Below are positions 1 to 64,000 of a stretch of DNA of 64,000 nt, piece by piece. Position numbers and translations under genes: made by a program. Every line of letters begins with the position of its first letter. Within the stretch, counting starts at the first letter, position 1. The notes beneath the pieces were generated by a model, which saw nothing but the letters and a program-made list of their open reading frames with translations, did not search any database and had not been told where the DNA came from. Source of the stretch: Candidatus Bathyarchaeota archaeon (lineage in GTDB: Archaea; Thermoproteota; Bathyarchaeia; Bathyarchaeales; Bathycorpusculaceae). Where the stretch lies: the NCBI GenBank assembly GCA_963828195.1, contig CAWHDT010000003.1, positions 192,001-256,000 on the forward strand, in the 5' to 3' direction.

Positions 1-451
1 CACAGTAACCAAATATCAGCAGGGCGGATCAGGCTACATAACTGTGCTGCAGACAATTCCAGCTCAAGTGGGAAAAACATACACGCTGCAGTTCTACTAC
101 AAATCAACCATGACAGTTTACCCACACATATTCTGCTTCGGCTCCTCGTGGAATACAATCGAAATGTTCAGCGGAAAAGCCTTACCCCCGACAAACACAT
201 GGACTCTGGTAACGATGACTTTCGGATCAATTCCCTCAGGCACCTCAATCACACAAATACACTTTGACGTCGCTTCAACCGGAACCTTCAAAGTAGACAA
301 CGTCACCGCAGTTGATCCACCTTCAACTCCATCATCAGCGACAACATCAACACTAACGCCACAACCTGCGTTGTTCGCATCTTCACCAATTCGTCAGTTC
401 CTGACTTCCCAGTGGGAACATGCACTTTTGCGCGCTGTTGCTTTCATTTAA
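1..451 (+). CDS. C-terminal part of a secreted protein with a carbohydrate-binding (CBM4/9-like) domain; 5' end probably outside the window
   Basis: The ...GKTYTLQFYYKS...WTLVTMTF...FKVDNV pattern is typical of CBM jelly-roll domains. It is followed by a Ser/Thr/Pro linker, and a poly-T tract lies after the stop. Confidence 0.5.
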   Translation, partial: TVTKYQQGGSGYITVLQTIPAQVGKTYTLQFYYKSTMTVYPHIFCFGSSWNTIEMFSGKALPPTNTWTLVTMTFGSIPSGTSITQIHFDVASTGTFKVDNVTAVDPPSTPSSATTSTLTPQPALFASSPIRQFLTSQWEHALLRAVAFI

Positions 452-637
452 AACTAAAAACCCTTTTTTATTTTTTTTTACTTTTTAAACTTGCCCGCGT
501 CCATCTTGCCTAGTCATCATGTTTGAAGCAAGGGTTTTAGCATTAACCCCTATGTTTCTTATAGAAGCGTTTGTTGTAGGCTTGGTACAGTCACAACTTT
601 TAATGAGCGCCCAACAGCCCTAATTTATTGAGGTTAA

Positions 638-1219
638 ATGATGAAGATCGCTATTATCGGAAAAGGCAACGTCGGCAGTGCATTAGGCAGAGGCTTAAGC
701 GGCAAGCACGACGTAAAATTTGGTCACCGCGACCCAGCCGAGCCAGTTGCTGCCGCAGCTAAATGGGGAGAAATAATAATACTTGCTGTACCGCACGATA
801 ACGCAAATGAAGCTCGAGAAGAGATAAAGCCGTATGCCGACGGAAAAATAGTGATTGACGCAATGAATGCAATTGGCGCAGACAGTGAGTTAGGCATAAG
901 CTGCACTACATCGACAGCGGAGGAAACACAGAAAACGCTGCCGAAAGCGCGCGTAGTTAAAGCATTCAACACCGTTTTTGCGCAGAACCAAAGCACGGGC
1001 AAAGTTGGCAAAGAACAGATAACCGCTTTCATTGCTGGAGACGACTTGAAAGCCAAGCAGACTGTCGCCCAGCTTTCACGGGACATCGGTTTTGACCCAG
1101 TTGACTGCGGACCATTAAAGACTGCGCGGTACCTGGAAGCGATGGCAATAATGATAATCAACTTAGCCTACATGTATGGAATGGGACCGAAAATAGGATA
1201 CAAACTGGTAAAAACCTAA
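638..1219 (+). CDS. NADPH-dependent F420 reductase family oxidoreductase
   Basis: GxGxxG Rossmann motif (IIGKGNVG) plus VVKAFNT and ARYLE motifs; GAGGT RBS upstream. Confidence 0.85.
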   Translation: MMKIAIIGKGNVGSALGRGLSGKHDVKFGHRDPAEPVAAAAKWGEIIILAVPHDNANEAREEIKPYADGKIVIDAMNAIGADSELGISCTTSTAEETQKTLPKARVVKAFNTVFAQNQSTGKVGKEQITAFIAGDDLKAKQTVAQLSRDIGFDPVDCGPLKTARYLEAMAIMIINLAYMYGMGPKIGYKLVKT

Positions 1220-1246
1220 GGTTAAAATTATTCTTATAAAATTTTG

Positions 1247-1285
1247 AAAGAACAACAACACCTGGAGAGCAACTGTTGTTCTTCT
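1247..1285. repeat. 39-bp imperfect palindromic repeat, copy 1
   Basis: AAAGAACAACAACACCTGGAGAGCAACTGTTGTTCTTCT matches 2501-2539 at 33 of 39 positions. Confidence 0.7.
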
Positions 1286-1385
1286 ACCAAACATGATCCA
1301 ACACACTAAACGTGGATGGTTGGTTGCGCATTTTCTATGCAGAACGAAGCATTTCAACATAGAAAATACAGCGGAGACTTTTAGC

Positions 1386-1490
1386 TCATTTGGATTTGCC
1401 GGCTTTCTTGGCGCATGCATCGCTGCAGTACTTCGACTTTGCATTAAACGTCGTGTAGGTTCTTTTGCAGACGGGGCATTTCTTATCCAT
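1386..1490 (-). CDS. 34-aa zinc-finger microprotein (not in the ORF track)
   Basis: Manual translation MDKKCPVCKRTYTTFNAKSKYCSDACAKKAGKSK* has CxxC...CSxxC; AGGAGG RBS just upstream. Confidence 0.75.
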   Translation of the reverse strand: MDKKCPVCKRTYTTFNAKSKYCSDACAKKAGKSK

Positions 1491-1591
1491 TTTAACCCTC
1501 CTGATCTTTTGAATATCTTGTTTTTATTGGCTAAAAACTTTTCTTAAGCAAACAAAATTTTGGGTAGATGAGCTGCAGGGCAACGGGTCGG

Positions 1592-2389
1592 TCAGGGCGG
1601 TAATACTGTTGCGTTGTTGGGGTAGCCTTCGCTTTCCCAGTATCCAAGGTAGCCTGTGTCGTTTGACACTTCAATTTCGGTAACCCATTTTATCCATTTG
1701 TACCCATATTGGTTTTGGGCTACAACCACAAACGGGAAGCCGGCGGCGGCTGGAAGAGTGACGTTGTTCATTTTGTAGGCTAAGATTATGTTGTTTTGCG
1801 AGATGTAATCCAGCGGCAGAGCGGTGGTGTAGCCGTCGGATGCGTGGAAGATAACAACGGTGGCTTGTGGGCTGACGCCTGAGGCTTGCAGCAGATCAGT
1901 TAATGAGACGCCTTGCCAAAGCATGGTGACGCTCCAGCCTTCCACGCAGGTCAAAGTGGCAACTTGCTGGTACGACGGAAAATTGTTGATTACGTCATTG
2001 TAGCTGTACGTCTCGGGATTGTTTACGAGTCCCGTGACGTTTAAGCTGTAAGTTGACTCGTTAATGACTTGTGTGCCGTCGATGGCGACGTCAGGATGCT
2101 GAACGATTTCTTCGAGAAAATCGGCGACCGATGTCAAGCTTTGCCCTTGATACTGGGTGACTTCGCCTGGGTAAAGAGAGGATGACGGCGACGATGTGGG
2201 AGTCACGGCGGGAGTGGGAGACGTTTCGGGTGTCGGTGTTGGGGAAATTTCGGTTGGGGTAGGTGAAGATGTAGGCGGCGGGGAAGGTTTAGAAATGCTC
2301 TGAACCACAAAAAACGACACAAGTATTATAACCACTAAAAATACAGCGACCAAAACTATCTTTATGTGTTTCTTGAGAACCTGCATCAC
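1592..2389 (-). CDS. Membrane-anchored molybdopterin-dependent oxidoreductase (sulfite oxidase/MsrP family)
   Basis: N-terminal TM helix, Pro/Thr linker, and the motifs LTCVEGWS, GFP and YGYKWIKW. Confidence 0.85.
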   Translation of the reverse strand: MMQVLKKHIKIVLVAVFLVVIILVSFFVVQSISKPSPPPTSSPTPTEISPTPTPETSPTPAVTPTSSPSSSLYPGEVTQYQGQSLTSVADFLEEIVQHPDVAIDGTQVINESTYSLNVTGLVNNPETYSYNDVINNFPSYQQVATLTCVEGWSVTMLWQGVSLTDLLQASGVSPQATVVIFHASDGYTTALPLDYISQNNIILAYKMNNVTLPAAAGFPFVVVAQNQYGYKWIKWVTEIEVSNDTGYLGYWESEGYPNNATVLPP

Positions 2390-2443
2390 AATAAAATAGT
2401 GAAGTTTAGCTTATTTATCTATGCAGCAGCAAACAAAAAATTA

Positions 2444-2539
2444 AAAGAAGAAGAAGCTTCAGAAAACAATTTTTCTTCTTCTTCCATGTGCACTTTTTCA
2501 AAAGAACAACAACAACTCAGAAGCAACTGTTGTTTTTCT
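2444..2539. repeat. Two further copies of the 39-bp palindromic repeat (2444-2482 divergent; 2501-2539)
   Basis: Same length and layout as 1247-1285. The 2444 copy has AAGAAG/CTTCTT arms in place of AACAAC/GTTGTT. Confidence 0.6.
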
Positions 2540-2618
2540 TAGTTGTTAAATTGTTTGTTTCGGCGCGTTTTAGAAAGTTTTAAATGGCTGATTATCCCAC
2601 TTGGTATTGTGGGAAAAG

Positions 2619-2864
2619 ATGGAGCAGGTTGTTAAAGTCGATTCAAAAGGCAGAATCTGCATTCCAGCAGAAATAAGAGAAGAAATCGGAGACACCGCAA
2701 CCATAAAAAAAACCTCTGAAGGCTACCTAATAATTCCCGGAAAACGCCAAGATGCGCACGAGAAATTGCTTAAGATTATTAATTCAAAGCATCAGCGAAC
2801 AGGCAAACCTGAGAATTGGTCACCCGAAAAAATGAAATCTATCTGGAACAAGACTGAAGAATGA
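2619..2864 (+). CDS. AbrB/MazE/SpoVT-family antitoxin (VapB)
   Basis: KVDSKGRICIPAEIRE motif; lies upstream of a PIN toxin. ATG at 2619 is preferred over TTG at 2601. Confidence 0.85.
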   Translation: MEQVVKVDSKGRICIPAEIREEIGDTATIKKTSEGYLIIPGKRQDAHEKLLKIINSKHQRTGKPENWSPEKMKSIWNKTEE

Positions 2865-2987
2865 GCAATTCCGAAAATTTCCTTCTGGAGTTCAAAAAAC
2901 TGATTACATCTGAACCGAAGCGCAAAGGTAAACCTAAGCTTGCTAGCCCAGAAAGAAATGAAGTCTGTGTGGAGAACAGTTAAGTGA
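2861..2987 (+). pseudogene. Duplicated antitoxin C-terminal module with a 1-nt frameshift
   Basis: ATGA overlap with the antitoxin stop. It reads MSNSENFLLEFKKLITSEPKRKGKPKLASPE, then EMKSVWRTVK* in the +1 frame, paralleling KIINSKHQRTGKPENWSPEKMKSIW. Confidence 0.6.
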
Positions 2988-3418
2988 TAATGGGCTTAGA
3001 CGCTAACGTGCTCTGCTACGTTCTGGATGAAGCGTATCCTGAGCACGAAAAAGTGAAATGGGTGCTAGTCCTATCAGCGGGGGATAAAATTGCACTTAAC
3101 CCCACCACAATACATGAAACATACCACACACTTGTTTTTAGCCAAAAATGGATGCCGCAAGAAGCTGCAGACGCATTAAAAACATTTTTAGAAGACCCCA
3201 CCTCCGTGTTTTTCAACCAAACAAGAAAAACCAGCATCATAGCCCTTAACTTGTCAGTAAAGCATAACCTCGGCGGCAGAGACGCCCTCATAGCAGCCAA
3301 CTTCCTATCAAACCAAACACCCATAATGCTCACCCACGACAAAGCCCTCCTAAAAATACAGAAAATAACTTGGAAAAACACCAGTTTAAATTTTAAAGAT
3401 CCATTGACCGAAGGCTAA
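2984..3418 (+). CDS. PIN-domain (VapC) toxin
   Basis: LDANVL, ETYH, RDALIAA and LTHDKAL supply the acidic PIN tetrad. Confidence 0.88.
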   Translation: MIMGLDANVLCYVLDEAYPEHEKVKWVLVLSAGDKIALNPTTIHETYHTLVFSQKWMPQEAADALKTFLEDPTSVFFNQTRKTSIIALNLSVKHNLGGRDALIAANFLSNQTPIMLTHDKALLKIQKITWKNTSLNFKDPLTEG

Positions 3419-3495
3419 TGGGCACCTTTGCCTTGCTGTCTTTGCTTTTGCAAAAGCTTGGCCTCCAATTAAATTTAGCTGAGTTTTCTTAGCCA

Positions 3496-3600
3496 CGAAT
3501 CTTTTTGACCCGTTATTCAAGCCCTCGAGTATTTTAGCATCTCATCGATTATACGCAGTGCTATTTCCATAGGTCTTTAAATTCGCCATTTTCAAGTCAC
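3496..3600 (-). repeat. Decayed copy of the ~105-bp segment at 4935-5043 (frameshifted micro-ORF)
   Basis: TTGACCCGTTATTCAA...GTATTTTAGCAT...CGCAGTGC...ATTTCCATAGG...GCCATTTTCAAG is shared, with small deletions in this copy. Confidence 0.8.
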
Positions 3601-3766
3601 GCCTCTCCTTTGTTTTCCTTTACGCTGCTATAATGGTTCTGATAAGAAAAGATAATTTTGGGTATTAGAAAAAACTGTTTACAAACGATATAATTTTGTA
3701 TCGGTAAGCCTTGGAATCTGACATAACCGATATATTGAAATATCGGATTTAGCTTTAATAGCTGCC

Positions 3767-4699
3767 ATGAATTTGCTCGATGAAAGAATACACGAAAGAA
3801 TAATTGCTAAAAAGATTCGATTAGACAGTTATAGACCTCTTTCCGAAAGCTTAGTGCGAAAACTGCACGAAAACATGGAAATTGCCTATACCTATAACTC
3901 AAACGCCATTGAAGGCAATACTCTGACTTTACAAGAAACCAAGCTAGTAATTAGAGAAGGGATTACAGTAAACGGAAAAAGCCTCAGCGAGCACCTCGAA
4001 GCTGTTAATCACCCAAAAGCCATCGCTTATATCGAAGGCTTGATAAAGAACAAAATAGAGGAAAAAAACATTCTTGAGCTACACAATATCCTTTTTTCTG
4101 GTTTTTGCGAGAATGCTGGAAATTATCGGAACTGTCAGGTTTACATTGAAGGCCGGGACTTCATGCCTCCTCCAGCATTTGAAGTGCCCGAATTAATGAC
4201 GGCTTTAATCGAATGGTTGGACAAGAATCCAGAAGAATTAAGGCCCATAGAGTTGGCAGCTATCTTTCACCATAAACTTGTATTCATCCATCCCTTTGAT
4301 GATGGAAATGGGCGGATAGGCAGATTAGTAATGAATCTTGTACTGATAAAAAATGGGTATCCCTTAACTGTCATTAAGCAGGTTGACAGACGAAGATACT
4401 ATGACAGTCTCATAAAAGCTGACAACGGCGACCAAAAACCTATAGTAAATTTCGTCGCTCGCTGTGTTGAACAATCGCTAAACATCTACCTGAGCTCTGT
4501 TGAACCAAGTGAACCCAAGAATAAGCTTCTGAGTCTGGCAGAAGCATCAAAATTAAGTCCATATAGCCAGGAATATCTAAGTCTGCTTGCTCGCCGAGGC
4601 CTCATTGGGGCCATTAAAATAGGCAGAAATTGGCAAATTAGCCAAAATGCATTAGAAGAATACTTATCCGACTTGTCAAAGACTAAAGCTAAGCGATAG
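3767..4699 (+). CDS. Fic-domain protein (class II) with C-terminal helix-turn-helix
   Basis: Canonical HPFDDGNGRIGR Fic motif and N-terminal inhibitory SNAIEGN. The C-terminal LSLAEAS...KIGRNW segment resembles an excisionase-like HTH. Confidence 0.92.
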   Translation: MNLLDERIHERIIAKKIRLDSYRPLSESLVRKLHENMEIAYTYNSNAIEGNTLTLQETKLVIREGITVNGKSLSEHLEAVNHPKAIAYIEGLIKNKIEEKNILELHNILFSGFCENAGNYRNCQVYIEGRDFMPPPAFEVPELMTALIEWLDKNPEELRPIELAAIFHHKLVFIHPFDDGNGRIGRLVMNLVLIKNGYPLTVIKQVDRRRYYDSLIKADNGDQKPIVNFVARCVEQSLNIYLSSVEPSEPKNKLLSLAEASKLSPYSQEYLSLLARRGLIGAIKIGRNWQISQNALEEYLSDLSKTKAKR

Positions 4700-4927
4700 C
4701 ACGTTGGGGAAATTTGAGCCTAATCTTGAGGATTGAAAAATCTATAACGGGTTTTTACGAAGACGTCTTTATTGAATCTAAATGACTAGAAGGGCTTAAG
4801 AGGAGACCTATGAAGAAACTTCAGCCTATCAGTCAAGCAAAACCTCGGCGGCAAAGTTCAATGAATATGCGAGCAGGCTACCAAGTTACTCTTGAGTTAC
4901 AACAGTTACAGAAGTTAAAAGTTCAAG

Positions 4928-5032
4928 TTAGGCGCGAATTTTTTTTGACCCGTTATTCAAACCCTTCAGTATTTTAGCATCCTCATCAATTATGCGCAGT
5001 GCAATTTCCATAGGGTCTTTACAATTAGCCAT
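4928..5032 (-). CDS. 34-aa microprotein (not in the ORF track)
   Basis: MANCKDPMEIALRIIDEDAKILKGLNNGSKKIRA* starts 2 nt after the stop of 5035-5259; a frameshifted paralogue lies at 3496-3600. Confidence 0.5.
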   Translation of the reverse strand: MANCKDPMEIALRIIDEDAKILKGLNNGSKKIRA

Positions 5033-5034
5033 TT

Positions 5035-5259
5035 TCAAGCCACTGGCGCCAAATAGTTCACCGGAGGTTCCGCGCATATTTGAACAATCAGAACTTCCGC
5101 GTTACCGAAACGTTTCAGAGCCTCTCTATGGGCATCTTCAAAACTTGCAAAAAATCCCCTGTTAGCCTGATCTTTAATCAATACAAATTCGCCGCTATGT
5201 TTCTTTGCAAGTTCTTTCTCAATCCTATGATAATGCTCAACATCTTCTTCAAACGGCAT
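5035..5259 (-). CDS. Small DUF5678-like protein
   Basis: ELAKKHSGEFVLIKD...FEDAHREALKRFG pattern. Confidence 0.6.
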   Translation of the reverse strand: MPFEEDVEHYHRIEKELAKKHSGEFVLIKDQANRGFFASFEDAHREALKRFGNAEVLIVQICAEPPVNYLAPVA

Positions 5260-5342
5260 AACATTTCACACTAAGAAACTCATTACCTAACTTTCTTACA
5301 AATCTTGCGCCTAACATACTGAGACGTTATTTTGATATAACT

Positions 5343-6155
5343 TCAGGCAAAATTGTATTTTTTACTTACAAACCACATGAAGCCATCAACGGTTGTCAAA
5401 TCACTATGAGTTTCCTGCGCTATGTCGTTAAGGATTTTGTTAACTCTCTTATAACTCTCCCCAAAATCATCGCTTGGGAAAGTCGATCGATGCAACTTCT
5501 TCAACGTATCTACCGTTCGGCTATTCCAAACACCATATTTTTCATTGTTAAATGTATGCAGCAACGCTGTGACTATTCCTTGACCAATCCCTGTAACCTT
5601 TACAGCCCCCTGCAATGCACTACCAACTCTCTTCCCAATTTCGATGTTCTCATTCTGTAAAGTGATAAGTAGTTTAGCTATACTTTGAGGATGCTCAATG
5701 GCATTAGTGGCTGCCCGCTCTAACATAGTCCACGAAAAGTTATTCCTAAAATGAAGCCAACTCTCAAAATTGCGCTGAAGAGCCTTAAGATTGTTCAATC
5801 TTTCAGGAGCAAACTTGTATCTGTATTCAACATATACTTCTTTACGTCTTTTGACCCATAGCTCAACACTCGAAAATGTTCTTCCTGCACTAATTTCTAT
5901 CGGGTTATTCAAATAAACTGGCCAGAGTTTTTCAACATATGCCGATGAAGGCGGCAAATTTTCACGTTTCTCTCCTTCATTAATATCTGGGTCGTCGATG
6001 TAGACTTTTTCTAGAAAGCCGCCGCAACTAGCCTCTGAACAAAACATTTTTCGGTTGTTTGCTTCTGGCGCTACTTCTTGCAAGCATTTAGAGCATCTAT
6101 ACTTTATCATATGCAACACTTCAGCAATTGGCTGGCTTTTATTGAACGTTTGCAA
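5343..6155 (-). CDS. Hypothetical protein: N-terminal Zn ribbon plus a helical (HhH-like) domain seen in defence/nuclease-associated proteins
   Basis: CSKC...CSEASC; GIGQGIVTALLH...KYGVWNSRT...VDGFMW. Confidence 0.5.
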   Translation of the reverse strand: MQTFNKSQPIAEVLHMIKYRCSKCLQEVAPEANNRKMFCSEASCGGFLEKVYIDDPDINEGEKRENLPPSSAYVEKLWPVYLNNPIEISAGRTFSSVELWVKRRKEVYVEYRYKFAPERLNNLKALQRNFESWLHFRNNFSWTMLERAATNAIEHPQSIAKLLITLQNENIEIGKRVGSALQGAVKVTGIGQGIVTALLHTFNNEKYGVWNSRTVDTLKKLHRSTFPSDDFGESYKRVNKILNDIAQETHSDLTTVDGFMWFVSKKYNFA

Positions 6156-6209
6156 ATATTGGCTTTGCGGTAATTAGGCGCTTTTGATAGTTGGGATAGC
6201 CAATTTACG

Positions 6210-7514
6210 CTATCTGACTTTTTTTCTTTTCTTTTTCACCGCTAAGGGTATCATTTCTTCTAATTGTGCATTCTCGGACAAGTCACTTTCTTCTTTGTCT
6301 TTTGCTAGTTCTTGCATTGGAAGTGAATCCTGAATAATGCAGTCCATGCCATTTGAGATTCCTGAATACGCATTGTTCAACTGAACTTGCAGGTTCTTTC
6401 TCTCTTTCCAAAGTCTCCCATGAGCTTTTTCTTCCGAATCTTGCAAATCTGACATTTTTTGATAAACTTGATGAAGCTTTTCTAATAACCCTGAGAATTC
6501 TTGGCTTCTTATATAGTCATACAACTTGGCTTCTTTACCTTCCCGGTCCTTCCGACTTTCTGACTGCTTAGAAATCTCAATCATTGATCTTCGTATTTGT
6601 TTTACAACATCTATAACTATACATGGGTGGCAGAGTAAAATTCCTTCTTTCTCTCCAAAAAACCCGTTTTTAATATCTTTCTTGGGTAAGTTATTTGAAA
6701 CAATGATGACATAATCTGTTGCATGAATATCTTTGTATTTCTTCGCTTTTTCTAAGTCTTTACTAGTGACACTTTCTGCCTGTTTGTTATCATAAACTAT
6801 TGGCATCTCAATCGTTTTTGTGGCAGTTCTAATCTGCTGTATAATGTCCCCCATTGATGTGCCTCGCTTCTGACGTTTGAAAAAGTCTTGTTGGAACTCC
6901 TGAGTAAGATTAGCGTATAAGTCAATTTCTCCAGCTTCACCTTTCAACTCTGACTGACTCTGTTGTAACTGCTTCTTAAGGTCTTCAATATCACGTTGAA
7001 AACGTCCCAATTGGATATCCCGCTCTTTAACATCATTTCTTAAACCTGAAATTTCAACGTCGGCTTTGGACTTGCCTTCATCAAAAGCAAGCTTTTTTAA
7101 ACGCGCTTGCTCTTTTATCAAAATCTTAAGTTGTTTTTCTTTTTCTTGAAGAGCTTTTTTTCCTTCAACCTTAAGTTTATTCTCTATAATGGTGAATTGC
7201 TTTTGGTTGTCTTTGTTCATTTTTTCATAATTTCTTTTTAGCTCGCCAATCTGAGTTTTGTATAAGTCCTCCATTTCTCTTCGTAGTGTTTTTTTATTCT
7301 CTTCAAACGTTGCCTTTAGGTCTGCAACTTCTTTCTTGTTACCTTGGTTAGCATTCAGAAGTTTCGTTTCGTAGTCCTCTTTGCACTTTCTGTAATCCTC
7401 ACCGTACGTTTCTGAAACCTTTTTTTTGAGGTCTTCAAGTGCTTGTTTATAGTCAGAGTTGGTTAGAGTAGAGTGGCATAAGGGGCATTTGAATTCTGTT
7501 GATTCAGTAGACAC
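6210..7514 (-). CDS. DUF2130-like coiled-coil protein with C-terminal nuclease-like domain
   Basis: N-terminal CPLC, long coiled coil, KGEAGE, GDIIQ and IVYDNK motifs. Confidence 0.7.
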   Translation of the reverse strand: MSTESTEFKCPLCHSTLTNSDYKQALEDLKKKVSETYGEDYRKCKEDYETKLLNANQGNKKEVADLKATFEENKKTLRREMEDLYKTQIGELKRNYEKMNKDNQKQFTIIENKLKVEGKKALQEKEKQLKILIKEQARLKKLAFDEGKSKADVEISGLRNDVKERDIQLGRFQRDIEDLKKQLQQSQSELKGEAGEIDLYANLTQEFQQDFFKRQKRGTSMGDIIQQIRTATKTIEMPIVYDNKQAESVTSKDLEKAKKYKDIHATDYVIIVSNNLPKKDIKNGFFGEKEGILLCHPCIVIDVVKQIRRSMIEISKQSESRKDREGKEAKLYDYIRSQEFSGLLEKLHQVYQKMSDLQDSEEKAHGRLWKERKNLQVQLNNAYSGISNGMDCIIQDSLPMQELAKDKEESDLSENAQLEEMIPLAVKKKRKKVR

Positions 7515-7769
7515 GATAAATTCCCTTTACGAAATGGAGTTGTTTTATTTGGCAAATAAGCTTTGTGAATTCAGGAGATAGTCAAAAAAAGCTTGAAACA
7601 ATGGCTGAATAGCAGTTTTAAAGGCAAAGAAGAGAATAAACTAAGGCAAAAGTGACGTTGCCATATCAGCGAATACCCTTGAATAAGTCTATGTTCTGTC
7701 TTGTTGGTTCGTGTTGTTTATATATTGGAATATTGACTATGGATGTGCAAAAGAAGGAATATCTTAGAT

Positions 7770-8210
7770 ATGGGTTCCAAGTCACCAAGAGGCGAATTTG
7801 CCGCAAGGCAACTAGCGAAGAAACGGAAGAATTTCCGTTGGTCTGATCGTTACTTTAACAGACGTATGCTTAGACTAGATGAGAAAGTTGACCCGATGCA
7901 GGGTGCACCCCAATCGCGGGGTATCGTGCTGGAAAAAGTCGGGGTTGAATCAAAACAGCCCAACAGCGCCATCCGCAAATGCGTCCGCACACAACTCATC
8001 AAAAACGGCAGAGTCATCACCGCTTTCCTCCCCGGAGACGGCGCACTCAACGTTGTTGACGAACACGACGAAGTAGTTGTGGAGGGCATCGGCGGCACCA
8101 GAGGCGGCGCAATGGGAGACATCCCCGGAGTCCGCTGGAAAGTCGTCATGATTAACGGCGTCTCACTAAACGAGCTCGTTTACGGGCGCAAACAGAAACC
8201 GGCAAGGTAA
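7770..8210 (+). CDS. rps12: 30S ribosomal protein S12 (uS12)
   Basis: [10 protein letters not shown] and GDIPGVRW motifs; start MGSKSPRG at 7770. Confidence 0.97.
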
Positions 8211-8215
8211 TAGTT

Positions 8216-8806
8216 ATGAGCACAACAACATTAGCCCAACCGCAAGACATCAAACTTTTCCAAAAATGGACCTTCAAAGACATAGCAGTCGTAGACATCG
8301 GCTTGCAGCGCTACCTCAACTTAACCCCGATGGTTGCACCCCACAGCATGGGACGCCATGAGCACCAGCGATTCCGAAAAGCCAAACTCAACGTTGTGGA
8401 ACGCTTAATCAACAGTTTAATGCGCAGCGGCAAAAACGCAGGCAAAAAAGCCAAAACAACCAACATCGTTAAGGAAGCATTCGAAATAATCTATTTACGC
8501 ACGGGCAAAAACCCAATAGAAATTTTGGTTAAAGCAGTCGAAAACGCTTCACCATGCGAAGACACCACAAGGGTCAGCTACGGCGGAGTCGTATACCACC
8601 TATCCGTTAACGTAGCGCCGCAACGCAGAATCGACCTGGCAATACGCCACATCAGCGAAGGCGCAAGAGCCTCAAGCAAAAACAACCCGCGGAGCATACA
8701 AGAAACCCTCGCAGACGAACTGGTATTGGCAGCGGCAAAAGACATCAAAAGCGCAGGCATCGCCAAACGCAACGAAATCGAACGCGTCGCACAGTCAAGC
8801 AGATAA
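8216..8806 (+). CDS. rps7: 30S ribosomal protein S7 (uS7)
   Basis: GRHEHQRF, VERLIN and ERVAQSSR motifs; directly follows rps12. Confidence 0.97.
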   Translation: MSTTTLAQPQDIKLFQKWTFKDIAVVDIGLQRYLNLTPMVAPHSMGRHEHQRFRKAKLNVVERLINSLMRSGKNAGKKAKTTNIVKEAFEIIYLRTGKNPIEILVKAVENASPCEDTTRVSYGGVVYHLSVNVAPQRRIDLAIRHISEGARASSKNNPRSIQETLADELVLAAAKDIKSAGIAKRNEIERVAQSSR

Positions 8807-9085
8807 AACATCTTTTTCCATTATCTGGAAATTTCCGCGGGGAATTTTTTGAACCGCAATGAATCTTAAAGTAGCGGAAGCTGGGATTAAGCAGAGGTAT
8901 GCCTAACCTGTGCAGTAAGCAATCTTCTTTCAAAGAGAATCACCCTAAAAACGCCAATTACCCTTAAAAAAGCGCTCAAACCATTTTCAGCAGATTTCTG
9001 CAATTGAAAAGGCTCGTATTTGGGGGGAAATTTGAAAAAACTTTAATAACTATTTAAGACAAGAACTCTTTCTCACAGAGCATTA

Positions 9086-10090
9086 ATGTTCGGAAGGGAT
9101 AAAGTTACTTTGAAAAAGATCATAACAGCCGTAATTATTGTGGCTTTAGTCTTAGCTGCATTTACCGTTTTATCGACAACGCCAGTGAAGGCGCAAGCGT
9201 CAGAAGCCCAAGTTCTGAGCTACACTTGGTACGTGGCTCCGGCAGACACCTCCTTGGCAGAGTACGCTGGTGATTTGGTCGCCGTTGGCGAAATACAGAA
9301 CGTCGGCTCAGGCGTCCTCGCTCAAGTGGACGTCTCAGGCACGGCTTATAACGGAACAGGTTCCAACGCCACGGTTTTGAATCAAAACAGTAATTCAGTT
9401 TTCGGAAATAATCTGCTCCCTGGCCAGAAGGCTCCTTTCTACATAGATTTCCCGCCTGAAGATAGCGTTACTCAAGATCAAACCTACATTCCTTTAGTAA
9501 GTAACGTTTCCGTTGTAGTATCATACGTCGAAGACTCCAACTCAACTCCATACACGGACTTAACAACTACAGGCGTCACTTCTTTTCTGGATAACACTGG
9601 AACCTTCAATGTTCAAGGAACCATACAGAACACAGGCACCCAAACAGTTCAACAAATAGTGGCTGTTACAACGTTTTATAATGCTACAGGGCAAGTTGTA
9701 TCTTTAAACTTCACAAATTACTTAACAGATGCATCTGGCAGTAGTTCGCTCACCCCAGACGACTCTATGCAGTTTACAGCAACACCTACAGACAATTCAG
9801 CTGCCCTATCAAGTGAAATAGCAAATTACTCAGTACTAGTCGAGTCCTCACTGCCCGTATCAACTACTCCCACATCTACCCCGACAACCACGGCGACGCC
9901 TTCATCCTCAAGCACCACCACACCCACTCAAACTCCAACCCAAATATCTCCAGCCGTAACCTATGGCATAATAGCCATAGTTGTGGTAGTTGTAGTTGCA
10001 CTCGTAGCTTTGCTGTTCCTCAGAAAGCGCGGCACACACGCAGAGGCTGAACCTCCGCCACCGCCGCCCCCACCGCCGCCTCCAACCTAA
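9086..10090 (+). CDS. Membrane-anchored surface protein with two FxLYD-like Ig domains
   Basis: Signal peptide, repeated GEIQNVG/GTIQNTG...TFYN...LxP motifs, Thr linker, C-terminal TM and poly-Pro tail. Confidence 0.7.
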   Translation: MFGRDKVTLKKIITAVIIVALVLAAFTVLSTTPVKAQASEAQVLSYTWYVAPADTSLAEYAGDLVAVGEIQNVGSGVLAQVDVSGTAYNGTGSNATVLNQNSNSVFGNNLLPGQKAPFYIDFPPEDSVTQDQTYIPLVSNVSVVVSYVEDSNSTPYTDLTTTGVTSFLDNTGTFNVQGTIQNTGTQTVQQIVAVTTFYNATGQVVSLNFTNYLTDASGSSSLTPDDSMQFTATPTDNSAALSSEIANYSVLVESSLPVSTTPTSTPTTTATPSSSSTTTPTQTPTQISPAVTYGIIAIVVVVVVALVALLFLRKRGTHAEAEPPPPPPPPPPPT

Positions 10091-10131
10091 TTTTTTCTTT
10101 CAGTTAAAATGCGCCTGATATTTTTTTGACG

Positions 10132-11316
10132 CTACATTCTTGTGTGAATCTCAACTATATCTCCATCTTCCAATAGGAAGCCTAAACCGACCTTTTTGGG
10201 GCTAAAGGGCAAACGCTTCGCCCATACCATCGCAAACATAAAGTTTTCCAACATTTCCTTATGAATATTCTTCGTCAAATCATTGATTGTTGCTCCATGT
10301 TTTAGGACAAACGGGTGGCCAGTATCCTCTTTTGAGCCAGGCTCTTTGGTGTAGACGCGAATAACCTTTAGGCTTTCCAAAAGTGTTCGCCCCAATTCGT
10401 TAATGCCGGTTTTTTGTTCACATGACATCGCAACTATAGGCAGCCGCCCATTCACATACTGTTTTAAAAGCTTAAGATTCGCCTCTGCACCCTTCAAATC
10501 CAGCTTATTCGCCACAACCACCGCCGGCTTATACGTCGTGGTTTCGAAAATTGCGTCCTCCACGTCATCAAGCCGCACTTCACCGCTGATTCGCACGATA
10601 GCATCATGTATCTTGTAGCTGCGCAGCAAATCCTCAACATCCTGCATGCTGCAGTCCAGAAGCTTCCCTACAAGAATAACCCTCAACGCGGCGCCAGCAT
10701 GACGGCGGTCAATATCGACTTTGCCGCTGGGTTTACTTACAAGTACACGGCTTTTCTCCAACTCAGCCAAAACCAGCTCCAGCTGCTCAATGGGGTCACG
10801 GGACAAATCAACCATCAAAATCACGCCGTCTGCATTCCGCGCTAAACCAAGCGTGACATGACCGGCTGCACGCCCATCCGCACTGCCTTTCATCACCGCC
10901 GGCGCCTCAACAATCTGAAACTGCACATCTGAATAACTCATTATGCCCGGCACTGGCTCATGAGTGCTGAAGGGCGTGGGCGTGACCACCACTTTGGAAT
11001 GTGTGGTGGCGCTCATAAGGCAGCTTTTGCCCACGTTGGTCATGCCGATCAAAGCGATCTGTGCTGAACCTTCTTTCTCAACAAAAAGCTTCGGTCCGCC
11101 GCTGCTTTTCCCCGTGCCCATGCGTTTCTTCTTGTCCAAATCCGCGCGGATAAGAGAAATTTTCCTGTTCATTTCGCCGCGGAGCTTCATGGTGCCTTTG
11201 TGGTGAGGAACATACTTTAGGAACTCAATCATGGCATCCATTTTTTCTCTAGGCGTATGAGCAGCTTCAACTAGCTCCCATTTATCCATCGCTTCAGGCG
11301 GCAAATTAGTCGGCAT
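10132..11316 (-). CDS. DRG/OBG-family GTPase with TGS domain
   Basis: MPTNLP...HKGT, GMTNVGKS, ANKLD and IRVYTK...DGDIVEIH motifs. Confidence 0.93.
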   Translation of the reverse strand: MPTNLPPEAMDKWELVEAAHTPREKMDAMIEFLKYVPHHKGTMKLRGEMNRKISLIRADLDKKKRMGTGKSSGGPKLFVEKEGSAQIALIGMTNVGKSCLMSATTHSKVVVTPTPFSTHEPVPGIMSYSDVQFQIVEAPAVMKGSADGRAAGHVTLGLARNADGVILMVDLSRDPIEQLELVLAELEKSRVLVSKPSGKVDIDRRHAGAALRVILVGKLLDCSMQDVEDLLRSYKIHDAIVRISGEVRLDDVEDAIFETTTYKPAVVVANKLDLKGAEANLKLLKQYVNGRLPIVAMSCEQKTGINELGRTLLESLKVIRVYTKEPGSKEDTGHPFVLKHGATINDLTKNIHKEMLENFMFAMVWAKRLPFSPKKVGLGFLLEDGDIVEIHTRM

Positions 11317-11496
11317 TTAAACTTCGCAAATACTATCGGCAAGACACGTTTAAGACTATTTCTAATTTAAAGACGCAAATTAACCTGAAAAGCAGCAAAA
11401 TCGCTTTGGAAAAACAGTCTGTTTTAATAGGTTTGTAATGCTTAACGTTCTAGTGAACGCTAAGTGTTTTTAGTTCAGCAAAACTAAGGAAATTTT

Positions 11497-12768
11497 ATGC
11501 CCAGGCTTCATCTAAACCGAGACTTCATAATTGTTATCTTGAGCGTTTTGGTACAGGTGCCGTTAGCCGTTTTTCTGGGGCATTACTATGACGAAAGATC
11601 CTTCATAGATACAGGTTACCTGGTGAGCTCCGGGTTAAACCCTTATACACCGCATTTAATCACGGTTTTCTCCAGCCCATCTCTGCAGGGAACTAACCCC
11701 ATAATAGGGTACCCGCCCCTGTGGCCGCTGCTTTTAGGCCTGATCTATCGATTAACATACAATATTGTGCCCAACATCTTTCTCTACAATTTCGCCATCA
11801 AAATTCCAGTCATTATTAGCAACATAGGCTTAGCGCACTTAACCAGATCTATTCTGAGAAAAACGGGAGCTTCCCCGAAAAAAACCCGGTTTGCTTGGCT
11901 TTTTCTTTTGTTTAACCCCTTTACGTTGCTGACCACTACCGCTTGGGGAGAATTTGACACATTAATCGCGTTGCTATGTGTTGCATCAATTTATTTTTTA
12001 AGCAAATGCATGGTTGGGAAATCCTCACTGCTTCTCTCGCTCAGTCTAGTCCTAAAACCCGTAGCGTTTCCCCTAATCGGTTTGCCTTTTCTCTGCCTTC
12101 CATCCCAAAAACTAAAGAAATTCACGATGTACATTGCCATCGCCGTCGGGGTTTTGTTGGCGTTGTGGTTTTTGCCTTTTTACCTGCTTGGCTGGATGAC
12201 TCCCTCATCTGGCTTTCAGGTTACCTCATACTTCAGAATGGCAGGCGGCATGACCGTCTTCAACATCGTGGAGCTCCTGAAGGACCAAACTACGTTTCCT
12301 GCGGGTTTACAGTTTTTAGGTTACCTATGGATCCCAGCTTTGTTAATCGCATATTATTTTGTTTACCGCAACCCGCCAAAGTCCCTTCTTGCAATCACCC
12401 AAGTATCGGTGGGGTTGCTTCTTGTTTTTTTCTTAACTCGCTCTTGGCTCTCAGAACCAAACATCAACGTTGTTCTTCCACTGGCGATCATAGCCGTCTC
12501 GCTCAAAGAAATGAAGTTCCGCAACTTCCATTTTCTCTGGGTAATCCCCCTCGTTTTTATGTTTCTCTCAACCAATTTTTTCCAACTATTTTTCCTCATT
12601 TCACCCCAATCGCTTGTTTCAACAGGTCTCCAAATCGAACACAGCGTAAGGACATGGAGACTTCTCGCAAGATTGTTAATCATGGTTGTTTGGCAGGTTT
12701 TCGCGTGGATACTAGTTGTTGAAATGTTCAACCGAAAGAAAAACTCGGACGAGAACCCAAAATCGTAG
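11497..12768 (+). CDS. GT-C fold membrane glycosyltransferase (GT87/PIG-M-like)
   Basis: Polytopic membrane protein with GHYYD, YPPLW, FNP...WGEFD and LK motifs. Confidence 0.7.
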   Translation: MPRLHLNRDFIIVILSVLVQVPLAVFLGHYYDERSFIDTGYLVSSGLNPYTPHLITVFSSPSLQGTNPIIGYPPLWPLLLGLIYRLTYNIVPNIFLYNFAIKIPVIISNIGLAHLTRSILRKTGASPKKTRFAWLFLLFNPFTLLTTTAWGEFDTLIALLCVASIYFLSKCMVGKSSLLLSLSLVLKPVAFPLIGLPFLCLPSQKLKKFTMYIAIAVGVLLALWFLPFYLLGWMTPSSGFQVTSYFRMAGGMTVFNIVELLKDQTTFPAGLQFLGYLWIPALLIAYYFVYRNPPKSLLAITQVSVGLLLVFFLTRSWLSEPNINVVLPLAIIAVSLKEMKFRNFHFLWVIPLVFMFLSTNFFQLFFLISPQSLVSTGLQIEHSVRTWRLLARLLIMVVWQVFAWILVVEMFNRKKNSDENPKS

Positions 12769-12774
12769 CCCAAA

Positions 12775-13947
12775 CTATTTTTGGATTACCTCAAACGTTT
12801 TGGGTTTTTTGATGAGCGCAAATATCGGTGTTGTGCATTCAAGCAAGCCTATTACAATTGCCGACACTAAAGCTAAGAAATGGAAGCTTATCCTCTTTTT
12901 TAGAGAAAGATACTTGCCGTTTAAAAAAGCGCCGATTTGATAAGAAAAAAGCCACATGAGACTCGTCAGGGAAAAGAAAACCCTTAGCGGAAACGGCATG
13001 TATTGGGGAGTGAAGAAGGCGACAATAGAGATTATTCCCGAGATTAACCCCGAAGTCCAAATTAAAGCTCTGAGGCTTTGTCTGATTTTCTCTTTGGTGC
13101 AGAAATATTTGAAATTCTGAATTAAACCGTAGAACCATCTTCTGCGCTGTTTAAACAAATCTTTGACGGTTAAAGGGCTTTTTTCCTCAACAACTCCGCC
13201 GTGCCAACCAAAAGCTTCGGAGCCATATTTGATCTTGGCATTGATTGCGAACAGCGTGTCTTCAGCAAAAGTTATTCCGTTTGCCCAGCTGACTTCCTCT
13301 TCAATATCGCTTCTCACCAGAAGGTTTGACCCGTGGATGTAAGCTGGGTTGCCGCTGTGCATAAACTCGAGGCATTCAAAGCAGCAGAACGGTCTAAGAG
13401 TATCCATTAGATTTGAAATTTTAAGGTCTTCTTTTTCGCGGACCGGATAAACAATTAAGCCTTCACTTATCGGCTTAGGGTTGTCCCCCTCCAAATATGA
13501 AAGAATGCTGCATAGGGTTTGTTTTGTAATTAAACTTTCATCGTCAAGATGAAAAACGTAAACATCCTTGCTAGCCAGTTTTTCTTCTCTGCGGACTTCA
13601 ACAGCGTACTGAAGTGCTCGGCCTTTATTGATTGCGTTGCAGGAAAAGTCTTGGGGGACAACTATTGTTCTGCACCCGTCAAATTTTTCTTGCGCGTCAG
13701 TGACGGCCCAAACACTGTATTTTGTGTAGCCGATTTCTTTGCAGACAGCGTTTATTCGGTTAATGGTTTCTTGCACCACTCCGATGTTGCCTTTAGTGGT
13801 CACTTGGAAGATTATTTTTGGGGTCCCGAATCTTTCTTTCTCTGGCTTTGCAATCAGTTTTGAGCGATGCGCAAATATGTAAAAGTAAAATCTTACGAAT
13901 AAAAACGAGGTTAGAATCCATATTACCCACAGGTAATCCCAAAACAC
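12775..13947 (-). CDS. Glycosyltransferase family 2 with C-terminal TM helices
   Basis: KGRALQY, HLDDES (DxD), AED and QRRRW motifs. Confidence 0.88.
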   Translation of the reverse strand: MFWDYLWVIWILTSFLFVRFYFYIFAHRSKLIAKPEKERFGTPKIIFQVTTKGNIGVVQETINRINAVCKEIGYTKYSVWAVTDAQEKFDGCRTIVVPQDFSCNAINKGRALQYAVEVRREEKLASKDVYVFHLDDESLITKQTLCSILSYLEGDNPKPISEGLIVYPVREKEDLKISNLMDTLRPFCCFECLEFMHSGNPAYIHGSNLLVRSDIEEEVSWANGITFAEDTLFAINAKIKYGSEAFGWHGGVVEEKSPLTVKDLFKQRRRWFYGLIQNFKYFCTKEKIRQSLRALIWTSGLISGIISIVAFFTPQYMPFPLRVFFSLTSLMWLFSYQIGAFLNGKYLSLKKRISFHFLALVSAIVIGLLECTTPIFALIKKPKTFEVIQK

Positions 13948-14134
13948 AAACTTTAACTCCGTCTATCCCTAATATTTTATTTGAGTCTAAGAAACAGTCT
14001 TATTTTGACGAGAAGATGTTAACATAATAGTTAAGGCACCATATCTATTAAATATTAAGTAATTTAAGAGCCTAAAAAACGATTCAAATTGATTGCACAA
14101 ATTTTTATTTCAAATAAATATTGAAGGAACAAAC

Positions 14135-15034
14135 ATGTATGCAGGAACATGCATCCCACAGTTGCATCAGATTAATCTTCAAAAGCAGATTACTGTCCCG
14201 CTTGCCAAGGGTTTATCAGTTCGACTCTACGAGGACACGCGTCCCCACTGCATGGAAACGGCAGCTCTCCAAAAAGGCCTCATACTTATGCTCGACAACC
14301 AAGAGTTAGTGGACGAGGGGCTCGGCTTCGGGGTCCCGGTCGCCAAATACAGCGATAAAACCTACTTTTCCAGTTCAGCGGAAGTATCAATTCAAGAAAC
14401 CTCCGTTGCAGTCAGCTTAAAAAAAACTTATATTTTAGACACAATCTCAAAAAAGAAGCTCGGGAAAACCTCATACATCGATGATGGGGTTTACTCGTCT
14501 ATGCGAAAAAGCTTCGAAAAACTGTATTTGACCCGAAAAAAACTGTCGCCTATCTTTAACCGCGTTATGGAGCTGCGTGAATTAGCAAAAATTAAAACTG
14601 AATTCATCAAAGTTAAACCCAGAGGCGTCGTAACTGTAGATTACGAAGTTCAACCCTCCTCCATCAACGTGAACTTTGACTTTTCAGGTTTAACGTTGGC
14701 TGGCTGCGAAGAAGTTTTGGTTTTAAATGAGCAAGGCTCAACCACATTTGAAAAATATGCGGACACAAGCGGCTCAAATCTGTCCAGAAGAGCAATTGGA
14801 GCATGGGATGCCGTGGCAGCACAGAGGGCGGCAATGATGAATGCTGAGGAGCAGTTTTCGTTCGTTCTAAAGAGAATCCGCGGAGCCAAGCTGTTTAGAG
14901 GGTGGGAAAGAACAAGGAACCGCTTTTCGTGGGCAGGATTAAGTTATTCCATGCAGCCTAATCACGGAACTTTTGCTTATGCAATCAGATTAGATTCCAA
15001 AAAACATTTTGACGATTGTTCAGTGGAAAGTTAA
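14135..15034 (+). CDS. Conserved hypothetical protein
   Basis: Long ORF with LQKGL, EGLGFGVP and WAGLSY segments; start position uncertain. Confidence 0.6.
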   Translation: MYAGTCIPQLHQINLQKQITVPLAKGLSVRLYEDTRPHCMETAALQKGLILMLDNQELVDEGLGFGVPVAKYSDKTYFSSSAEVSIQETSVAVSLKKTYILDTISKKKLGKTSYIDDGVYSSMRKSFEKLYLTRKKLSPIFNRVMELRELAKIKTEFIKVKPRGVVTVDYEVQPSSINVNFDFSGLTLAGCEEVLVLNEQGSTTFEKYADTSGSNLSRRAIGAWDAVAAQRAAMMNAEEQFSFVLKRIRGAKLFRGWERTRNRFSWAGLSYSMQPNHGTFAYAIRLDSKKHFDDCSVES

Positions 15035-15182
15035 TTGTTCATATTAAACAGCGCCAGAATTAAAGGGGAAAAACCAAAAATGTTCAGTGATCGTCTGAAT
15101 TGCTGTAAATGTGAAAAATTGTCAGGCTTCGAAAAAATTTTATCTTGTATTTATTGACACATAAGATATTGGAAAGTTTTTT

Positions 15183-16883
15183 ATGCTCTCTCAACCTCTA
15201 TATATGGTGAGGGGAGTAAATAAGATAGTAAAATCTATCGATGTTGCTCAATCACAGCCAGAAAAGCAGACCTCCCCATTAATTCATTCTTCACAAAACC
15301 GTTTCGCGGCAAAACTAGATAGGATCGATGAAAGCGGGGTTTTGCTTGAAGAGCTTGGAATAAGCCGCGAACAGTTCAAAATTTTATTCGGTAATCTTCC
15401 TCAAGGTGTGGCTCTGTATAAAATGGTTTATGACGAAAAAGGCGAGCCTGTTGACTTTATTCTTCTTGAGAGCAACGAAGTCTATGAGGGTATTCACTGT
15501 TTTAAGCGTGAACGAATAGGCAAAAGAGCAACTCAGTTTAATCCCCAAATTAAAGATGACCCCTTGGATTGGATAGGGGTTTACGGCAGGGTTGCCACCT
15601 CTGGTGTGCCCGAACAACTGGAAATGTATTGTAAGCCTACAGATAAATGGTATCATCTGTATACTTACAGCCCCAAAAAGACTTTTTTCGTTGCCGTGTT
15701 TATGGATATAACTGAGCAGAAAAAGAAAAAGGCGAAAGAACTTGAGGAACAAAATAAGTTCGAGCAGCAGCTTATTTTTTCAGAAGAAAAATATCGGCGC
15801 CTCTACGAAACTTCTCAAGATGGAATTATGGCAAGGGATACTGAGGGGCGAATGATTGACTGCAATAAAGCCTACGCGAAAATGCTTGGTTACACAAAAA
15901 AAGAATTAAGACAAATATCCGTCCAGCAGCTATTACCTGCGAAGTGGTATGAGCAGAGAGAAAAAATCGTTAACCAAGTTTTAGCTACAGGCTGCTCAAT
16001 CGTTTTCGAAAGAGAATACACACGCAAAGACGACTCGGTTTTTCCAGCTTCTGTCAGAACATGGCGTCTGACTGATGGAAAAGGAAAAGTGATTGGCATT
16101 TGGTCGATTGTTCGGGATATTACTGAGCAGAAGAATTCTCAGAAAAACCTGTTCGACCACGCGGTCGATCTGGAAAAAATAGTTGATGAGCGAACAAAGC
16201 AGCTTAAAGACGCTGAGCGTTTAGCGGCGATTGGGCAAACTGCAGCCATGGTTGGGCATGACCTTCGTAATCCACTGCAGTCAATAACGGGCGAATTGTA
16301 TCTGGCTAAAGGCGAGGTTGAATCGCTTCCCCAAGGTGAACTTAAAAGTAATTTGCTGGAGAGCATAAAGACAATTGAAGAGCAAGCAGCTTACATGGAC
16401 AAGATTGTTTCGGATCTGCAAGCGTTCGTGCGGCCCGTCAGGATAGATAAACAGCCAATCAGCTTGGTTGAGCTCATCACTGGAGTTTTAGCGTCCATTG
16501 TGATCCCAGAGAACGTCAGCGTTAACGTTTGCATGAAAGCAGATTTTCCACAGGTAAAAGCTGATCCACAACTCCTCAAGCGGGTTCTAATTAATCTTGT
16601 AACTAACGCGGTGCAAGCCATGCCAGCAGGGGGGCAGCTCACAATAGGCGCGGAAGTTAACATGCCCGGTCAAGTGACTGTAACGGTGGAGGATACAGGC
16701 GTAGGCATATCTGAAAAAATCAAAGCCCAAATCTTCACGCCATTGTTCACTACTAAACCAAGGGGGCAAGGGTTCGGCTTAGCCGTCTGCAAACGAGTAA
16801 TAGAAGCGCACGGCGGCACCATAAATTTTGAAAGCCGAGAGGGCAAAGGAACAAAATTCACCCTTCAGTTTCCAGCAAGTTAA
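15183..16883 (+). CDS. PAS-domain sensor histidine kinase
   Basis: Two PAS/PAC repeats, H-box VGHDLRNPL, N-box NLVTNA, and DTGVG, FTTK and GFGL boxes. Confidence 0.95.
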   Translation: MLSQPLYMVRGVNKIVKSIDVAQSQPEKQTSPLIHSSQNRFAAKLDRIDESGVLLEELGISREQFKILFGNLPQGVALYKMVYDEKGEPVDFILLESNEVYEGIHCFKRERIGKRATQFNPQIKDDPLDWIGVYGRVATSGVPEQLEMYCKPTDKWYHLYTYSPKKTFFVAVFMDITEQKKKKAKELEEQNKFEQQLIFSEEKYRRLYETSQDGIMARDTEGRMIDCNKAYAKMLGYTKKELRQISVQQLLPAKWYEQREKIVNQVLATGCSIVFEREYTRKDDSVFPASVRTWRLTDGKGKVIGIWSIVRDITEQKNSQKNLFDHAVDLEKIVDERTKQLKDAERLAAIGQTAAMVGHDLRNPLQSITGELYLAKGEVESLPQGELKSNLLESIKTIEEQAAYMDKIVSDLQAFVRPVRIDKQPISLVELITGVLASIVIPENVSVNVCMKADFPQVKADPQLLKRVLINLVTNAVQAMPAGGQLTIGAEVNMPGQVTVTVEDTGVGISEKIKAQIFTPLFTTKPRGQGFGLAVCKRVIEAHGGTINFESREGKGTKFTLQFPAS

Positions 16884-17191
16884 ATCTCAGCCATTTCCTT
16901 CTGTTCGGCTGTTCCTTTCAATTTCTCCCTTAAGCTGTAGAGGAAGGCTAGGAACCAGAACGCGACGGTTGCCCACCCTACAGTGAAACTGACATAGTTG
17001 CCCAGCAGGTAATAAGCCACTTCGAAGCCAACGATGGATACGAACGTTAAGAAAGAACCTACGATGCTGTAGCCGCGGAGGACTTTTCTGTTTTTAATCA
17101 CTGCTCTAAACATTAGCATTAAGGCGGAAAAATTGACTATGCTGGCGAAACTTAAAGCTAAATTAGCTGCGTTCATCTGCTTTTTCCTCAT
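16880..17191 (-). CDS. Small 3-TM membrane protein
   Basis: Three hydrophobic helices. Confidence 0.6.
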   Translation of the reverse strand: MRKKQMNAANLALSFASIVNFSALMLMFRAVIKNRKVLRGYSIVGSFLTFVSIVGFEVAYYLLGNYVSFTVGWATVAFWFLAFLYSLREKLKGTAEQKEMAEI

Positions 17192-17315
17192 GCCACAACG
17201 TTTTTGTATAACTTAAAACTTGCGCACCGACCAAGCTCTAAGCTGTAAAATACCTTAAATCCAATTACGACAATTGTAAGCTATTCGGCGAAAAGAGAGG
17301 GGGGAATTAGAAAAA

Positions 17316-17450
17316 TTGATTTCGCGTGATTGTGACGGCTGCACACAGCAACATCCATGTATTCTGCGTTACCGCCGAGTTTCTTTAGGCGAAAAAGTCT
17401 ATTGCCCCGATGGAACAGTGCACCTAGTAGACAACGCAAGCATGGCATAA
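17316..17450 (+). CDS. 44-aa Cys/His-rich metal-binding microprotein (not in the ORF track)
   Basis: TTG start; MISRDCDGCTQQHPCILRYRRVSLGEKVYCPDGTVHLVDNASMA*; GAGAGGGGGG RBS upstream. Confidence 0.65.
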   Translation: MISRDCDGCTQQHPCILRYRRVSLGEKVYCPDGTVHLVDNASMA

Positions 17451-17635
17451 GGGCACGCAAAGTAAGAAGAGTAGCCTAAGTATTCTTCACCCGCTTTATT
17501 TTTTCAAGTCCTTGAATGGCATTGGTTTTTTGTTGTTGAAATTGAGTGCTAATAGTAGGTCTATAGGAAGCGCTTTGTGAATCGGGTTTGTTGCGTTTGC
17601 TATTAGGGAGGGGTTTTTTTACGGAACATGGATTT

Positions 17636-18151
17636 TCATGGAGACTTCATTAACCCCATTTTGAGAAGCATGGTGTATTTCCCTTTAATCCAAAGCATGT
17701 TCCTCAACGTCGTTATCCCCATCAATATTTCGCTCAACTGCTTGAACTGCGCTTCATCAGGAGAAAGCTTCGATTCGCATTCTTTACTCAAAATAACAAA
17801 CTGCGCACTGCGTCCACACATCAACCTGACCTCTTCGATTTCCTCATAAGTGTAGAAACAGCTTTTTTTGCTGAGCCGCAACATGTCGTCCAAAGGCATG
17901 TCTTTGATTTTTTCATCAATCGATTCCCCCTTCTGTGCTTTTTCGCTGTGCGATTCCATGGGCGGAGGCACACCGAACACTGAAGGCATTATGGATAGCG
18001 GCCCTGATGCGTCGGATTCAAAACGATCCGACCTACCCATGCAAACAATCGCAACACGCCTGTCAGTAAAATAAACATCATACCTAGCGTTAACATCAAC
18101 GGGCAAGACAACGTCTTTAACAATTCCCAACACCTTTTCGGAACTTGACAT
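17636..18151 (-). CDS. Hypothetical protein (possible PH-like fold)
   Basis: YDVYFTDRRVAIV...YEEIEEVRL pattern; GGAG RBS. Confidence 0.6.
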   Translation of the reverse strand: MSSSEKVLGIVKDVVLPVDVNARYDVYFTDRRVAIVCMGRSDRFESDASGPLSIMPSVFGVPPPMESHSEKAQKGESIDEKIKDMPLDDMLRLSKKSCFYTYEEIEEVRLMCGRSAQFVILSKECESKLSPDEAQFKQLSEILMGITTLRNMLWIKGKYTMLLKMGLMKSP

Positions 18152-18330
18152 GCATTAAGTCTCCAGTCAAAAGGTTCTTGCTTTTGCTGGTTCATAAGTT
18201 TTCTTACGTTTTTGCGACAGATCCGGTTGAAAACTGGCGGCGGGAAATAGGATTTAAGCCGATGATCTTAAGATTATCCTATTTTATTTTTTGGTAGGAA
18301 ATTTTTTAGGGTAGGATTTTCTTTTAAAGT

Positions 18331-18582
18331 TTGATTGAAATCATGCGAACTTTGGATGCCCACTTGGTGAAAGTTACGAGGAGAGGACAGATTACGATCC
18401 CTTTGAAGATTAGGCAGCAGTGCGGAATCAAAGAGGGCGACAAATTACTGGTAGAAGTTACAGAAAAAGGAATACTCTTCGAGCCAATACCAAAGCTATC
18501 GGATATGGCGGGAATCGATGTCGGGTGCGCTACAGTGGATGAAGTAGACAAAATGATTGATAAGCTCAGAGAAGAGTACTGA
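18331..18582 (+). CDS. AbrB/MazE-family antitoxin or regulator with no adjacent toxin
   Basis: KVTRRGQITIP...GIKEGD motif. Confidence 0.85.
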   Translation: MIEIMRTLDAHLVKVTRRGQITIPLKIRQQCGIKEGDKLLVEVTEKGILFEPIPKLSDMAGIDVGCATVDEVDKMIDKLREEY

Positions 18583-18632
18583 CTTAAAAGAAGAAACAAA
18601 ACGAGTCTGGATTTAACAATTAACAAAAATAG

Positions 18633-18657
18633 TGGACGTGCCGGGATTTGAACCCGC
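18633..18657 (-). repeat. tRNA 3'-end fragment (att-like relic)
   Basis: The reverse complement GCGGGTTCAAATCCCGGCACGTCCA matches the spliced 3' end of the neighbouring tRNA-Ala at 22 of 25 positions. Confidence 0.6.
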
Positions 18658-18740
18658 CACAAGAGCGCTGCAATTGCTTCTGTGTCATTCTTTTGATGCA
18701 TAATGCTTAAATTGTTTTTGTTCGTGCTATGTGTGGCTGA

Positions 18741-18845
18741 GGGCTGGTAGATCAGTCTGGTATGATCGCCACGTTGGCATCGTGGAGGTCGCGGGAAGCA
18801 CGGCAGTTTCGGCTGTGCTCGCGAATTCAAATCCCGCCCAGTCCA
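18741..18845 (+). tRNA. tRNA-Ala(GGC) with a 30-nt non-canonical intron at 53/54 (18796-18825)
   Basis: Acceptor GGGCTGG/CCAGTCC with G3:U70 and anticodon arm CCACG-TTGGCAT-CGTGG. The intron forms a CGCG/CGCG helix with two 3-nt bulges; removing it restores GCGGG-TTCAAAT-CCCGC. Confidence 0.92.
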
Positions 18846-18985
18846 TTCTGGAGCGGAAGGGGAGATCCCTTCCCAGCCCATCCTCCTAACTTTCTGCAGT
18901 GTTTTATGGAAATTTCCCCTCATCTCTGACGGCGTAGCTTTTTATAATGCAACTGCAAATAGAGAAGCCAAGCAAGGTGCAAAAG

Positions 18986-20038
18986 ATGCCTAAAGTTAAA
19001 GTTGCGTTAATCGGCGTTGGAAACTGCGCTTCAGCCTTCATGCAAGGCATCCAATACTATGGGAAACTCGAAAAACCCGAAGATTTCGTTGGATTGCGAA
19101 ACCCCGTTTTAGCAGGTTTAAGCCCCAAAGACATCGCGGTGGTCGCAGCTTTTGATGTTGATGCACGCAAGGTTGGAAAAGACCTTTCAGAAGCAGTTTT
19201 TGCAGCTCCTAATAACGCGCCGAAGGTCTGCAATGTGCCTTCAACAGGCGTTAAAGTTAGCAAGGGTCCTCTGCTGGATGGTTTGGGGGAATCAAGTAAA
19301 GTTATCGTGGAAGTCAGCACCGCGCCTGACGTGAACGTTGCGGGGGTTCTCAAGGATGCGGGTGCTGAAGTTATGGTTAATTTGCTGCCGAGTGGAGCCT
19401 CAAAAGCTTCGCAGTTTTACGCTGAACAGGCTCTAGCCGCGGGGTGCGCTTTCGTGAACGTCACACCGAACTTTATCGCCAGCGACGCAGCGTGGGCTAA
19501 ACGGTTTGCCGACGCGAAGCTTCCGCTTGTAGGCGACGACTTAGTAGATCAGGTCGGCTCAACTTCTCTACATAAAACCCTGCTTAAACTGCTCTCCGAC
19601 AGCGGAGTCAGGATAGATGAAACTTACCAGCTTGACGTCGGCGGAGGAACCGAATCCGTTGACACAATGGACCGCACGCGGGATGCAAAACGCCAAATCA
19701 AAACCGAGTCAGTAGCAGCCGCAATACCCTACAAGGCTGAAATTGTCGCTGGCTCAACAGATTACGTGGATTTCCTTCAGAACAAACGTGACAGCTACTT
19801 CTGGATAAGCGGCAACTACTTCTGCAATGCGCCAATGAAAATTGACCTCAAATTCCAAACCGTTGACGCGCCAAACGCAGGCTCAGTGCTCTTCGATGTG
19901 GTGCGCGCAATGAAGTTGGCGTTAAACAAGAAATTAACCGGTGCCTTGGAGCCAGTTTGCGCCTATGCTTTTAAGCGTCCGCCCAAAATGTTGTCGATTG
20001 AAGCCGCCGAAAAAGAATTCGAGAAATTCATTGCTTAA
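18986..20038 (+). CDS. ino1: Myo-inositol-1-phosphate synthase
   Basis: IGVGNCAS, AAFDVD, LVGDD, YQLDVGG and DAPNAG motifs. Confidence 0.88.
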   Translation: MPKVKVALIGVGNCASAFMQGIQYYGKLEKPEDFVGLRNPVLAGLSPKDIAVVAAFDVDARKVGKDLSEAVFAAPNNAPKVCNVPSTGVKVSKGPLLDGLGESSKVIVEVSTAPDVNVAGVLKDAGAEVMVNLLPSGASKASQFYAEQALAAGCAFVNVTPNFIASDAAWAKRFADAKLPLVGDDLVDQVGSTSLHKTLLKLLSDSGVRIDETYQLDVGGGTESVDTMDRTRDAKRQIKTESVAAAIPYKAEIVAGSTDYVDFLQNKRDSYFWISGNYFCNAPMKIDLKFQTVDAPNAGSVLFDVVRAMKLALNKKLTGALEPVCAYAFKRPPKMLSIEAAEKEFEKFIA

Positions 20039-20131
20039 CCTCCCTTTGAATTCTTTCCTTTTCTCACCTTGTATTGCGGTACAAAAAACCTTTTTAACTA
20101 GAAAAGCCGAACTACATTCTGAGCACCTTAA

Positions 20132-20806
20132 ATGCGAAAAGCAGTTGCAGCAATCTTAATCATCGCTTTTGTCGTTATTTCGGTAACTTTAACCTTAACT
20201 GAAGCTCAGCAAGCTCAACCTTCTGTGGGCGTTAAGCCGGGCGACTGGGTTGAGTACTCAGTTAAAAATGCTGGTGCTGTTCCCGCTGCTCAAGATTTAA
20301 CATGGGCTAAAATCGAGATCCTAAATGTAGACGGCGAATCGTTTAACGCTAACTTCACGGTCGAATACGTCAATGGAACCTACTCAACGTCAACAAGATC
20401 CTTCAACTTCTCCTCTGGAAACGTTCAAGCCTGGATAATTATACCAGCAAATCTTAGTCCAGGACAAATCTTCTATGATTCATCAATTAACAGCAACGTA
20501 ACAATTCAGGGTCAAATCCAAAAAACCGTCGCCGGGGCAGAACGAACAGTCACCTACGCAAATAGCACTGTAAGTGGTAACGAAAGAAATAAGGAGTGGG
20601 ATAAAGCTACGGGTTTTTACATTCAAAGTGAAGATTACTTGGGAACTTACACTGTTAATGCACAGGCAATAGCAACAAACATTTGGAGCCCCCAAATTTT
20701 AGGCTTAAACCAGAACGTGTTTTACCTGGTTGTTGCAGCCGTCGTCGTTGTAGTTGCCGTGGTCGCTGCAGTGGCTGTGATTGTCCCAAAAAAGAAAAAG
20801 AAATAG
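20132..20806 (+). CDS. Secreted/membrane-anchored hypothetical protein
   Basis: Signal peptide, GVKPGDWVEY, WDKATG, C-terminal TM plus Lys tail. Confidence 0.75.
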   Translation: MRKAVAAILIIAFVVISVTLTLTEAQQAQPSVGVKPGDWVEYSVKNAGAVPAAQDLTWAKIEILNVDGESFNANFTVEYVNGTYSTSTRSFNFSSGNVQAWIIIPANLSPGQIFYDSSINSNVTIQGQIQKTVAGAERTVTYANSTVSGNERNKEWDKATGFYIQSEDYLGTYTVNAQAIATNIWSPQILGLNQNVFYLVVAAVVVVVAVVAAVAVIVPKKKKK

Positions 20807-20834
20807 TTGCCAATGACAACCATTCAGGGACCCG

Positions 20835-21935
20835 CTAAAGTTTTGCAAGTTCCTCTATTATTTTGTCTCTGACCCCGTTTTTCTTCAGCGTGTCTTTTAG
20901 GTAATTTATTGTTTTAACAGGTGTCGGGTCCACGCCGTGCAGAATCGCCAAGTAGATGCTTGTGAAATCGCCGACACAAATGGTTGACAGCATCTTTGCC
21001 AATGGGCTTTTGCCTTGAGCAGACACTTCAAACAGCTTCACGCCCGCTTTCTCAAGCATCTCTTTTGTGATCTCGATTCTGCTGCGGACTTCAGTAGGTT
21101 CCGCTTTGTCCCTGATTATGATTGCTGTGAAGCATTTGGCAACGTCGCCGGAGCTTTCCCAACCTACAATTTCGTTGTGGTTAAGTTCCGAGAAAACTTC
21201 CCATTTCGCGGGAATCTTGGTGTTTTCGTTGAATTGCTGCTTAAACCGCTCGGCTACGCTTCGGTAGAACCCAAAACCGTAGACGACAGGTGAAGTCTTC
21301 CCGATGCCTAAAGCTAAAGTTTTAGCAAAGTTGTTTTCAGCGGGCTTTTCAGGCGAGTTGTCTTTGCTGACTTTTTCCAGAAGAGACACCGCTTCAGCGA
21401 ATTCCTCTCTGACGCCTGAAACCAAACCCATTTTCTCCAAAACAAAAATCAGAGGAACGAACAGGTAGGGAAGCGCTGCTCGAGGAGGATTGCCGCCTGG
21501 GACACGCAGGTAAGGCACTTTGAGCCGTTCCGCGTTTTCCAATAGGGCGCCGCCGCTGCTTACGCAGAAAATCATGCATTTCCGCTTAAGTGCATCAAGA
21601 AAAGCGCCGAGGGATTCTTCAGTGTCGCCTGAGTAGCTGGTTATAAGAACCAGGGTTTTTTTGCCTGCGTAAGCGGGCAGGTCATATTCTCGGTTGATTT
21701 CAATCGGCACGTCTGTTTTGTTTCTTGCCCAGTCTTTGAGCAGGTCGCCGCCGATTGCTGAGCCGCCCATGCCTGAAACGATAATGTTGTCTGGTTTGGG
21801 ATAGTTTATTTTGATTTTTTCAGCCAGCTTCGCCGCGTCAAGGTAACGTTTAGCTGAATCAACGCTGAAATTAATCATGTTACTTTTATCAACGGCTTTA
21901 ATTTCGTCAGGTTCATCTAAAATGGGTGTCTTCAT
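20835..21935 (-). CDS. Bifunctional phosphoglucose/phosphomannose isomerase
   Basis: SIS-domain motifs GMGGSAIGG, SYSGDTEE, QFNENTK and ELNHNEI. Confidence 0.93.
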   Translation of the reverse strand: MKTPILDEPDEIKAVDKSNMINFSVDSAKRYLDAAKLAEKIKINYPKPDNIIVSGMGGSAIGGDLLKDWARNKTDVPIEINREYDLPAYAGKKTLVLITSYSGDTEESLGAFLDALKRKCMIFCVSSGGALLENAERLKVPYLRVPGGNPPRAALPYLFVPLIFVLEKMGLVSGVREEFAEAVSLLEKVSKDNSPEKPAENNFAKTLALGIGKTSPVVYGFGFYRSVAERFKQQFNENTKIPAKWEVFSELNHNEIVGWESSGDVAKCFTAIIIRDKAEPTEVRSRIEITKEMLEKAGVKLFEVSAQGKSPLAKMLSTICVGDFTSIYLAILHGVDPTPVKTINYLKDTLKKNGVRDKIIEELAKL

Positions 21936-22031
21936 TTTTGAATCCTCCAGTAACCCGCACTTTTATATCTCGTCTCCCACTTTTAAGGTCAACGCACAAC
22001 AAATTAACCAGGCAATAGGAAGCAACCCGCC

Positions 22032-22880
22032 GTGGACAAAAAAAAGCTTGCAATCGCGATTCCAGCATCCGTAATTTCGGATACGCCGCACCTGCGGGAA
22101 AAAACCTCGAAGGTCGGGTTGATTGGAAGGACAGCGGCGATTTTCAGGGTGGATGAAATCATAGTTTACTCAGATAACCCCAGAGCTAATCAGGCTGTAG
22201 ACATGGATTTTATCTCGCTGCTTCTAAGCTACTTGGAAACGCCTCAGTATCTGCGAAAAGGGCTCTTCAAACTTGAGCCCAGTCTGCAGTTCGCTGGAAT
22301 TTTGCCTCCGCTGCGCACACCTCATCACCCTGTCAGCGGGAAAACTCGGGATTTAAAGGTCGGCGAATACCGTGAAGGCCTGGTTTTGTCGAAGGCTAAG
22401 GAAGGCTTGCTTGTGGACATAGGCGTTGAGCAACCCGCGGTTCTGAGGGAAACACAGCATGCCCTAGGCGACCGCTTAACCCTGCAGATTGTTAAGGTTG
22501 GCGGAAGAATTGAGATCCAGACAGCAAATCGAGATGACATCCCACTTTACTGGGGATACAGAGTTCGCGTAGAAAAGCGCCCGTTTGGGCGACTGGTAAC
22601 TGATAAAGAATTTGATTTAACCATAGCCACCGCAAGGATCGGCGACAAATTCAGTGATGCGGCAGCTGAAATTGGAGAAAAATGGGTTAAGGCACAGCAT
22701 ATTTTGGTTGCGTTTGGGGCTCCCTCGCGTGGTTTGCATGAGATTGCCAAAGAAGAAGGCGCAAAGCTTGAGGCGCTGGTGGATTTTACTGTAAATACGG
22801 TTCCTGAACAGGGAACGGCGACGGTTCGAACTGAAGAGGCGCTTTTGGCTACACTGGCAATTTTCAATGTTTATTTTTAG
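22032..22880 (+). CDS. SPOUT RNA methyltransferase (DUF171/SPOUT1 family)
   Basis: ETPQYLRK, LPPLRTPHH, YWGY and TVRTEEA motifs. Confidence 0.92.
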   Translation: MDKKKLAIAIPASVISDTPHLREKTSKVGLIGRTAAIFRVDEIIVYSDNPRANQAVDMDFISLLLSYLETPQYLRKGLFKLEPSLQFAGILPPLRTPHHPVSGKTRDLKVGEYREGLVLSKAKEGLLVDIGVEQPAVLRETQHALGDRLTLQIVKVGGRIEIQTANRDDIPLYWGYRVRVEKRPFGRLVTDKEFDLTIATARIGDKFSDAAAEIGEKWVKAQHILVAFGAPSRGLHEIAKEEGAKLEALVDFTVNTVPEQGTATVRTEEALLATLAIFNVYF

Positions 22881-22960
22881 TTATGTGGGTCTAATTTTGC
22901 CGCTGAAAAAGGCTAGCTAAATGTAGACCATATTTTTCGATACTAACACAATAAGTAGGT

Positions 22961-24217
22961 ATGCTCTCCGAGTTACTATATCGCTGTATAAGTTGGGACG
23001 TTTTTCCATTTTTGGCTAAAGGCATAAATGAGTCGCTGATTATTCTGCTCTCCATGCCCACTCTTGACATAGCAATGCCACTCGCATTGTTCGCTGTAGT
23101 TATAGTTGCCTTGCTTTTGAACAAGCGCAGTGGCGGAAAATTGATGTCAACAGTTGAGGAAAAAGAGTTCAAAATGAGAGACGTAGTTATCCTTGTTGTC
23201 TTCATGGCAATAATTATTACGGGATTAGCCTTCGCTGCAATGTATAATCCCGGCGGACTCTTTGAAGACGTCATACTTCTCTTCTTTTTGTCATCATACA
23301 CTACGCTGCTTTTCACTATTTCATATGTATTCAGCGGAATCACAAAAATCAGGGCTCAGCTCATCTCCATCGGTTTTGGCGCTGCATCTATAGTTGCAGG
23401 AGTCGTCTGCGCATTAGCGCCATTTCATGATGCCTTCACAATCTTTAGAGTTGTCGCATTCATAGGGTTGGCCGCCTTCTGCTTTGGCGTAGCTGTTTAC
23501 GAGCAGATAAAGACCTCGCTTAAACAACGTTGGTACGTAGCTGCACAACCACCTGCAATATTTGTTCTGCTATTTGTCTTCTTTAACTTCATAAATAACT
23601 CGGGGACTGCAGCAGTGTGGTCTCCTTACCTCCTGGATGTTTTCGGCTTAACTTTTGCTGTTTTGATTATTTTGTATCTTAGCTCGCTGTTTAACTGGAA
23701 GACAGTGGGGCTCTTTGCCGTTCTTTTGACGTCTATGGACATTATTTTGGTTATCGGTTCATCGGCAATGCTGACTGCTGCAAATTCGTTTACCGGCTTG
23801 GGGCTTCCTGTACTGGTTATCTTGCCGAACACTCCTATCGTTACAGTAATTAATCCTGTTACGCATCTCAGTGGCATCGAATTTAGAGGGCTTGGTTTAG
23901 GTGACTTCTTCTTTGCAGGAGTATTGGCAGTGCAAACAGACAAAAAGTTCGGAATGAAAACAGCTATTATTGCTGCAGTTGCGATGGCTGTATCTTTCGG
24001 CATCTGGGAAGCGTTTCTGCAAGATATAATCAATGACCTTGTTCCCATTCTTGGAAGAAACATCGGAGGATGGCCCGCAACCACTTGTATGCTAACAGGA
24101 TGGGCGCCAGTCGTCGCTTGGAAACTGCTTAGCGACAGAAGAAAAGCATCCAAGATACCTGCTGAAAGTAAACTGCCTGAGGTCCCCAAAGAGCAAAGCA
24201 GTTTACCGATACAATGA
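22961..24217 (+). CDS. Presenilin/signal-peptide-peptidase-like intramembrane aspartyl protease
   Basis: Polytopic membrane protein with SMD and LGLGD catalytic motifs and a PAT (PAL-like) motif; the true start may be later (MPTLD). Confidence 0.75.
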   Translation: MLSELLYRCISWDVFPFLAKGINESLIILLSMPTLDIAMPLALFAVVIVALLLNKRSGGKLMSTVEEKEFKMRDVVILVVFMAIIITGLAFAAMYNPGGLFEDVILLFFLSSYTTLLFTISYVFSGITKIRAQLISIGFGAASIVAGVVCALAPFHDAFTIFRVVAFIGLAAFCFGVAVYEQIKTSLKQRWYVAAQPPAIFVLLFVFFNFINNSGTAAVWSPYLLDVFGLTFAVLIILYLSSLFNWKTVGLFAVLLTSMDIILVIGSSAMLTAANSFTGLGLPVLVILPNTPIVTVINPVTHLSGIEFRGLGLGDFFFAGVLAVQTDKKFGMKTAIIAAVAMAVSFGIWEAFLQDIINDLVPILGRNIGGWPATTCMLTGWAPVVAWKLLSDRRKASKIPAESKLPEVPKEQSSLPIQ

Positions 24218-24322
24218 GCATTCTTAACTTTTAGAACGTCTATACGGCATTTTTGCGAACTATATGTTAAAACGAAAATAAATTCTGGGGAAAAATGGTT
24301 AAAAAAGAATAAGAGGCGTATT

Positions 24323-24646
24323 TTACCCGAATAGGGCGCCTAATCCTTCTAGAGCTGCTTCTTCCTTGGCTTTTTCTTCTTCAGCTTTCTTCTTCTTATC
24401 CTCTGGTGGAGCTGCTGCCGGTGCCGCTGCGCCGCCTGCTGGAGCTGCAACTGGAGCCGCCGCCATCATTGCTGGGGCTGCTTTGATTGCTTCATCAATG
24501 TTTACTTCGCTCAGTGATGCTACAAGTGCTTTTACCTGTATCGGGTCAACTGTGATTCCTGCTGCTGAGAGAACTTTTGTTACTGAATCCTCGTCTATTC
24601 CTTTTCCTGCCTTGTGAAGGAGCATTGCTGCGTAAATATTTTCCAT
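24323..24646 (-). CDS. rpl12: 50S ribosomal stalk protein P1/L12
   Basis: [11 protein letters not shown], Ala-rich hinge and GLGALFG C-terminus. Confidence 0.96.
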
Positions 24647-24921
24647 ACCTTTTCACCTCTTCATCGGACTATTTTAACCTTTTCCGTTGGTCAGACCCGC
24701 CTCGTTTAAGCGAAGCTGATCGTTACCTTGAACTGGCAGTTGATTCCGCCATTTCTTGCCGTTTAGAAGAATACCCAATACCTTATGAACCTTTCGAAAC
24801 AGGAGTTGACGTAGACATTAACAACTTTTTCGGTTTCTCATGATACCCAAAAACCATGTTGCCTCATAACGCTTATCTTTAAGGCGAGGCACAATACGGT
24901 GATTTACAGGTTAATGATAAT

Positions 24922-25893
24922 ATGGGAAACATTACAGTCGCCCTCATCGGCGCTTTAGACTACGGCAACAGCCTCGCCAAAAAAGGCACATCCACAGACA
25001 TAACATTCTACAACATAAAAAAAGGCGAAGACACAGTTACCCTTATTGAACCCACACGTTACCCCGAAAGACTGGCACCCCTGTTCTACGCCGTCTCCCT
25101 ATCTAAAGAGGCAATAATAGTTGTGGACCAGCTAGATGCTACTTTTGGCGAGAGCCTAGTTATGCTTCAATGCTCCGACATCAAAAGCGGCTTCATCATT
25201 CTGAGAAACTACATTCCTAAAGAAAAAATCCTGCCGCTTATAAAAGGAACCGTCCTCGAAAAATTTGAATTCGCAAACGATGACCCCAACTATCTAAGAG
25301 AGCAGCTGTTGGCAGAAGCCTCAAAACAAAAAAATGCAGAAGTTCCAGTTGGGCAGCAGTCGGTTGGGACCGTGCCTGTTGACCACTCGTTTAACGTTAA
25401 AGGCGTCGGGGTCGTTGTATTGGGGGTTGTTGCAAACGGAATCGTTCAGAAACATTCGATGCTAAATGTTCTTCCGGGCGGGAAAACAGCGCAGGTCCGC
25501 TCTATCCAAAAACACGATGATGAATTTGACGTTGCAGGCGAAGGCGACCGCGTTGGGCTTGCATTGAAAAACGTCGAAGTGGAAGATTTAGATCGGGGAG
25601 CAGTTTTAACAAATGACCCTTCAATTAAGACTTCTGCCAAGCTGGAAGCCCCTGCTTCTTTGGTTAAGTATTGGCAGACGCCGATAAAGCAGGGCATGGT
25701 TATGCATATTGGTCATTGGGCGCAATTCATCACCGCTAAAGTGGAAACTGTTGCCGAAACAGGCGACCCGAAAAAGCCAACTTTAACCTTATCGCTTGAT
25801 AAACCACTCGTCTACCGCCCACATGACAAGGCAGTGCTGATGTATTTAGAGGGTGCAAAGCTCCGAGTCGCAGGAACAATAGAGCTACCATAA
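24922..25893 (+). CDS. SelB-like / EF-Tu-domain protein with degenerate G domain
   Basis: KKGTSTDIT, VDHSFNVKGVG, VRSIQ and GDRVGLALK motifs; no intact P-loop. Confidence 0.85.
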   Translation: MGNITVALIGALDYGNSLAKKGTSTDITFYNIKKGEDTVTLIEPTRYPERLAPLFYAVSLSKEAIIVVDQLDATFGESLVMLQCSDIKSGFIILRNYIPKEKILPLIKGTVLEKFEFANDDPNYLREQLLAEASKQKNAEVPVGQQSVGTVPVDHSFNVKGVGVVVLGVVANGIVQKHSMLNVLPGGKTAQVRSIQKHDDEFDVAGEGDRVGLALKNVEVEDLDRGAVLTNDPSIKTSAKLEAPASLVKYWQTPIKQGMVMHIGHWAQFITAKVETVAETGDPKKPTLTLSLDKPLVYRPHDKAVLMYLEGAKLRVAGTIELP

Positions 25894-25999
25894 CTAACCT
25901 AAACCGTTCAACTGCCATTCAAAAATTTGGGTGAACCATATCGGAGTAGAGTAGGTTTTAAAAGGCAGAAGAGTGAAATAGCATAAATAGAGTGGGAAC

Positions 26000-26308
26000 T
26001 TGAGCGTCGTAAAGGTAATTATGGGCGATTTGGACGAGGAGAAAGAAAACCTCGCTAATTTCTTGCACAGCCAATCCAAATTGAATTCATCAATAACTTC
26101 TTGGGGCTTGGAGCTAAAGATGGATGATGTCTCGACTTTTGTGTTGGCAAGAATGGTGACAAAGTTTGTCTACCGCAAGCATCTAAACGTCACACATTGG
26201 GTTGACGTAAAAAACAACGAGGTCCAAATCAACAGGTTTAAACATCAAAAGGAAGTTAAGAAAAACAAGCATCCAACTACCGCATCAACAATCAAACATG
26301 GGTGGTAA
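26000..26308 (+). CDS. Small basic protein, possible eL22-like ribosomal protein
   Basis: LANFL...VTKFVYRKHL...WV resembles the eL22 core by eye only. Confidence 0.4.
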   Translation: MSVVKVIMGDLDEEKENLANFLHSQSKLNSSITSWGLELKMDDVSTFVLARMVTKFVYRKHLNVTHWVDVKNNEVQINRFKHQKEVKKNKHPTTASTIKHGW

Positions 26309-26381
26309 AAAAAAGAACGAAAAAGGGCTCTAAAATTTAAATGCATCTCTTAGGTTCTCAATTAAATTTAATTTTTTGAAA

Positions 26382-27032
26382 TTATTTTGCATATACAAGA
26401 TAGGATAAGGCAAGAAAAACGATTGCGATTGAAGCCATCAGTACTCCGAAAAGCAGGCGGTTCTTTCCTGAAACTTTGCCAAGTTGTCTGCCATACCAGA
26501 AAAGCCATGAGACGCCAACTATGTTGGAGATGAACCAGGCTAAAACTTTGTCATGTAAAATTAGGAAGGGCAGGGCAAGCATGAAGCCTACAAACAGGTA
26601 GATGCCGATGATGGATAACCAACCCATAACTTCGTCCGTTGTAAGAGCCTTGCTCTCTCCTAAAGAACTGTGAGGCACATGCGCAATAATATCTCTGGCT
26701 ACTGCTTCCTTGCCTTCATCATCTAAATCTGCCAAGAAAGTGTCCGTTAAACTGCTTTTAACCCTATCCAAAACATTTTCCCCGTTCACAGCAGATTTAA
26801 GTTGCAAAAGTTTGTTTCTAACGTTGTTGCGTTCAATTGAGCTTGAAACAGCATAGATTAAGCCGTCAATAATGCCCCAAGTGGCGCAGGCGCCTAGATT
26901 AACCGCCACAATGTAGATGAATCCTGAGTTAAGGTCCGTTAAGGCAACGTAGCCGTTGATTATTATAACCATCATAACGGCAAATGCAATTTCGCCTGTG
27001 CGGTCAGCATAAGAAAGATATTTCGAAGCCAA
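26382..27032 (-). CDS. VIT1/CCC1-like membrane protein
   Basis: DRTGEIAF, NLGACATWGIIDG and LPF motifs; about five TM helices. Confidence 0.65.
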   Translation of the reverse strand: MASKYLSYADRTGEIAFAVMMVIIINGYVALTDLNSGFIYIVAVNLGACATWGIIDGLIYAVSSSIERNNVRNKLLQLKSAVNGENVLDRVKSSLTDTFLADLDDEGKEAVARDIIAHVPHSSLGESKALTTDEVMGWLSIIGIYLFVGFMLALPFLILHDKVLAWFISNIVGVSWLFWYGRQLGKVSGKNRLLFGVLMASIAIVFLALSYLVYAK

Positions 27033-27177
27033 AAAATCGCCGACAATTATAAATCCGAATCAAGCAAATAACAATTTTGGAAACCAATGTCCCCCCATGA
27101 AACTGCCGTGAAAGCTTCAATAACATTCAAAACGTAATGCCTCATTATTTCCTTATAGAATCGTAAAAGTGAAAAAT

Positions 27178-27612
27178 ATGTATAGAACTGGCGTCGCGAA
27201 TCTTCCGTTTCACGGCGGCAAAGCTCCTTCATGGCTTACCGTGCGCATGCGTAAGTTAGCCAAAGAAATAGCGGATATTATGGTTGAGGAGCAGGGCACA
27301 GCCAAGTTTATTGAGCGGTTATCTGACCCCTACTGGTTTCAAGCATTCGGCTGCGTCTTAGCCTATGACTGGCACAGCAGCGGAGTAACAACCGTCGTCA
27401 CCGGCATCCTCAAAGGCGCCCTATCGCCGGAAGAGCACGGCATCGCCGTCTGCAGAGGAAAAGGCAAAACCTCAAGAAAAACACCCGCCGACATAGCTTT
27501 GGCTGGCGAAAAATTCGGTTTTTCAGAAGAAACAATCAAAACGCTTACCTACAACAGCAAAATGGCTGCGAAAATAGACAACACCGCCATCCAAGCAGGA
27601 TACCAGCTTTGA
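27178..27612 (+). pseudogene. DUF763 family gene, 5' part (interrupted by the integrated element)
   Basis: GVANLPFHGGKAP, RLSDPYWFQ, DWHSSG and KIDNTAIQAGYQL, then a stop exactly at the element boundary. Confidence 0.92.
27605..27610. repeat. attL core AGCTTT
   Basis: TACC-AGCTTT-GAATAC; the same hexamer occurs at 32238-32243. Confidence 0.8.
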
Positions 27613-27643
27613 ATACATGTTTTTTTCTCGATTACCATGCTTT

Positions 27644-28942
27644 TCACGTGAGCCTACTGTATAGCTTACAGGTTTTTCCGTTCTCGTCAAGCATGGTATC
27701 AAACAGTTCATAGCACATTTGCCTAGCTTCTTCTGCTTGCTCTATCGTATAGACTCGCATTGTCTCATAGCTGCAGTTTTCGTCATCAAAGTCGCCAAAA
27801 TATTTCTCTGTTGAACTTAACCGTTTATGCCCTAGTCGAGCTTGTACTTTTCTCACGTTGAACTGAGTTTTCTTATAGGTTTGGTCTGCAAAATATCGCC
27901 GAAAACTGTGATGATGGATATTAAGCAAATTTGGCATCTGAAGTTTGTCAGCGATTCTTTTCCTGGAACGTGCAAAAGTTGACTGTAGAGCGCGTTTATT
28001 CGGGTTAAAGACGTATGGCGCGTACTTTTTTGGCAAAGATTGAAGCATTGTAATAGTCTGTTGACTAACGTGGATTTTGCGAGATCTGCTTCCCTTTTCT
28101 GGGTGGTTGATATAGACTATTTGACCCGTTACGTCTATCTCATTCCATTGTAACCGCGAAACCTCACCTATTCGAGCGCCGCAATCTGCCAACAACATAC
28201 AAAGCGCTCTTTGTTGTTTGCCGAGATTCTGAAGTAATGTTGTAACTTCATAGGGTTTTGGCGTGTATTGCTGTTTAGGCTCATAGGCGATTTTGGGTTT
28301 TTTAAAAGGAATATCAAACGCCCCGGCGTAACTGATGTATGCCTGAACGTAATGGAATTTTGATGCTGGCGAGAACTGTTCCGTCATCAGAACCGTTAAA
28401 AGACTGTCTGGATTGCTTAAGTTTACACCTTTTTTTCTAAGCGCATTGAGACGTAAAACTCTATGTGTTATGGTTGCGTCTGCTATACCGCGTTTCTTCT
28501 CTTTCCATGCGTATTCTATTAGACTATCTTTTTCTCCCACGCAAACAGTCTTTTCTGCTTGCGATTCCAAATTTTTCGTCTCCTTGACGCATATTTGAAA
28601 CTTACTATTATAGAAAGGTAAAGTATTTAACTCTTTTTCTACAATAGAAAGGCATGATGCATTATGAGAACCTACATCTTCACCGAAAACGAGAGACGCA
28701 CCGTTAGAAACTTTCTCAACGGCACCATCACACGAAGCGATCCCAACCTCATGACGATTCTTTCCAGAATCAAAAGTTTCATCGACCTTTCCAGCGATAT
28801 TGACCTTTACGTCAAGTTGAGAGAAACGGTACCCACAGTTTCGGCATAAATAACGCTGTACTTGAGAACCATTATCTAGATAGCGTAAGCCGTCTTTGTA
28901 ATGACGATCTGAACTGCATTGAGGGCAACAACTAACAACCAT
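27644..28942 (-). CDS. Tyrosine recombinase/integrase with N-terminal Zn ribbon
   Basis: All catalytic residues present: GARIGE (R), PEKGS (K), HSFRR (HxxR), LGH and TEKY (Y). N-terminal CPQC...CRNC. Confidence 0.93.
   Translation of the reverse strand: MVVSCCPQCSSDRHYKDGLRYLDNGSQVQRYLCRNCGYRFSQLDVKVNIAGKVDETFDSGKNRHEVGIASCDGAVEKVSNGASLVFGEDVGSHNASCLSIVEKELNTLPFYNSKFQICVKETKNLESQAEKTVCVGEKDSLIEYAWKEKKRGIADATITHRVLRLNALRKKGVNLSNPDSLLTVLMTEQFSPASKFHYVQAYISYAGAFDIPFKKPKIAYEPKQQYTPKPYEVTTLLQNLGKQQRALCMLLADCGARIGEVSRLQWNEIDVTGQIVYINHPEKGSRSRKIHVSQQTITMLQSLPKKYAPYVFNPNKRALQSTFARSRKRIADKLQMPNLLNIHHHSFRRYFADQTYKKTQFNVRKVQARLGHKRLSSTEKYFGDFDDENCSYETMRVYTIEQAEEARQMCYELFDTMLDENGKTCKLYSRLT
28664..28849 (+). 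CDS. 61-aa ORF nested antisense within the integrase N-terminal linker
   Basis: ATG start and a helical amphipathic sequence (MRTYIFTENERRTVRNFL...). A TATA-like TATTTAA lies ~35 nt upstream. Confidence 0.5.
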   Translation: MRTYIFTENERRTVRNFLNGTITRSDPNLMTILSRIKSFIDLSSDIDLYVKLRETVPTVSA

Positions 28943-29212
28943 CTTTCTGCTACCAAAACACAGCGAGGCTACCTATCTTTAAATAATTTTCCGTTAAAAA
29001 TTATAGGGTTTTAGGCAGTACAAAAAAATAACATTTATTCAGAAATTTAGCTAAAATTAAGCCTTAAATTGTAAAATACCACTGTTTTCAGCTAATTTAT
29101 TGAAATTTTCACAAGCCAAAAAAATAGACAACTAGAAAACACAACTCGTGTGTTTTATCCAAAAATTTTGCTGGAGGAGGGAGGGGTAGCAGATCCTCCT
29201 AACCCCAGGCGA

Positions 29213-29323
29213 TTAGGCGCCCGCGAAGGTAATAAAAAATGAGTCGAACGCATATAAGACCCACTTCGCCCAGACAATGAGCGTGACACGGACGCCCAAC
29301 CAGCACCTATACAAGGTACCCAT
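29213..29323 (-). CDS. 36-aa hydrophobic micropeptide of the element (not in the ORF track)
   Basis: MGTLYRCWLGVRVTLIVWAKWVLYAFDSFFITFAGA*; its ATG lies 6 nt after the stop of 29330-29677. Confidence 0.35.
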   Translation of the reverse strand: MGTLYRCWLGVRVTLIVWAKWVLYAFDSFFITFAGA

Positions 29324-29329
29324 GAAGAT

Positions 29330-29677
29330 TTAAGGATTTTTGGTTTTCCAAGGCTTTTTCTGGTATCCCAGAGCATGAGCTTTGTCTGAAAGCAAGACTT
29401 TTCCGCCCGCGATGCAAGAATCGGTCGCAGCAGCTTGCGCGTTATCAATGTCCATGCCTGAAACTCTGAATTTTGAGAACTCTGACATTTCGCACATTGG
29501 ATTAGCCCGCGCGCCGTAAGCGATCAGTAACGCTTCTACGTCCAATGGTGCCTCTATACCTTCAGTTTCAGTCAAAACAGGAGCTGATTCCTCAGCTTTC
29601 GACTCTGCTAAATCGTCCAAACCAAGCTTGTAGCTTCGGGTTTTAATTTTCCCTGGCTCATAAGCATCAAGTGACAT
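29330..29677 (-). CDS. Element hypothetical protein (115 aa)
   Basis: ATG start with a GAGGT RBS upstream. Confidence 0.65.
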   Translation of the reverse strand: MSLDAYEPGKIKTRSYKLGLDDLAESKAEESAPVLTETEGIEAPLDVEALLIAYGARANPMCEMSEFSKFRVSGMDIDNAQAAATDSCIAGGKVLLSDKAHALGYQKKPWKTKNP

Positions 29678-30174
29678 TTTTACATCATTACCTCAAAAAC
29701 ATGTATAAACTACAAGATATATTAGCTTTTCCGAAAATTTTTACAGTAGTCACTTTCCTATCAAACGTCCAAAAAAAGACCATACCCCATGAGAACGTTT
29801 CCCATAGCGCAATTTCTGGCCAGTAAACAACTGTTTAGAGCGTCTGTACAACCACATACACCCACTATATGGCTTACGTCCGTTCACTTGTATTCGACTG
29901 AACCTGATGCCCTAGGCGTGCCTAACAAAAAAGACCCGTAGCTACGAGTTGACAACAGGCGAGCCTGTCATGTAGACAACCCATCTTTTTCAACTCAAAC
30001 CCCTACCTGGACACAACAAAGTACTCGACTCTTTTTGACCTAACAGGAAAAACCGATTTTTTACATCAGGGCAGTCTTCAAAAAACAAAAATGAAGAAAT
30101 ATGAACGGTTCCCATCCACGACTAGCACTTTTTACACGAAAAAAGCCAGACTAGGAAGCAAAAAACATCACTCG

Positions 30175-30363
30175 TCAATATTTCCAGTCCTTAGTTCCGC
30201 ATGCAGGACACCGAAGAGGCAGCTTTTCAGATCGCGCACGCCAAACCCGACCGCAGTGAGCACATTTACATAACAACCGCCTTTTAGCACGCCGATGCCT
30301 CGGCGCCAACGGAACAGAACTCCGCCTAATCCGATATCTACGCCCATAATGATACCTGTACAC
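30175..30363 (-). CDS. Element Arg-rich Zn-ribbon protein
   Basis: CKCAHCGRVW...PLRCPAC...W; starts immediately after the upstream stop. Confidence 0.75.
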   Translation of the reverse strand: MYRYHYGRRYRIRRSSVPLAPRHRRAKRRLLCKCAHCGRVWRARSEKLPLRCPACGTKDWKY

Positions 30364-30645
30364 TCAATGAAACTCCTCAAAATTAGCAAGATCACGATAC
30401 AATTCATCTAAAAGCTCCTTTGCGTCATGAACTAAGGGCAGCGCCTCAAATTGGTAATGAGAACGCCTCAGTTCATCCAAAATAAGGATAATTTGGCTTG
30501 TTTTTACAACAACATCAGCCTCACGGACGATCTTTTCCGTTAAAACCTCTTCCTCTCCCACGTCATCCACCTCTGTATACTTGGCTACTCCAATTTCTAC
30601 CTGAAAAACCTCTTTTTCCCTCAGCCTTTCCACCTTATCCACCAT
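30364..30645 (-). CDS. Element acidic hypothetical protein (~93 aa)
   Basis: ATG at 30645 (MVDKVERL...) lies just downstream of the Rep stop. Confidence 0.65.
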   Translation of the reverse strand: MVDKVERLREKEVFQVEIGVAKYTEVDDVGEEEVLTEKIVREADVVVKTSQIILILDELRRSHYQFEALPLVHDAKELLDELYRDLANFEEFH

Positions 30646-30668
30646 GAAAGCTACTTTTCTACTCAATA

Positions 30669-31907
30669 TTATCCACCTGGATCCTTTTTCTTCCAACGCT
30701 CCAAATAGATCCAACCTTCACGTGAAGGCAAGTAAGCAACGTACCCCTCTTCTTCCTCGGCAAGCCCTAATTTTTTGTCGCCAACATAAACGATATCCTG
30801 CAGGACGTGACCCCATGGACACTGCTCTTCTTTTTTGCCGTGTAATTCTGACTTTTTAAGGGGAAGTTTGGAATATCCCAAGCTACCAAACCAAGTTACT
30901 ACGTGCCCATGACCAGGAGGCACGCTTGCATGCCCCAACTCATAGAAAATCGTACCAGCTAGGCTATTCCGTAACCCTTTGTTTTTCTGGAAAAAACCCG
31001 CATTCTTTTGAACTTTCAAGGCATTACTACGAGTAGCAACAATACATACGTCACCCTCTTTGTAAAGGGAAGTTTGCAATACTGGAGTACCCTTACAATG
31101 TACCCAACCATACGTGTAAACCTCAGCTATTTTATCTCCGTCAATATCCTTAGAATAACCTACAAAATGAAAATGAGGGCTAAAATAAGGCTTTCCATGA
31201 TTAAACCGTTTCGAGTGAAAAACACAACTGCCACCTTCAAAACCGACCAGCTTAGCGGCTATTAACGAAAAACGCTTCATTTTTGCGACGCTCCAAGTGT
31301 AAAATTTGGCTGGAACACTCACAAAATAGTGTAGTTGCTTACCTTCCGTCCCGTTTTTTTCATCATAAGCAACAAATCGTTTAAGCTGCCTAGCAGTTTC
31401 GCGCGCACGCCAACGCTGCAGGCAAATCGGACAGCTAGGCCTATGGCACCAAAAACGCTGAACCCTAACAAAAGCACCATTAGCCAAACATTCATCATGG
31501 ACGACAAGATTTTGGTGAATCGCATCATCCAACTGTTTAGGTTCATGGTCTTCCAAGCAGCCTACAAAAAAAGGCATCCCACACGTAGTTTTAGCGTGCC
31601 CATGACCAACCAAATCCCAGTCAGCTTCAAAAATCTGGAAAGGCAGATCAGCCAAAATAGTGTTACTTGGGATATTACTGATAATAGCCTCGTCGTCGCC
31701 ACTTGGCGACGTGGGCGGGATACCCGACGCTAAAAAACGTACTTCATCAAACTCTAGGACTTGCTCATCGGTCAATTTTAAAATCTGCTTTCCAACTGCC
31801 GAAAGAACACCAGTATTTTTGAAATCGTTAGCTTCTTGGATTAAACCAGCAGACCATAACTTACAATAAATATAGTTGGATCGATCCAGCTCCTGAAGAA
31901 CTGACAA
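30669..31907 (-). CDS. HUH-superfamily rolling-circle replication initiator (Rep)
   Basis: Zn motif CHRPSCPIC, motif I HYFVSVP, VFHSKR, HUH motif II SPHFHFVG and candidate motif III Tyr in TIFYELGH. Confidence 0.8.
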   Translation of the reverse strand: MSVLQELDRSNYIYCKLWSAGLIQEANDFKNTGVLSAVGKQILKLTDEQVLEFDEVRFLASGIPPTSPSGDDEAIISNIPSNTILADLPFQIFEADWDLVGHGHAKTTCGMPFFVGCLEDHEPKQLDDAIHQNLVVHDECLANGAFVRVQRFWCHRPSCPICLQRWRARETARQLKRFVAYDEKNGTEGKQLHYFVSVPAKFYTWSVAKMKRFSLIAAKLVGFEGGSCVFHSKRFNHGKPYFSPHFHFVGYSKDIDGDKIAEVYTYGWVHCKGTPVLQTSLYKEGDVCIVATRSNALKVQKNAGFFQKNKGLRNSLAGTIFYELGHASVPPGHGHVVTWFGSLGYSKLPLKKSELHGKKEEQCPWGHVLQDIVYVGDKKLGLAEEEEGYVAYLPSREGWIYLERWKKKDPGG

Positions 31908-31908
31908 C

Positions 31909-32241
31909 CTAGTGACGCCTCTCTGCTGCTCTTGCAGAGTCAGCCTCTTTTGAGGCTGTAAACGACTCTTTTTTAGAAGTAGCCTTTATTTTAGCCTCGT
32001 AACGATGAATCCAATTGTCAATTCTCTTAGATTGCCATTTCCAACCCGTACCTTCAAGCTCAGTCTTTAAAATGATGGAATAGGCTAATCTCTGCGGCCA
32101 TAACCAAAAACCTTGACTCTCAAAACCTTCTCGCAAAGCATTAATTGCGAGACGTAACTGAGTATTAGCCCACTCTTTCGAACCATAAAAAAAAGAGGGA
32201 GAATTTGCGCGGGAGATTTCTCCATTGACGTCATTTAAGCT
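31909..32241 (-). CDS. 3' part of an attP-spanning element gene (its start codon is at 27636-27638 on the other end of the element)
   Basis: The frame is open with no ATG from the stop up to the attR core. On circularisation it fuses with MVIEKKTCIQ to give 120 aa. Confidence 0.6.
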   Translation of the reverse strand, partial: SLNDVNGEISRANSPSFFYGSKEWANTQLRLAINALREGFESQGFWLWPQRLAYSIILKTELEGTGWKWQSKRIDNWIHRYEAKIKATSKKESFTASKEADSARAAERRH

Positions 32242-32243
32242 TT
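32238..32243. repeat. attR core AGCTTT
   Basis: TTTA-AGCTTT-ATCACCAC; the host codons TAT CAC CAC resume here. Confidence 0.8.
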
Positions 32244-32944
32244 ATCACCACGCCTTCTTAGTGACCAAGGATGAGAAGTGGGCGGTGATTCAGCAGGGCA
32301 TGAGCGCGGAAGACCAGACAGCAAGACGCTACCACTGGCTCTCCGACAAAGTAACGGATTTTGTTGTGGAACCAGAAAACGCCATAGTTGGCGACGTAAA
32401 AAGGGAAATAGCTTTGAACATGGTGGCAAAAACCAGCGAAGCTGCACGAAGAGCAAGCGTGGACCTTTCCAAGGAACCCACCCGCAAACTAATGAAACTA
32501 ATCCAATCAACAGCCAAACCGCTTGAGCAAACGTCCCTGCAAGCATGGCTTCCCCAAACGGATGACCCTTGGAAGCAAACCCTAACCAGCCTCAATATGC
32601 CCCGAAACATAAACTGGGATACCCTTAGCCGTGTCTACGAATTCCAACCAAACAACTACGAAGAGCTTCTCAGCGTTAAAGGCGTGGGACCAGCCACAGT
32701 GCGCGGCTTAGCGTTGGTTGCTGAGCTGGTTTATGGCGAGAAACCCAGCTGGGAGGACCCCGTTAAATTCAGCTTCGCCTACAGCGGCAAAGACGGCGTC
32801 CCCTTCCCCGTTGACCGCAAAGCAATGGATGAATCAATCCAAATCCTCAAACAATCCGTGCAGGAAGCAAAAATCGGCGACAAAGAAAAACTTCTCTCGC
32901 TTCAAAGGCTTAGACGGTTTGTTCCCGAAAATGCAAATAGCTAA
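32243..32944 (+). pseudogene. DUF763 family gene, 3' part
   Basis: YHHAF...WAVIQQGM, ARRYHW, GVGPATVR, DPVKFSFA.SGKDGVPFPV motifs. Confidence 0.92.
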
Positions 32945-33013
32945 AGCAAGCTTCTTGGAAAAACGAATAATTTTTATTGCTGCAGGTTTACTTAATTGCC
33001 CGAGCCTGTCAGT

Positions 33014-33185
33014 GGGGTCGTAGTCTAGACAGGTATGACGACGGGCTCCAGAAGCAAGCAACGGGTTTGCTGACTCCGCTCGGAGAATGACGAAGTTCTG
33101 GAGCGTGTCTAGAGAAACCCGTAAAGAACCGCCTCGCGTGGTTCTTGGGTAAAGGTCGTCGGTTCAAATCCGGCCGGCCCCACCA
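33014..33185 (+). tRNA. tRNA-Trp(CCA) with two introns (37/38: ~33052-33116; 43/44: 33123-33152) and encoded CCA
   Basis: Acceptor GGGGTCG/CGGCCCC-ACCA, anticodon arm ACGGG-CTCCAG^A-CCCGT and T arm GTCGG-TTCAAAT-CCGGC. The second intron has an ACCC/GGGT helix with two 3-nt bulges. Confidence 0.92.
33052..33116 (+). ncRNA. Box C/D guide RNA within the tRNA-Trp intron
   Basis: Guide ACGGGTT before CTGA (33070-73) targets C39 by the N+5 rule. ATGACGA (33087-93) is a C-like box, and TTCTGGAGC is antisense to the anticodon loop. Confidence 0.8.
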
Positions 33186-33547
33186 AATTAACATAAAACA
33201 GTCTAATAGATATGAAGTGCATTAGCGATGAGCAGCTTAATTTTAGCTCATTTTGTATACAGCTAATTTTTCTGGTTCAGGCATTTCCGGAGAGCGTTTA
33301 AATCTTACAGATACACAAAACACCCAAGAAAATGCTTTATCAAGCGAATCCGATAGGATTTGGTCCCAAAAGGGGGCGCTCAAACCACAAGCTCTATTTT
33401 GCCAAATTTGTAGAATCAGGCTATTTTTGGAAGTTTACTCTACGGATTGGGATGCCGTCCCTAAAACCCATCTGGATCAAAACCATTATTAAAGAAAAGA
33501 AGAGTCAACACTTTTGAGTGCTTGAAATAAAGACTCCATCTGCACCC

Positions 33548-33571
33548 GCGGGTTCAAATCCCTCCCCCGCA
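33548..33571 (+). repeat. tRNA 3'-end fragment (att-like relic)
   Basis: GCGGGTTCAAATCCCTCCCCCGCA gives a T-loop plus 3' acceptor-like strand, with no 5' half nearby. Confidence 0.5.
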
Positions 33572-33655
33572 TTTTGCTTAAATCTTGCTAAATTCCGGCT
33601 TATTTTTTGCAATTTCACCCATTCTGTTAACATTTAGGTTTTTGCAGTTTTTGGT

Positions 33656-34801
33656 CTATATCTTGTTTGAATGATTCTTATTTTTTCGCAAGTAAAGCGT
33701 TGTTGCAACAGTGGCTAAGGTGAATGCGGCTAAGACCATAATAAATGATGGGAACTCTGGAGTAGCTGTTGCTGTCTGGGAGGTTGTAGAAGTCGGTGAG
33801 GACGTTGGCGTCGGTGAAGTGCCGGGGTTTGTTGATGAAGATGAGGAAGGTGTTGGCGACGTGGTCGAAGACGGATTGGGCGAAGCAGTAGCCCCTGCTT
33901 GAATTGGAGGATTGCTGCCGTAATTATAAAGCAGTAGCTGACCGTTTCCTCCTTGACCATAAGCGTTTCCTCCGTTAATACTACAATTTCCCTGTGTTAT
34001 GCCGCCGCTTCCATATGCTAGAAGTATAACGCCACCACCTCCCCCACCGCCGCCTCCACCACCCAACACCATGCCTGGAGTAAATAAGACGCCGTTTTGA
34101 CCGTTTGCCAAGATATTACCATTGTTTGAGATTTCATTTGCTTGAATATAGATTCCATATGCTCCTGATCCCCCGTATCCCGATACTCCAGTTGTGTCTT
34201 CCCCACCACCTCCGCCTGCTCCGGACAAATAATTGGCAAAACCATTCGCATACATTGTTTGTATGAAAGAATTGGTCAAGGTAGGAGTTGTTGGGGTGGA
34301 GCCATTGGTCGGGCCATTATAATTCGTACCACTTGGTTGGTATCCTCCAAATCCTCCCTGAGCCAAGGTTGCGCCTCCATTCCCTCCGTTTATAATGTTG
34401 TAGCCAGCTCCGCCGCCTGATCCTCCATAAGAGTTGGGGCAAGATCCACCATTCCGGCTGTATTCTCCACCGTTTTCTAAATACCCGGTTATTACTGTCC
34501 CGTCATTAGTAAAAAATCCTGAACAAATTATACTGAACCCATTCGTTGTTAGGGCTACTCCCTGTTGGATTGTTAAACTGGAGCATGAAAGGTCTGATGT
34601 AATCGTTGTATTTGATGAAATGGTGATTTCTTGTAAAGTTTGTGATGAAGCAAGGGTTATAGATAGCGGTCCAGACGTGTCAGTTCCCTTTACGACATTA
34701 TTCGAAAAATTAGCAGAGACTAAAAGTAATAGTGCTATTAGAAAAACAGAGATTTTACAAAAACTAATTAATTTAGGACCAAATATGCTTTGAAATTTCA
34801 T
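33656..34801 (-). CDS. Gly-rich secreted surface protein with PEF-CTERM-like sorting signal
   Basis: Signal peptide, GGGGG repeats, Ser/Thr/Pro linker and TPEFPS-TM-basic tail. Confidence 0.8.
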   Translation of the reverse strand: MKFQSIFGPKLISFCKISVFLIALLLLVSANFSNNVVKGTDTSGPLSITLASSQTLQEITISSNTTITSDLSCSSLTIQQGVALTTNGFSIICSGFFTNDGTVITGYLENGGEYSRNGGSCPNSYGGSGGGAGYNIINGGNGGATLAQGGFGGYQPSGTNYNGPTNGSTPTTPTLTNSFIQTMYANGFANYLSGAGGGGGEDTTGVSGYGGSGAYGIYIQANEISNNGNILANGQNGVLFTPGMVLGGGGGGGGGGGVILLAYGSGGITQGNCSINGGNAYGQGGNGQLLLYNYGSNPPIQAGATASPNPSSTTSPTPSSSSSTNPGTSPTPTSSPTSTTSQTATATPEFPSFIMVLAAFTLATVATTLYLRKNKNHSNKI

Positions 34802-35211
34802 AAGTCTCCCTCTGAAATTAAACTCATTGCCTCATTTTCTTTTTAAGCCTTTGGCATTTTAATCTACCAATGTGTACATCTTGCATGGTTTAGCTAAAAA
34901 AATCGATAAACTTTTAGGAGGTTGGAATTTACAGCTAAAAGGATATTTTAAAAATAACAATGGTCAAATAATAAATAGCCTATTTTTAAAAAAAATGGAC
35001 GCAAAAACAGGAAAATTCTACTGTCGATATTGACACGGCGCGATACTAACAAGCTTCTCACTCAACTTTTGGGGAAGGGGACGAAGATGGAAGGAGCTTG
35101 AGCGATTGCTTACCTAAATTTCAGCACAGAAGATATAGCATCTTCTTAAAAAACTATCTATTGCACCAATCGGAGCTGAAGTATCAAGAGTTGAATAGTT
35201 GAAGGAATCGC

Positions 35212-36606
35212 CTATTTTATAATCATATTAATTCCCATTTTCCGACTATTTTCTTTTTTTTCGACGATAACTGAAAACAAGACTATGATCATCACGACAA
35301 TTAACATAGTTCCTAGCATTTGGCACGAAAATTCTGGAACTGCAGGAGATGGTGAAGCAGTTATTGCTGGAGAAACACTATCTGTAGGTGTAGGCGTTGC
35401 TGATTGCGGAGAAGTTTGTATCGGAGTGGACACAGGTGTGGGCGCTTGCGTAGGTGCTTCGGTAGGGGAAGACGCTGCAGTTAGATTCACTGTCACTACC
35501 GCAGTATTGGATTGAGCAGAAGTTGCGCCTGAACTGTCAGTAACCGTACAAGTAACCGAGTAAGTACTAGCAGAGGCAGGAGCAAAACTAAACGTTGACG
35601 AAATCTGACCAGACTGGGCCGTCCCATCTGCATACCACTGATAAGACAGGTAAGATCCAGAACCGCCGCTGGCAGTAGCAGTAAACACCTGAGTCTGACC
35701 AACAATCATTGTCCAAGAAGTAGGCGAGACACTCGCAGCCAGAACACCCGTGCTTATCGCCGACACCGAATTACCTCCATTATTTGTTACATAGGCGTAT
35801 GCGCCGCTAGGGGAAACAGCGACACTGGTAGGTTCGCTTAACCCAGTTATTGTTGCAGTCACCGTGTTTGAAGCGGTACTTATCACAGACACCGAATTGC
35901 TTCCATAATTTGTTACATACGCGTATGCACCGTTTGGCGTAATAGCAATGCCTTCAGGATTTGTTCCAACTGGAACAGTCGCCGTAACCGTGTTCAAAGA
36001 TGTGCTTATCACCGAGACCGTACCGCTGCTGCCTTTACTTAAGACGTAGACGTATGCACCGTTAGGAGTTACTGCCACGCCATCAGGAACATTTAAACCG
36101 GTTACCGACGTCGTTACCGTATTAGACGATGTACTTATCAGCGAGACCGTACCGCTACCTTCGTTTGTAACATAGACGTAATCACCGTTGGGCGTTACAG
36201 CCACTCCAGCAGGGCCGTTTCCAACGTTTATTATCGTCGTCACCGCATTCGTAGCTGTACTTATAACCGACACCGTACCGCCTTGACTATTCGTCACATA
36301 GGCATATGCGCCGTTAGGCGTAATAGCAACATCCTCAGGAACAAGTCCAACGGTTATCGTCGCTATCACTGCGTTTGAAGATGTGCTTATAACCGACACT
36401 GAATCGCCAAATTCATTTATTACGTAGGCGTATGCGCCATTAGGGGTTAAAGCAACACCAGAAGGATTGCTTCCAACGGTTATCGTTGCCGTCGCTGTAT
36501 TCTGAGCTTGAACTGGCTGAGACAATAATGAGACAGCGCAGAACAAGAAGAGGATGGCGAGAAGGAGGTAACCAACGCCCAATGTCTTTGTTGTCACTCG
36601 CTTCAT
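35212..36606 (-). CDS. YVTN/YncE beta-propeller surface protein with PKD-like domain and PEF-CTERM
   Basis: Six TPNGAYAYVTN...VSVIST repeats; VPEFS-TM tail. Confidence 0.9.
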   Translation of the reverse strand: MKRVTTKTLGVGYLLLAILFLFCAVSLLSQPVQAQNTATATITVGSNPSGVALTPNGAYAYVINEFGDSVSVISTSSNAVIATITVGLVPEDVAITPNGAYAYVTNSQGGTVSVISTATNAVTTIINVGNGPAGVAVTPNGDYVYVTNEGSGTVSLISTSSNTVTTSVTGLNVPDGVAVTPNGAYVYVLSKGSSGTVSVISTSLNTVTATVPVGTNPEGIAITPNGAYAYVTNYGSNSVSVISTASNTVTATITGLSEPTSVAVSPSGAYAYVTNNGGNSVSAISTGVLAASVSPTSWTMIVGQTQVFTATASGGSGSYLSYQWYADGTAQSGQISSTFSFAPASASTYSVTCTVTDSSGATSAQSNTAVVTVNLTAASSPTEAPTQAPTPVSTPIQTSPQSATPTPTDSVSPAITASPSPAVPEFSCQMLGTMLIVVMIIVLFSVIVEKKENSRKMGINMIIK

Positions 36607-36794
36607 TCTTTCGCCTCACTAGTAAGATAACTCCAGATTAGGGTGGGACTAAGTTCCGGATTTCCTGTGCCTGCACCGCTGTGAGACGGGTCCGAGCGGA
36701 ACATTATCCAGTCGGCGTTAGCAACCGGAATCAAAACTAAACCGAAATGAGCACTTATAAAAATCGTCTTGCTTACCGTAAATAATCTATTCAT
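36603..36794 (-). pseudogene. Truncated N-terminus of a PQQ-type beta-propeller surface protein
   Basis: Signal peptide followed by ADWIMFRSDPSHSG...LIWSY, then a premature end. Confidence 0.6.
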
Positions 36795-36842
36795 GCGCCA
36801 CCCTACCTCAAATACAAGAGCGGGTATGAGCCCAATTTTAAT

Positions 36843-39800
36843 TTAAGCTTTGTGCTCAATTCGGTTTCTCTTCATCCGGCTCACAACAACTGCTGAAGAT
36901 AATCCTGCAGCTGCAACTACAGTAACTATGAGAATGATTTCTACGTAAGGGATGTTAGACTGGGTGTTGGGCTGGCCCGGTTGAGGTGAACTTTGGGTGT
37001 TTGCGGCGGCTGAAGTTTGGTTCCACAAGTTCGTTTCTTCAGCAAGTGTCGCATTCATAGCTTGCAATCCGTTGGTTAAGGTGAAATTATCAAGAGTAGT
37101 AGCATTAAATAACGAAAGACTATCAGTTACGTAACTGATAGACGAAGAGAGCCCTAAGCCAGTAAGGACTTGAGTTTCAACTGGAGGGAGACCATTTTGT
37201 TGGATGTAATTCTCAGCAGATTGAATTGTTGTTGAGTTGACTGCAGGAAATTGAGCAGTTAAAAAATTAAGTTGGTTCTGAAAAGTTGTAAAGTATTGAT
37301 TCCTTTCTGCGGTATAGTTCATTATTGCTTGAAGTTGCAGCTTAGCATAATTTTGGGAGTTTGCCCCTTCTGCACCTGAATATCTTATTATAGATTGTGT
37401 AAGTGCTTGTTGACAAGAGAGCATGTTTACCAACATGTAAACAAGGTTGCCATCATTTTCTGGAAGAGCCTGGATAATTGGAAGATTAGCGAACAGGGTT
37501 CCGTTTTCCAACATTATTGGGCTAGGCTGAGCAACATTCGTAAAATCTGAACTAGGATCAGAAGCTGCAATATAAGCCTGGTTTTGGATAGCAATCGTTA
37601 ATGCTTGAGCAAGTAAGCATGTGGTACCTGCTGCGAGACCAACTCCTGACCAAGAAGTGAATATTAACCATTCAAGCCCCATTAGCGTTTCAGACCCTGC
37701 TACCGCTGCCATGGCAACGGTCCCGATGTAATCGAGCATCTTAGTTCCTGTACCGGGAACTTGAACTTGCTCAGAAATTGGTTCAATATTAGTGTTACCC
37801 CAGCTAAGCTCAAAGGCGAATTGTTCGTTGCTTATGAACCATTCATAATTTGCGAAGATGTTATGAAAGGTATCGAGTTGCTCTTCGGTATAAGCTGCAC
37901 TTAGAACAGCGGGTATTGCACCAGTCGCAACAGCTAGTAAACCTGAGGCCGCCAAATATTCCCAGTTCCAAGGTTGAATCCAGTTCCAGTCGCTTGTGAT
38001 TTCGAATATAAATGTGGCACTACCTTCTGGAGGTACTTCTTGAGAAGGTGGATTAATAACCTGAGATGCGGAGCAGCCGCCCATTCAGTCGGAAACTGAA
38101 TGTACTGTAAAGCTTCCTGAACCGAGGATGGTAAGGACTCTGTCTTCAAGCCACCCTGCATTATTGAGGCTCCAGTCTGGCTTAATTCTAGATTGTAAGG
38201 TTCAGAAATGGAATTAGAGTTTTTGATAGTTATTCTAATGTCGTATGGTTGGTTTATGGTTGCAGATTGTATTATGTTCCCACTAAGGTCGGTCATTACA
38301 TAGCTTTCGACTACAAGACCTGATTGAGTCTGTGATGATTTAGGCGTTGGCGTAGCTTCAGGTGTCGGAGTTGTTGTTGGTGTGGGGGTCAGTGAAGGCG
38401 CAAGTGTCGGGGTAGGAACAGGCGTTTGGTCGGGTTTAGGTGTTGGAGTTAGGAGAGCAGTTGGAGAAGGCGAAGGCGTCGGTTGCTGTGTAGGTGTAGC
38501 AGTGGGGGAAGGACTTGACGAAGGAGAAGGTGAAGACCCAGCAAGGGCAAATAGAGTATTACCATTCACTTGATAGAAATCTCCATTATTACCTGGAAAA
38601 ACGCCAGCTGTATACTTGCATAATATAGCGCCAGTTGACCCACTTAGGCAATAAAGGAATTCGGGACCGTTTGGAGCATCCAAGTAAACATAACCGTTGA
38701 CAACGTAAATGCTGGGGTAGTCACCCGAAAGGTCCTGAACATAACTGCTCCAAATCAATTGACCGGTGGAAGCATCAAGACAAAGTACGTTGCCACCATA
38801 GGAACCCTGTAGTGCCAAATAGACACAATTGTTCGTAACAAAAACATCATTTGCAATAGCCAAGGTTTCATCTGGATTGAGCGAACCACTTGGAACTGAG
38901 TAATTCCATATCGTTTTTCCAGTAGAGGAATCAAGACAATCAAGACTGTTGTTAAAGTAAAAATCGTTGACATATACGTAATTGCCATATGGAATTAAGG
39001 GATAACCAAGTGTTGAACTTTCCCAGATGGGAGGTGTGGTTGCAACGTTCCATATGTTAGTTTGGGTAGTGTCAAAGCAATATATACCACCTGTTGTTTG
39101 ACCACCATTTTCCTCAATGCCCAATATATACACGTGATTAGCTGAGAAGACAGGATTTGTTGAGTCCAAACCGTTCCATGGGGCCCAACCTAGGGTTGTG
39201 CTGTTGTAGTTCCATATTTTGTTGCCTGTCGCAGAATCAAGGCAGGTAACCATACCATCGACACAGTAAACATAAAGATAGCCATTTTCCGAATCGATAT
39301 AAAAAGTGGATCCGTAAGTACTTCCAAATAGGGGAGTGTTAACGCTAGAATGCCATAATGGCGTTCCCGTTGAGGCACTTATCGCACTGACATTACCATC
39401 TGAGAAAACAGAGTAAATTACACCATTAGCTAATTCTGATATCACAATAGCACTATCATCTGCGTTGTTTCCTTCTTCGTAAGTGCTGTTTAAGGTAGAG
39501 GTCCAAAGCGTTTCACCAGTAGAGGCATCAAGACAGTATGCATTATTTGAGTTATCTGTTACGAAAATGTCGCCATTATCAACTATAGAAAGATTAGTCG
39601 AATAATAATTACCATTAGTTATGACACCCATATTATTTGCATTCGGGAAAGTGTGATTCCATACCTGAGTTAGAGTGCCAAGTGGTATCGAATTGGTTAA
39701 CGCACTTGCATAGGTTATATTAGAGCTTAATACCAAGTTGTTCTTTTGCGGCAACACAGAGAACATGCTGATAATCAAAATGGCAATAATTCCAATCGCC

Positions 39801-39868
39801 AATTTTCCCTTCAATTTGCTTCCCCTATGAATCTTTATGTGTTGGAATTTATTTATAAAATCTTGCAT
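36843..39868 (-). pseudogene. Large PQQ-repeat surface protein (~1000 aa) split by one frameshift near 38085
   Basis: ORF 37934-39868 (signal peptide, CLDASTG repeats, Pro/Thr linker) overlaps ORF 36843-38084 (C-terminal TM plus basic tail) in another frame. Confidence 0.7.
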
Positions 39869-40613
39869 TAAAACATAGAAATAGAAAAAGCATTCATTGG
39901 TCTAATTCTTTCTGTCAAGAAAATTGAAAATAGCTATATTTGTAGTGAATCCTTAGAAATACCATATTTTTTCACTAACTGATATCACTTTTACCTGTTT
40001 CGTTCCAAGTCTCTCCTACAAAATTGGTAAAACGCCAGTGCCGACCTCTATGCCTCCACCATATGTTCCCCAAATTCTCTCTTCAATCGCATGTTCATTC
40101 TTAAAATTCTTCGGCTTATCTGGTGCCGCGTGATCTTGAATCTTGCAAGTTTAATTGCTAATTCCTTAGGTAGCAAACCAAGCGACACTGCTTCAAAAAA
40201 CAACCTGATTTCTTGATCTTATCTCAATCCACATAAACCACACGCTCGATAACTGATTGCTCAAAATCGAAAACGGTTCTGATGCGCGCCGCGCCCCACC
40301 ATAAGCATAGCAGGTCCCATTTTGTCTCTCTACATCTAACTTTTATAAGAAAGTGCCTGTATTCGACTGCAACGATAACGAGGAATATGCAGCGTGGTTG
40401 CTATGAAATGTGAAAAATGTATTTATGAAAACAAGCATACACAAAACTTTGGTTGTAAGTTTTAAACGTACGTCTAAAGCTATACGGCCCCCAATATCTA
40501 TTTAATGACACGAGACATCAACAAAATAATGGAGCACTAAGCCACAATTGCTAACAATATTAGCGGTGAAGCGCAAGGTGTCGCCACAAGTACATTTTGG
40601 CGCTTTCGCTTTT

Positions 40614-41108
40614 TCATCTATTTTGGTCGTGAGAAGATCTGGTTGATTTTTTTACTGCCAACGCAACCGCAGAAATGGTCACTAGCGCCGGTACTAATAA
40701 TAAAATAATCGCCGCCGCGGTGAACTCTGGAATAGTTGGGCTTGGAGACGAAGACGTGTCAGAAGAATCAGGTATAACAGATACTGTATCAGATAGAGAG
40801 TTGGCTACAAAGACCTCACCTTTAGCAGAATCATAGGCAATGTCAGATGGAAGGTTTCCAACAGTCAAGTTGGCAACCACAGAATTGCTGCTATCCGATA
40901 TAACCGAGACAGTGTCATAACCAGAATTAGCGTTAAAAACGGTCATATAGATCTCGCCCTTGCTCAAATCATAAGCTAAGGTGTTGGGGTAGCCTCCTAC
41001 ATTTATCGTGTGGATTTCGCCGGCAGCATTCACCGCGTTGGCTACCGACACTGCAAGAATTAAAGCGATTAGAATTGAGATAGAGGCGATTCTCTTAAGG
41101 TTCTTCAT
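40614..41108 (-). CDS. Short YncE-repeat protein with PEF-CTERM (only two blades)
   Basis: Signal peptide, two YDxxKGEIY/VF...SVI repeats and an IPEFT-TM tail. Confidence 0.7.
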   Translation of the reverse strand: MKNLKRIASISILIALILAVSVANAVNAAGEIHTINVGGYPNTLAYDLSKGEIYMTVFNANSGYDTVSVISDSSNSVVANLTVGNLPSDIAYDSAKGEVFVANSLSDTVSVIPDSSDTSSSPSPTIPEFTAAAIILLLVPALVTISAVALAVKKSTRSSHDQNR

Positions 41109-41328
41109 AAAGATTCGTTAACTTCAATTATCTTATAAGTTTTTGCAACAGTTAGATGAAAAATTGTGACGCTTTTAGTTTTGTCTGAGATAGCCCGCAA
41201 TAACGGGACAGGGCAGCTCGCTCATGACATGGCGTGAGCGCCTCTCGCATAAACACTTCCTATGGCATCGCGCCAACTAAATTCGTGATAGGTTGTTATC
41301 CGAAAAGTTAGCCGATTAACGGTAATAA

Positions 41329-43080
41329 TTATTTTTTGTTGCTTGTGTCAGTTGTTTCTTGGCTGTTCATGTATTTTTTGCCTCTTAGAAGAGATGCGGC
41401 TGCTGCGACGCCTGTTAACCCAGCGCTCACATAGAATACGTTGTGTAAAGAAGCCACGAAGGGTTTGGCAATTGCAGTTGGGAACCAGTGTAGCCCTGTG
41501 AGTACGCTGGTTGTCTGCCCGCTCAGGGTTGCAGAAACGCTTTGCGGCAGCTGAGCAATAATTGACGCAACTGGATTATAGCCTAAGAAGGCGGAGAAAA
41601 GTGATCCTGTCGGAGAAAATGATGTGAAGTAGGGAATAAGCTGCGGTGCACCCGCCGCTGTTAGAGACGAAGCGAACGCTGATGGAAGCCCCTGCGAAAG
41701 CGAAAGCACGACGACGGCGAAAAAAGCTGCAATGCTAACCACCATCCCCGTGTTCTGCAACGTGGTTCTCATTCCAGAAGCTATTCCCCTGTTCTCTGGC
41801 GGAACCGAGTTCATAATCGAAGAAATGTTCGGCGAAGCGAACATCCCCATTCCCATACCCTGCACATATATCAGCGCCGCAAACTCAAGGTAAATGAAGT
41901 TATAGGGAAGAAACGCCAAGCCAAGAAATGTTGCGCATGTAATCGCCATACCGAGACTTGCCAGCCCCCTTGCGCCGTACTTATCCGACAACGTTCCGCT
42001 GATTGGCCCCATGGTAACGAAGCCAGCGGAAAGCGGAAGCAAGTAAACGCCAGCCCAGAACGGAGTATCCGTGTAGCTGATTCCATGCAGCGGAAGCCAA
42101 ATGCCCTGCAGCAGGACGCTAAGCATAATCAACACTCCGCCCCTTGCTACAGCGGCAAAGAAATCCGCAAGCATACCTGCGGAAAAACTTCGAATCTTGA
42201 ACAAGCTGAGCTTAATCATCGGAGACTTCACCACCCTTTCCACGAACGGAAACGCGAGGAGCAATGCACTTCCCGACGTCAAACCAGCTATTACCCATGG
42301 GTTAGACCAGCCCATCGTTGACGAGCCGTATGGAAGCAGCCCGTAGGTGAGGGAAACCAGCAGCACGGTAAGCCCTCCGGCGAAGGTTACGTTGCCCCAG
42401 ATATCTATCTTCTCGCCTGTGGCTCTTTTGCCCATCTCTTTAAGCTTCAAGTAGGACCAAACTGCACCGAAGACGCTGATGGGGACGCTGACCAAAAAGA
42501 CGAACCTCCAGTCAATCGTTGCTAGAGTGCCGCCGATAACGAGACCTATGAAGGAGCCTGCCAGAGCTGCAACTTGGTTTATGCCCAGAGCTTTGCCGCG
42601 CTCATTCGCCGGAAAAGCGTCAGTTAAAATGGCGGCGCTATTAGAGAACAGGAAGGCAGCGCCCACCGCCTGCACAATGCGAAAGAAAATCAGTTCCAAT
42701 GCTCCAATGTCTCCCGTGTTAGGGGTGAGGAAAAGCAGGATGGAGCCAACGGCGAATATCGCGAATCCGATGTTGTAAAACCTGACTCTTCCGTGAATGT
42801 CCGAGATTCTTCCGAAGGAAACCAGAAGAGTCGCCGTAACAATGAGGTAGCCGAAGAGAATCCAGAGCAGATAGGGAAAGGAGGTCAGGGGATTCAGGTT
42901 TATTCCGCGGAATATGGCTGGAAGGGCAATCAGCACGATGGTGCCGTCTATCGCAGCTATCAGAGTGCCAAGAGTGGTGTTGGAGAGGGCAACCCATTTG
43001 TACTCAACCATAAGCTTAGCCGCCTCCAAACCAGCCGACGACAGTGCCGCCAAAACAACTGCAGAACGAAACTTGTTCAC
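41329..43080 (-). CDS. MFS transporter (DHA2-like, 14 TM)
   Basis: [16 protein letters not shown] and LSDKYGAR motifs; likely start at MVEYKW. Confidence 0.93.
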
Positions 43081-43359
43081 AACCTGTAGTTTTTTCGTTC
43101 CTCTTACAGAATGATTGGTTTTTTGTCATAATGCAGTCGTTCAGTAATGCCGCCAGCTACTGATAGGTGAGATACGTTTTATTGGCATGTGTTTCAAAGG
43201 CATATAAATATTGCGCGCTGGCTTTTCCCGATATTATGTTTTGAAGTATGTCGATGATAGCGCTTTGTCCAGCCTTCCGACGTTTTAAGCTGTTTATTCT
43301 ATAACGTTTAATAGTAATATATTCCCTAAATATTTGATAAGTAATGGTGGGTTAGCGGT

Positions 43360-43791
43360 ATGAGTGAAAATAGTGATTCAGAAGTTTTAGAAATCGAGAT
43401 TGCCCCCCAAGCTCTAGATTATCTTAAGACAAACGGCAATGTTTTCATACTTACGCATGTCGAAAATCCACAGTACTCATACTACAAAATCAAGGGATCC
43501 GAGGGTAAAGCTAACCTTGTAATTAAATTTGTAGAGTTTGTTGAAATCTGCAAAAACTACGCTGATTCCCAAACTAACACAAGCGACCTGCAAACAGAAT
43601 ACGTTGCTAAAACCTTTGATGTGGCGTCACCTGCTCAGTCAAAGCATGATTTAAAATTTTATTTGGCGAAATCTGGGTTCTCAACAGTTGATGATTGGCT
43701 AAAAACATTAAACGCCGAAGATGAAATTCCCGAATGCTCAACTGGACAAAACAAAACCTTCTACCTTTACCACATTCAAACCACCGCTTAA
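43360..43791 (+). CDS. Hypothetical protein
   Basis: 143-aa ATG ORF with a KSGFSTVDDW motif (ASCH-like by eye). Confidence 0.6.
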   Translation: MSENSDSEVLEIEIAPQALDYLKTNGNVFILTHVENPQYSYYKIKGSEGKANLVIKFVEFVEICKNYADSQTNTSDLQTEYVAKTFDVASPAQSKHDLKFYLAKSGFSTVDDWLKTLNAEDEIPECSTGQNKTFYLYHIQTTA

Positions 43792-43851
43792 AAAACACTA
43801 ACCTTTTTTGTGCAAGTTGATTTTTGATTTTCAGCTGCGAAAATAGCTTTC

Positions 43852-44385
43852 CTAAAGGGTCACATTCATATTCTTTATGAGCCTAGCCAAAACTTCATCG
43901 CTCATCCATCCAGTCTTAAGGTATTGGCGAATTTGCGCAGCATTTAATCCAATGCGCTTGGCTTCTTGCACCGCGTATCGGTATGCTTCAATTTCTGTTG
44001 GTCTATCCACGTAATCGTAGTTCGGGTCAAAGAGGTCTCTGCCTTCCATGTGTTGCTTCACGTGGCAAAGTTCATGAATGACATCAAGATAAATGTCTTC
44101 TTTACTTCCGCTGTTCAAATAACGTTTGTTCACAAGCAAATGCCCCTCATTGTTGTCAACACCCATATAGCCGAACCAGATGAAATTCACTTTCAGGTTC
44201 TTCAGAACTGCCTCAGTTTCTTTCCCGAAAATTCCGCGAACGGCAAGATTTTTCTCGAAGCCCTTAAAGTACGCCATAAATGTCTGCGTCTCAGCAACCA
44301 AATGAAGAATCCCCGTCAAAGGTAACCTGGGAAACAAGCGGAAAACCCGCCCAGCAACATATTCCAACCCGCTTCGTGCAGACAA
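43852..44385 (-). CDS. Zincin-like HExxH hypothetical protein
   Basis: VIHELCHVKQ...RPTEIEAY; true start probably at MAYFKG or nearby. Confidence 0.7.
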   Translation of the reverse strand: MSARSGLEYVAGRVFRLFPRLPLTGILHLVAETQTFMAYFKGFEKNLAVRGIFGKETEAVLKNLKVNFIWFGYMGVDNNEGHLLVNKRYLNSGSKEDIYLDVIHELCHVKQHMEGRDLFDPNYDYVDRPTEIEAYRYAVQEAKRIGLNAAQIRQYLKTGWMSDEVLARLIKNMNVTL

Positions 44386-44551
44386 ACAAACAACCTTCCT
44401 AAACTTGAAAGATACCCAACATCATTTATCTTTAGCATTATTTTAATTTATTTTGGAACGAACGGATAATTTTTTTACTCCTTCGGAGGGAGTTCGCTTT
44501 ATATTTCTCTTCAGGCATTGCCCATTTAATCAAGCGTAAACAAGGGTTTCG

Positions 44552-45256
44552 ATGGCACAACCCAGAATTAAGAGCAAAATGAAAGATTCAGTGTTGAGCG
44601 AAGAGAGTGTAGTGTCAAAGGTTTCGGAGCTGATGGAAACCCTTGACCACATTAAGAGATATAATGCTCTATCTCGTTCGCTTAAGAAATTCTTACTCAT
44701 TGTTATCGGGTCAATTGTCGTCTCTCTTGCCGTTGGGATTTTGTTCACAATTTCTGGATTTGACTATTCATCAAAAAGCCTTCAAAGTTTTATTTTAGGT
44801 TTCGTTCTTCTTCTTATCCCATTAATAGGCTTAGCAACTGGTGTTTTTTACGTTAGAAGACAAGTGAATGCGACCAAGACGGGGGAATGGAAAGAGAAGC
44901 TTTCAGGCGGCTTTCCTTCGGCTTTGGAGATTTTGCTGGAGCTGGATTGGGATGAAACCCTTGATGAAATCTCCATGGGAAAACTCAGCTACACTATTTA
45001 TGGACTAATGAAAACAGCCGCTTATTGGTTGGTGGCGTTTTTTGGTCTGCAACTGGTCGGTAACGGCGTGACACTTTATTTCTTGCACAGAGCAGTTTTT
45101 CTCAGCACTTTTGTTTCTGTAGCATTTGCTTTAATTCTTGTTCTTTCGCTGCTAGGCGGCGACCTTTTGAGACGTTACAAAGAGATTCATGCTTTAGATA
45201 TGCTCCTTTTGGAGCTAAGGTGGTTTAGCCTTGAACTCAGCAGAGCCGAGCTCTAA
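44552..45256 (+). CDS. 4-TM membrane protein
   Basis: Four hydrophobic segments; overlaps the downstream HTH gene. Confidence 0.7.
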   Translation: MAQPRIKSKMKDSVLSEESVVSKVSELMETLDHIKRYNALSRSLKKFLLIVIGSIVVSLAVGILFTISGFDYSSKSLQSFILGFVLLLIPLIGLATGVFYVRRQVNATKTGEWKEKLSGGFPSALEILLELDWDETLDEISMGKLSYTIYGLMKTAAYWLVAFFGLQLVGNGVTLYFLHRAVFLSTFVSVAFALILVLSLLGGDLLRRYKEIHALDMLLLELRWFSLELSRAEL

Positions 45257-45527
45257 ACCTGACCTCTACGTCATCGCCCGAATCATCAAGGCGTTGAAAG
45301 AGAAAAACAGGATGAACAAGACCGCGCTTGCCACTTCTACGGGTTTGGCGTACGATAAGCTCGTTAAGTATTTGGCGTGGATGTCTGAGAAAGGCTTCGT
45401 TGTTGTTGACGAAAACGGTTTAGTTATCTTAACTAAGGAAGGCTCTGAGGCATATGATGAGTTAGTGGGTTGGATAATGAAGTATGTGGGGCAACTCAAG
45501 TTTCCAAGGCTACGCCTGCGAACATAA
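45231..45527 (+). CDS. Winged-helix transcriptional regulator
   Basis: KTALATSTGLAYDKLVKYL...LTKEG. Confidence 0.8.
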   Translation: MNSAEPSSKPDLYVIARIIKALKEKNRMNKTALATSTGLAYDKLVKYLAWMSEKGFVVVDENGLVILTKEGSEAYDELVGWIMKYVGQLKFPRLRLRT

Positions 45528-45617
45528 TCTGCCATTTCTTTTGGCTTATTACTCCCTCAAGATGAGTTCGCTTTATAAGCAAGGGCGACCTGTTTGCACG
45601 GGAGATGAGATGAGCGT

Positions 45618-46574
45618 ATGCCATTCAGCGATGTTCCCACAATTGAAGCGGTTAAGCTAACAAAACAATATGGTTCTTTTACTGCGCTTTCTGAATTGAA
45701 CCTTAAAATTGAAGGCTCAAAATGCGTCGGTTTCCTTGGTCCAAACGGCGCAGGAAAAACCACCACTCTTAAAATGTTCACTGACTTAATCCGTCCAACT
45801 TCTGGAGCAGCTTTGATAAACGGCGTAAACGTTCATACTGACAAGAAAACAGCATTGGCATCCGTTGCAACGTTGATCGAGACACCCGAAATTTATCCGT
45901 CGTTAACCCCCCGCGAAGCCCTTTCTATGATCGCTGAATTCAGAGGGGTCCCAACTGCAGAGATTAAAAAGAGAATAGAAGAAGCCGTCACCGAGGTTCA
46001 TATGGACGAGTGGATGGATAAGCGGGTCGGTAAGTTCTCGAAAGGAATGAAACAGAGAATTTGCATTGCCTCCGCACTTCTCAGTGACCCATGCATCCTT
46101 CTACTAGATGAGCCCACAACCGGACTTGATCCCAGAGGAATGAGCGAAGTTCGGGACATCGTCAAATCACTTAAGGGCAAGAAAAGATTGATTTTCATGA
46201 GTTCACATATTCTCAGCGAAGTTTCAGAGGTATGCGACGAAGTCGCTATGATTGACCATGGCAAACTGCTCGTTTACGATACCATTTCAAACGTCACCTC
46301 CAAATTTTCCGGCGGATCAAACGTGGTCGAAGTTGGCCTTCAGCATCCCATAGATCCTCAATTGATAACAAGAAACATAGCTAAAATTTCTGGTGTTAGC
46401 TCGGCGGAACAAATGAACGATATAACCCTGCGGATCAGGTTTATCGGAGGCTTGGATGTGCAGGAACAGATTCTCGTTCAGTTGATAAAATTGAATATTG
46501 GGGTAATAAGTTATAGACCTGCGGCCTCGGAGCTTGAAGACGTCTATCTTAATTTGATTAAGGATACGGTGTGA
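45618..46574 (+). CDS. ABC-2 transporter ATP-binding protein
   Basis: GPNGAGKTT, FSKGM, LLLDEP and SSH motifs. Confidence 0.95.
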   Translation: MPFSDVPTIEAVKLTKQYGSFTALSELNLKIEGSKCVGFLGPNGAGKTTTLKMFTDLIRPTSGAALINGVNVHTDKKTALASVATLIETPEIYPSLTPREALSMIAEFRGVPTAEIKKRIEEAVTEVHMDEWMDKRVGKFSKGMKQRICIASALLSDPCILLLDEPTTGLDPRGMSEVRDIVKSLKGKKRLIFMSSHILSEVSEVCDEVAMIDHGKLLVYDTISNVTSKFSGGSNVVEVGLQHPIDPQLITRNIAKISGVSSAEQMNDITLRIRFIGGLDVQEQILVQLIKLNIGVISYRPAASELEDVYLNLIKDTV

Positions 46575-47440
46575 TAAATATGAGCAAAACAGGAACACAA
46601 TGTGGAAATAGAGTGCCCAGTAGCATGGCGCAAGTCCGAGTATCAATGAAGTATACGCTTTTAGAATACTTGAGGTCGCGTCGTTTCCTCATAATGCTGA
46701 TTATTACTCTTTTAATAGCCGCGCTCCTTACCATCATAGTGGCTTGGCGGCGTCCAGCGGGTTTTGTAACTACAAATCTCGGGTTCTATTCCAGTTGGTG
46801 GGGAACAGCAGTAACCCTTGTAATTATACTGGCTGGAATTTTCTTCGGAGGAGATGCCATTTCAGGAGAGTTTCAGAATAAGACAGGTTACTTCGGAATC
46901 CCTAACCCTGTTAGAAGGTCTTCAATATACATTGGGAAGTATTTGTCGGCTTTCTTAGCAGCTACCGCAATAATGCTCATATTCGCCGTGATTACAATCG
47001 CCAACGGATTTTACTATTTTGGCTCAGCCGGTTTGCCCTACCAATTCGTTGAGTCTTTGCTTTTCGCATGGTTTTATCTCGCCGCGGTCTTAGGATTGGC
47101 GTTCTTTTTCAGTTCACTGTTTAAGAGCAGTTCCATGTCTATTCTTGTAACGGTTATACTCTTACTGTTCGGATTCACGCTGATTTCGACGCTGGTCTCA
47201 GACCTTGTCGGGATTGAACCGTGGTTTATTCTGACTTACGGGTCAGGGATAATAGGCAACATACTGCAATCGCCTTATCCCCTTCCCAAGGTCACGACAA
47301 CTTCGTCGTTCGGGCCTCGTTCAATTACTACTACCACTTTCGCCGCATCGGTTCCTCAAGGACTCGCCATCATAGGAATATACTTCATCGTCACAGCAGT
47401 CTTAGGCCTCCTACTATTCGAAAGAAAAGAATTCAACTAA
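46571..47440 (+). CDS. ABC-2 transporter permease
   Basis: Six TM helices; ISGEFQNKTG...PVRRSSIYIGK. Confidence 0.92.
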   Translation: MINMSKTGTQCGNRVPSSMAQVRVSMKYTLLEYLRSRRFLIMLIITLLIAALLTIIVAWRRPAGFVTTNLGFYSSWWGTAVTLVIILAGIFFGGDAISGEFQNKTGYFGIPNPVRRSSIYIGKYLSAFLAATAIMLIFAVITIANGFYYFGSAGLPYQFVESLLFAWFYLAAVLGLAFFFSSLFKSSSMSILVTVILLLFGFTLISTLVSDLVGIEPWFILTYGSGIIGNILQSPYPLPKVTTTSSFGPRSITTTTFAASVPQGLAIIGIYFIVTAVLGLLLFERKEFN

Positions 47441-47700
47441 AAACAACTCCGAATCGTTTCCAGTAGGGTCATCGGTTCCAGTCCAGTGACCCTCATCTTT
47501 TTCATATTTTAAATGTTGAAACTTATTTTCTTAAATATCTGGCAGCGCCAAGACCCGAAAACGGAAAGTGTTGAGTTTTGTTATCGATTAAATTCAAATC
47601 GAAGCCAAATTTTGGTCACAGTAGCTTAACTGCAGCTATTTAGTTTGGTGGGAATAGGCTAAAATAGATTCATGTTAAAGTTAAGGTTAGCGGATGGCTC

Positions 47701-48486
47701 TTGGGGAAGTCTCAAAGCTTTGGGCAGTTACGTAAGAAAGCGCCTCAACTGATTTTTATAGCGATCGCCCTTGCCGCTGTCGTTTACATAATCTTCGATT
47801 TCTTCGAGGACGTTGTTATCGGGGGAGCCCCCGTTACAAGCGAGCCAATCATCAGCCTCGCTCTTACAATCACACAAAGCGTCATATCAATAGTGCAGGC
47901 TTGGGGCTACTCCGGCGTCTTCGTCTTGATGTTTTTTGAATCATGCTCGGTGCCTATTCCCAGCGAAGTGATTCTTCCCTTTGCCGGTTTTTTAGCTTTC
48001 ACGGGGCACCTTAACTTTTGGTTAATCCTGTCAGTTTCAACCATCGCTGGAATACTTGGTTCACTGGTTGACTACTACATCGGGTACAAAGGCGTCCAAA
48101 CCCTCATTAAACACAAAATCTTGGGAAAAGCCCTCTTATCAACCTCTCAGCTCCAAATCGCCGAAAAATGGTTCCTCAAACATGGCAGCGTAATGGTTTT
48201 CATAAGCCGCATAATTCCAGGTTTCAGGACAACTTTTTCGTTTCCAGCAGGCGCCGCAAAAATGAAGCTGAGCAAGTTTATTGTTTTTACAACTGCTGGG
48301 TGCCTCATGTGGAACGGAATCTTGGTTTGTCTTGGTTGGTACTTAGGGGGAAATTGGACAAAAGTTGTTGGCGTGACCCGATACTTAATTGTAGCTGCTG
48401 TGGCTGTCGTCGTTATAGTGATTGTCTTTTACTTGGTTCATATGAGACGCAGAAAAATGCAGGCGCCAAAAGAAAATGCTCAATAA
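47701..48486 (+). CDS. DedA family membrane protein
   Basis: ESCSVPIPSE, SRIIPGFR and PAG motifs. Confidence 0.92.
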   Translation: MGKSQSFGQLRKKAPQLIFIAIALAAVVYIIFDFFEDVVIGGAPVTSEPIISLALTITQSVISIVQAWGYSGVFVLMFFESCSVPIPSEVILPFAGFLAFTGHLNFWLILSVSTIAGILGSLVDYYIGYKGVQTLIKHKILGKALLSTSQLQIAEKWFLKHGSVMVFISRIIPGFRTTFSFPAGAAKMKLSKFIVFTTAGCLMWNGILVCLGWYLGGNWTKVVGVTRYLIVAAVAVVVIVIVFYLVHMRRRKMQAPKENAQ

Positions 48487-48502
48487 ATTGGGAATTAGCT
48501 AG

Positions 48503-49549
48503 CTAAAGGGTTGTTATCTCTGGTTTGGCTTCGCCTTTAACTCCGATGTCTATGGCTTCTTGAATCTGCAGCATACAATCAACATGGGCGGCTTCGTTGA
48601 ATACCTTGTAGTCAATCATTTCCAGAAATGCAGCGTCAACTGAAACCGGCGAGTCAGAAGCAAAGATCCCCACATCCTTCATCAAAGCTTCGTCTGGATT
48701 AGGCAAACAGTCGCAGTTCGGAGTGATGTCTCTTGCGAAACTTACATACGAAACCTTGTTTGCATTGAAAGTGGACAGTACCCCGTTGGCGGCTGACGCG
48801 AGTGCCCTGCAAATATTTTCCTGGTGCGTGAAGCTTATGGCTTCCATGGGGCAGCCATGCTTGCACATTGGGCAACGCATGCACAAGTTTGAGGTGTTTC
48901 TTGCTTTTCCCTCAACGATTTCAGGCAGCGCGAGTTCGCAATTTTCTTTGCATTTTCCGCAGCCGACGCATTTGGACTTGTCTATTTCTAAGCCGACCGT
49001 TCTGTGCTGGCGAAGCTTTCCCGCTCGTGGCGTGCAGCCCATGCCGAGGTTTTTTATGGCGCCGCCGAACCCGCTGAGTTCATGACCCTTATCGTGGGAG
49101 ACAACAATCATGGCGTCAGCCTCCGCAATGGCGCCTGAAACCTCAATTTTATCCAATATGCCCTTTGTGGGGACTGTTCGGTAGTTTTCGCCTCTGAGCC
49201 CATCTGCCACAATAAACGGCGACATGCTGAAGCCGTTCATCCACGCGTTAAGCATGTGGTCGTAGGCGTTGCTTCGATGCGCGTGATAGAGCGTGTTTGA
49301 GTCTGTTAGAAACGGCTTTCCGCCCTTCTCCTTAACCCTGCGAGTTATGTCGTGGATAAAAAACGGCTGCACATAATATGGGTTTCCCAATTCGCCCACA
49401 TGCAACTTGACTGCGACCAAGTCACCTTTTTCAACGCAGTCAAAAGTGCCTGCTTCATCATAGAGACGATTAGCCTCTTCAAGCAAGTTACGTTTTGGAT
49501 CCCACGGAACTAAATAAACCACCATTTTCCGATGCCTCTTCAATTTCAA
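48503..49549 (-). CDS. DUF362 family Fe-S protein
   Basis: VAVKLHVGE, KGHELSGFGGAIKNLGMG, two CxxCxxCxxxC clusters and CDC. Confidence 0.9.
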   Translation of the reverse strand: MKLKRHRKMVVYLVPWDPKRNLLEEANRLYDEAGTFDCVEKGDLVAVKLHVGELGNPYYVQPFFIHDITRRVKEKGGKPFLTDSNTLYHAHRSNAYDHMLNAWMNGFSMSPFIVADGLRGENYRTVPTKGILDKIEVSGAIAEADAMIVVSHDKGHELSGFGGAIKNLGMGCTPRAGKLRQHRTVGLEIDKSKCVGCGKCKENCELALPEIVEGKARNTSNLCMRCPMCKHGCPMEAISFTHQENICRALASAANGVLSTFNANKVSYVSFARDITPNCDCLPNPDEALMKDVGIFASDSPVSVDAAFLEMIDYKVFNEAAHVDCMLQIQEAIDIGVKGEAKPEITTL

Positions 49550-49749
49550 TATCTTGACGGTTCTTATTTGTGTTTAGCTGGATGTTTTAGGGTCGGCTGT
49601 TTGGCTTGGTTTCCGTGCCATTTTTCCACAAAAACTCCTTGGCGGGTAAATTTGCCGAACATGAAATAGGTTTGGGGTCGCTGGCGCTTTAGTGCAGGTG
49701 CATTTGCGCAACCGCTTTAAGGCTTTTATGTGACGGCAGGAAATTCTGG

Positions 49750-50130
49750 TCAGACATTCTCTTGTTTTGCTTTTGAAAAGAAGTTGATGACGGAAATCAG
49801 TTGCTCCATTTTAATGGGCTTAGTAATGTAAGTATCTGCTCCTTCAAAAGTTGCTTTCTCGCTTGTTTTTACCGACGGATGACCTGTGAGTATGATCTTG
49901 ATGGTTTTTTCCATTTCTTTTTTGGCTTTTTCGAGAAGGTCGGTGCCCTCCATGTCGGGAAGGCATACATCTATCAAAGCAACATCAAAAGAACATTCTT
50001 TTAGCTTCTCTAACGCTTTCTGTCCAGTTTCAGCGGTCGTCACTTCAAAGCCCCGTTGGGTTAGGACTTTCGAAAAAGAACTCAGAATATATGTATCATC
50101 ATCAACTATCAGAATTTTCTTCATAAGCAT
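49750..50130 (-). CDS. Stand-alone response regulator (receiver domain)
   Basis: ILIVDDD, ALID...P..EG, LTG and YITKP motifs. Confidence 0.92.
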   Translation of the reverse strand: MLMKKILIVDDDTYILSSFSKVLTQRGFEVTTAETGQKALEKLKECSFDVALIDVCLPDMEGTDLLEKAKKEMEKTIKIILTGHPSVKTSEKATFEGADTYITKPIKMEQLISVINFFSKAKQENV

Positions 50131-50487
50131 ACCTGTACTTTCTTGTTGTTGTGAAGGGGAGCGCTTTATTGCTATAAAAATATGCTGGTGGCATCCAACA
50201 ATCACATTTAAGATTCTAAAGAACCTGGTTGCTGAGGTTCCTGCTGTCAACTAGCAATAAATGGGTGACAGGCATAAACAAGCCATGACCCTACAAAGAC
50301 CCGATTAACAACCCAAATTGCATTAGCCGAATTTTATTCATAGCGTTATTTCTTAGAGATTAAATTTGTTTTGGGAATCAAGAAATAAAATAAAAGAAAA
50401 GCGCATAAAACAAGGAACAAGATGAATAATTCAGAAGCAAATTAAAATATAGAGAATTGATATTGTCATGTTTTCAGGTTATCGTTC

Positions 50488-51390
50488 ATGGGCACGCTTG
50501 AATGCAATGGGTTAACAAAGGTTTACGAGGACCACCGCAAAGCTCTTGAAAACGTCACTTTTTCAGTGGAAACCAACGGGATTTTCGGTTTAATCGGCAG
50601 AAACGGCGCCGGAAAAACCACACTCATCAGAATCCTCGCCACAGAGCTTCAGGCAACCGCTGGGACCGCAAGCATTAACGGTTTTGACGTTTTAAGGCAG
50701 GAGGGCAAGCTGAGGGAGAAAATTGCGATCGTTCCGCAGGAAGCTCGAGCGGTAAGGTGGATGACAGCTAAACAAACTGTTTTTTCTTATCTTCTTTGGC
50801 GAGGCTGGGGCTACAATGACGCAAAGCGGCTTGCTGATGAGTCTCTTGCAAAGCTTGGTTTAGAAGAGTACGCTAACGTGTTGACCAGCAAACTTTCGGG
50901 CGGCACAAAAAGAAAAGTTCTCCTTGCCACCGTAACCGCCTCCGAAGCAGACATTATTTTTCTCGATGAACCCACAACAGGCTTGGACCCAATCTCAAGG
51001 CGGGAGCTATGGGAGATTCTTAGGGAGCTGGGCAAAGAACGGTTTCTTTTTCTTACAACTCACTATCTTGAAGAGGCAGAGCAACTTGCAGATAAAATCG
51101 GCATTCTTAAAGATGGAAAAATGGTTTCGTTCGGCACCCTTCCTGAACTGAGAAAAACCGTTAGGTACCAGTACAGCATCAAACTGCCGCCTAAGGTGCA
51201 GGTTCCACAGTTGAAAGATGCAGAAGTAACCACCGATAAAGGCGGCGTTACGCAGATAATGACTAATGAAGATGAAGCTTTCAGCTTAGCCAAAGCTTTT
51301 GCTGAGCAATCAGTCAAATTCTCAATTGCCCCAGTCACTTTAGATGATATTTTCTTTTATCTTGTTGGGCAAAAAGCGAGGGATGAATAA
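50488..51390 (+). CDS. ABC-2 transporter ATP-binding protein
   Basis: GRNGAGKTT, LSGG, FLDEP and TTHY motifs. Confidence 0.95.
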   Translation: MGTLECNGLTKVYEDHRKALENVTFSVETNGIFGLIGRNGAGKTTLIRILATELQATAGTASINGFDVLRQEGKLREKIAIVPQEARAVRWMTAKQTVFSYLLWRGWGYNDAKRLADESLAKLGLEEYANVLTSKLSGGTKRKVLLATVTASEADIIFLDEPTTGLDPISRRELWEILRELGKERFLFLTTHYLEEAEQLADKIGILKDGKMVSFGTLPELRKTVRYQYSIKLPPKVQVPQLKDAEVTTDKGGVTQIMTNEDEAFSLAKAFAEQSVKFSIAPVTLDDIFFYLVGQKARDE

Positions 51391-51450
51391 CTGAAACGCA
51401 GTAAACTCAGCCAACTTCTCGCGGGAATTCTAGTAAATGCCATCTACGAA

Positions 51451-52134
51451 ATGGTCAACTATCCTATCGTTTTGATAAGCGCCGTTATCGCGCCGTTTTC
51501 TATTCTGATTGTAATTACTTTCATATCTCATGGCAGTCTTTTCGGAACCGCGATTGAAGGCGGATTAATAATGACGTTTTTTTCTGCCGGAATTTCGCTT
51601 CAATCAGACCTTTCTCACTTAAAAAATGACTTTAAGCTTCAAGATATGATTGTTAGCTCTCCGACAAGTTCAACCTTGTACATGGCTGGAATGACTCTTG
51701 CAGAAATCGTTTACTCTATCCCCTCTTTAGCCATTCTCATAGCACTTGCGGGAGTTTACCTGCAGCATTCGCTTCTCCAAATAGGCATTTTATCCGCTGC
51801 ACTGTTGCTGATATTCGCTATTTCAGTAGCTTTAGGGTTCATGCTGTCAACTTTCTCAAATGATGTGGTTCAAAGCTACGCTTTCTCTAGGCTGATCTCA
51901 CTCTTGTTCACTACGTTGCCGCCCGTGTATTACCCGATAACATATGTTCCCGATGTGTACAGGTACGTCGCTTATCTTTCGCCGACGACGTATGTCGCGG
52001 AAATTATGCAGTCAGCAACAGGTTACCTCAAAATCTCAAATATCAATCTGATTTTTGATTGGGTGATCCTTTCGGCGGTGTGCGCCATAGTCTTGTTTAT
52101 AGCGTATAAGAAGACAAGATGGAAAGACGTTTAG
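51451..52134 (+). CDS. ABC-2 transporter permease (start may be ~51391)
   Basis: Six TM helices; PPVYYP...SPTTY. Confidence 0.88.
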   Translation: MVNYPIVLISAVIAPFSILIVITFISHGSLFGTAIEGGLIMTFFSAGISLQSDLSHLKNDFKLQDMIVSSPTSSTLYMAGMTLAEIVYSIPSLAILIALAGVYLQHSLLQIGILSAALLLIFAISVALGFMLSTFSNDVVQSYAFSRLISLLFTTLPPVYYPITYVPDVYRYVAYLSPTTYVAEIMQSATGYLKISNINLIFDWVILSAVCAIVLFIAYKKTRWKDV

Positions 52135-52184
52135 AAACCCAGTTCTTCCCAGTGCCCCCTATCCCGATAGCTCCGTAAAAAGCA

Positions 52185-52401
52185 AAAGTCGCAACTTTCA
52201 TCAAACTAAAAAGTCGCAACCCACAAAGGTCCCGCCTGTAACCGACAATAACTTCAACATAGAGTCAACATGCAAAGTCGCAATCCGCCCATCCCAAAGT
52301 CGCAACGAAAAAGCAGAAACCAACCCTAAACCGAAAAACCAGCCCAAACCACAAACAGCTACACCTGAAAGTCGCAACTTACGCCACGGCAAAGTCGCAA
52401 C
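52185..52401. repeat. Six direct repeats AAAGTCGCAA(C) in three pairs
   Basis: Copies start at 52185, 52210, 52274, 52296, 52368 and 52391. Confidence 0.9.
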
Positions 52402-52440
52402 TAAAAAATTCAGGCAAAACCCAACCTAAAAAGACGAAAC

Positions 52441-52692
52441 TTAATATTTTTTTCCCAAAACAATCTTTTTCTGGATTTCCAAAACCTCAGCTTCATCATC
52501 AGCTAAGATGTTAAGCCACAGTTCAAACTCGGTTTTCGAAATCTCTTTTTGGATGACGCCTTTTTGGTCTCCTGAGAAAAATCGGGATGGTTCAGAAATG
52601 AAAAGTTTGACGTAGAAGATTCGGTCTGCAATTACAAGTTTGGAGCTGCAGCCGGCATGTTCTCCTGAAGTATAGTTAACTTCACAGCCCAT
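52441..52692 (-). CDS. Small hypothetical protein
   Basis: 83-aa ATG ORF with protein-like composition. Confidence 0.65.
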   Translation of the reverse strand: MGCEVNYTSGEHAGCSSKLVIADRIFYVKLFISEPSRFFSGDQKGVIQKEISKTEFELWLNILADDEAEVLEIQKKIVLGKKY

Positions 52693-52880
52693 TGTTTCGA
52701 GACCTTCGTTGAACAGCGTGTTTGTGTACTTAAATTTTCTGCCTAAACAATTTTTTTTGCTGCTGCCTCATGCAACGCAAAACTCTAAAAAGCAGAAACT
52801 CTGGCTCAGCGGAGAATTTGCCTGAAATATCGCAAAATAACCCCGAATAAATCGGCTCGACACTTTGCTGCGAAACAACT

Positions 52881-54488
52881 CTAACCTTTAGGAAGGTTAC
52901 CGGCTTTTTCTTTTTTGGAAGATGGTTTTCTGCGTTCAAAAAGAAGGTACCCCGCCGCTAAAACGATAATTATTGAGGCTGCAACTCCGACAACAGTAAT
53001 TGTTGGAAAGGGTTCTACGTTGAAATATACAGTTTTTGAACCTGTGTTACCCACTTCGTCGATAGCGTAAACGGTTAAACTGTGTGAACCATTAGATAAC
53101 GCCGGTAAAGTTACATTTCCAAGTATGGTAACGTTTTGTTGTCCATCTAAACTGTAGGCTAACCAAGTGACTGTTTTATTGACCTCGAAAGACAGTTGGA
53201 TGTCTGTGGATCCATAAGTTTGGTTTTGAGGAACCATAATCACGATGTTCGGCGGAATCGTATCTATAAAAAAGAACACTGGGCTCGAACTCCCCATGTT
53301 GCCTGAGCTATCGTTAGCATAAACAACTATGCTGTTTTCGCCTTCAGACAAATTATATAATTCGGTTTCACCCATCACGGTTACATTTACCCTGCTATCT
53401 AAACTGTAACCCGCCCACGCAGTATTTCTGTCAACCGTAAAATTCAAAGCTACTTCATTGTAAGTTTCGTTTTCAGGCGAAGTAACCTGAATAATCGGTG
53501 GAGCAGTCCCGTAGCCAATAGGAGTGAACTCCTCAACCGTGCTTAACCAGTTTTCGCCGTCAAATCCCCCGATTGCATATAAAACATCATTTACAACAGC
53601 AACACCCAAGTAAGCCCGAGCCGTAGGCATAGAGGCGCCGGTACTCCAAGAAGCATTGCTTGGATTGTAAACTTGAACGCGGCTGCTTATGGAATTCATA
53701 TAATATCCACCGATAACGTATAACAATGGAGGAGCCATAAAGCCCGTAGTAGCTGCGGCAGCACCATAACTAACTACAGACGGCAAATTTGCAGCTAAAC
53801 TCCATGTGTCGTTTTGGGGATTGTATACTTGTTGTGAATTAACATAAATGTCGCTTCCTTGCAAGCCTGAAGTCTGCGAACCCCCAATGACATGAATATC
53901 GCCATTTATCAAGGCCGATGCGTAACCAAAAACAGCTGACGGAATCGGTGCGCCGGCAGTCCATGTGTTGTTAGCTGGATCATAAATTTCGTTCACATTA
54001 GTTTCAGCATAGTAAGGGCTTGTGCTCGAATATACTTGGCCGCCGATTAAGTATATTTTATCGTTCACTACAGTTGCGCTTAAGTCGGCTCGAGGAGTAG
54101 GCATTGAAGCTTCTATTTGCCAAGTATTAGCGCCTGGATCGTACACTTCGTTGTTGCCAACATACTCATTACCAATTTCTCCGCCGATAACGTATATTTC
54201 GTTATCGAAAACTGCAATGGCAAAATCGCTTCTCGCAGTCGGCATAGGCGCTTCACTTGTCCATTCGTTTGTGCCCGGATTGTACATTTCATTAACGTTA
54301 AGGGCCAAACCGTTGTTGCCCAGGCCCCCAATTGCATAGATTTTCCCGTTAACCGTTGCAACCCCGAGTCCACCCCGCGCAGTAGGCATAGACGCCATTG
54401 AGGTCCATGAAGATTGATCTGTGACTGTCTGGGCTTTGGCGCAGGGAAAATTGAGAATTGGCAAAGTTAACGTTACAATAATAAGCAT
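52881..54488 (-). CDS. Kelch-repeat surface protein with Ig-like domains and C-terminal TM
   Basis: Six MPTAR...IYxIGG...YxP...W Kelch repeats and two YSLD Ig repeats. Confidence 0.9.
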   Translation of the reverse strand: MLIIVTLTLPILNFPCAKAQTVTDQSSWTSMASMPTARGGLGVATVNGKIYAIGGLGNNGLALNVNEMYNPGTNEWTSEAPMPTARSDFAIAVFDNEIYVIGGEIGNEYVGNNEVYDPGANTWQIEASMPTPRADLSATVVNDKIYLIGGQVYSSTSPYYAETNVNEIYDPANNTWTAGAPIPSAVFGYASALINGDIHVIGGSQTSGLQGSDIYVNSQQVYNPQNDTWSLAANLPSVVSYGAAAATTGFMAPPLLYVIGGYYMNSISSRVQVYNPSNASWSTGASMPTARAYLGVAVVNDVLYAIGGFDGENWLSTVEEFTPIGYGTAPPIIQVTSPENETYNEVALNFTVDRNTAWAGYSLDSRVNVTVMGETELYNLSEGENSIVVYANDSSGNMGSSSPVFFFIDTIPPNIVIMVPQNQTYGSTDIQLSFEVNKTVTWLAYSLDGQQNVTILGNVTLPALSNGSHSLTVYAIDEVGNTGSKTVYFNVEPFPTITVVGVAASIIIVLAAGYLLFERRKPSSKKEKAGNLPKG

Positions 54489-54699
54489 GGCTGCGAGAAT
54501 CTGAATATGCTTATTTATTGTTGAACCCCCACATGCCTCTTTAGGGTATTAAATGCACTTTACCTTTATATTGTTTAAAGAAATTGATGAAAAAACAGTC
54601 CGAACTTTGAAAGTGCAAGTAAACTTCTGTAGATTCCATAAATGTTTTGAGTTGGGAAAAAGTTTAATGGTTGTTTTAAGAATTAACTTTGAGAGATGA

Positions 54700-55158
54700 A
54701 TGTTTATGGCGATTGAAAACATTTTAGTGGGTGTTGACGGGTCTGAAAATTCTTTTAAGGCATTAGATTTCGCTTTAAATTTGGCTGAAAAATTTAATGC
54801 ATCTGTCATGATTTTGAATGTTTCTGAGTCGCTGGTAATGGGCACGGTTACTGAAGAAGTAACTGGTTCTTCAGACGGCAACACCTCTACATTTGTTACG
54901 GATTTGAGGCAGATTCATAACGAAATTTTAAGCAGAAGTGTTGCTCATGCGAAAGCAGTGAAGCCTAATTTGTCAGTTTCGTCAATGCTGAAAGAAGGGG
55001 AGCCTGCCGCTGAAATTATTAATGCTGCTAAAGAGGGCGGTTTCGACGTTATTGTTGTTGGACATAGAGGCTTAAGTAAAATGAAAGAGCGTGTGTTGGG
55101 AAGTATAAGCGAGAAAGTTGCGAATTTAGCACCTTGCCCAGTTATAATAGTAAAATAA
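54700..55158 (+). CDS. Universal stress protein
   Basis: ILVGVDGS, VVGHRG...LGSISEKV and CPVIIVK motifs. Confidence 0.95.
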   Translation: MFMAIENILVGVDGSENSFKALDFALNLAEKFNASVMILNVSESLVMGTVTEEVTGSSDGNTSTFVTDLRQIHNEILSRSVAHAKAVKPNLSVSSMLKEGEPAAEIINAAKEGGFDVIVVGHRGLSKMKERVLGSISEKVANLAPCPVIIVK

Positions 55159-55410
55159 AACCATATTTTTTCTTTTTAGTCGGTTCTTAAGAAGCTGACT
55201 TAAATCTACGTGCAGCGGAAATGGAAAGTAAAAAGCTCATTGAGTTATCTTCATTTGCCATATTTATTCTGTTAAGTTTGCCTCTTCTCCATTTCTCCAC
55301 TCTAATTCTGGCTAAGTTTTATATCCCAGAGGCAATAGGAAGTTGGTAAAGCTAAATGTGGATTCAACATAAATGGGGGATAAACCGTTCAGTTAAGAAA
55401 AATTCTGGCG

Positions 55411-55845
55411 TTGGTTCTAATCGTATTTATTGTCGCTGGCAGCATTGGAGTTGTTTTGATTTTGAGCAAAAACCCCTCGCCGCCGCCCAAAGTCTATACG
55501 ACTGATATAGTGAATGGGACAGCCAATGTCAATGCGGACGAGTATGTAGATTACCCGTTCACTGTTCCCGTAAATTCATCGAACATTCATGTTTCAGGAA
55601 ATTTTACGGTGCAAGGTGGGAGCGGCAACGGCGTCATAGTTTATGTTTTTGACATCACTAACTATGAAAATTATGCGAATGGGAGTTACTTCGGCGCGCT
55701 CTACCAAAGTTCACAAGCTAGAACGGCTTTAATTAGTTCCAACCTTGACGCAAGTGGAAATTACTTTCTTGTGATCGACAACACGTTATCTACGATTACT
55801 CAAACCGTGGATATACAAGCCAATGTTACCTACTCCGTGCCGTAG
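55411..55845 (+). CDS. Membrane-anchored beta-sandwich hypothetical protein
   Basis: N-terminal TM; GNYFLVIDN motif. Confidence 0.65.
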   Translation: MVLIVFIVAGSIGVVLILSKNPSPPPKVYTTDIVNGTANVNADEYVDYPFTVPVNSSNIHVSGNFTVQGGSGNGVIVYVFDITNYENYANGSYFGALYQSSQARTALISSNLDASGNYFLVIDNTLSTITQTVDIQANVTYSVP

Positions 55846-56094
55846 GGAAGGGACTAAGAAAAATCTTTTTGTTCTTAGCTGTATTTTACGCTGGCAAAGC
55901 AGAAGCGAAGCTACCTCGATGTTTTCCAATTCAAAAAGAGTAAGCTGTCCTGATTGACACAACGAAAAATAAACAATGACTAAAGTCTTAGCCAGCAGAC
56001 GAAAGAGCGCTTGGGTAGTTCACTTGTCGCGGTAAAAGATGCTATAGCACCATTGAAGAACTGATGTTAACCTATCTTAAAGTCTAAAAATGGT

Positions 56095-56295
56095 TTAGCT
56101 GTGAATTTGCTGCGGACGTGCGCAGTAAAAGTTTCCATTTACCTTTGTGAAAGCTGGGCATTTGCCGTCATAACAATGTTCAAGCCACTGACAGGGGGAC
56201 CTAACGTCATATACTCGGGGCATGTATCCTTGTGAACTAAAAGATTCATGGTTTTTTTGTCGTCTAGAAACTTTTTCCAAAATTGTTTCCATCAA
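56095..56295 (-). CDS. Small Cys-rich hypothetical protein
   Basis: PCQWLEHC...KCPAF...YCARP; GAAGGA RBS-like sequence upstream. Confidence 0.5.
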   Translation of the reverse strand: MMETILEKVSRRQKNHESFSSQGYMPRVYDVRSPCQWLEHCYDGKCPAFTKVNGNFYCARPQQIHS

Positions 56296-56348
56296 AATTC
56301 CTTCAAAATTTCTAAGTTAAATTAATAGTGCCTTGTTCGAATTATTAA

Positions 56349-57398
<1,050 letters not shown>

Positions 57399-57402
57399 AG
57401 CT

Positions 57403-59619
57403 TCAAGTAGAATTGAAGCGGTCGAACGTTGCGAGATTGCTCATGGAGCCGCATGAGGGGCATTTGTGCAGTGTTCCAAACCAGCTTTTTTTGCAGTTGT
57501 CGCAGAGGCTGATTACTCGGTGGTAGGTGAAGAATTCTATGGATTGACTTTCAATTAAACGCCGGGTTAAATCCATCAGTGCTTCAGGCTTAAACTCGTT
57601 GGCCCACAACTCTATAATGCTTAAGGCACCGCCAGCGTTTAGCCCTCTCATTTTTTGCGTTGTCTCCACCATTTCAGATTGTAAGCTAAGTGGTTCACCG
57701 GCTTTAACCTGGAATCTTCTTGCGGTTGAGTAATAGGGTTTTTCTCGTGTGCCTGAGAATTTTACTTTGGCTACACCATACTTCTCAATATCTAATTGGG
57801 CAAGCCGCTCTGACGCTTCAAAATTGCTAAGTATTACAGGGTAAAGGCGTTTTCCGTGTTTTCTTCCGATTTTCTGCTTGAAAGCCAAAATGTTCTGAAT
57901 TGTTTCCTCCGCAAACTTGCGGCCTTCTTCCGAGTTTAAGCTTTTTTCAGTAAAAGCCTCCACGGCTTCTTTGAACCCAGCTAAATTTACTATACGTGAA
58001 CAATTTTCTAGCCTGAAGTAGGTATCTCCATTGGCGTTTTTTAGAAGGAAAGGCAATGAGTTTTTTCCGAATTGCTTAAGTGCAGTGTTTTTTATTCCTA
58101 AGGTTCGGGCGGCAATTTCAAAACGTTCTTTCACTAAATCGAAGAACTTGTTTTTGTCCTTCTCACTTTCTTGAACTATTCTTGGCAAATTAATTGTTAC
58201 GCAACCAAGGCAGCCCGTGCGGAGGGTGTCGGTTTCCCAGTCGCCTGTAAAGTCAGGTGCAAGTTTAACTCCCGAACCAGAGAAAACCGTATTCTCAGTA
58301 TCTTTCTTTGTGATGTTCGCAAAGTATGGTGTGCCCTTTTCAGCTGCTAACTGGTGGACTTTCAGGAAAAATGTTTTTGTGTTTTCATCAGTTAACGTGT
58401 CTTTGTCAACTTTTATAACCAGTTTAGGGTTAAGAAGCGGCTTTTGAGAACTCTCTTCCGTGAAGATTTCAATGATAAGTGAAGCTAAAAGTCGGCTTTC
58501 TATCATGAAATCACTGTATTTGCCGCATATTTTCCCTTGGGGGCCAATTGCTTCTTTTTCTGCGATTACTTTTGGAGTTGAAAGCTCAAGCCCCAACGTC
58601 GCTTCGGCATGTTGATTTAGGTTTAAAATGAATAAGCGGAGATTTTCCTTTATTCTTGCAGTTTCAGCGTCTCTTACGAAAGGCGCAAGAAAAATGTTGA
58701 AGTAATCGCATGTTTGCATCAGGTTGGTTTCTTTGCTGGCATGCAAGAGAACGTTGAAGGCAATTGACAACGCCGATTCAAAGTTAATCGGGGGCTCCAT
58801 TGAAACCTGCATTGGATTATCAAGTTTGAGACCGTTTTGGAAGAAAAACCTCAGGTCATGGCTGATCTCGTCTGGTTTCAGTATCCATGTGCCTAAGTTG
58901 TCAATGTGGATGGCGCCTGAAAGGTGCGCGTCAGAGATGTCTCTTGGGAAAATGTTGAGCAAAGTATATTCACCAAGGACCGCTTGGCCTGCCTTTGCAA
59001 GTAATGTCGCTGAGTCAGCGGGTTCGTCCTTTGATTCCAGTGAATTTGTTACCTCGTGCACGGGCATGCCTACTCTTGTAAGTTTATGGCGGTACTCTTC
59101 ATAGCCCTTTTCAACCAAAATGCCATTAACAATTTCCCTGATCAAGGGGGCTGTGAGGTATTTTGTTTTTGATTTAACTATGCGTTTCTCTGCTTCCTTA
59201 GCTGCTTTCTGCGCCAGTTCAGCCGGAACCTTTGCTTCTTTTATGAGCGAATTAGCTATTTTGTTCGCATCAAACTCTTCCACCGTTAAATGTGAAGTAC
59301 GGACAAGCATGCCTCTAGGTTTAACCGCTTTCTTCTCCACGCGGTCAGCCACGTCAAGAACCATCTTACCGAGGTCAGTCAGGTAATACTTTTTTGCTTC
59401 TACATCTGCCTCAACCAAATCTGCTTTTAAGAGAAATTTTAAGTGGTAGGCGAACCTGCCTGCGTCTCGGCTGGGATTCATTTTTAACTGGTTCATCAGT
59501 TCGGTGTAGGCAAGGGCGCTTTTGTCGAATAGCAGGTTTAGAATTTGCAACCTGAGAGGTGAAGAAACGGCTTTAAGCACTTTTACGCCGCGTGCACGTT
59601 GCGGTGGCTGATTTACCAT
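57403..59619 (-). CDS. ArsR-type HTH + ATP-cone + class III ribonucleotide reductase (NrdD)-like protein, apparently non-catalytic
   Basis: HTH (RLQILNLL...YHLKFL), ATP cone (VRTS...EEFD...IRE), AHLSGAIHI, INLPRI and CxxC...CPSC. The protein ends FDRFNST, without the glycyl-radical GY motif. Confidence 0.8.
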   Translation of the reverse strand: MVNQPPQRARGVKVLKAVSSPLRLQILNLLFDKSALAYTELMNQLKMNPSRDAGRFAYHLKFLLKADLVEADVEAKKYYLTDLGKMVLDVADRVEKKAVKPRGMLVRTSHLTVEEFDANKIANSLIKEAKVPAELAQKAAKEAEKRIVKSKTKYLTAPLIREIVNGILVEKGYEEYRHKLTRVGMPVHEVTNSLESKDEPADSATLLAKAGQAVLGEYTLLNIFPRDISDAHLSGAIHIDNLGTWILKPDEISHDLRFFFQNGLKLDNPMQVSMEPPINFESALSIAFNVLLHASKETNLMQTCDYFNIFLAPFVRDAETARIKENLRLFILNLNQHAEATLGLELSTPKVIAEKEAIGPQGKICGKYSDFMIESRLLASLIIEIFTEESSQKPLLNPKLVIKVDKDTLTDENTKTFFLKVHQLAAEKGTPYFANITKKDTENTVFSGSGVKLAPDFTGDWETDTLRTGCLGCVTINLPRIVQESEKDKNKFFDLVKERFEIAARTLGIKNTALKQFGKNSLPFLLKNANGDTYFRLENCSRIVNLAGFKEAVEAFTEKSLNSEEGRKFAEETIQNILAFKQKIGRKHGKRLYPVILSNFEASERLAQLDIEKYGVAKVKFSGTREKPYYSTARRFQVKAGEPLSLQSEMVETTQKMRGLNAGGALSIIELWANEFKPEALMDLTRRLIESQSIEFFTYHRVISLCDNCKKSWFGTLHKCPSCGSMSNLATFDRFNST

Positions 59620-59951
59620 AACCCCTTGTCCCCTTTGACTCCCCGATTGGTGCTCTACCTATATTTCAAGGCAGACTTTAAAACTTAACTACATGTCAAT
59701 TTAGTGGAAACTTCCAAGGGCGAACTCACATTGCGACTAACTTTACACGTTTTCTTCTAATTTTTCTATTTTAATTCATAGTCTGGTAATTATACAAGCT
59801 ATTGAGGAAAGATTTTGAGCCAAGTTTTTTGAATAATTAAAATGTTTGGCTTCAGCAGGAAAAACAATGTTGTTGTGAGAATACAGTCACATTATTATTT
59901 ATCATTCAAGCTGCATGTAAGTTTATAAGCACGCAGTGAGGATGAACCTGA

Positions 59952-60031
59952 AAGCGTGAGGGGTTAGCTTAGACGCAGACGGATATTCCCCTCTCTCTCT
60001 TCCTGAAATTTTTCGTTTGCGCCTAAGTTTT
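59952..60031 (+). ncRNA. Candidate structured small RNA (hairpin/pseudoknot)
   Basis: TTTATAA at 59922; stem 59968-59983 / 60012-60027 (15 of 16 pairs including G:U); GAGGGG (59958) complementary to loop CCCCTC (59988); T-run after the stem. Confidence 0.4.
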
Positions 60032-60320
60032 CCTATTTATCCGAATGTGCGATCGTTTTTAATTGGTTTTATCAAATAGAAAACATAGTGCTTTATTTCA
60101 AGCCATTTCTATTGCACATTAGGCAGTCAGGCTGGGCTTTTGGGTTTCGTTTTAGCTATTACAATATTTTATTCACATTTAGGAAGCAAACCTATTGCCT
60201 TAGAGCCCTGCTTAACATGACCGAGTAATATGGAAAAAAACGGGTTTTTTGATTGAAGGCAACATAACTATTTATTAGGTTAGAGTAGTGACAATAGTTA
60301 GTTTATTGGGGCTTAGAAAA

Positions 60321-61658
60321 ATGAAGGCATTCATAATTCAGTTTCCGTATGGAGTAGCAGCTTTCGACGACAAAAACAATTTAGTTGAGAAAGTTCTGTT
60401 TCCGAAAAAACCTCAAGCAGCAGCAAGAAGCCTGCTTAAAACAGAAGCTGGGAAAATGTCCGACGAAGTTTTCTCGTTAATTTCCCTTCTGAAAAATGTG
60501 AGTTACGACATTTTTGTTTTTGAAAACGCCAACTTGGCAGAAGAAATCCAAAAGAAAATGGACGTAACTGTAGAAGTTGCGAAGCCTGCCGAAGCCGAAG
60601 TTCTCCGTTCACTAATGAATGAAGTTGCAGTTGAATCAGGCTTTGCAAAAGACAAGCAGGAACTAAGCCTTTGGAACCGCAACGTAAGCATGGAACTTGC
60701 TAAGTTAAGAATAAAAGGCGCATCTGAAAAACGGGATTTAATCATCGCTCAGGGCATTCAGACGCTGGATGATTTAGACCGCACAGTTAACCTCTTCATG
60801 GGCAGGCTAAGAGAATGGTACGGCGTATACTTCCCCGAACTTGACCGTTTAATCGAAAAACACGAAACATACTCCCGCCTGGTAATGAATTTAGGCGACA
60901 GAGAAAGCTACACAGCCGAAGCCTTGGAGAAAGAAAATGTTCCTAAAGAAAGGGCAGCTCTTGTTGCAAAAGCTGCTGAATCGTCGATGGGCGCAGACAT
61001 CGCTGAACGCGATTTACAGCAGATACAAGAATTAGCTAAAAACGTGCTGTCATTCTACGAGCTGCGCAAGAACATGGATAACTACGTTGACAGAACCATG
61101 GAGGAAATGGCGCCTAACGTGCGAGCAGTCGCAGGGGCTCTTCTCGGAGCAAGGTTGATAGCTATTTCAGGCAGTTTGCAGAATTTAGCCATGAGGCCAG
61201 CAAGCACAATTCAGGTTTTAGGTGCAGAAAAAGCCCTTTTCCGCTCCTTAAAAACGGGTGCGAGGCCGCCCAAACACGGATTAATCTTCCAGCATACATT
61301 GCTGCATGATGCTAAACGCTGGCAGAGAGGAAAAATCGCGCGGGTAATCGCTGGGAAACTAGCAATCGCCGCCAGAGCCGATGCTTTCGGAGGTCATTTC
61401 ATCGGCGAGAAACTGAAAGCTGACATTAACAAGCGTTTAGAAGAAATCCACGAGAAATACAAGGAACCGCCGCCACCTAAAGAACCTAAGCCGAGACCAT
61501 CATTTGAACGGCAAGAACAAAGACCAGCGTTTGAACGCAGAGACCAAGGACCCCGACCCCCAATGCAGGGGCAATCGTTTAGGGAACGCGACCGGGGCAG
61601 AAGAAGACGCCGAAGCGGCCAGAATCGGAGTAGAGACAGACGTGCCCCTCAAGGTTAA
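60321..61658 (+). CDS. nop5: Box C/D RNP protein Nop5 (Nop56/58)
   Basis: REWYGVYFPEL, PASTIQVLGAEKALF and PPKHGLIFQH motifs. Confidence 0.96.
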   Translation: MKAFIIQFPYGVAAFDDKNNLVEKVLFPKKPQAAARSLLKTEAGKMSDEVFSLISLLKNVSYDIFVFENANLAEEIQKKMDVTVEVAKPAEAEVLRSLMNEVAVESGFAKDKQELSLWNRNVSMELAKLRIKGASEKRDLIIAQGIQTLDDLDRTVNLFMGRLREWYGVYFPELDRLIEKHETYSRLVMNLGDRESYTAEALEKENVPKERAALVAKAAESSMGADIAERDLQQIQELAKNVLSFYELRKNMDNYVDRTMEEMAPNVRAVAGALLGARLIAISGSLQNLAMRPASTIQVLGAEKALFRSLKTGARPPKHGLIFQHTLLHDAKRWQRGKIARVIAGKLAIAARADAFGGHFIGEKLKADINKRLEEIHEKYKEPPPPKEPKPRPSFERQEQRPAFERRDQGPRPPMQGQSFRERDRGRRRRRSGQNRSRDRRAPQG

Positions 61659-62340
61659 ACCCCACCCGAAATTCAAAGAAATCTACACAGCTACCCTTGA
61701 AGAAGGCTCACAACGGTTAGCCACACGCAACCTGACGCCTGGTTTAAATGTTTACGGCGAACGCCTCGTCAAGTTTAAAGGCGTTGAATACCGCATCTGG
61801 GACGCCTTCCGAAGCAAATTGGCAGCAGCTATCCTTAAAGGGGTACAAAACGTGCCCATAGAACCAGGCTCCAAGGTGCTTTATTTGGGTGCTGCCTCTG
61901 GTACAACCCCCAGCCACGTTTCAGACATCGTCGGCGAAGACGGGTACGTTTACTGCGTCGAATTTGCCCAGCGGTCAATTAGGGATTTAGTTAACAATGT
62001 TGCTGCTTATCGACCTAACATTTCACCTCTTCTTGAGGACGCTCGGATGCCCGAGAGATACGCTATGTTCATCTCGGGTAAAGTGGATGTAATTTATTGT
62101 GATGTGGCGCAGCCGGAGCAGGCTAAACTGCTGGCTGACAACGCTGACGTATTCCTTAAACCAGCCGGCTGGGTTATGATTGCGGTGAAAGCACAAAGCA
62201 TCGATGTGACAATGGATCCCGAAGCGGTATATCGGCAAGAAGCCAATATTCTGCGTAAAAGAGGTTTTGATGTCAAGGAAGTTGTGAATTTGGAGCCTTT
62301 CGACAAGGCTCATGCTATGATAGTTGCGCAAAAAATGTAG
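61642..62340 (+). CDS. flpA: Fibrillarin-like rRNA/tRNA 2'-O-methyltransferase
   Basis: VYGE, RSKLAAAI, VLYLGAASGTT and DVAQPEQ motifs; GTG start inferred. Confidence 0.96.
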   Translation: MPLKVKPHPKFKEIYTATLEEGSQRLATRNLTPGLNVYGERLVKFKGVEYRIWDAFRSKLAAAILKGVQNVPIEPGSKVLYLGAASGTTPSHVSDIVGEDGYVYCVEFAQRSIRDLVNNVAAYRPNISPLLEDARMPERYAMFISGKVDVIYCDVAQPEQAKLLADNADVFLKPAGWVMIAVKAQSIDVTMDPEAVYRQEANILRKRGFDVKEVVNLEPFDKAHAMIVAQKM

Positions 62341-62458
62341 GCAAAAAAAGTGATTTCAAAAAGCAACTTGGAATAAACGCTTACCAAAAAAATTCCTACC
62401 TGCAGGAGACCCTACTATTTGTGACAAAAATCCAGCCACAAAAAGCGAACAAAGGCAG

Positions 62459-63184
62459 TTAATGGCAGTTTTGTTTGTACCAATTCTTCATGTATAAATT
62501 CACTATGTCTCCGTGGTAGCAATCTCTAGCCGAGTTCAAAGTCAACAGTTGCTTATTCTTGTCATTTAAATTATAGTAGATAACTTCAGAAACCATAGTC
62601 TCTTTGTCTGTGGGTTCTTTGTTTCCATAACTTGCAAGCTTTGATGCTTCCTTGACAACGTCACCTTCCCAAATAACTTCGCTGACACCGCTACCTTTGT
62701 AGCCAGCCTTAACCACCAAAACTCTTCCATATGATATTCCGATTCCAATTACAATTTCTTGCATGTTATTATTCCTAAATTTATAATTCATAATATCAAC
62801 AATTGATGAAATTTTTCCGCCAGTGGAAAAAATTTCGTCAACGTCCTCTGTCAATGGAGTATCAAAAAAACCTAACACAAAATCACCAGCTACATTTATT
62901 TCAGCACATTTTGGGCTGCCATTCATGACAGCAATAACCTCAGAAACGTAGCTTCTGTAAATTTTGGTGAGCACGCTATTTTTATGAAAATCTATTAATT
63001 CAGATGGTCCGCGAATTTCAACACAAAGTGCTGAACACTTAACATAAAAACCGTTAGTAAAAGTTAATTCACTGCGAGCGGGGATACTGTCCAGTTCCGC
63101 GTAAGTATTTTCCTTTGCTGTTATTATTTGATCGATTCTATTAACGCTGTCTTTAAAATTGTACTCTACATGGTCGCTTTTCAT
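62459..63184 (-). CDS. Class III nucleotidyl cyclase (PycC-like NGFY family)
   Basis: LTFTNGFY, ALCVEIRG, AGD, IGIGISYG, KAGYKGSG and WEGDVV..ASKL motifs. Confidence 0.85.
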   Translation of the reverse strand: MKSDHVEYNFKDSVNRIDQIITAKENTYAELDSIPARSELTFTNGFYVKCSALCVEIRGPSELIDFHKNSVLTKIYRSYVSEVIAVMNGSPKCAEINVAGDFVLGFFDTPLTEDVDEIFSTGGKISSIVDIMNYKFRNNNMQEIVIGIGISYGRVLVVKAGYKGSGVSEVIWEGDVVKEASKLASYGNKEPTDKETMVSEVIYYNLNDKNKQLLTLNSARDCYHGDIVNLYMKNWYKQNCH

Positions 63185-63446
63185 TTAATCCTCTCGACTC
63201 CAGCCACTCATCAAGATTAGTGCTCTTGCTTTAACTACAACTGGCGTAAACCGTATTGAATGTTTAACTAACTCATATTTACACTGAACAATCTTTGAAA
63301 TTTGCCATGTCTGACGGAGAATCCGCGAGTTAAGCATAGCCTTATAATTCAAAAGTCCATCCAACTTTAACCTTGATTCTTCTTCTGCCGAATAAGCTAA
63401 ATCAGCTAGCCTTATTCCGCTTGCAGCTTTTCTATTTTGGTTATTG

Positions 63447-64000
63447 TTAAGCAATTGAGGAAGCTCTCTCAACTAGATCGTTTACAGCGTTAGCCAACGC
63501 TTTACTTGCCACTTGTCTAACCTCTATCGAAGCATCGGTTTCCAGTTTCTCCAGCTTTTTGCGTAAACTTTCAACTTTCGCTATAATGTCCTGCTTCTTC
63601 ATCTCATAACTGTCACGAAGCTTGCCTTGTTCAACAGTAAAATTCTGCTGTGCCATTTCTAACTCGTTCTTAGCAGCCTTCAGGTCCTGCCATGCTCGAG
63701 GAATCTTATCGTCAGTTTTCTTTTTGAGAATCTTTCGTTTGTTGTTATCTTCATCCTGGCCTTGCACTTCACGTTCCAATTCATGTATGCGATTTGTTAT
63801 ACGCTGAACTTCGTCATCTCGCTTGAGGCTTAGTTCCATAGCTTTTTCAACATATTCCTTATCCGTTTCAGCAAGCAAATAATCGCTGTCAGCTAAAGCC
63901 TTTGCAACCGCGCCGACATTTTGTTCATCAATTTTTATTTTGGAAAGTGCACCTTCAACATCAAGAAAAATCTGCGAACAATCCTTTACAAAATAGTCAT
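63447..64000 (-). CDS. Coiled-coil hypothetical protein, 5' end outside the window
   Basis: Heptad-rich ORF whose frame appears to continue to the window edge. Confidence 0.65.
   Translation of the reverse strand, partial: DYFVKDCSQIFLDVEGALSKIKIDEQNVGAVAKALADSDYLLAETDKEYVEKAMELSLKRDDEVQRITNRIHELEREVQGQDEDNNKRKILKKKTDDKIPRAWQDLKAAKNELEMAQQNFTVEQGKLRDSYEMKKQDIIAKVESLRKKLEKLETDASIEVRQVASKALANAVNDLVERASSIA

What the first reader, a model, noticed from the sequence alone, without database searches (positions are those of the whole stretch)
27605..32243. 4.6-kb integrative rolling-circle element (tyrosine integrase + HUH Rep) inserted in a protein-coding gene
Seen: DUF763 stops at ...GCA GGA TAC CAG CTT T|GA (27610) and resumes 4,633 bp later at ...AAG CTT TAT CAC CAC. 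The only shared sequence is AGCTTT (27605-10 and 32238-43). Removing one unit restores AGYQL-YHHAF in frame (~377 aa from ATG 27178). The insert encodes a recombinase with all R-K-HxxR-H-Y residues and a Rep with a Cys-rich Zn motif, HUH (SPHFH) and a Tyr motif. It also carries Zn-ribbon and other small ORFs, with no recognisable capsid, packaging ATPase or conjugation genes. Known: archaeal integrative elements mostly target tRNA 3' ends with longer att duplications, and this Rep motif order resembles IS91-transposase/SNJ1-type HUH proteins. Inference: a minimal integrative plasmid or satellite family of Bathyarchaeia that uses a very short core in a coding gene.
Basis: partly seen in the sequence, partly recalled or inferred. 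Interest (0 to 1): 0.9.

Follow-up and report, generated by a model that had tools for sequence, protein, structure and literature searches.

The report
Integrated rolling-circle plasmid splitting DUF763
A 4.6-kb mobile plasmid that carries its own integrase and a rolling-circle replication gene sits precisely in the middle of a conserved archaeal gene, and related elements use exactly the same spot in three other Bathyarchaeia genomes.

Summary
A DUF763 gene is cut after codon 144 by a 4,633-bp insert bounded by AGCTTT (27605-27610 and 32238-32243). Eight same-genus genomes carry the uninterrupted site. One metagenome contig joins 27604 to 32238 with no mismatch, in a run that also holds the element.

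The insert encodes a tyrosine integrase with an N-terminal zinc ribbon; its R, K, HxxR, H and Y residues are invariant in 34 homologues. It also encodes a 412-aa protein with no Pfam hit whose family profile matches the annotated rolling-circle initiator RepA of virus SNJ1 (hhalign 97.7%, E 1.4e-12).

Integrases 57-71% identical sit at the same DUF763 codon in three other Bathyarchaeota genomes, in inserts of 4.3, 13.5 and 14.5 kb, one with an MCM helicase and no Rep. The target therefore belongs to the integrase and attP module.

The Rep family is mostly carried by 1.8-4.0 kb circular contigs without an integrase. It shares a strand-specific DNA motif, a candidate origin. Other 3.7-4.9 kb Rep-plus-integrase elements use tRNA genes.

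Verdict: a real integrative rolling-circle plasmid, a new variant of a known kind, of moderate interest.

The parts
27178..27612 (+). DUF763 N-terminal half (144 codons). It ends in a TGA stop (27610-27612) made of the last core base plus the first two bases of the insert.
   Evidence: Pfam PF05559 positions 1-139, E 1e-57. Relatives run straight on into YHHAF. The junction makes the same TGA in all four occupied genomes.
27605..27610 (.). Left copy of the 6-bp core AGCTTT (attL crossover region)
   Evidence: The joint has 6 ambiguous letters.
27611..27643 (.). Non-coding arm between the core and the integrase stop codon, conserved in all four DUF763-site elements; presumed attP arm
   Evidence: Alignment A6: TGAA..A.G.TTTTTTC.C.A..A.CA.G is invariant among the 4 elements.
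27644..28942 (-). Tyrosine integrase, 432 aa, with an N-terminal four-Cys zinc ribbon; intact in the integrated state
   Evidence: PF00589 E 5e-20; PHROG 1 integrase; NCBIfam XerA-like below cut-off and the IS1-type Zn domain. R257, K283, H345, R348, H372, Y381, C33 and C36 are invariant in 34 sequences; C6 and C9 are at 90% or more.
29330..29677 (-). ORF of 115 aa, no known family, no homologue in the related elements
30175..30363 (-). ORF of 62 aa, zinc-ribbon-like (CxxC...CxxC)
   Evidence: Weak Pfam zinc-ribbon hits, best DUF7130 at 7.8e-5 and below cut-off
30364..30714 (-). ORF of 116 aa, acidic, no known family; overlaps the 3' end of rep
30669..31907 (-). Rep, 412 aa: SNJ1-RepA-like HUH rolling-circle initiator with a Cys cluster, the motif SPHFH and a single invariant Tyr
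   Evidence: 490 cluster representatives at E<=1e-3. Invariant C117, C154, C159, C162, H193, H231, H245, H247, Y322, L324, H326. hhalign against SNJ1 RepA 97.7%, E 1.4e-12, 174 columns. Fold searches.
31711..31725 (-). Candidate double-strand origin: GGGTATCCCGCCCAC, the local copy of the family motif GGGTATCCTGCCTAT, inside the 5' part of rep (codons 61-66), followed by a 7-bp stem-loop
   Evidence: The 10-mer GTATCCTGCC (at most 1 mismatch) is on the Rep strand in 51 of 80 metagenome loci and on the other strand in 1 of 80; it lies 20-302 nt before the conserved domain in 49 of the 51. It is present in 15 of 18 elements. The 91-nt stretch 31670-31760, which includes the stem-loop, folds with z -2.66.
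31909..32136 (-). ORF of 75 aa directly upstream of rep; conserved partner of Rep in the plasmid family; function unknown
   Evidence: tblastn hits in 16 of 80 metagenome loci and in the G058 element; in the loci whose Rep coordinates were compared it lies just upstream of Rep. No Pfam, PHROG, NCBIfam or Atlas match.
32195..32237 (.). Conserved non-coding arm next to the right core copy (presumed attP arm), preceded by an A-run also conserved in relative L041
   Evidence: Alignment A7: the last ~45 nt are conserved among the 4 elements. Comparison with L041.
32238..32243 (.). Right copy of the 6-bp core AGCTTT (attR)
32243..32944 (+). DUF763 C-terminal half (233 codons from Y145). An in-frame TTG at 32225 inside the insert could serve as a start.
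   Evidence: Pfam PF05559 positions 136-319, E 2.8e-63, plus a helix-hairpin-helix hit below cut-off; ORF list

Best explanation
The insert is an integrated copy of a small rolling-circle plasmid, a cryptic integrated element, of a Bathyarchaeia archaeon.

Its tyrosine integrase recombines a roughly 80-bp attP with an attB inside DUF763 at codons 143-145. The attP consists of the 33 nt after the integrase stop codon, a 6-bp overlap, and about 45 nt upstream of the small ORF that precedes rep. Strands are exchanged within the 6-bp overlap A(G/A)CT(T/C)T. This leaves one copy of the overlap at each end and cuts the gene in two.

After excision the 4.6-kb circle would be copied by rolling-circle replication. 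Rep, an SNJ1-RepA-type HUH endonuclease, would start this by nicking the plus strand at or near the conserved motif GGTATCC(T/C)GCC, which lies in the 5' part of its own gene.

Shown here: the precise insertion, the existence of the empty site, the same site used in four genomes, integrase and Rep homology with intact catalytic residues, and circular relatives.

Inferred: the position of strand exchange, the nick site, present-day excision, and replication of this particular copy.
For: Precise insertion
- The DUF763 halves are contiguous in the Pfam profile.
- The uninterrupted site is present in 8 same-genus genomes.

Population evidence
- A run X1 contig joins 27604 to 32238 with 0 mismatches over 429 nt.
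- The same run holds contigs from inside the element at 99% identity or more.
- Contigs of the element at 99% or more occur in runs of 4 studies.
- A run X4 contig bridges the left junction.

Site specificity
- Of 85 genus genomes with DUF763 (120 searched), 4 have an insert right after codon 144.
- Each insert has an integrase 57-71% identical to this one next to the N-terminal half.
- The non-coding arms on both sides of the core are conserved.
- The 6-bp repeat is AGCTTT in two genomes and AACTCT in two, matching each host's synonymous codons.

Integrase
- PF00589; the catalytic R, K, HxxR, H and Y are invariant.
- The gene is whole, with the core 34 nt beyond its stop codon.

Rep
- hhalign of a 90-sequence profile against the record-annotated 'rolling-circle replication initiation protein RepA' of SNJ1 gives 97.7%, E 1.4e-12. 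It covers the Cys motif, motif 1, the HUH motif and the Tyr motif.
- hhalign against pC194 Rep gives 82.6% over the Cys motif and motif 1.
- An AlphaFold2 model of residues 90-412 (pLDDT 85.4) was searched with VIA-align. Of the top 11 rows, 9 are titled Rep or NS1 nuclease domains and one is SIRV1 ORF119, which I recall is an HUH Rep. Z is 4.2-5.0.
- Foldseek against BFVD gives 10 hits at E<=1e-3; the named hits lower in the list are Microvirus replication initiators.

Plasmid relatives
- 15 of 80 metagenome contigs that encode a Rep relative have 88-127-nt terminal overlaps. They are 1.8-4.0 kb and none has an integrase.
- The closest relatives (44% Rep identity: L036, L037, L039) are circular permutations of one another.

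Candidate origin
- The motif is strand- and position-specific: on the Rep strand in 51 of 80 loci, on the other strand in 1 of 80.
Against: - No contig with the circular (attP) junction appeared among the four runs laid. These were contigs, which drop rare forms, not raw reads.
- Run X1 may be the sample the genome was assembled from. Its empty-site contig may therefore show strain variation rather than excision.
- The fold matches to HUH nucleases are weak: Z is 5.0 or less, below the tool's own caution line of 8. Foldseek against the PDB found nothing at E<=1e-3.
- Rep has no Pfam, PHROG or NCBIfam hit.
- The local copy of the origin motif has 1 mismatch in the 10-mer and 3 in the 15-mer. 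A 15-mer match of that quality is expected by chance in half of the window shuffles. Its weight comes only from its position.
- The motif was not found at 1 mismatch or fewer in 3 of 18 elements, including the closest relatives L036 and L038.
- The motif is also translated as GILP/GIPP, so part of its conservation may be at the protein level.
- A 6-bp repeat cannot by itself tell a shared overlap from a target duplication.
- An integrated rolling-circle replicon has to keep Rep silent. I found no mechanism for that.
Confidence: 0.85

Rival explanations
1. The element is an IS91-like rolling-circle transposon. On this reading the Rep-like protein is the transposase that placed it in DUF763, and the integrase is cargo or a resolvase.
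For: - The SNJ1 RepA family is reported to be homologous to IS91 transposases. I saw only the title of Wang et al. 2018 as cited in PMC6563490 and PMC6213432; the paper itself is not held.
- Atlas neighbours include clusters in which 15% of members carry Zn_Tnp_IS91.
- pC194 Rep, which matches part of the profile, gives a weak Zn_Tnp_IS91 hit.
Against: - The genome holds one copy only.
- The same site is used in four genomes next to the integrase, and one of those inserts has an MCM helicase and no Rep hit.
- Rep in G058 is only 28% identical to this one, while the integrase is 69% identical and the att arms are conserved.
- No member hits Pfam Y2_Tnp.
- Only one Tyr is invariant.
- Relatives are free circles.
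Confidence: 0.03
2. The element is a provirus or a satellite: a small replicon that is packaged, by a capsid protein too divergent to recognise or by a helper virus, rather than a plasmid.
For: - Four small ORFs (75, 116, 62 and 115 aa) have no assignable function.
- The Foldseek hits in the viral library that carry a name are Microvirus initiators.
- Atlas neighbours list Uroviricota among their few labelled taxa.
Against: - Pfam and PHROGs find no capsid, portal, packaging ATPase or membrane-fusion protein.
- Circular relatives of 1.8-2.5 kb leave room for little beyond rep and one small ORF.
- No close relative of the integrase was found in IMG/VR: the best of 3 hits is 27% identical.
- Rep has no match among 50,697 phage records.
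Confidence: 0.08
3. The element is an immobile relic: an old insertion that has become fixed and no longer excises or replicates.
For: - No circular junction was seen.
- DUF763 is dispensable and decaying in this genus. It has frameshifts or stops in at least 7 genomes and gave no match with this query in 35 of 120, some of them incomplete. A dead insert would therefore be tolerated.
- The integrase in G059 is in three pieces.
Against: - The integrase and Rep of this copy are full length with every invariant residue.
- All the ORFs lie on one strand without disruptions.
- A contig with the empty site and flanks identical to this genome occurs in the same run as the element.
- Copies at 99% identity or more occur in runs of four studies.
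Confidence: 0.05
4. The junctions are an assembly chimera.
For: The genome is a metagenome-type assembly of 9 contigs with 3.5% contamination. No independent contig was shown across the right junction.
Against: - A run X4 contig from another study spans the left junction with no mismatch.
- Three other assemblies have the same architecture at the same codon.
- The two gene halves fit exactly.
Confidence: 0.01

Closest known systems
Cryptic integrated elements of Thaumarchaeota, in particular NitAQ6f-E2 (Krupovic et al. 2019, PMC6563490; passages read)
   Same: - Small archaeal elements integrated by a tyrosine recombinase, with no virion or conjugation genes.
- NitAQ6f-E2 is reported to encode a rolling-circle initiator homologous to that of SNJ1.
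- att sites are short (down to 8 bp, median 17 bp).
- 14 of 68 elements sit in protein-coding genes.
   Different: - The thaumarchaeal insertions are described as lying in the 3'-distal part of genes. This one lies at codon 144 of 377 and does not restore the gene.
- The repeat here is 6 bp.
- The host is Bathyarchaeia.
- The same mid-gene site is used by four elements with different replication modules.
- That paper's supplementary tables were closed, so I could not check whether any mid-gene case is listed there.
RepA of haloarchaeal virus SNJ1 (AY048850.2, annotated 'rolling-circle replication initiation protein RepA')
   Same: The profile-to-sequence match (97.7%, E 1.4e-12) covers the G-G/CG motif, CxxxxCPxC, motif 1 (H.V.S.P), the HUH motif (PHxH) and the Tyr motif (Y.LSH).
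   Different: - About 20% identity.
- SNJ1 is a 16.5-kb capsid-bearing virus kept as an episome. This element is 4.6 kb, has no structural genes and carries an integrase.
- The family's DNA motif does not occur near SNJ1 repA.
- Neither protein has a Pfam family.
pC194/pUB110-type Rep_1 plasmids (PF01446) and Microviridae gene A-type initiators
   Same: Same order of motifs. hhalign against pC194 Rep gives 82.6%, E 9.7e-6 over the Cys motif and motif 1. Some Atlas neighbour clusters carry Rep_1. The BFVD hits that carry a name are Microvirus initiators.
   Different: No hit to the Rep_1 HMM for this protein or for any of 60 family members. The hosts are archaeal. The motif GGTATCCTGCC bears no likeness to the CTTGATA-type nick sites that I recall for that group; I did not check this recollection.
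SNJ2 provirus and the Rep-Arvir family (Wang et al. 2026, PMC13107129; abstract and passages read)
   Same: An archaeal temperate element that combines a tyrosine integrase with rolling-circle replication, in which integration state and replication are coupled.
   Different: - Rep-Arvir is Rep_trans-like and is not an HUH protein.
- SNJ2 restores a replication operon only on circularisation. Here every gene is whole in the integrated state, and I found no such switch.
tRNA-targeting Rep-plus-integrase elements in the same genus and order (found here)
   Same: Size of 3.7-4.9 kb, a Rep of the same family (25-31% identical by tblastn) and a tyrosine integrase within 3 kb.
   Different: They are flanked by perfect repeats of 26 nt (tRNA-Ala), 30 nt (tRNA-Thr) and 14 nt (tRNA-Lys), the classical arrangement. 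Their integrases are only 25-29% identical to this one.

Membership tests
Tyrosine recombinase / phage integrase (PF00589) | Match to the catalytic-domain HMM above the curated cut-off | tested here: met
   72.4 bits against a cut-off of 27.1, E 5e-20
Tyrosine recombinase / phage integrase (PF00589) | Catalytic R, K, HxxR, H/W and the Tyr nucleophile | tested here: met
   R257, K283, H345, R348, H372 and Y381 are invariant in 34 sequences
SSV-type ('suicidal') archaeal integrases | attP lies inside the int gene, so integration splits it (as described in PMC8371274, passages read) | tested here: not met
   The integrase ORF is whole in the integrated state; the core lies 34 nt beyond its stop codon
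SNJ1-RepA-like HUH rolling-circle initiators | Sequence homology to SNJ1 RepA across the catalytic motifs | tested here: met
   hhalign 97.7%, E 1.4e-12, 174 columns
HUH endonuclease superfamily | His-hydrophobic-His metal motif and a catalytic Tyr, both conserved | tested here: met
   H245, F246, H247 and Y322 are invariant or nearly so in 60 and in 90 sequences. In the model H245 and H247 lie on a strand and Y322 on a helix.
HUH endonuclease superfamily | RRM-like HUH nuclease fold | tested here: inconclusive
   HUH Rep domains head both VIA-align lists, but Z is 5.0 or less. Foldseek against the PDB gave nothing at E<=1e-3. BFVD gave 10 hits at E<=1e-3 with TM-scores of 0.2-0.47.
HUH endonuclease superfamily | Site-specific nicking of single-stranded DNA with a covalent 5'-phosphotyrosine link | not testable with these tools
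   Needs a biochemical assay
Pfam Rep_1 (PF01446, pC194 type) | Match to the family HMM | tested here: not met
   No hit at E<=0.1 for this protein or at E<=0.01 for any of 60 members. There is only a partial hhalign match to pC194 Rep, at 82.6%.
IS91-family rolling-circle transposons | Y2_Tnp transposase with two catalytic Tyr, and several copies at varied sites (the two-Tyr feature as stated in PMC6213432) | tested here: not met
   No Y2_Tnp or Zn_Tnp_IS91 hit. One invariant Tyr. One copy in the genome. The same site is used in four genomes.
Rep-Arvir (Rep_trans-like; DUF7845/PF25227, as named in PMC13107129) | Match to the family domain | tested here: not met
   No Pfam hit of any kind for Rep. 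Rep has an HUH motif, which that paper says its family lacks.
Rolling-circle plasmid | Exists as a free circle | tested here: inconclusive
   Relatives do: 15 of 80 contigs have terminal overlaps. No circular junction of this element was seen.
Rolling-circle plasmid | Single-stranded replication intermediates and a defined double-strand origin | not testable with these tools
   There is only a candidate motif
Cryptic integrated element (sense of PMC6563490) | Integrated, bounded by att repeats, carries an integrase and a replication gene, and has no recognisable virion or conjugation genes | tested here: met
   The absence of virion genes rests on Pfam and PHROGs alone.

The most novel reading that the evidence does not exclude
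A clade of zinc-ribbon tyrosine integrases in Bathyarchaeia has made the middle of DUF763, a helix-hairpin-helix gene, its dedicated landing site, needing only six shared bases. Unrelated replicons, rolling-circle plasmids and MCM-encoding elements, share this integration module. Insertion and excision then work as a reversible on/off switch for DUF763. The element supplies an exact in-frame stop in all four cases and an in-frame start within 13 codons of the junction in three of four. That would be the archaeal counterpart of the phage 'regulatory switches' of bacteria. In addition, the Rep belongs to a large, so far unnamed family of 1.8-4 kb archaeal plasmids whose origin lies inside rep. 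Such a plasmid would be a natural vector backbone for an uncultured, genetically intractable class.
Probability: 0.15. Interest if true: 0.75.

Novelty: new variant of a known kind. Interest (0 to 1): 0.5.

Why it matters
Bathyarchaeia are abundant and barely cultured, and my searches of the paper library turned up no described plasmid for them. The one survey of their mobile elements that I read covers viruses only.

This locus supplies several things:
- a complete minimal replicon with an integration module;
- a defined chromosomal landing site with empty and occupied alleles in nature;
- a candidate origin motif shared by dozens of small circles.

Together these are the parts needed for a shuttle or integration vector.

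It also adds a clean case to an open point raised in the 2021 review of archaeal tyrosine recombinases (PMC8371274, section 19 read). The review asks whether att sites inside protein-coding genes work and what they need. Here the shared sequence is cut down to the 6-bp overlap, and the gene is truly broken rather than restored.

Finally, it shows modular exchange: the same integrase and attP module is coupled to a rolling-circle Rep in two elements and to an MCM helicase in another.

Tried and rejected
- **Rep in family libraries.** Pfam, PHROGs and NCBIfam gave no hit. A profile search of PDB sequences gave only chance-level rows, E 0.2 and above.
- **Whole-protein Rep model.** Foldseek against the PDB gave no match at E<=1e-3. 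I therefore folded residues 90-412 alone and searched again.
- **Rep against annotated records.** tblastn found no match among 50,697 phage records. Among 72,556 plasmids it found two weak matches, E 0.07 and 0.9, one of them annotated 'protein rep'.
- **G015.** I suspected a second occupied site because of its short open frame. It is a frameshift.
- **G122.** I suspected a fifth occupied site (open frame of 169 aa). It is a one-base insertion eight codons downstream of the site, with no insert.
- **G112, G129 and G132.** These are frameshifted or cut elsewhere in the gene.
- **A better attB in the same genome.** There is one exact 17-nt match across the core at C8:170984-171000 (blastn E 0.011). 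It sits in what looks like a promoter, and the 12-mer inside it belongs to a motif present 11 times in the genome. I treat it as a lead only.
- **Dyad symmetry.** I looked by eye around the core in attB and attP and found nothing convincing.
- **Free forms in IMG/VR.** The integrase profile found only distant relatives (25-27% identity).
- **ESM Atlas on the 75-aa ORF.** No usable hit.
- **Sigma-70 and terminator scans.** Close to shuffled expectation, and not suited to archaea anyway.
- **Circular junction and right junction.** I looked for both in the laid contigs and saw neither. With contigs this says nothing about absence.
- **Complex prediction.** Not used: the halves of a split gene would pass by likeness.
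- **Closed or unavailable.** They may be free circles. Supplementary tables of PMC6563490 and PMC13107129 were closed. They may list comparable mid-gene insertions or Bathyarchaeia members.

Full report
**1. The observation**

The window is G000:C3:192001-256000 of a 2.83-Mb, 9-contig, 96%-complete genome. Three genomes that the genome search places in the same genus carry record titles 'Candidatus Bathyarchaeota archaeon', so the host is a Bathyarchaeia archaeon.

The ORF at 27169/27178-27612 (+) matches Pfam DUF763 profile positions 1-139. The ORF at 32225-32944 (+) matches positions 136-319. These are the only DUF763 matches in the genome.

The left junction is ...CAG CTT T|GA ATA CAT G and the right junction is ...CATTTAAGCTT T|AT CAC CAC. 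AGCTTT is the only repeat at the ends, and the repeat finder found no longer one.

In eight same-genus genomes the gene is uninterrupted. It reads GGATACCA(G/A)CT(T/C/G)TA(T/C)CACCA, encoding AGYQLYHHAF, and the protein is 373-377 aa where the locus holds the whole gene. The insert is therefore exactly 4,633 bp, counting one core copy.

A 429-nt contig of public run X1 joins 27604 to 32238 with no mismatch and six ambiguous letters. Other X1 contigs lie inside the insert at 99% identity or more. A run X4 contig from a different study spans 27508-27738 across the left junction. Contigs of the insert at 99% or more occur in runs of four studies. X1 may be the source sample of the assembly, so it is not independent proof. 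No contig was shown across the right junction, and no circular joint was seen.

**2. Gene content**

All credible ORFs of the insert lie on the minus strand. From the right end they are: a 75-aa ORF, Rep (412 aa), a 116-aa ORF, a 62-aa zinc-ribbon ORF, a 115-aa ORF, and the integrase (432 aa), whose stop codon is 34 nt from the left core.

The integrase matches PF00589 (E 5e-20), PHROG 1 and, below cut-off, NCBIfam XerA. Its first 40 residues match IS1-type four-Cys zinc-binding domains. In an alignment of 34 homologues R257, K283, H345, R348, H372, Y381 and two of the four Cys are invariant; the other two Cys are at 90% or more. Homologues are numerous: 450 clusters at E<=1e-3. Some are named by their sources as Bathyarchaeia integrases or as integrase fused to a zinc ribbon.

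**3. What Rep is**

Rep has no hit in Pfam, PHROGs or NCBIfam. An exhaustive HMMER search finds 490 cluster representatives at E<=1e-3. None of the 7 proteins found in the 90%-cluster database has an informative name.

Alignments of 60 and 90 members show invariant C117, C154, C159, C162, H193, H231, H245, H247, Y322, L324 and H326. That is a CxxxxCPxC cluster, a motif H..VS.P, the motif SPHFH and a single Tyr in Y.LSH.

The 90-member profile matches the SNJ1 protein that its record annotates as 'rolling-circle replication initiation protein RepA'. The hhalign probability is 97.7%, E 1.4e-12, over 174 columns that include every motif. It matches pC194 Rep, a Pfam Rep_1 protein, at 82.6% over the Cys cluster and motif 1 only.

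AlphaFold2 models have pLDDT 74.4 for the whole protein and 85.4 for residues 90-412. They place H245 and H247 on a strand and Y322 on a helix.

VIA-align against 48,161 chains lists HUH Rep or NS1 nuclease domains first. In one search, 9 of the top 11 rows are so titled, and one more is SIRV1 ORF119, which I recall is an HUH Rep. Z is only 4.2-5.0, and Foldseek against the PDB finds nothing. Foldseek against BFVD gives 10 hits at E<=1e-3. Those ten carry no name; the named rows lower in the list are Microvirus replication initiators. ESM Atlas neighbours include clusters with Rep_1 and, in a minority of members, Zn_Tnp_IS91.

I conclude that Rep is an SNJ1-RepA-type member of the HUH superfamily. 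This rests mainly on sequence-profile homology and conserved catalytic motifs. The fold evidence is consistent but weak.

**4. The integration site is specific and reused**

A scan of species-representative genomes with the integrase found three relatives, 57%, 69% and 71% identical. All are in Bathyarchaeota assemblies and all lie next to a DUF763 N-terminal half that ends at residue 144. The matching C-terminal halves lie 13,521, 4,318 and 14,538 bp away.

In a search of all 120 genomes of the genus, 85 have DUF763. Five have an open frame that stops at the site. One of these (G122) is a frameshift, so 4 of 85 are occupied. G055, G063 and G113 have the same contig numbers and coordinates as G058, G057 and G059, so I take them to be the same genomes.

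The four inserts break the gene between the same two codons. The repeat is AGCTTT in G000 and G058 and AACTCT in G057 and G059, matching each host's synonymous codons. The first two insert bases, GA, complete a TGA stop in all four.

The 33 nt between the core and the integrase stop, and about 45 nt on the other side of the core, are conserved among the four. I read these as attP arms.

The 4.3-kb insert of G058 has the same layout: the 75-aa ORF, Rep and the integrase. Its Rep is only 28% identical to this one. The 13.5-kb insert of G057 has an MCM-domain protein next to the integrase and no Rep hit. None of the ten largest ORFs of the 14.5-kb insert of G059 has a Pfam family, and its integrase is in three pieces. 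So the DUF763 target travels with the integrase and attP module, which is combined with different replicons.

**5. The wider Rep family**

A scan of metagenome contigs returned 80 loci with Rep relatives.

- Fifteen have exact terminal overlaps of 88-127 nt, the usual sign of a circle. They are 1.8-4.0 kb and some are near-duplicates.
- Only 4 of the 80 carry an integrase relative.
- Sixteen have a homologue of the 75-aa ORF.
- The closest relatives (44% Rep identity) are circular permutations of a roughly 3.6-kb molecule.

One integrated relative (L041; integrase 35% identical and also with a zinc ribbon) lies in an intergenic region. It is flanked by a 17-nt repeat with one mismatch that starts at the integrase stop codon.

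Within the genus and order, Rep relatives occur in 5 of 40 other genomes. An integrase lies within 3 kb in 5 of 7 loci. Three of these are bounded by perfect repeats of a tRNA 3' end: 26 nt at tRNA-Ala, 30 nt at tRNA-Thr and 14 nt at tRNA-Lys. This gives elements of 4.9, 4.1 and 3.7 kb. Small integrative rolling-circle plasmids are thus recurrent here. The DUF763-targeting ones are the unusual branch.

**6. A candidate origin**

A k-mer census of 18 elements found GGGTATCCTGCCTAT-like words shared across Reps that are only 25-35% identical. The 10-mer GTATCCTGCC, allowing one mismatch, occurs in 15 of the 18, always on the Rep-sense strand.

Among the 80 metagenome loci it is on that strand in 51 and on the other strand in 1. 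In 49 of the 51 it lies 20-302 nt upstream of the conserved domain.

In the window the copy is GTATCCCGCC at 31714-31723 (-), 98 nt before the domain, followed by a 7-bp stem-loop. The 91-nt stretch around it (31670-31760) folds with z -2.66. The local 15-mer alone is not above chance.

The motif is translated as GILP/GIPP, but its third-codon positions are fixed as well. I take it to be a cis-acting site, most likely the nick site or the Rep-binding site of the double-strand origin. SNJ1 has no such motif at repA. This assignment is an inference.

**7. Mechanism**

Integration by a tyrosine recombinase with a 6-bp overlap explains four things:

- the exact 6-bp repeat;
- the fact that it matches each host's sequence;
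- the conserved arms;
- the whole integrase gene.

The integrase is not of the SSV type, because its gene is not split. A 2021 review states that characterised archaeal integrases carry out both integration and excision without a directionality factor (PMC8371274, passage read), so no excisionase need be sought.

The gene is truly interrupted and not restored. DUF763 seems dispensable here: it gave no match in 35 of 120 genomes, some of them incomplete, and is frameshifted or carries a stop in at least seven. I could not find how Rep is kept from firing on the chromosome.

**8. Comparison with what is known, and novelty**

Already in print for Thaumarchaeota (PMC6563490, passages read):

- integration into protein-coding genes, 14 of 68 elements, in 3'-distal regions;
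- att sites as short as 8 bp;
- one cryptic integrated element with an SNJ1-type Rep.

The review lists a few further coding-gene targets and notes that none has been tested (PMC8371274, section 19). The survey of Bathyarchaeia mobile elements that I read deals with viruses and mentions integrases in two of them only (PMC10541130, passages). A full-text search for DUF763 found one unrelated paper. Searches combining Bathyarchaeia or Bathyarchaeota with plasmid, integrase and rolling-circle terms found no description of such elements. The library lacks most subscription journals, and supplements were closed.

New here are:

- the host class;
- the mid-gene, non-restoring and conserved attB with only six shared bases;
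- the sharing of one integration module by rolling-circle and MCM replicons;
- the plasmid family with its motif.

This is a new variant of a known kind, and I score interest at 0.5.

Noticed in passing
window 33014-33182 (+): An intron-bearing tRNA gene (Rfam RF00005, 38.5 bits, 169 nt), 70 nt after the DUF763 stop codon. ARAGORN found no tRNA anywhere in the window. The element did not use this tRNA as its target.
   Followed up: partly
G015 (L025:2157-3282), G122 (L125:19340-19460), and G083, G112, G116, G129, G132: DUF763 is frameshifted or carries a stop in at least seven genomes of the genus, and gave no match in 35 of 120 (some incomplete). The gene looks dispensable and is decaying.
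   Followed up: partly
G000 C8:170984-171000 (outside the window): An exact 17-nt match to the rebuilt attP across the core (blastn E 0.011), about 20 nt upstream of an ATG. It could be a secondary attachment site or just a promoter-like word.
   Followed up: partly
G000 C5:694503, C5:682488, C3:12045, C1:420739, C1:39507, C8:57456: A repeated motif of about 45 nt (...ACGCARCCTGCAAACRATTTAAGCTTTGCCRCAAAAAAGCAAC...) occurs at six or more places in the genome. It explains why one 12-mer of the attP is over-represented (11 copies).
   Followed up: no
L031:5489-10399, L032:7014-10703, L027 (all in G008): One genome (G008) holds three loci with Rep relatives. Two are bounded by tRNA 3'-end repeats (tRNA-Ala 26 nt, tRNA-Lys 14 nt). 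In L032 the second repeat copy lies inside the 5' part of the integrase match, which may mean an integrase of the split (SSV) type.
   Followed up: partly
L027:5187-5285: A roughly 95-nt segment just upstream of the integrase is 80-90% identical in most genomes of the genus. It is probably a tRNA gene that ARAGORN missed.
   Followed up: no
L122:10678-13245 (G057): The 13.5-kb element at the same DUF763 site encodes an 856-aa protein with an MCM P-loop domain (E 2e-12) and a weak ScpB-like region, plus an 890-aa ORF with no family.
   Followed up: partly
window about 32152, run X2: A run X2 contig matches the window from 32152 rightward but carries 167 unlike letters before that point. This suggests a variant element, or a recombinant, with the same right end.
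   Followed up: no
window 33656-34801 (-): A 381-aa Gly/Ser/Thr-rich secreted protein that ends in PEFPSF plus a hydrophobic stretch and a basic tail. It looks like an archaeosortase-type C-terminal sorting signal; that name is recalled and was not tested.
   Followed up: no

What the first reader, a model, noticed from the sequence alone, without database searches (positions are those of the whole stretch)
27611..32243. Reciprocal gene-splitting switch: circularisation creates the first gene of the Rep operon
Seen: the ORF ending 1 nt before Rep (stop 31909-11) has no ATG and is open exactly up to the attR core, where host sequence supplies TAA/TGA. At the other end, an ATG (27636-38, minus strand) lies 5 nt after the integrase stop and reads MVIEKKTCIQ into attL. 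Joining the ends at AGCTTT gives a continuous 120-aa ORF (MVIEKKTCIQSLNDVNGEISRANSPSFFYGSKEWANTQLRLAINALREGF...ERRH). The circle would then read integrase > 120-aa gene > Rep > 93-aa gene > Zn ribbon as one tightly packed unit. Inference: integration breaks both the host gene and an element gene and cuts Rep off from upstream transcription, which would prevent rolling-circle replication while integrated; excision restores both. This differs from SSV1-type elements, where attP splits the integrase itself.
Basis: partly seen in the sequence, partly recalled or inferred. Interest (0 to 1): 0.92.

Follow-up and report, generated by a model that had tools for sequence, protein, structure and literature searches.

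The report
Integration splits a plasmid replication-operon gene
A small integrating plasmid of an uncultured archaeon has its recombination site inside the first codons of the gene that precedes its replication gene, so inserting into the chromosome cuts that gene off from its start codon and cutting out again would restore it.

Summary
A 4.6-kb element (27611-32237 plus one AGCTTT core) sits in the middle of a host DUF763 gene. A metagenome contig joins 27604 to 32238 with no mismatch, and 9 of 9 same-genus loci examined have the uninterrupted gene. The small ORF just upstream of Rep is open up to the right-hand core. Its only start codon (TTG, codon 36) lies after the family's conserved WAN motif. 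An ATG plus 10 codons lies 5 nt after the integrase stop at the other end, and both pieces read the core as the same Ser codon.

This is not chance:
- A diverged element in the same host gene (L085) has the same split, and its small ORF has no start codon at all.
- A third element (L087) has the same layout with a 36%-identical integrase at a different locus.
- An uninterrupted 127-aa homologue (P0014) and a free 3.5-kb plasmid (L003) carry sequence matching both pieces side by side.

Rep is a new HUH-type family found on many 1.6-3.5 kb circular contigs.

The idea that the split silences Rep is plausible but untested. No RNA data exist, and a conserved DNA block plus T8 run (32186-32223) could be a promoter or terminator. 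I rate it a new variant of known kinds: Tn916 circularisation-dependent expression, mycobacteriophage BPs attP-in-gene, and SSV split integrases.

The parts
27169..27612 (+). Host DUF763 gene, N-terminal half (147 aa). Its stop codon TGA is made of the last T of the core plus two element bases.
   Evidence: Pfam PF05559, E 1e-57, profile positions 1-139 of 319. ORF list.
27605..27610 (.). Left copy of the 6-bp core AGCTTT, at the junction next to the integrase.
   Evidence: Only in-register identity between the two junctions. The empty-site contig has 6 letters that fit either side.
27549..27638 (-). Far-end piece of the small ORF: ATG plus 10 codons, then the core codon AGC. When integrated it runs on into host DNA as a 29-codon ORF.
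   Evidence: Translation. Aligns in fixed register with L003. Counterparts lie after the integrase stop in L085 and L087.
27644..28942 (-). Tyrosine integrase, 432 aa, with an N-terminal zinc ribbon. It stays intact when integrated.
   Evidence: Pfam PF00589, E 5e-20. PHROG integrase families, E 1.9e-25. 69% identical to the L085 integrase over 318 aa.
28977..28986 (-). TATA-like TTATTTAAAG about 39 nt upstream of the integrase ATG. Candidate integrase promoter; inferred only.
   Evidence: Read from the sequence. No transcript data.
29330..29677 (-). 115-aa ORF of unknown function.
   Evidence: ORF list. No Pfam or PHROG match. No homologue in the fetched loci other than the window's own locus L001.
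29678..30174 (-). Non-coding stretch of about 500 nt after the operon. T-runs directly follow the Zn-ribbon stop. Candidate terminator and origin region; inferred only.
   Evidence: Sequence.
30175..30363 (-). 62-aa zinc-ribbon ORF. Its GTG start abuts the stop of the gene before it.
   Evidence: Only weak zinc-ribbon Pfam matches, best E 7.8e-5 and below the curated cut-off. Sequence.
30364..30714 (-). ORF of 116 aa from the TTG, or 93 aa from ATG 30645. Function unknown.
   Evidence: ORF list. No family match.
30669..31907 (-). Rep, 412 aa: an HUH-type replication initiator of a family that is not in Pfam. Its TTG start lies 1 nt after the small ORF's stop.
   Evidence: H245-F-H247, Y322 and five Cys are invariant in 63 sequences. 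In the model the HUH motif sits on a strand and the Tyr on a helix. The best structural matches to residues about 187-349 are HUH Rep nuclease domains, Z 4.0-5.8.
31909..32241 (-). Near piece of the small ORF: 110 codons plus stop. It has no start codon before the conserved WAN motif.
   Evidence: Translation. 78 homologues at E up to 1e-3. Alignment A2. Start-codon count. Three-helix-bundle model.
32186..32223 (-). DNA block conserved at nucleotide level (GGAGAAATCTCCCGCGC, 32207-32223), then a C-rich tract and a T8 run (32186-32193), all inside the N-terminal tail codons. Possible binding site, terminator or promoter; unexplained.
   Evidence: DNA alignment of the window, L085, L087 (two copies), L106 and L003.
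32238..32243 (.). Right copy of the 6-bp core AGCTTT, at the junction next to the small ORF and Rep.
32225..32944 (+). Host DUF763 gene, C-terminal half. An in-frame TTG inside the element, 13 nt before the core, gives a 239-aa ORF.
   Evidence: Pfam PF05559, E 2.8e-63, profile positions 136-319. ORF list.

Best explanation
The element is a 4.6-kb integrative relative of a family of tiny rolling-circle plasmids. The family's core is a small three-helix protein gene followed directly by an HUH-type Rep gene. In this lineage the integrase gene sits directly in front of that pair, and the integrase's crossover site (AAAGCT on the coding strand) lies in codons 10-12 of the small gene.

In the circle the order is integrase, then the 120-codon small gene, Rep, a 93-aa gene and a zinc-ribbon gene. 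The gaps are 5, 1, 23 and 0 nt, and T-runs follow the last gene. The likeliest reading is one transcript from the integrase promoter.

Integration into AGCTTT in the middle of the host DUF763 gene puts the ATG, the first 10 codons and everything upstream at one end of the element. The rest of the small gene and Rep end up 4.6 kb away at the other end, behind two host stop codons.

Shown: the small gene is physically split. No start codon is left that could give a protein with the conserved first helix. This layout is conserved in three integrated elements. The site can also be found empty.

Inferred: with the upstream promoter gone, Rep and the genes after it are expressed little or not at all while integrated. 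This would keep a nicking initiator away from a chromosomal origin copy. Excision would restore the small gene, the operon and the host gene in one recombination step.

The confidence of 0.6 is for the whole statement. I put about 0.9 on the split itself and about 0.45 on the silencing of Rep.
For: Split and boundaries: empty-site contig; 9 of 9 intact host genes.

The gene is real and its 5' part is coding.
- There are 78 homologues, and 20 of 21 aligned cover the WAN region upstream of the window's only start.
- Helix 1 of the modelled bundle starts at WAN, with pLDDT above 90 for residues 33-92.

Independent repeats of the layout.
- L085 sits in the same host gene. Its integrase is 69% identical, but its Rep is only 28% identical to the window's and 70% identical to that of L087. 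Its ATG plus 10 codons lie 2 nt after the integrase stop, and the Rep-side piece has 0 start codons in 80 codons.
- L087 has a 36%-identical integrase at a different locus. Its ATG overlaps the integrase stop. The Rep-side copy has no start codon before WAN.

The joined form exists elsewhere as uninterrupted sequence.
- The P0014 N-terminus matches the joined pieces with score 68, reached by 0 of 5000 shuffles.
- The L003 free plasmid matches across the junction with score 48, reached by 0 of 5000 shuffles. The far piece alone, in fixed register, was reached by 42 of 100000 shuffles.

Contrast cases. Elements whose small ORF has its own start (L106, L003) have stops or a frameshift in the homologous upstream stretch. 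The three without a local start keep it open and in frame.

Internal start-type codons are scarce in the integrative copies: 0 of 70 (L085) and 1 of 80 (L087). In 22 other loci they total 62 of 1610, and none of the 22 has zero.

Operon-like packing and T-runs after the last gene.

The family is plasmid-like. Sixteen fetched Rep contigs have terminal overlaps that give 1.6-3.2 kb circles. Rep has an invariant HUH motif and Tyr and HUH-domain structural matches.

Precedent for the logic comes from Tn916. Its transfer genes are promoterless when integrated and are transcribed through the joint after excision (PMC5812530, passages of section 14 read).
Against: There is no expression evidence of any kind.

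No contig across the circle junction was seen. In X1 the region 31636-32202 has no cover at all.

The stretch between the core and WAN holds a nucleotide-level conserved block and a T8 run.
- The T8 run could terminate transcripts coming from the integrase in the circle.
- Or the region could be a promoter that keeps Rep expressed when integrated.
- In L106 the same block is non-coding and precedes a small ORF with its own start.

Rep has a GGAGG-like sequence about 11 nt before its start in the window, L003, L005, L085 and L087. Its translation therefore need not depend on the small ORF.

In L003 the homologous N-terminal stretch is cut off from the small ORF by two in-frame stops. The tail itself is therefore dispensable. 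The model also shows residues 1-32 as disordered.

The genomic context of P0014 is unknown; its contig is 1823 bp.

The function of the small protein is unknown: no Pfam or PHROG family, and no structural match below E 0.4.

Window and L085 share the integrase/att module, so they are not fully independent.
Confidence: 0.6

Rival explanations
1. The split of the small gene is real, but Rep has its own promoter in the conserved block and T-rich stretch (about 32186-32223). Integration would then remove only the full-length small protein, or replace it with a 75-aa form from TTG 32136. Rep expression would be much the same in both states.
For: The block GGnGAnATCTCCCGC plus a pyrimidine/T run is conserved at DNA level in five junction copies of four integrated elements, including L106. 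There it lies out of frame, upstream of a small ORF with its own Shine-Dalgarno sequence (ribosome-binding site) and TTG start. Rep has its own GGAGG-like sequence. In L087 the T run is followed by TAATTTTTATAATAATG, which looks TATA-like (my reading).
Against: A start site there would lie at or after WAN. The conserved, in-frame, stop-free WAN region of the window, L085 and L087 would then be untranslated, yet it is preserved. L085 has no start codon anywhere in the small ORF. The window's T8-ATGG is a poor match to the archaeal TATA consensus (recalled, not tested). An unregulated nicking Rep next to its own origin in the chromosome would be expected to be harmful (general knowledge of rolling-circle elements).
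Confidence: 0.25
2. The stretch between the core and WAN is not translated at all. It would be an integrase or Rep binding region, or a leader. Its open, in-frame state with the far ATG would be coincidence, and the small protein would start at some unrecognised codon.
For: There is nucleotide-level conservation of 12 or more bases among elements whose small proteins are otherwise about 45% identical. The same block is non-coding in L106. The N-terminal 32 residues are modelled as disordered.
Against: Three elements keep 23-33 codons open and in frame with an ATG placed within 5 nt of the integrase stop. The two elements with a local start do not. P0014 is called as one ORF from an ATG through this stretch. 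L003 differs from the window at synonymous positions of the ..SRA codons. No ATG, GTG or TTG exists before WAN.
Confidence: 0.08
3. The integrated copy is a dead remnant, and the truncated small ORF is simply decay.
For: The closest Rep homologue, P0002, looks truncated at its C-terminus. Only one copy is present in the genome.
Against: All six element ORFs are intact. Run X1 holds both the empty site, with identical flanks, and element-internal contigs with at most one differing letter. The truncation point coincides exactly with the core. The missing start lies intact at the other end. The same holds in L085.
Confidence: 0.05

Closest known systems
Tn916-type circularisation-dependent expression (Celli and Trieu-Cuot 1998, as described in PMC5812530; passages of section 14 read)
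   Same: Genes at the far end of the integrated element have no promoter of their own. Excision places them downstream of the int operon, so transcripts read through the joint. Replication of the excised form is rolling-circle.
   Different: Tn916 couples transcription only, and no ORF spans its joint. Here the start codon and first 10 codons of a gene lie across the joint, so translation is cut as well. The host is archaeal, the element is 4.6 kb, and it has no conjugation genes. Transcription through the joint is not shown here.
Integration-dependent immunity of mycobacteriophage BPs and relatives (PMC4557955; abstract read)
   Same: attP lies inside a non-integrase gene, so integration changes that gene's product. 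The physical state of the element sets the state of a regulatory circuit.
   Different: In BPs the site is near the 3' end of the repressor gene. Integration removes a degradation tag and yields a shorter, active protein. Here the site is at the 5' end and integration removes the start codon, so the expected result is loss of the protein. It is not known whether the small protein is a regulator.
SSV-type 'suicidal' archaeal integrases (PMC8371274, passages read; PMC7253208, abstract in the search listing only)
   Same: An archaeal element whose recombination site lies inside one of its own ORFs, so that integration splits the ORF.
   Different: The split ORF is not the integrase. The integrase here stays whole (type II, pNOB8/lambda-like layout), so the element keeps the enzyme it needs for excision.
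Thaumarchaeal integrated elements that insert into protein-coding genes (PMC6563490; passages read)
   Same: Short att sites, tyrosine integrases and protein-gene targets in related archaea. One cryptic element with a rolling-circle Rep is described there.
   Different: Those 14 of 68 elements insert in the 3'-distal part of genes. This one inserts at codon 147 of a gene of about 380 codons, with only 6 bp of identity. The Rep described there is SNJ1/IS91-like, not this family. The paper's Table S2 could not be read because supplements are closed.
Host genes interrupted by prophages and restored on excision (Listeria comK, Bacillus sigK; recalled, no paper read)
   Same: A host gene is interrupted mid-ORF and precisely restored by excision.
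   Different: No evidence here that the host uses excision as a switch. The element supplies a stop and an in-frame start, so both halves of the host gene remain ORFs.

Membership tests
Tyrosine recombinase / phage integrase family (PF00589) | Match to the catalytic-domain profile above the curated cut-off | tested here: met
   PF00589 E 5e-20, 72.4 bits against a cut-off of 27.1. PHROG integrase families, E 1.9e-25.
Tyrosine recombinase / phage integrase family (PF00589) | Catalytic Arg..His-x-x-Arg..Tyr residues | tested here: inconclusive
   ARIGE, HHHSFRR and LSSTEKY are visible in the translation and conserved in L085. I did not map them onto a reference structure. The motif assignment is recalled.
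SSV-type (type I, 'suicidal') archaeal integrase | attP lies inside the integrase ORF, so integration splits the int gene | tested here: not met
   The integrase ORF 27644-28942 is whole. The core 27605-27610 lies 34 nt beyond its stop.
HUH-superfamily rolling-circle Rep | His-hydrophobic-His metal-binding motif | tested here: met
   H245-F246-H247 are invariant in 63 aligned family members. They lie on strand 239-252 of the model.
HUH-superfamily rolling-circle Rep | Catalytic Tyr on a helix downstream of the HUH motif | tested here: met
   Y322 is invariant and lies in helix 316-324. That this Tyr is catalytic is inferred.
HUH-superfamily rolling-circle Rep | HUH nuclease fold | tested here: inconclusive
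   In the VIA-align wide search, residues about 187-349 match Rep/NS1/RepB nuclease domains at Z 4.0-5.8. These are 16 of the 50 rows and 8 of the top 9, but they are tied with other RRM-like folds and lie below the Z 8 caution line. Foldseek found nothing below E 0.1. No Pfam, PHROG or PDB sequence match.
HUH-superfamily rolling-circle Rep | Site-specific nicking at a double-strand origin | not testable with these tools
   No origin was identified. A biochemical assay is needed.
Integration-dependent switch of the BPs type | attP core inside a non-integrase gene next to int | tested here: met
   The core lies in codons 10-12 of the small ORF, whose ATG is 5 nt after the integrase stop.
Integration-dependent switch of the BPs type | The split gene encodes the repressor, and the integrated (shortened) form is the active one | tested here: not met
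   The integrated form lacks its start codon and the start of helix 1. No DNA-binding family or fold was found. Whether the protein regulates anything is unknown.
Tn916-type circularisation-dependent operon | Genes without a promoter when integrated, transcribed through the joint from the int-side promoter after excision | not testable with these tools
   The gene order and 5-nt spacing fit. No RNA run holds the region.

The most novel reading that the evidence does not exclude
A class of archaeal integrative mini-plasmids uses the recombination event itself as the on/off switch of its replicon. The attP crossover sits in the first codons of the leading gene of the replication operon. Integration then removes promoter, ribosome entry and start codon in one cut, and splits a host gene at the same time. 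Excision rebuilds both genes. The integrase gene stays whole, so the switch is reversible, unlike the SSV-type split. The N-terminal tail of the small protein doubles as the seam where integration modules and replication modules are exchanged between elements.
Probability: 0.4. Interest if true: 0.72.

Novelty: new variant of a known kind. Interest (0 to 1): 0.6.

Why it matters
If the switch works as proposed, it is a very economical way to keep a rolling-circle replicon silent in the chromosome without a repressor. It would also extend element-gene splitting in archaea beyond the integrase itself.

In practical terms it does three things:
- It gives a sequence signature for finding attP and predicting circular forms: a start-less conserved ORF at one end, and an orphan ATG plus a few codons just after int at the other.
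- It defines a new Rep family and a conserved partner protein, found on 1.6-3.5 kb circles and in genome assemblies labelled Bathyarchaeota or Thaumarchaeota/Nitrosopumilaceae. No plasmid tools are known to me for these lineages (recalled).
- It shows modular exchange of integration and replication modules at the seam.

Tried and rejected
Searches and folds that led nowhere:
- Single-protein scans for Rep relatives in genome and viral contigs found nothing. The profile scan of viral contigs also found nothing.
- A search of 400 sampled genomes of the phylum with the small-ORF profile found only the own genome. This means not found in those searched, not absent.
- Rep has no Pfam or PHROG family, and a profile search of PDB sequences gave no hit.
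- P0014 has no PHROG family, and the window copy of the small ORF from its TTG start has no Pfam family.
- Foldseek gave nothing significant for either model.
- The protein atlas gave no usable hit for P0014.

Sequencing runs:
- No RNA holder was listed for the region, so expression could not be addressed.
- No contig across the circle junction was listed in X1-X4. The near side of the junction has no cover in X1. This is no evidence of absence.

Other dead ends:
- G413 looked like a second interrupted DUF763 gene. It is a frameshifted gene without an element.
- ARAGORN found no tRNA in the window, L085 or L087. Rfam did find one next to the element.
- The inverted-repeat scan of the element gave only three short palindromes.
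- I tried to define the L087 crossover. Its two ends share only an imperfect repeat of about 70 bp, so no exact core could be set. I did not look for an empty site in its relatives.

Literature. Four searches listed no paper describing an attP in the 5' end of a replication-operon gene of an archaeal element. This is a limited search, and supplements were closed.

- The look-up of encoding contigs was announced as closed and was not called, so the contigs of P0014, P0011 and P0002 could not be seen.

Full report
**What is there**

The stretch 27611-32237, plus one copy of the 6-bp core AGCTTT, is a 4.6-kb mobile element read on the minus strand. It lies inside a host DUF763 gene. The two flanking ORFs match the first and second halves of the Pfam DUF763 profile: positions 1-139 and 136-319.

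The element encodes the following genes:
- a tyrosine integrase with an N-terminal zinc ribbon (27644-28942; PF00589, E 5e-20);
- a 115-aa ORF;
- a block made of the small ORF (31909-32241), Rep (30669-31907), a 93/116-aa ORF and a 62-aa zinc-ribbon ORF.

The window lies in a 2.83-Mb assembly of 9 contigs, and this is the only copy in it. The host is probably a member of the Bathyarchaeia. I infer this only from L085, a genome record titled Candidatus Bathyarchaeota. It carries the same DUF763 gene, clearly similar by eye (identity not computed), with a related element in it.

**Check of the observation**

All statements hold.
- The frame ending at 31909-31911 is open for 110 codons, up to AGC at 32241-32239, and is preceded by host TGA and TAA.
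- Its only start-type codon is the TTG at codon 36.
- Five nt after the integrase stop, ATG 27638 opens MVIEKKTCIQS and runs on into host DNA.
- The only in-register identity between the junctions is AGCTTT. Both pieces read its AGC as Ser.

The boundaries are confirmed independently.
- A 429-nt contig of run X1 joins 27604 to 32238. Six letters are shared and there is no mismatch. The same run also holds element-internal contigs, with one differing letter in one of them.
- A contig of run X4 spans the integrase-side junction, 27508-27738.
- Nine of nine same-genus loci that I read have the uninterrupted host gene..AIQAGYQLYHHAFL.., exactly as the joined flanks predict.

The element is therefore mobile or recently mobile, and the crossover lies within these 6 bp.

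**Is the small ORF a real gene, and where does it start?**

A full HMMER scan found 78 homologues at E up to 1e-3. In the fetched loci the gene lies directly upstream of Rep in 26 of 89 Rep-bearing loci.

The conserved core begins at K/D-W-A-N. In an AlphaFold model built on the full-length homologue P0014, that motif opens the first helix of a confident three-helix bundle (residues 33-92, pLDDT above 90). Residues 1-32 are disordered.

Of 21 homologues aligned with the window copy, 20 cover the WAN region. Only P0011, the closest relative, was called from the same Leu codon as the window's TTG.

So the window copy cannot make a protein with an intact first helix from any ATG, GTG or TTG present at that end.

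**Is the far-end ATG the missing start?**

Four lines of evidence say yes.

(a) L085 carries a related element at the same position of the same host gene. Its integrase is 69% identical to the window's. Its Rep is only 28% identical to the window's but 70% identical to that of L087. In L085, MVIAKKTYIQS starts 2 nt after the integrase stop. The core is again AAAGCT. The Rep-side piece is open up to the host TGA TAA and has no start-type codon in 80 codons.

(b) L087 has a 36%-identical integrase and sits at a different locus.
- An ATG overlapping the integrase stop opens a 74-codon ORF. Its first 31 residues resemble both window pieces in order (..IEKASIQ..NGDIS..SPPIF..).
- The Rep-side copy has stops upstream and no start before WAN.
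- Its two ends share only an imperfect repeat of about 70 bp, so the exact crossover is undefined.

(c) P0014 is an uninterrupted 127-aa ORF whose N-terminus aligns with the joined window pieces. The score of 68 was reached by 0 of 5000 shuffles. Its contig is only 1.8 kb, so its context is unknown.

(d) L003, L004 and L006 are versions of a free plasmid of about 3.55 kb without an integrase. I infer its circularity from the same 81-aa ORF appearing at both ends of L003.
- The stretch just upstream of their small ORF, in the same frame, matches the window's join across the junction (score 48, 0 of 5000 shuffles).
- The far-end 10 residues alone, in fixed register, score 21. This was reached by 42 of 100000 shuffles and by 0 of 100000 random 10-mers from the element.

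**Results that complicate the picture**

- In L003 that upstream stretch is cut off from the small ORF by two in-frame stops, and the ORF there starts at its own TTG. The tail is therefore dispensable for the protein.
- A fourth integrated element turned up 16 kb from L085 in the same genome (L106). It has a 16-bp direct repeat overlapping the integrase 3' end and lies beside a tRNA gene. Its small ORF has its own Shine-Dalgarno sequence (ribosome-binding site) and TTG start.
- In all five junction copies from integrated elements, a DNA block GGnGAnATCTCC lies 20-55 nt from the core on the Rep side. It continues as CGC in four of the five. A C-rich tract and a T run follow it. The block is nearly identical at nucleotide level, although the proteins are about 45% identical. 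In L106 it is out of frame.
- This block (window 32207-32223, with the T8 run at 32186-32193) probably has a cis-acting role. It could be a binding site, a terminator for integrase transcripts, or a promoter.

These cases also give a useful contrast. The two elements with a local start codon have stops or a frameshift in the upstream stretch. The three without one keep it open and in frame with an ATG placed within 5 nt of the integrase stop.

Internal start-type codons are also scarce in the integrative copies. L085 has 0 of 70 and L087 has 1 of 80. The 22 other loci together have 62 of 1610, and none of them has zero. This is a weak trend.

**Rep**

Rep has no Pfam, PHROG or PDB sequence match. 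It does define a family:
- 7 proteins in the word-indexed search;
- 175 relatives in metagenome contigs, of which 80 were kept;
- 9 loci in genomes titled Nitrosarchaeum, Nitrosotalea, Nitrosotenuis, Nitrosopumilaceae, marine group I thaumarchaeote and Bathyarchaeota/Bathyarchaeia.

In 63 aligned members, H245-F-H247, Y322 and five cysteines are invariant. In the model (mean pLDDT 74.8) the HUH motif lies on a strand and the Tyr on a helix.

An all-against-representatives structural search puts HUH Rep nuclease domains at 16 of 50 rows and 8 of the top 9. They include nanovirus, circovirus, smacovirus and geminivirus Rep, parvovirus NS1, AAV Rep and plasmid pMV158 RepB. The scores are Z 4.0-5.8, which the tool itself calls weak. 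That the top row, SIRV1 ORF119, is a Rep-like nickase is my recollection, not a result of the call.

Sixteen fetched contigs have terminal overlaps that imply circles of 1.6-3.2 kb (the script did not print how many contigs it tested).

Calling the protein an HUH-type rolling-circle initiator is reasonable but unproven.

**How it most likely works**

In the circle the genes run integrase, small ORF, Rep, 93-aa ORF and zinc-ribbon ORF, with gaps of 5, 1, 23 and 0 nt. T-runs follow the last gene, and a TATA-like TTATTTAAAG lies about 39 nt before the integrase ATG.

The simplest reading is one operon driven from the integrase promoter, as in Tn916. There the transfer genes are promoterless when integrated and are transcribed through the joint after excision (PMC5812530, passages of section 14).

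Integration would leave the integrase expressed. The small ORF would be left without a promoter, ribosome entry and start codon. Rep would sit behind two host stops with no co-oriented gene directly upstream.

- Shown: the physical split, its conservation, and the existence of the empty site.
- Inferred: the effect on transcription and on replication.

Rep has its own GGAGG-like sequence. Its silencing therefore depends on the absence of a promoter, which I could not test.

**Comparison with what is known**

The logic combines three known things.
- Tn916-type circularisation-dependent expression couples transcription only.
- In mycobacteriophage BPs the attP lies inside the repressor gene, near its 3' end, and integration yields a shorter, active protein (PMC4557955, abstract).
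- In archaeal SSV-type elements the integrase gene itself is split (PMC8371274, passages).

Here a non-integrase gene is split at its 5' end and the integrase stays whole.

Thaumarchaeal integrated elements are reported to use short att sites, and 14 of 68 target the 3'-distal part of protein genes (PMC6563490, passages). This element instead cuts a gene at codon 147 of about 380. My four literature searches listed no description of this arrangement. Supplements were closed.

**Verdict**

- I rate it a new variant of known kinds, with interest 0.6.
- My confidence is about 0.9 that the gene is truly split and needs the far-end ATG. It is about 0.45 that this silences Rep.

Noticed in passing
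window 32225-32243 and 27605-27612; L085 8572-9363: The element supplies a stop (TGA) directly after the host N-terminal half. It also supplies an in-frame TTG 13 nt before the core for the C-terminal half. In L085 an element ATG 27 codons upstream does the same. Both halves of DUF763 thus remain ORFs and might be made as a split protein.
   Followed up: partly
window 32186-32223; L085 about 9293-9328; L087 about 9584-9625 and 14462-14500; L106 about 4920-4960: A DNA block GGnGAnATCTCCCGC, followed by a C-rich tract and a T run, is conserved at nucleotide level 20-55 nt from the att core on the Rep side. It is partly palindromic (GGAGA..TCTCC). Its role is unknown.
   Followed up: partly
L106 (G419:C6:141000-157000) 4893-9482: A second related element lies 16 kb from L085 in the same genome. 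It is bounded by a 16-bp direct repeat that overlaps the last codons of its integrase, next to a tRNA gene (9519-9593). The N-terminal zinc-ribbon module of its integrase is nearly identical to that of L085, but the rest is only about 35% identical. Its Rep reads WRVSGHFH instead of WYFSPHFH.
   Followed up: partly
L085 versus window and L087: L085 is a mosaic. Its integrase/att module resembles the window's (69%) and its replication module resembles that of L087 (Rep 70%). The seam lies at or near the att core in the small ORF's N-terminal tail.
   Followed up: partly
L008, L010, L011, L017, L025, L029, L032, L033, L041, L051, L058, L064, L065, L068, L071, L077: Sixteen Rep-bearing metagenome contigs have terminal overlaps, implying circular replicons of only 1.6-3.2 kb. 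Several consist of little more than the small ORF plus Rep.
   Followed up: partly
L003 606-704 (also L004, L006): In the free plasmid a 29-codon ATG ORF homologous to the split N-terminal tail ends at TAA. One codon later comes TGA, and then the TTG start of the small ORF, all in one frame. This could be a separate leader peptide, a recent break or read-through; it is not resolved.
   Followed up: no
window 33014-33182 (+): A 169-nt tRNA gene, so probably with an intron, lies 70 nt beyond the host gene. Rfam finds it (38.5 bits) but ARAGORN does not. The element did not use it as a target.
   Followed up: partly
run X2, loose end at window 32152: A contig shares the att-proximal sequence (upward from position 32152), but beyond 32152 it continues into a different small-ORF body that reads ..IEFLKEG.. 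as in P0014 and P0016. This looks like a variant or recombinant element at the same site in another study's sample.
   Followed up: no
L102 (G413:C18) 657-1782: The DUF763 gene of one same-genus genome is broken into two overlapping ORFs by a frameshift near the same region, with no element present.
   Followed up: yes
window 33656-34801 and 35212-36606 (-): Two large secreted or surface-type ORFs lie next to the locus. One is Gly/Ser/Thr-rich with a C-terminal membrane anchor. The other has repeated 'YAYVTN'-type units and a Pro/Thr-rich stalk.
   Followed up: no
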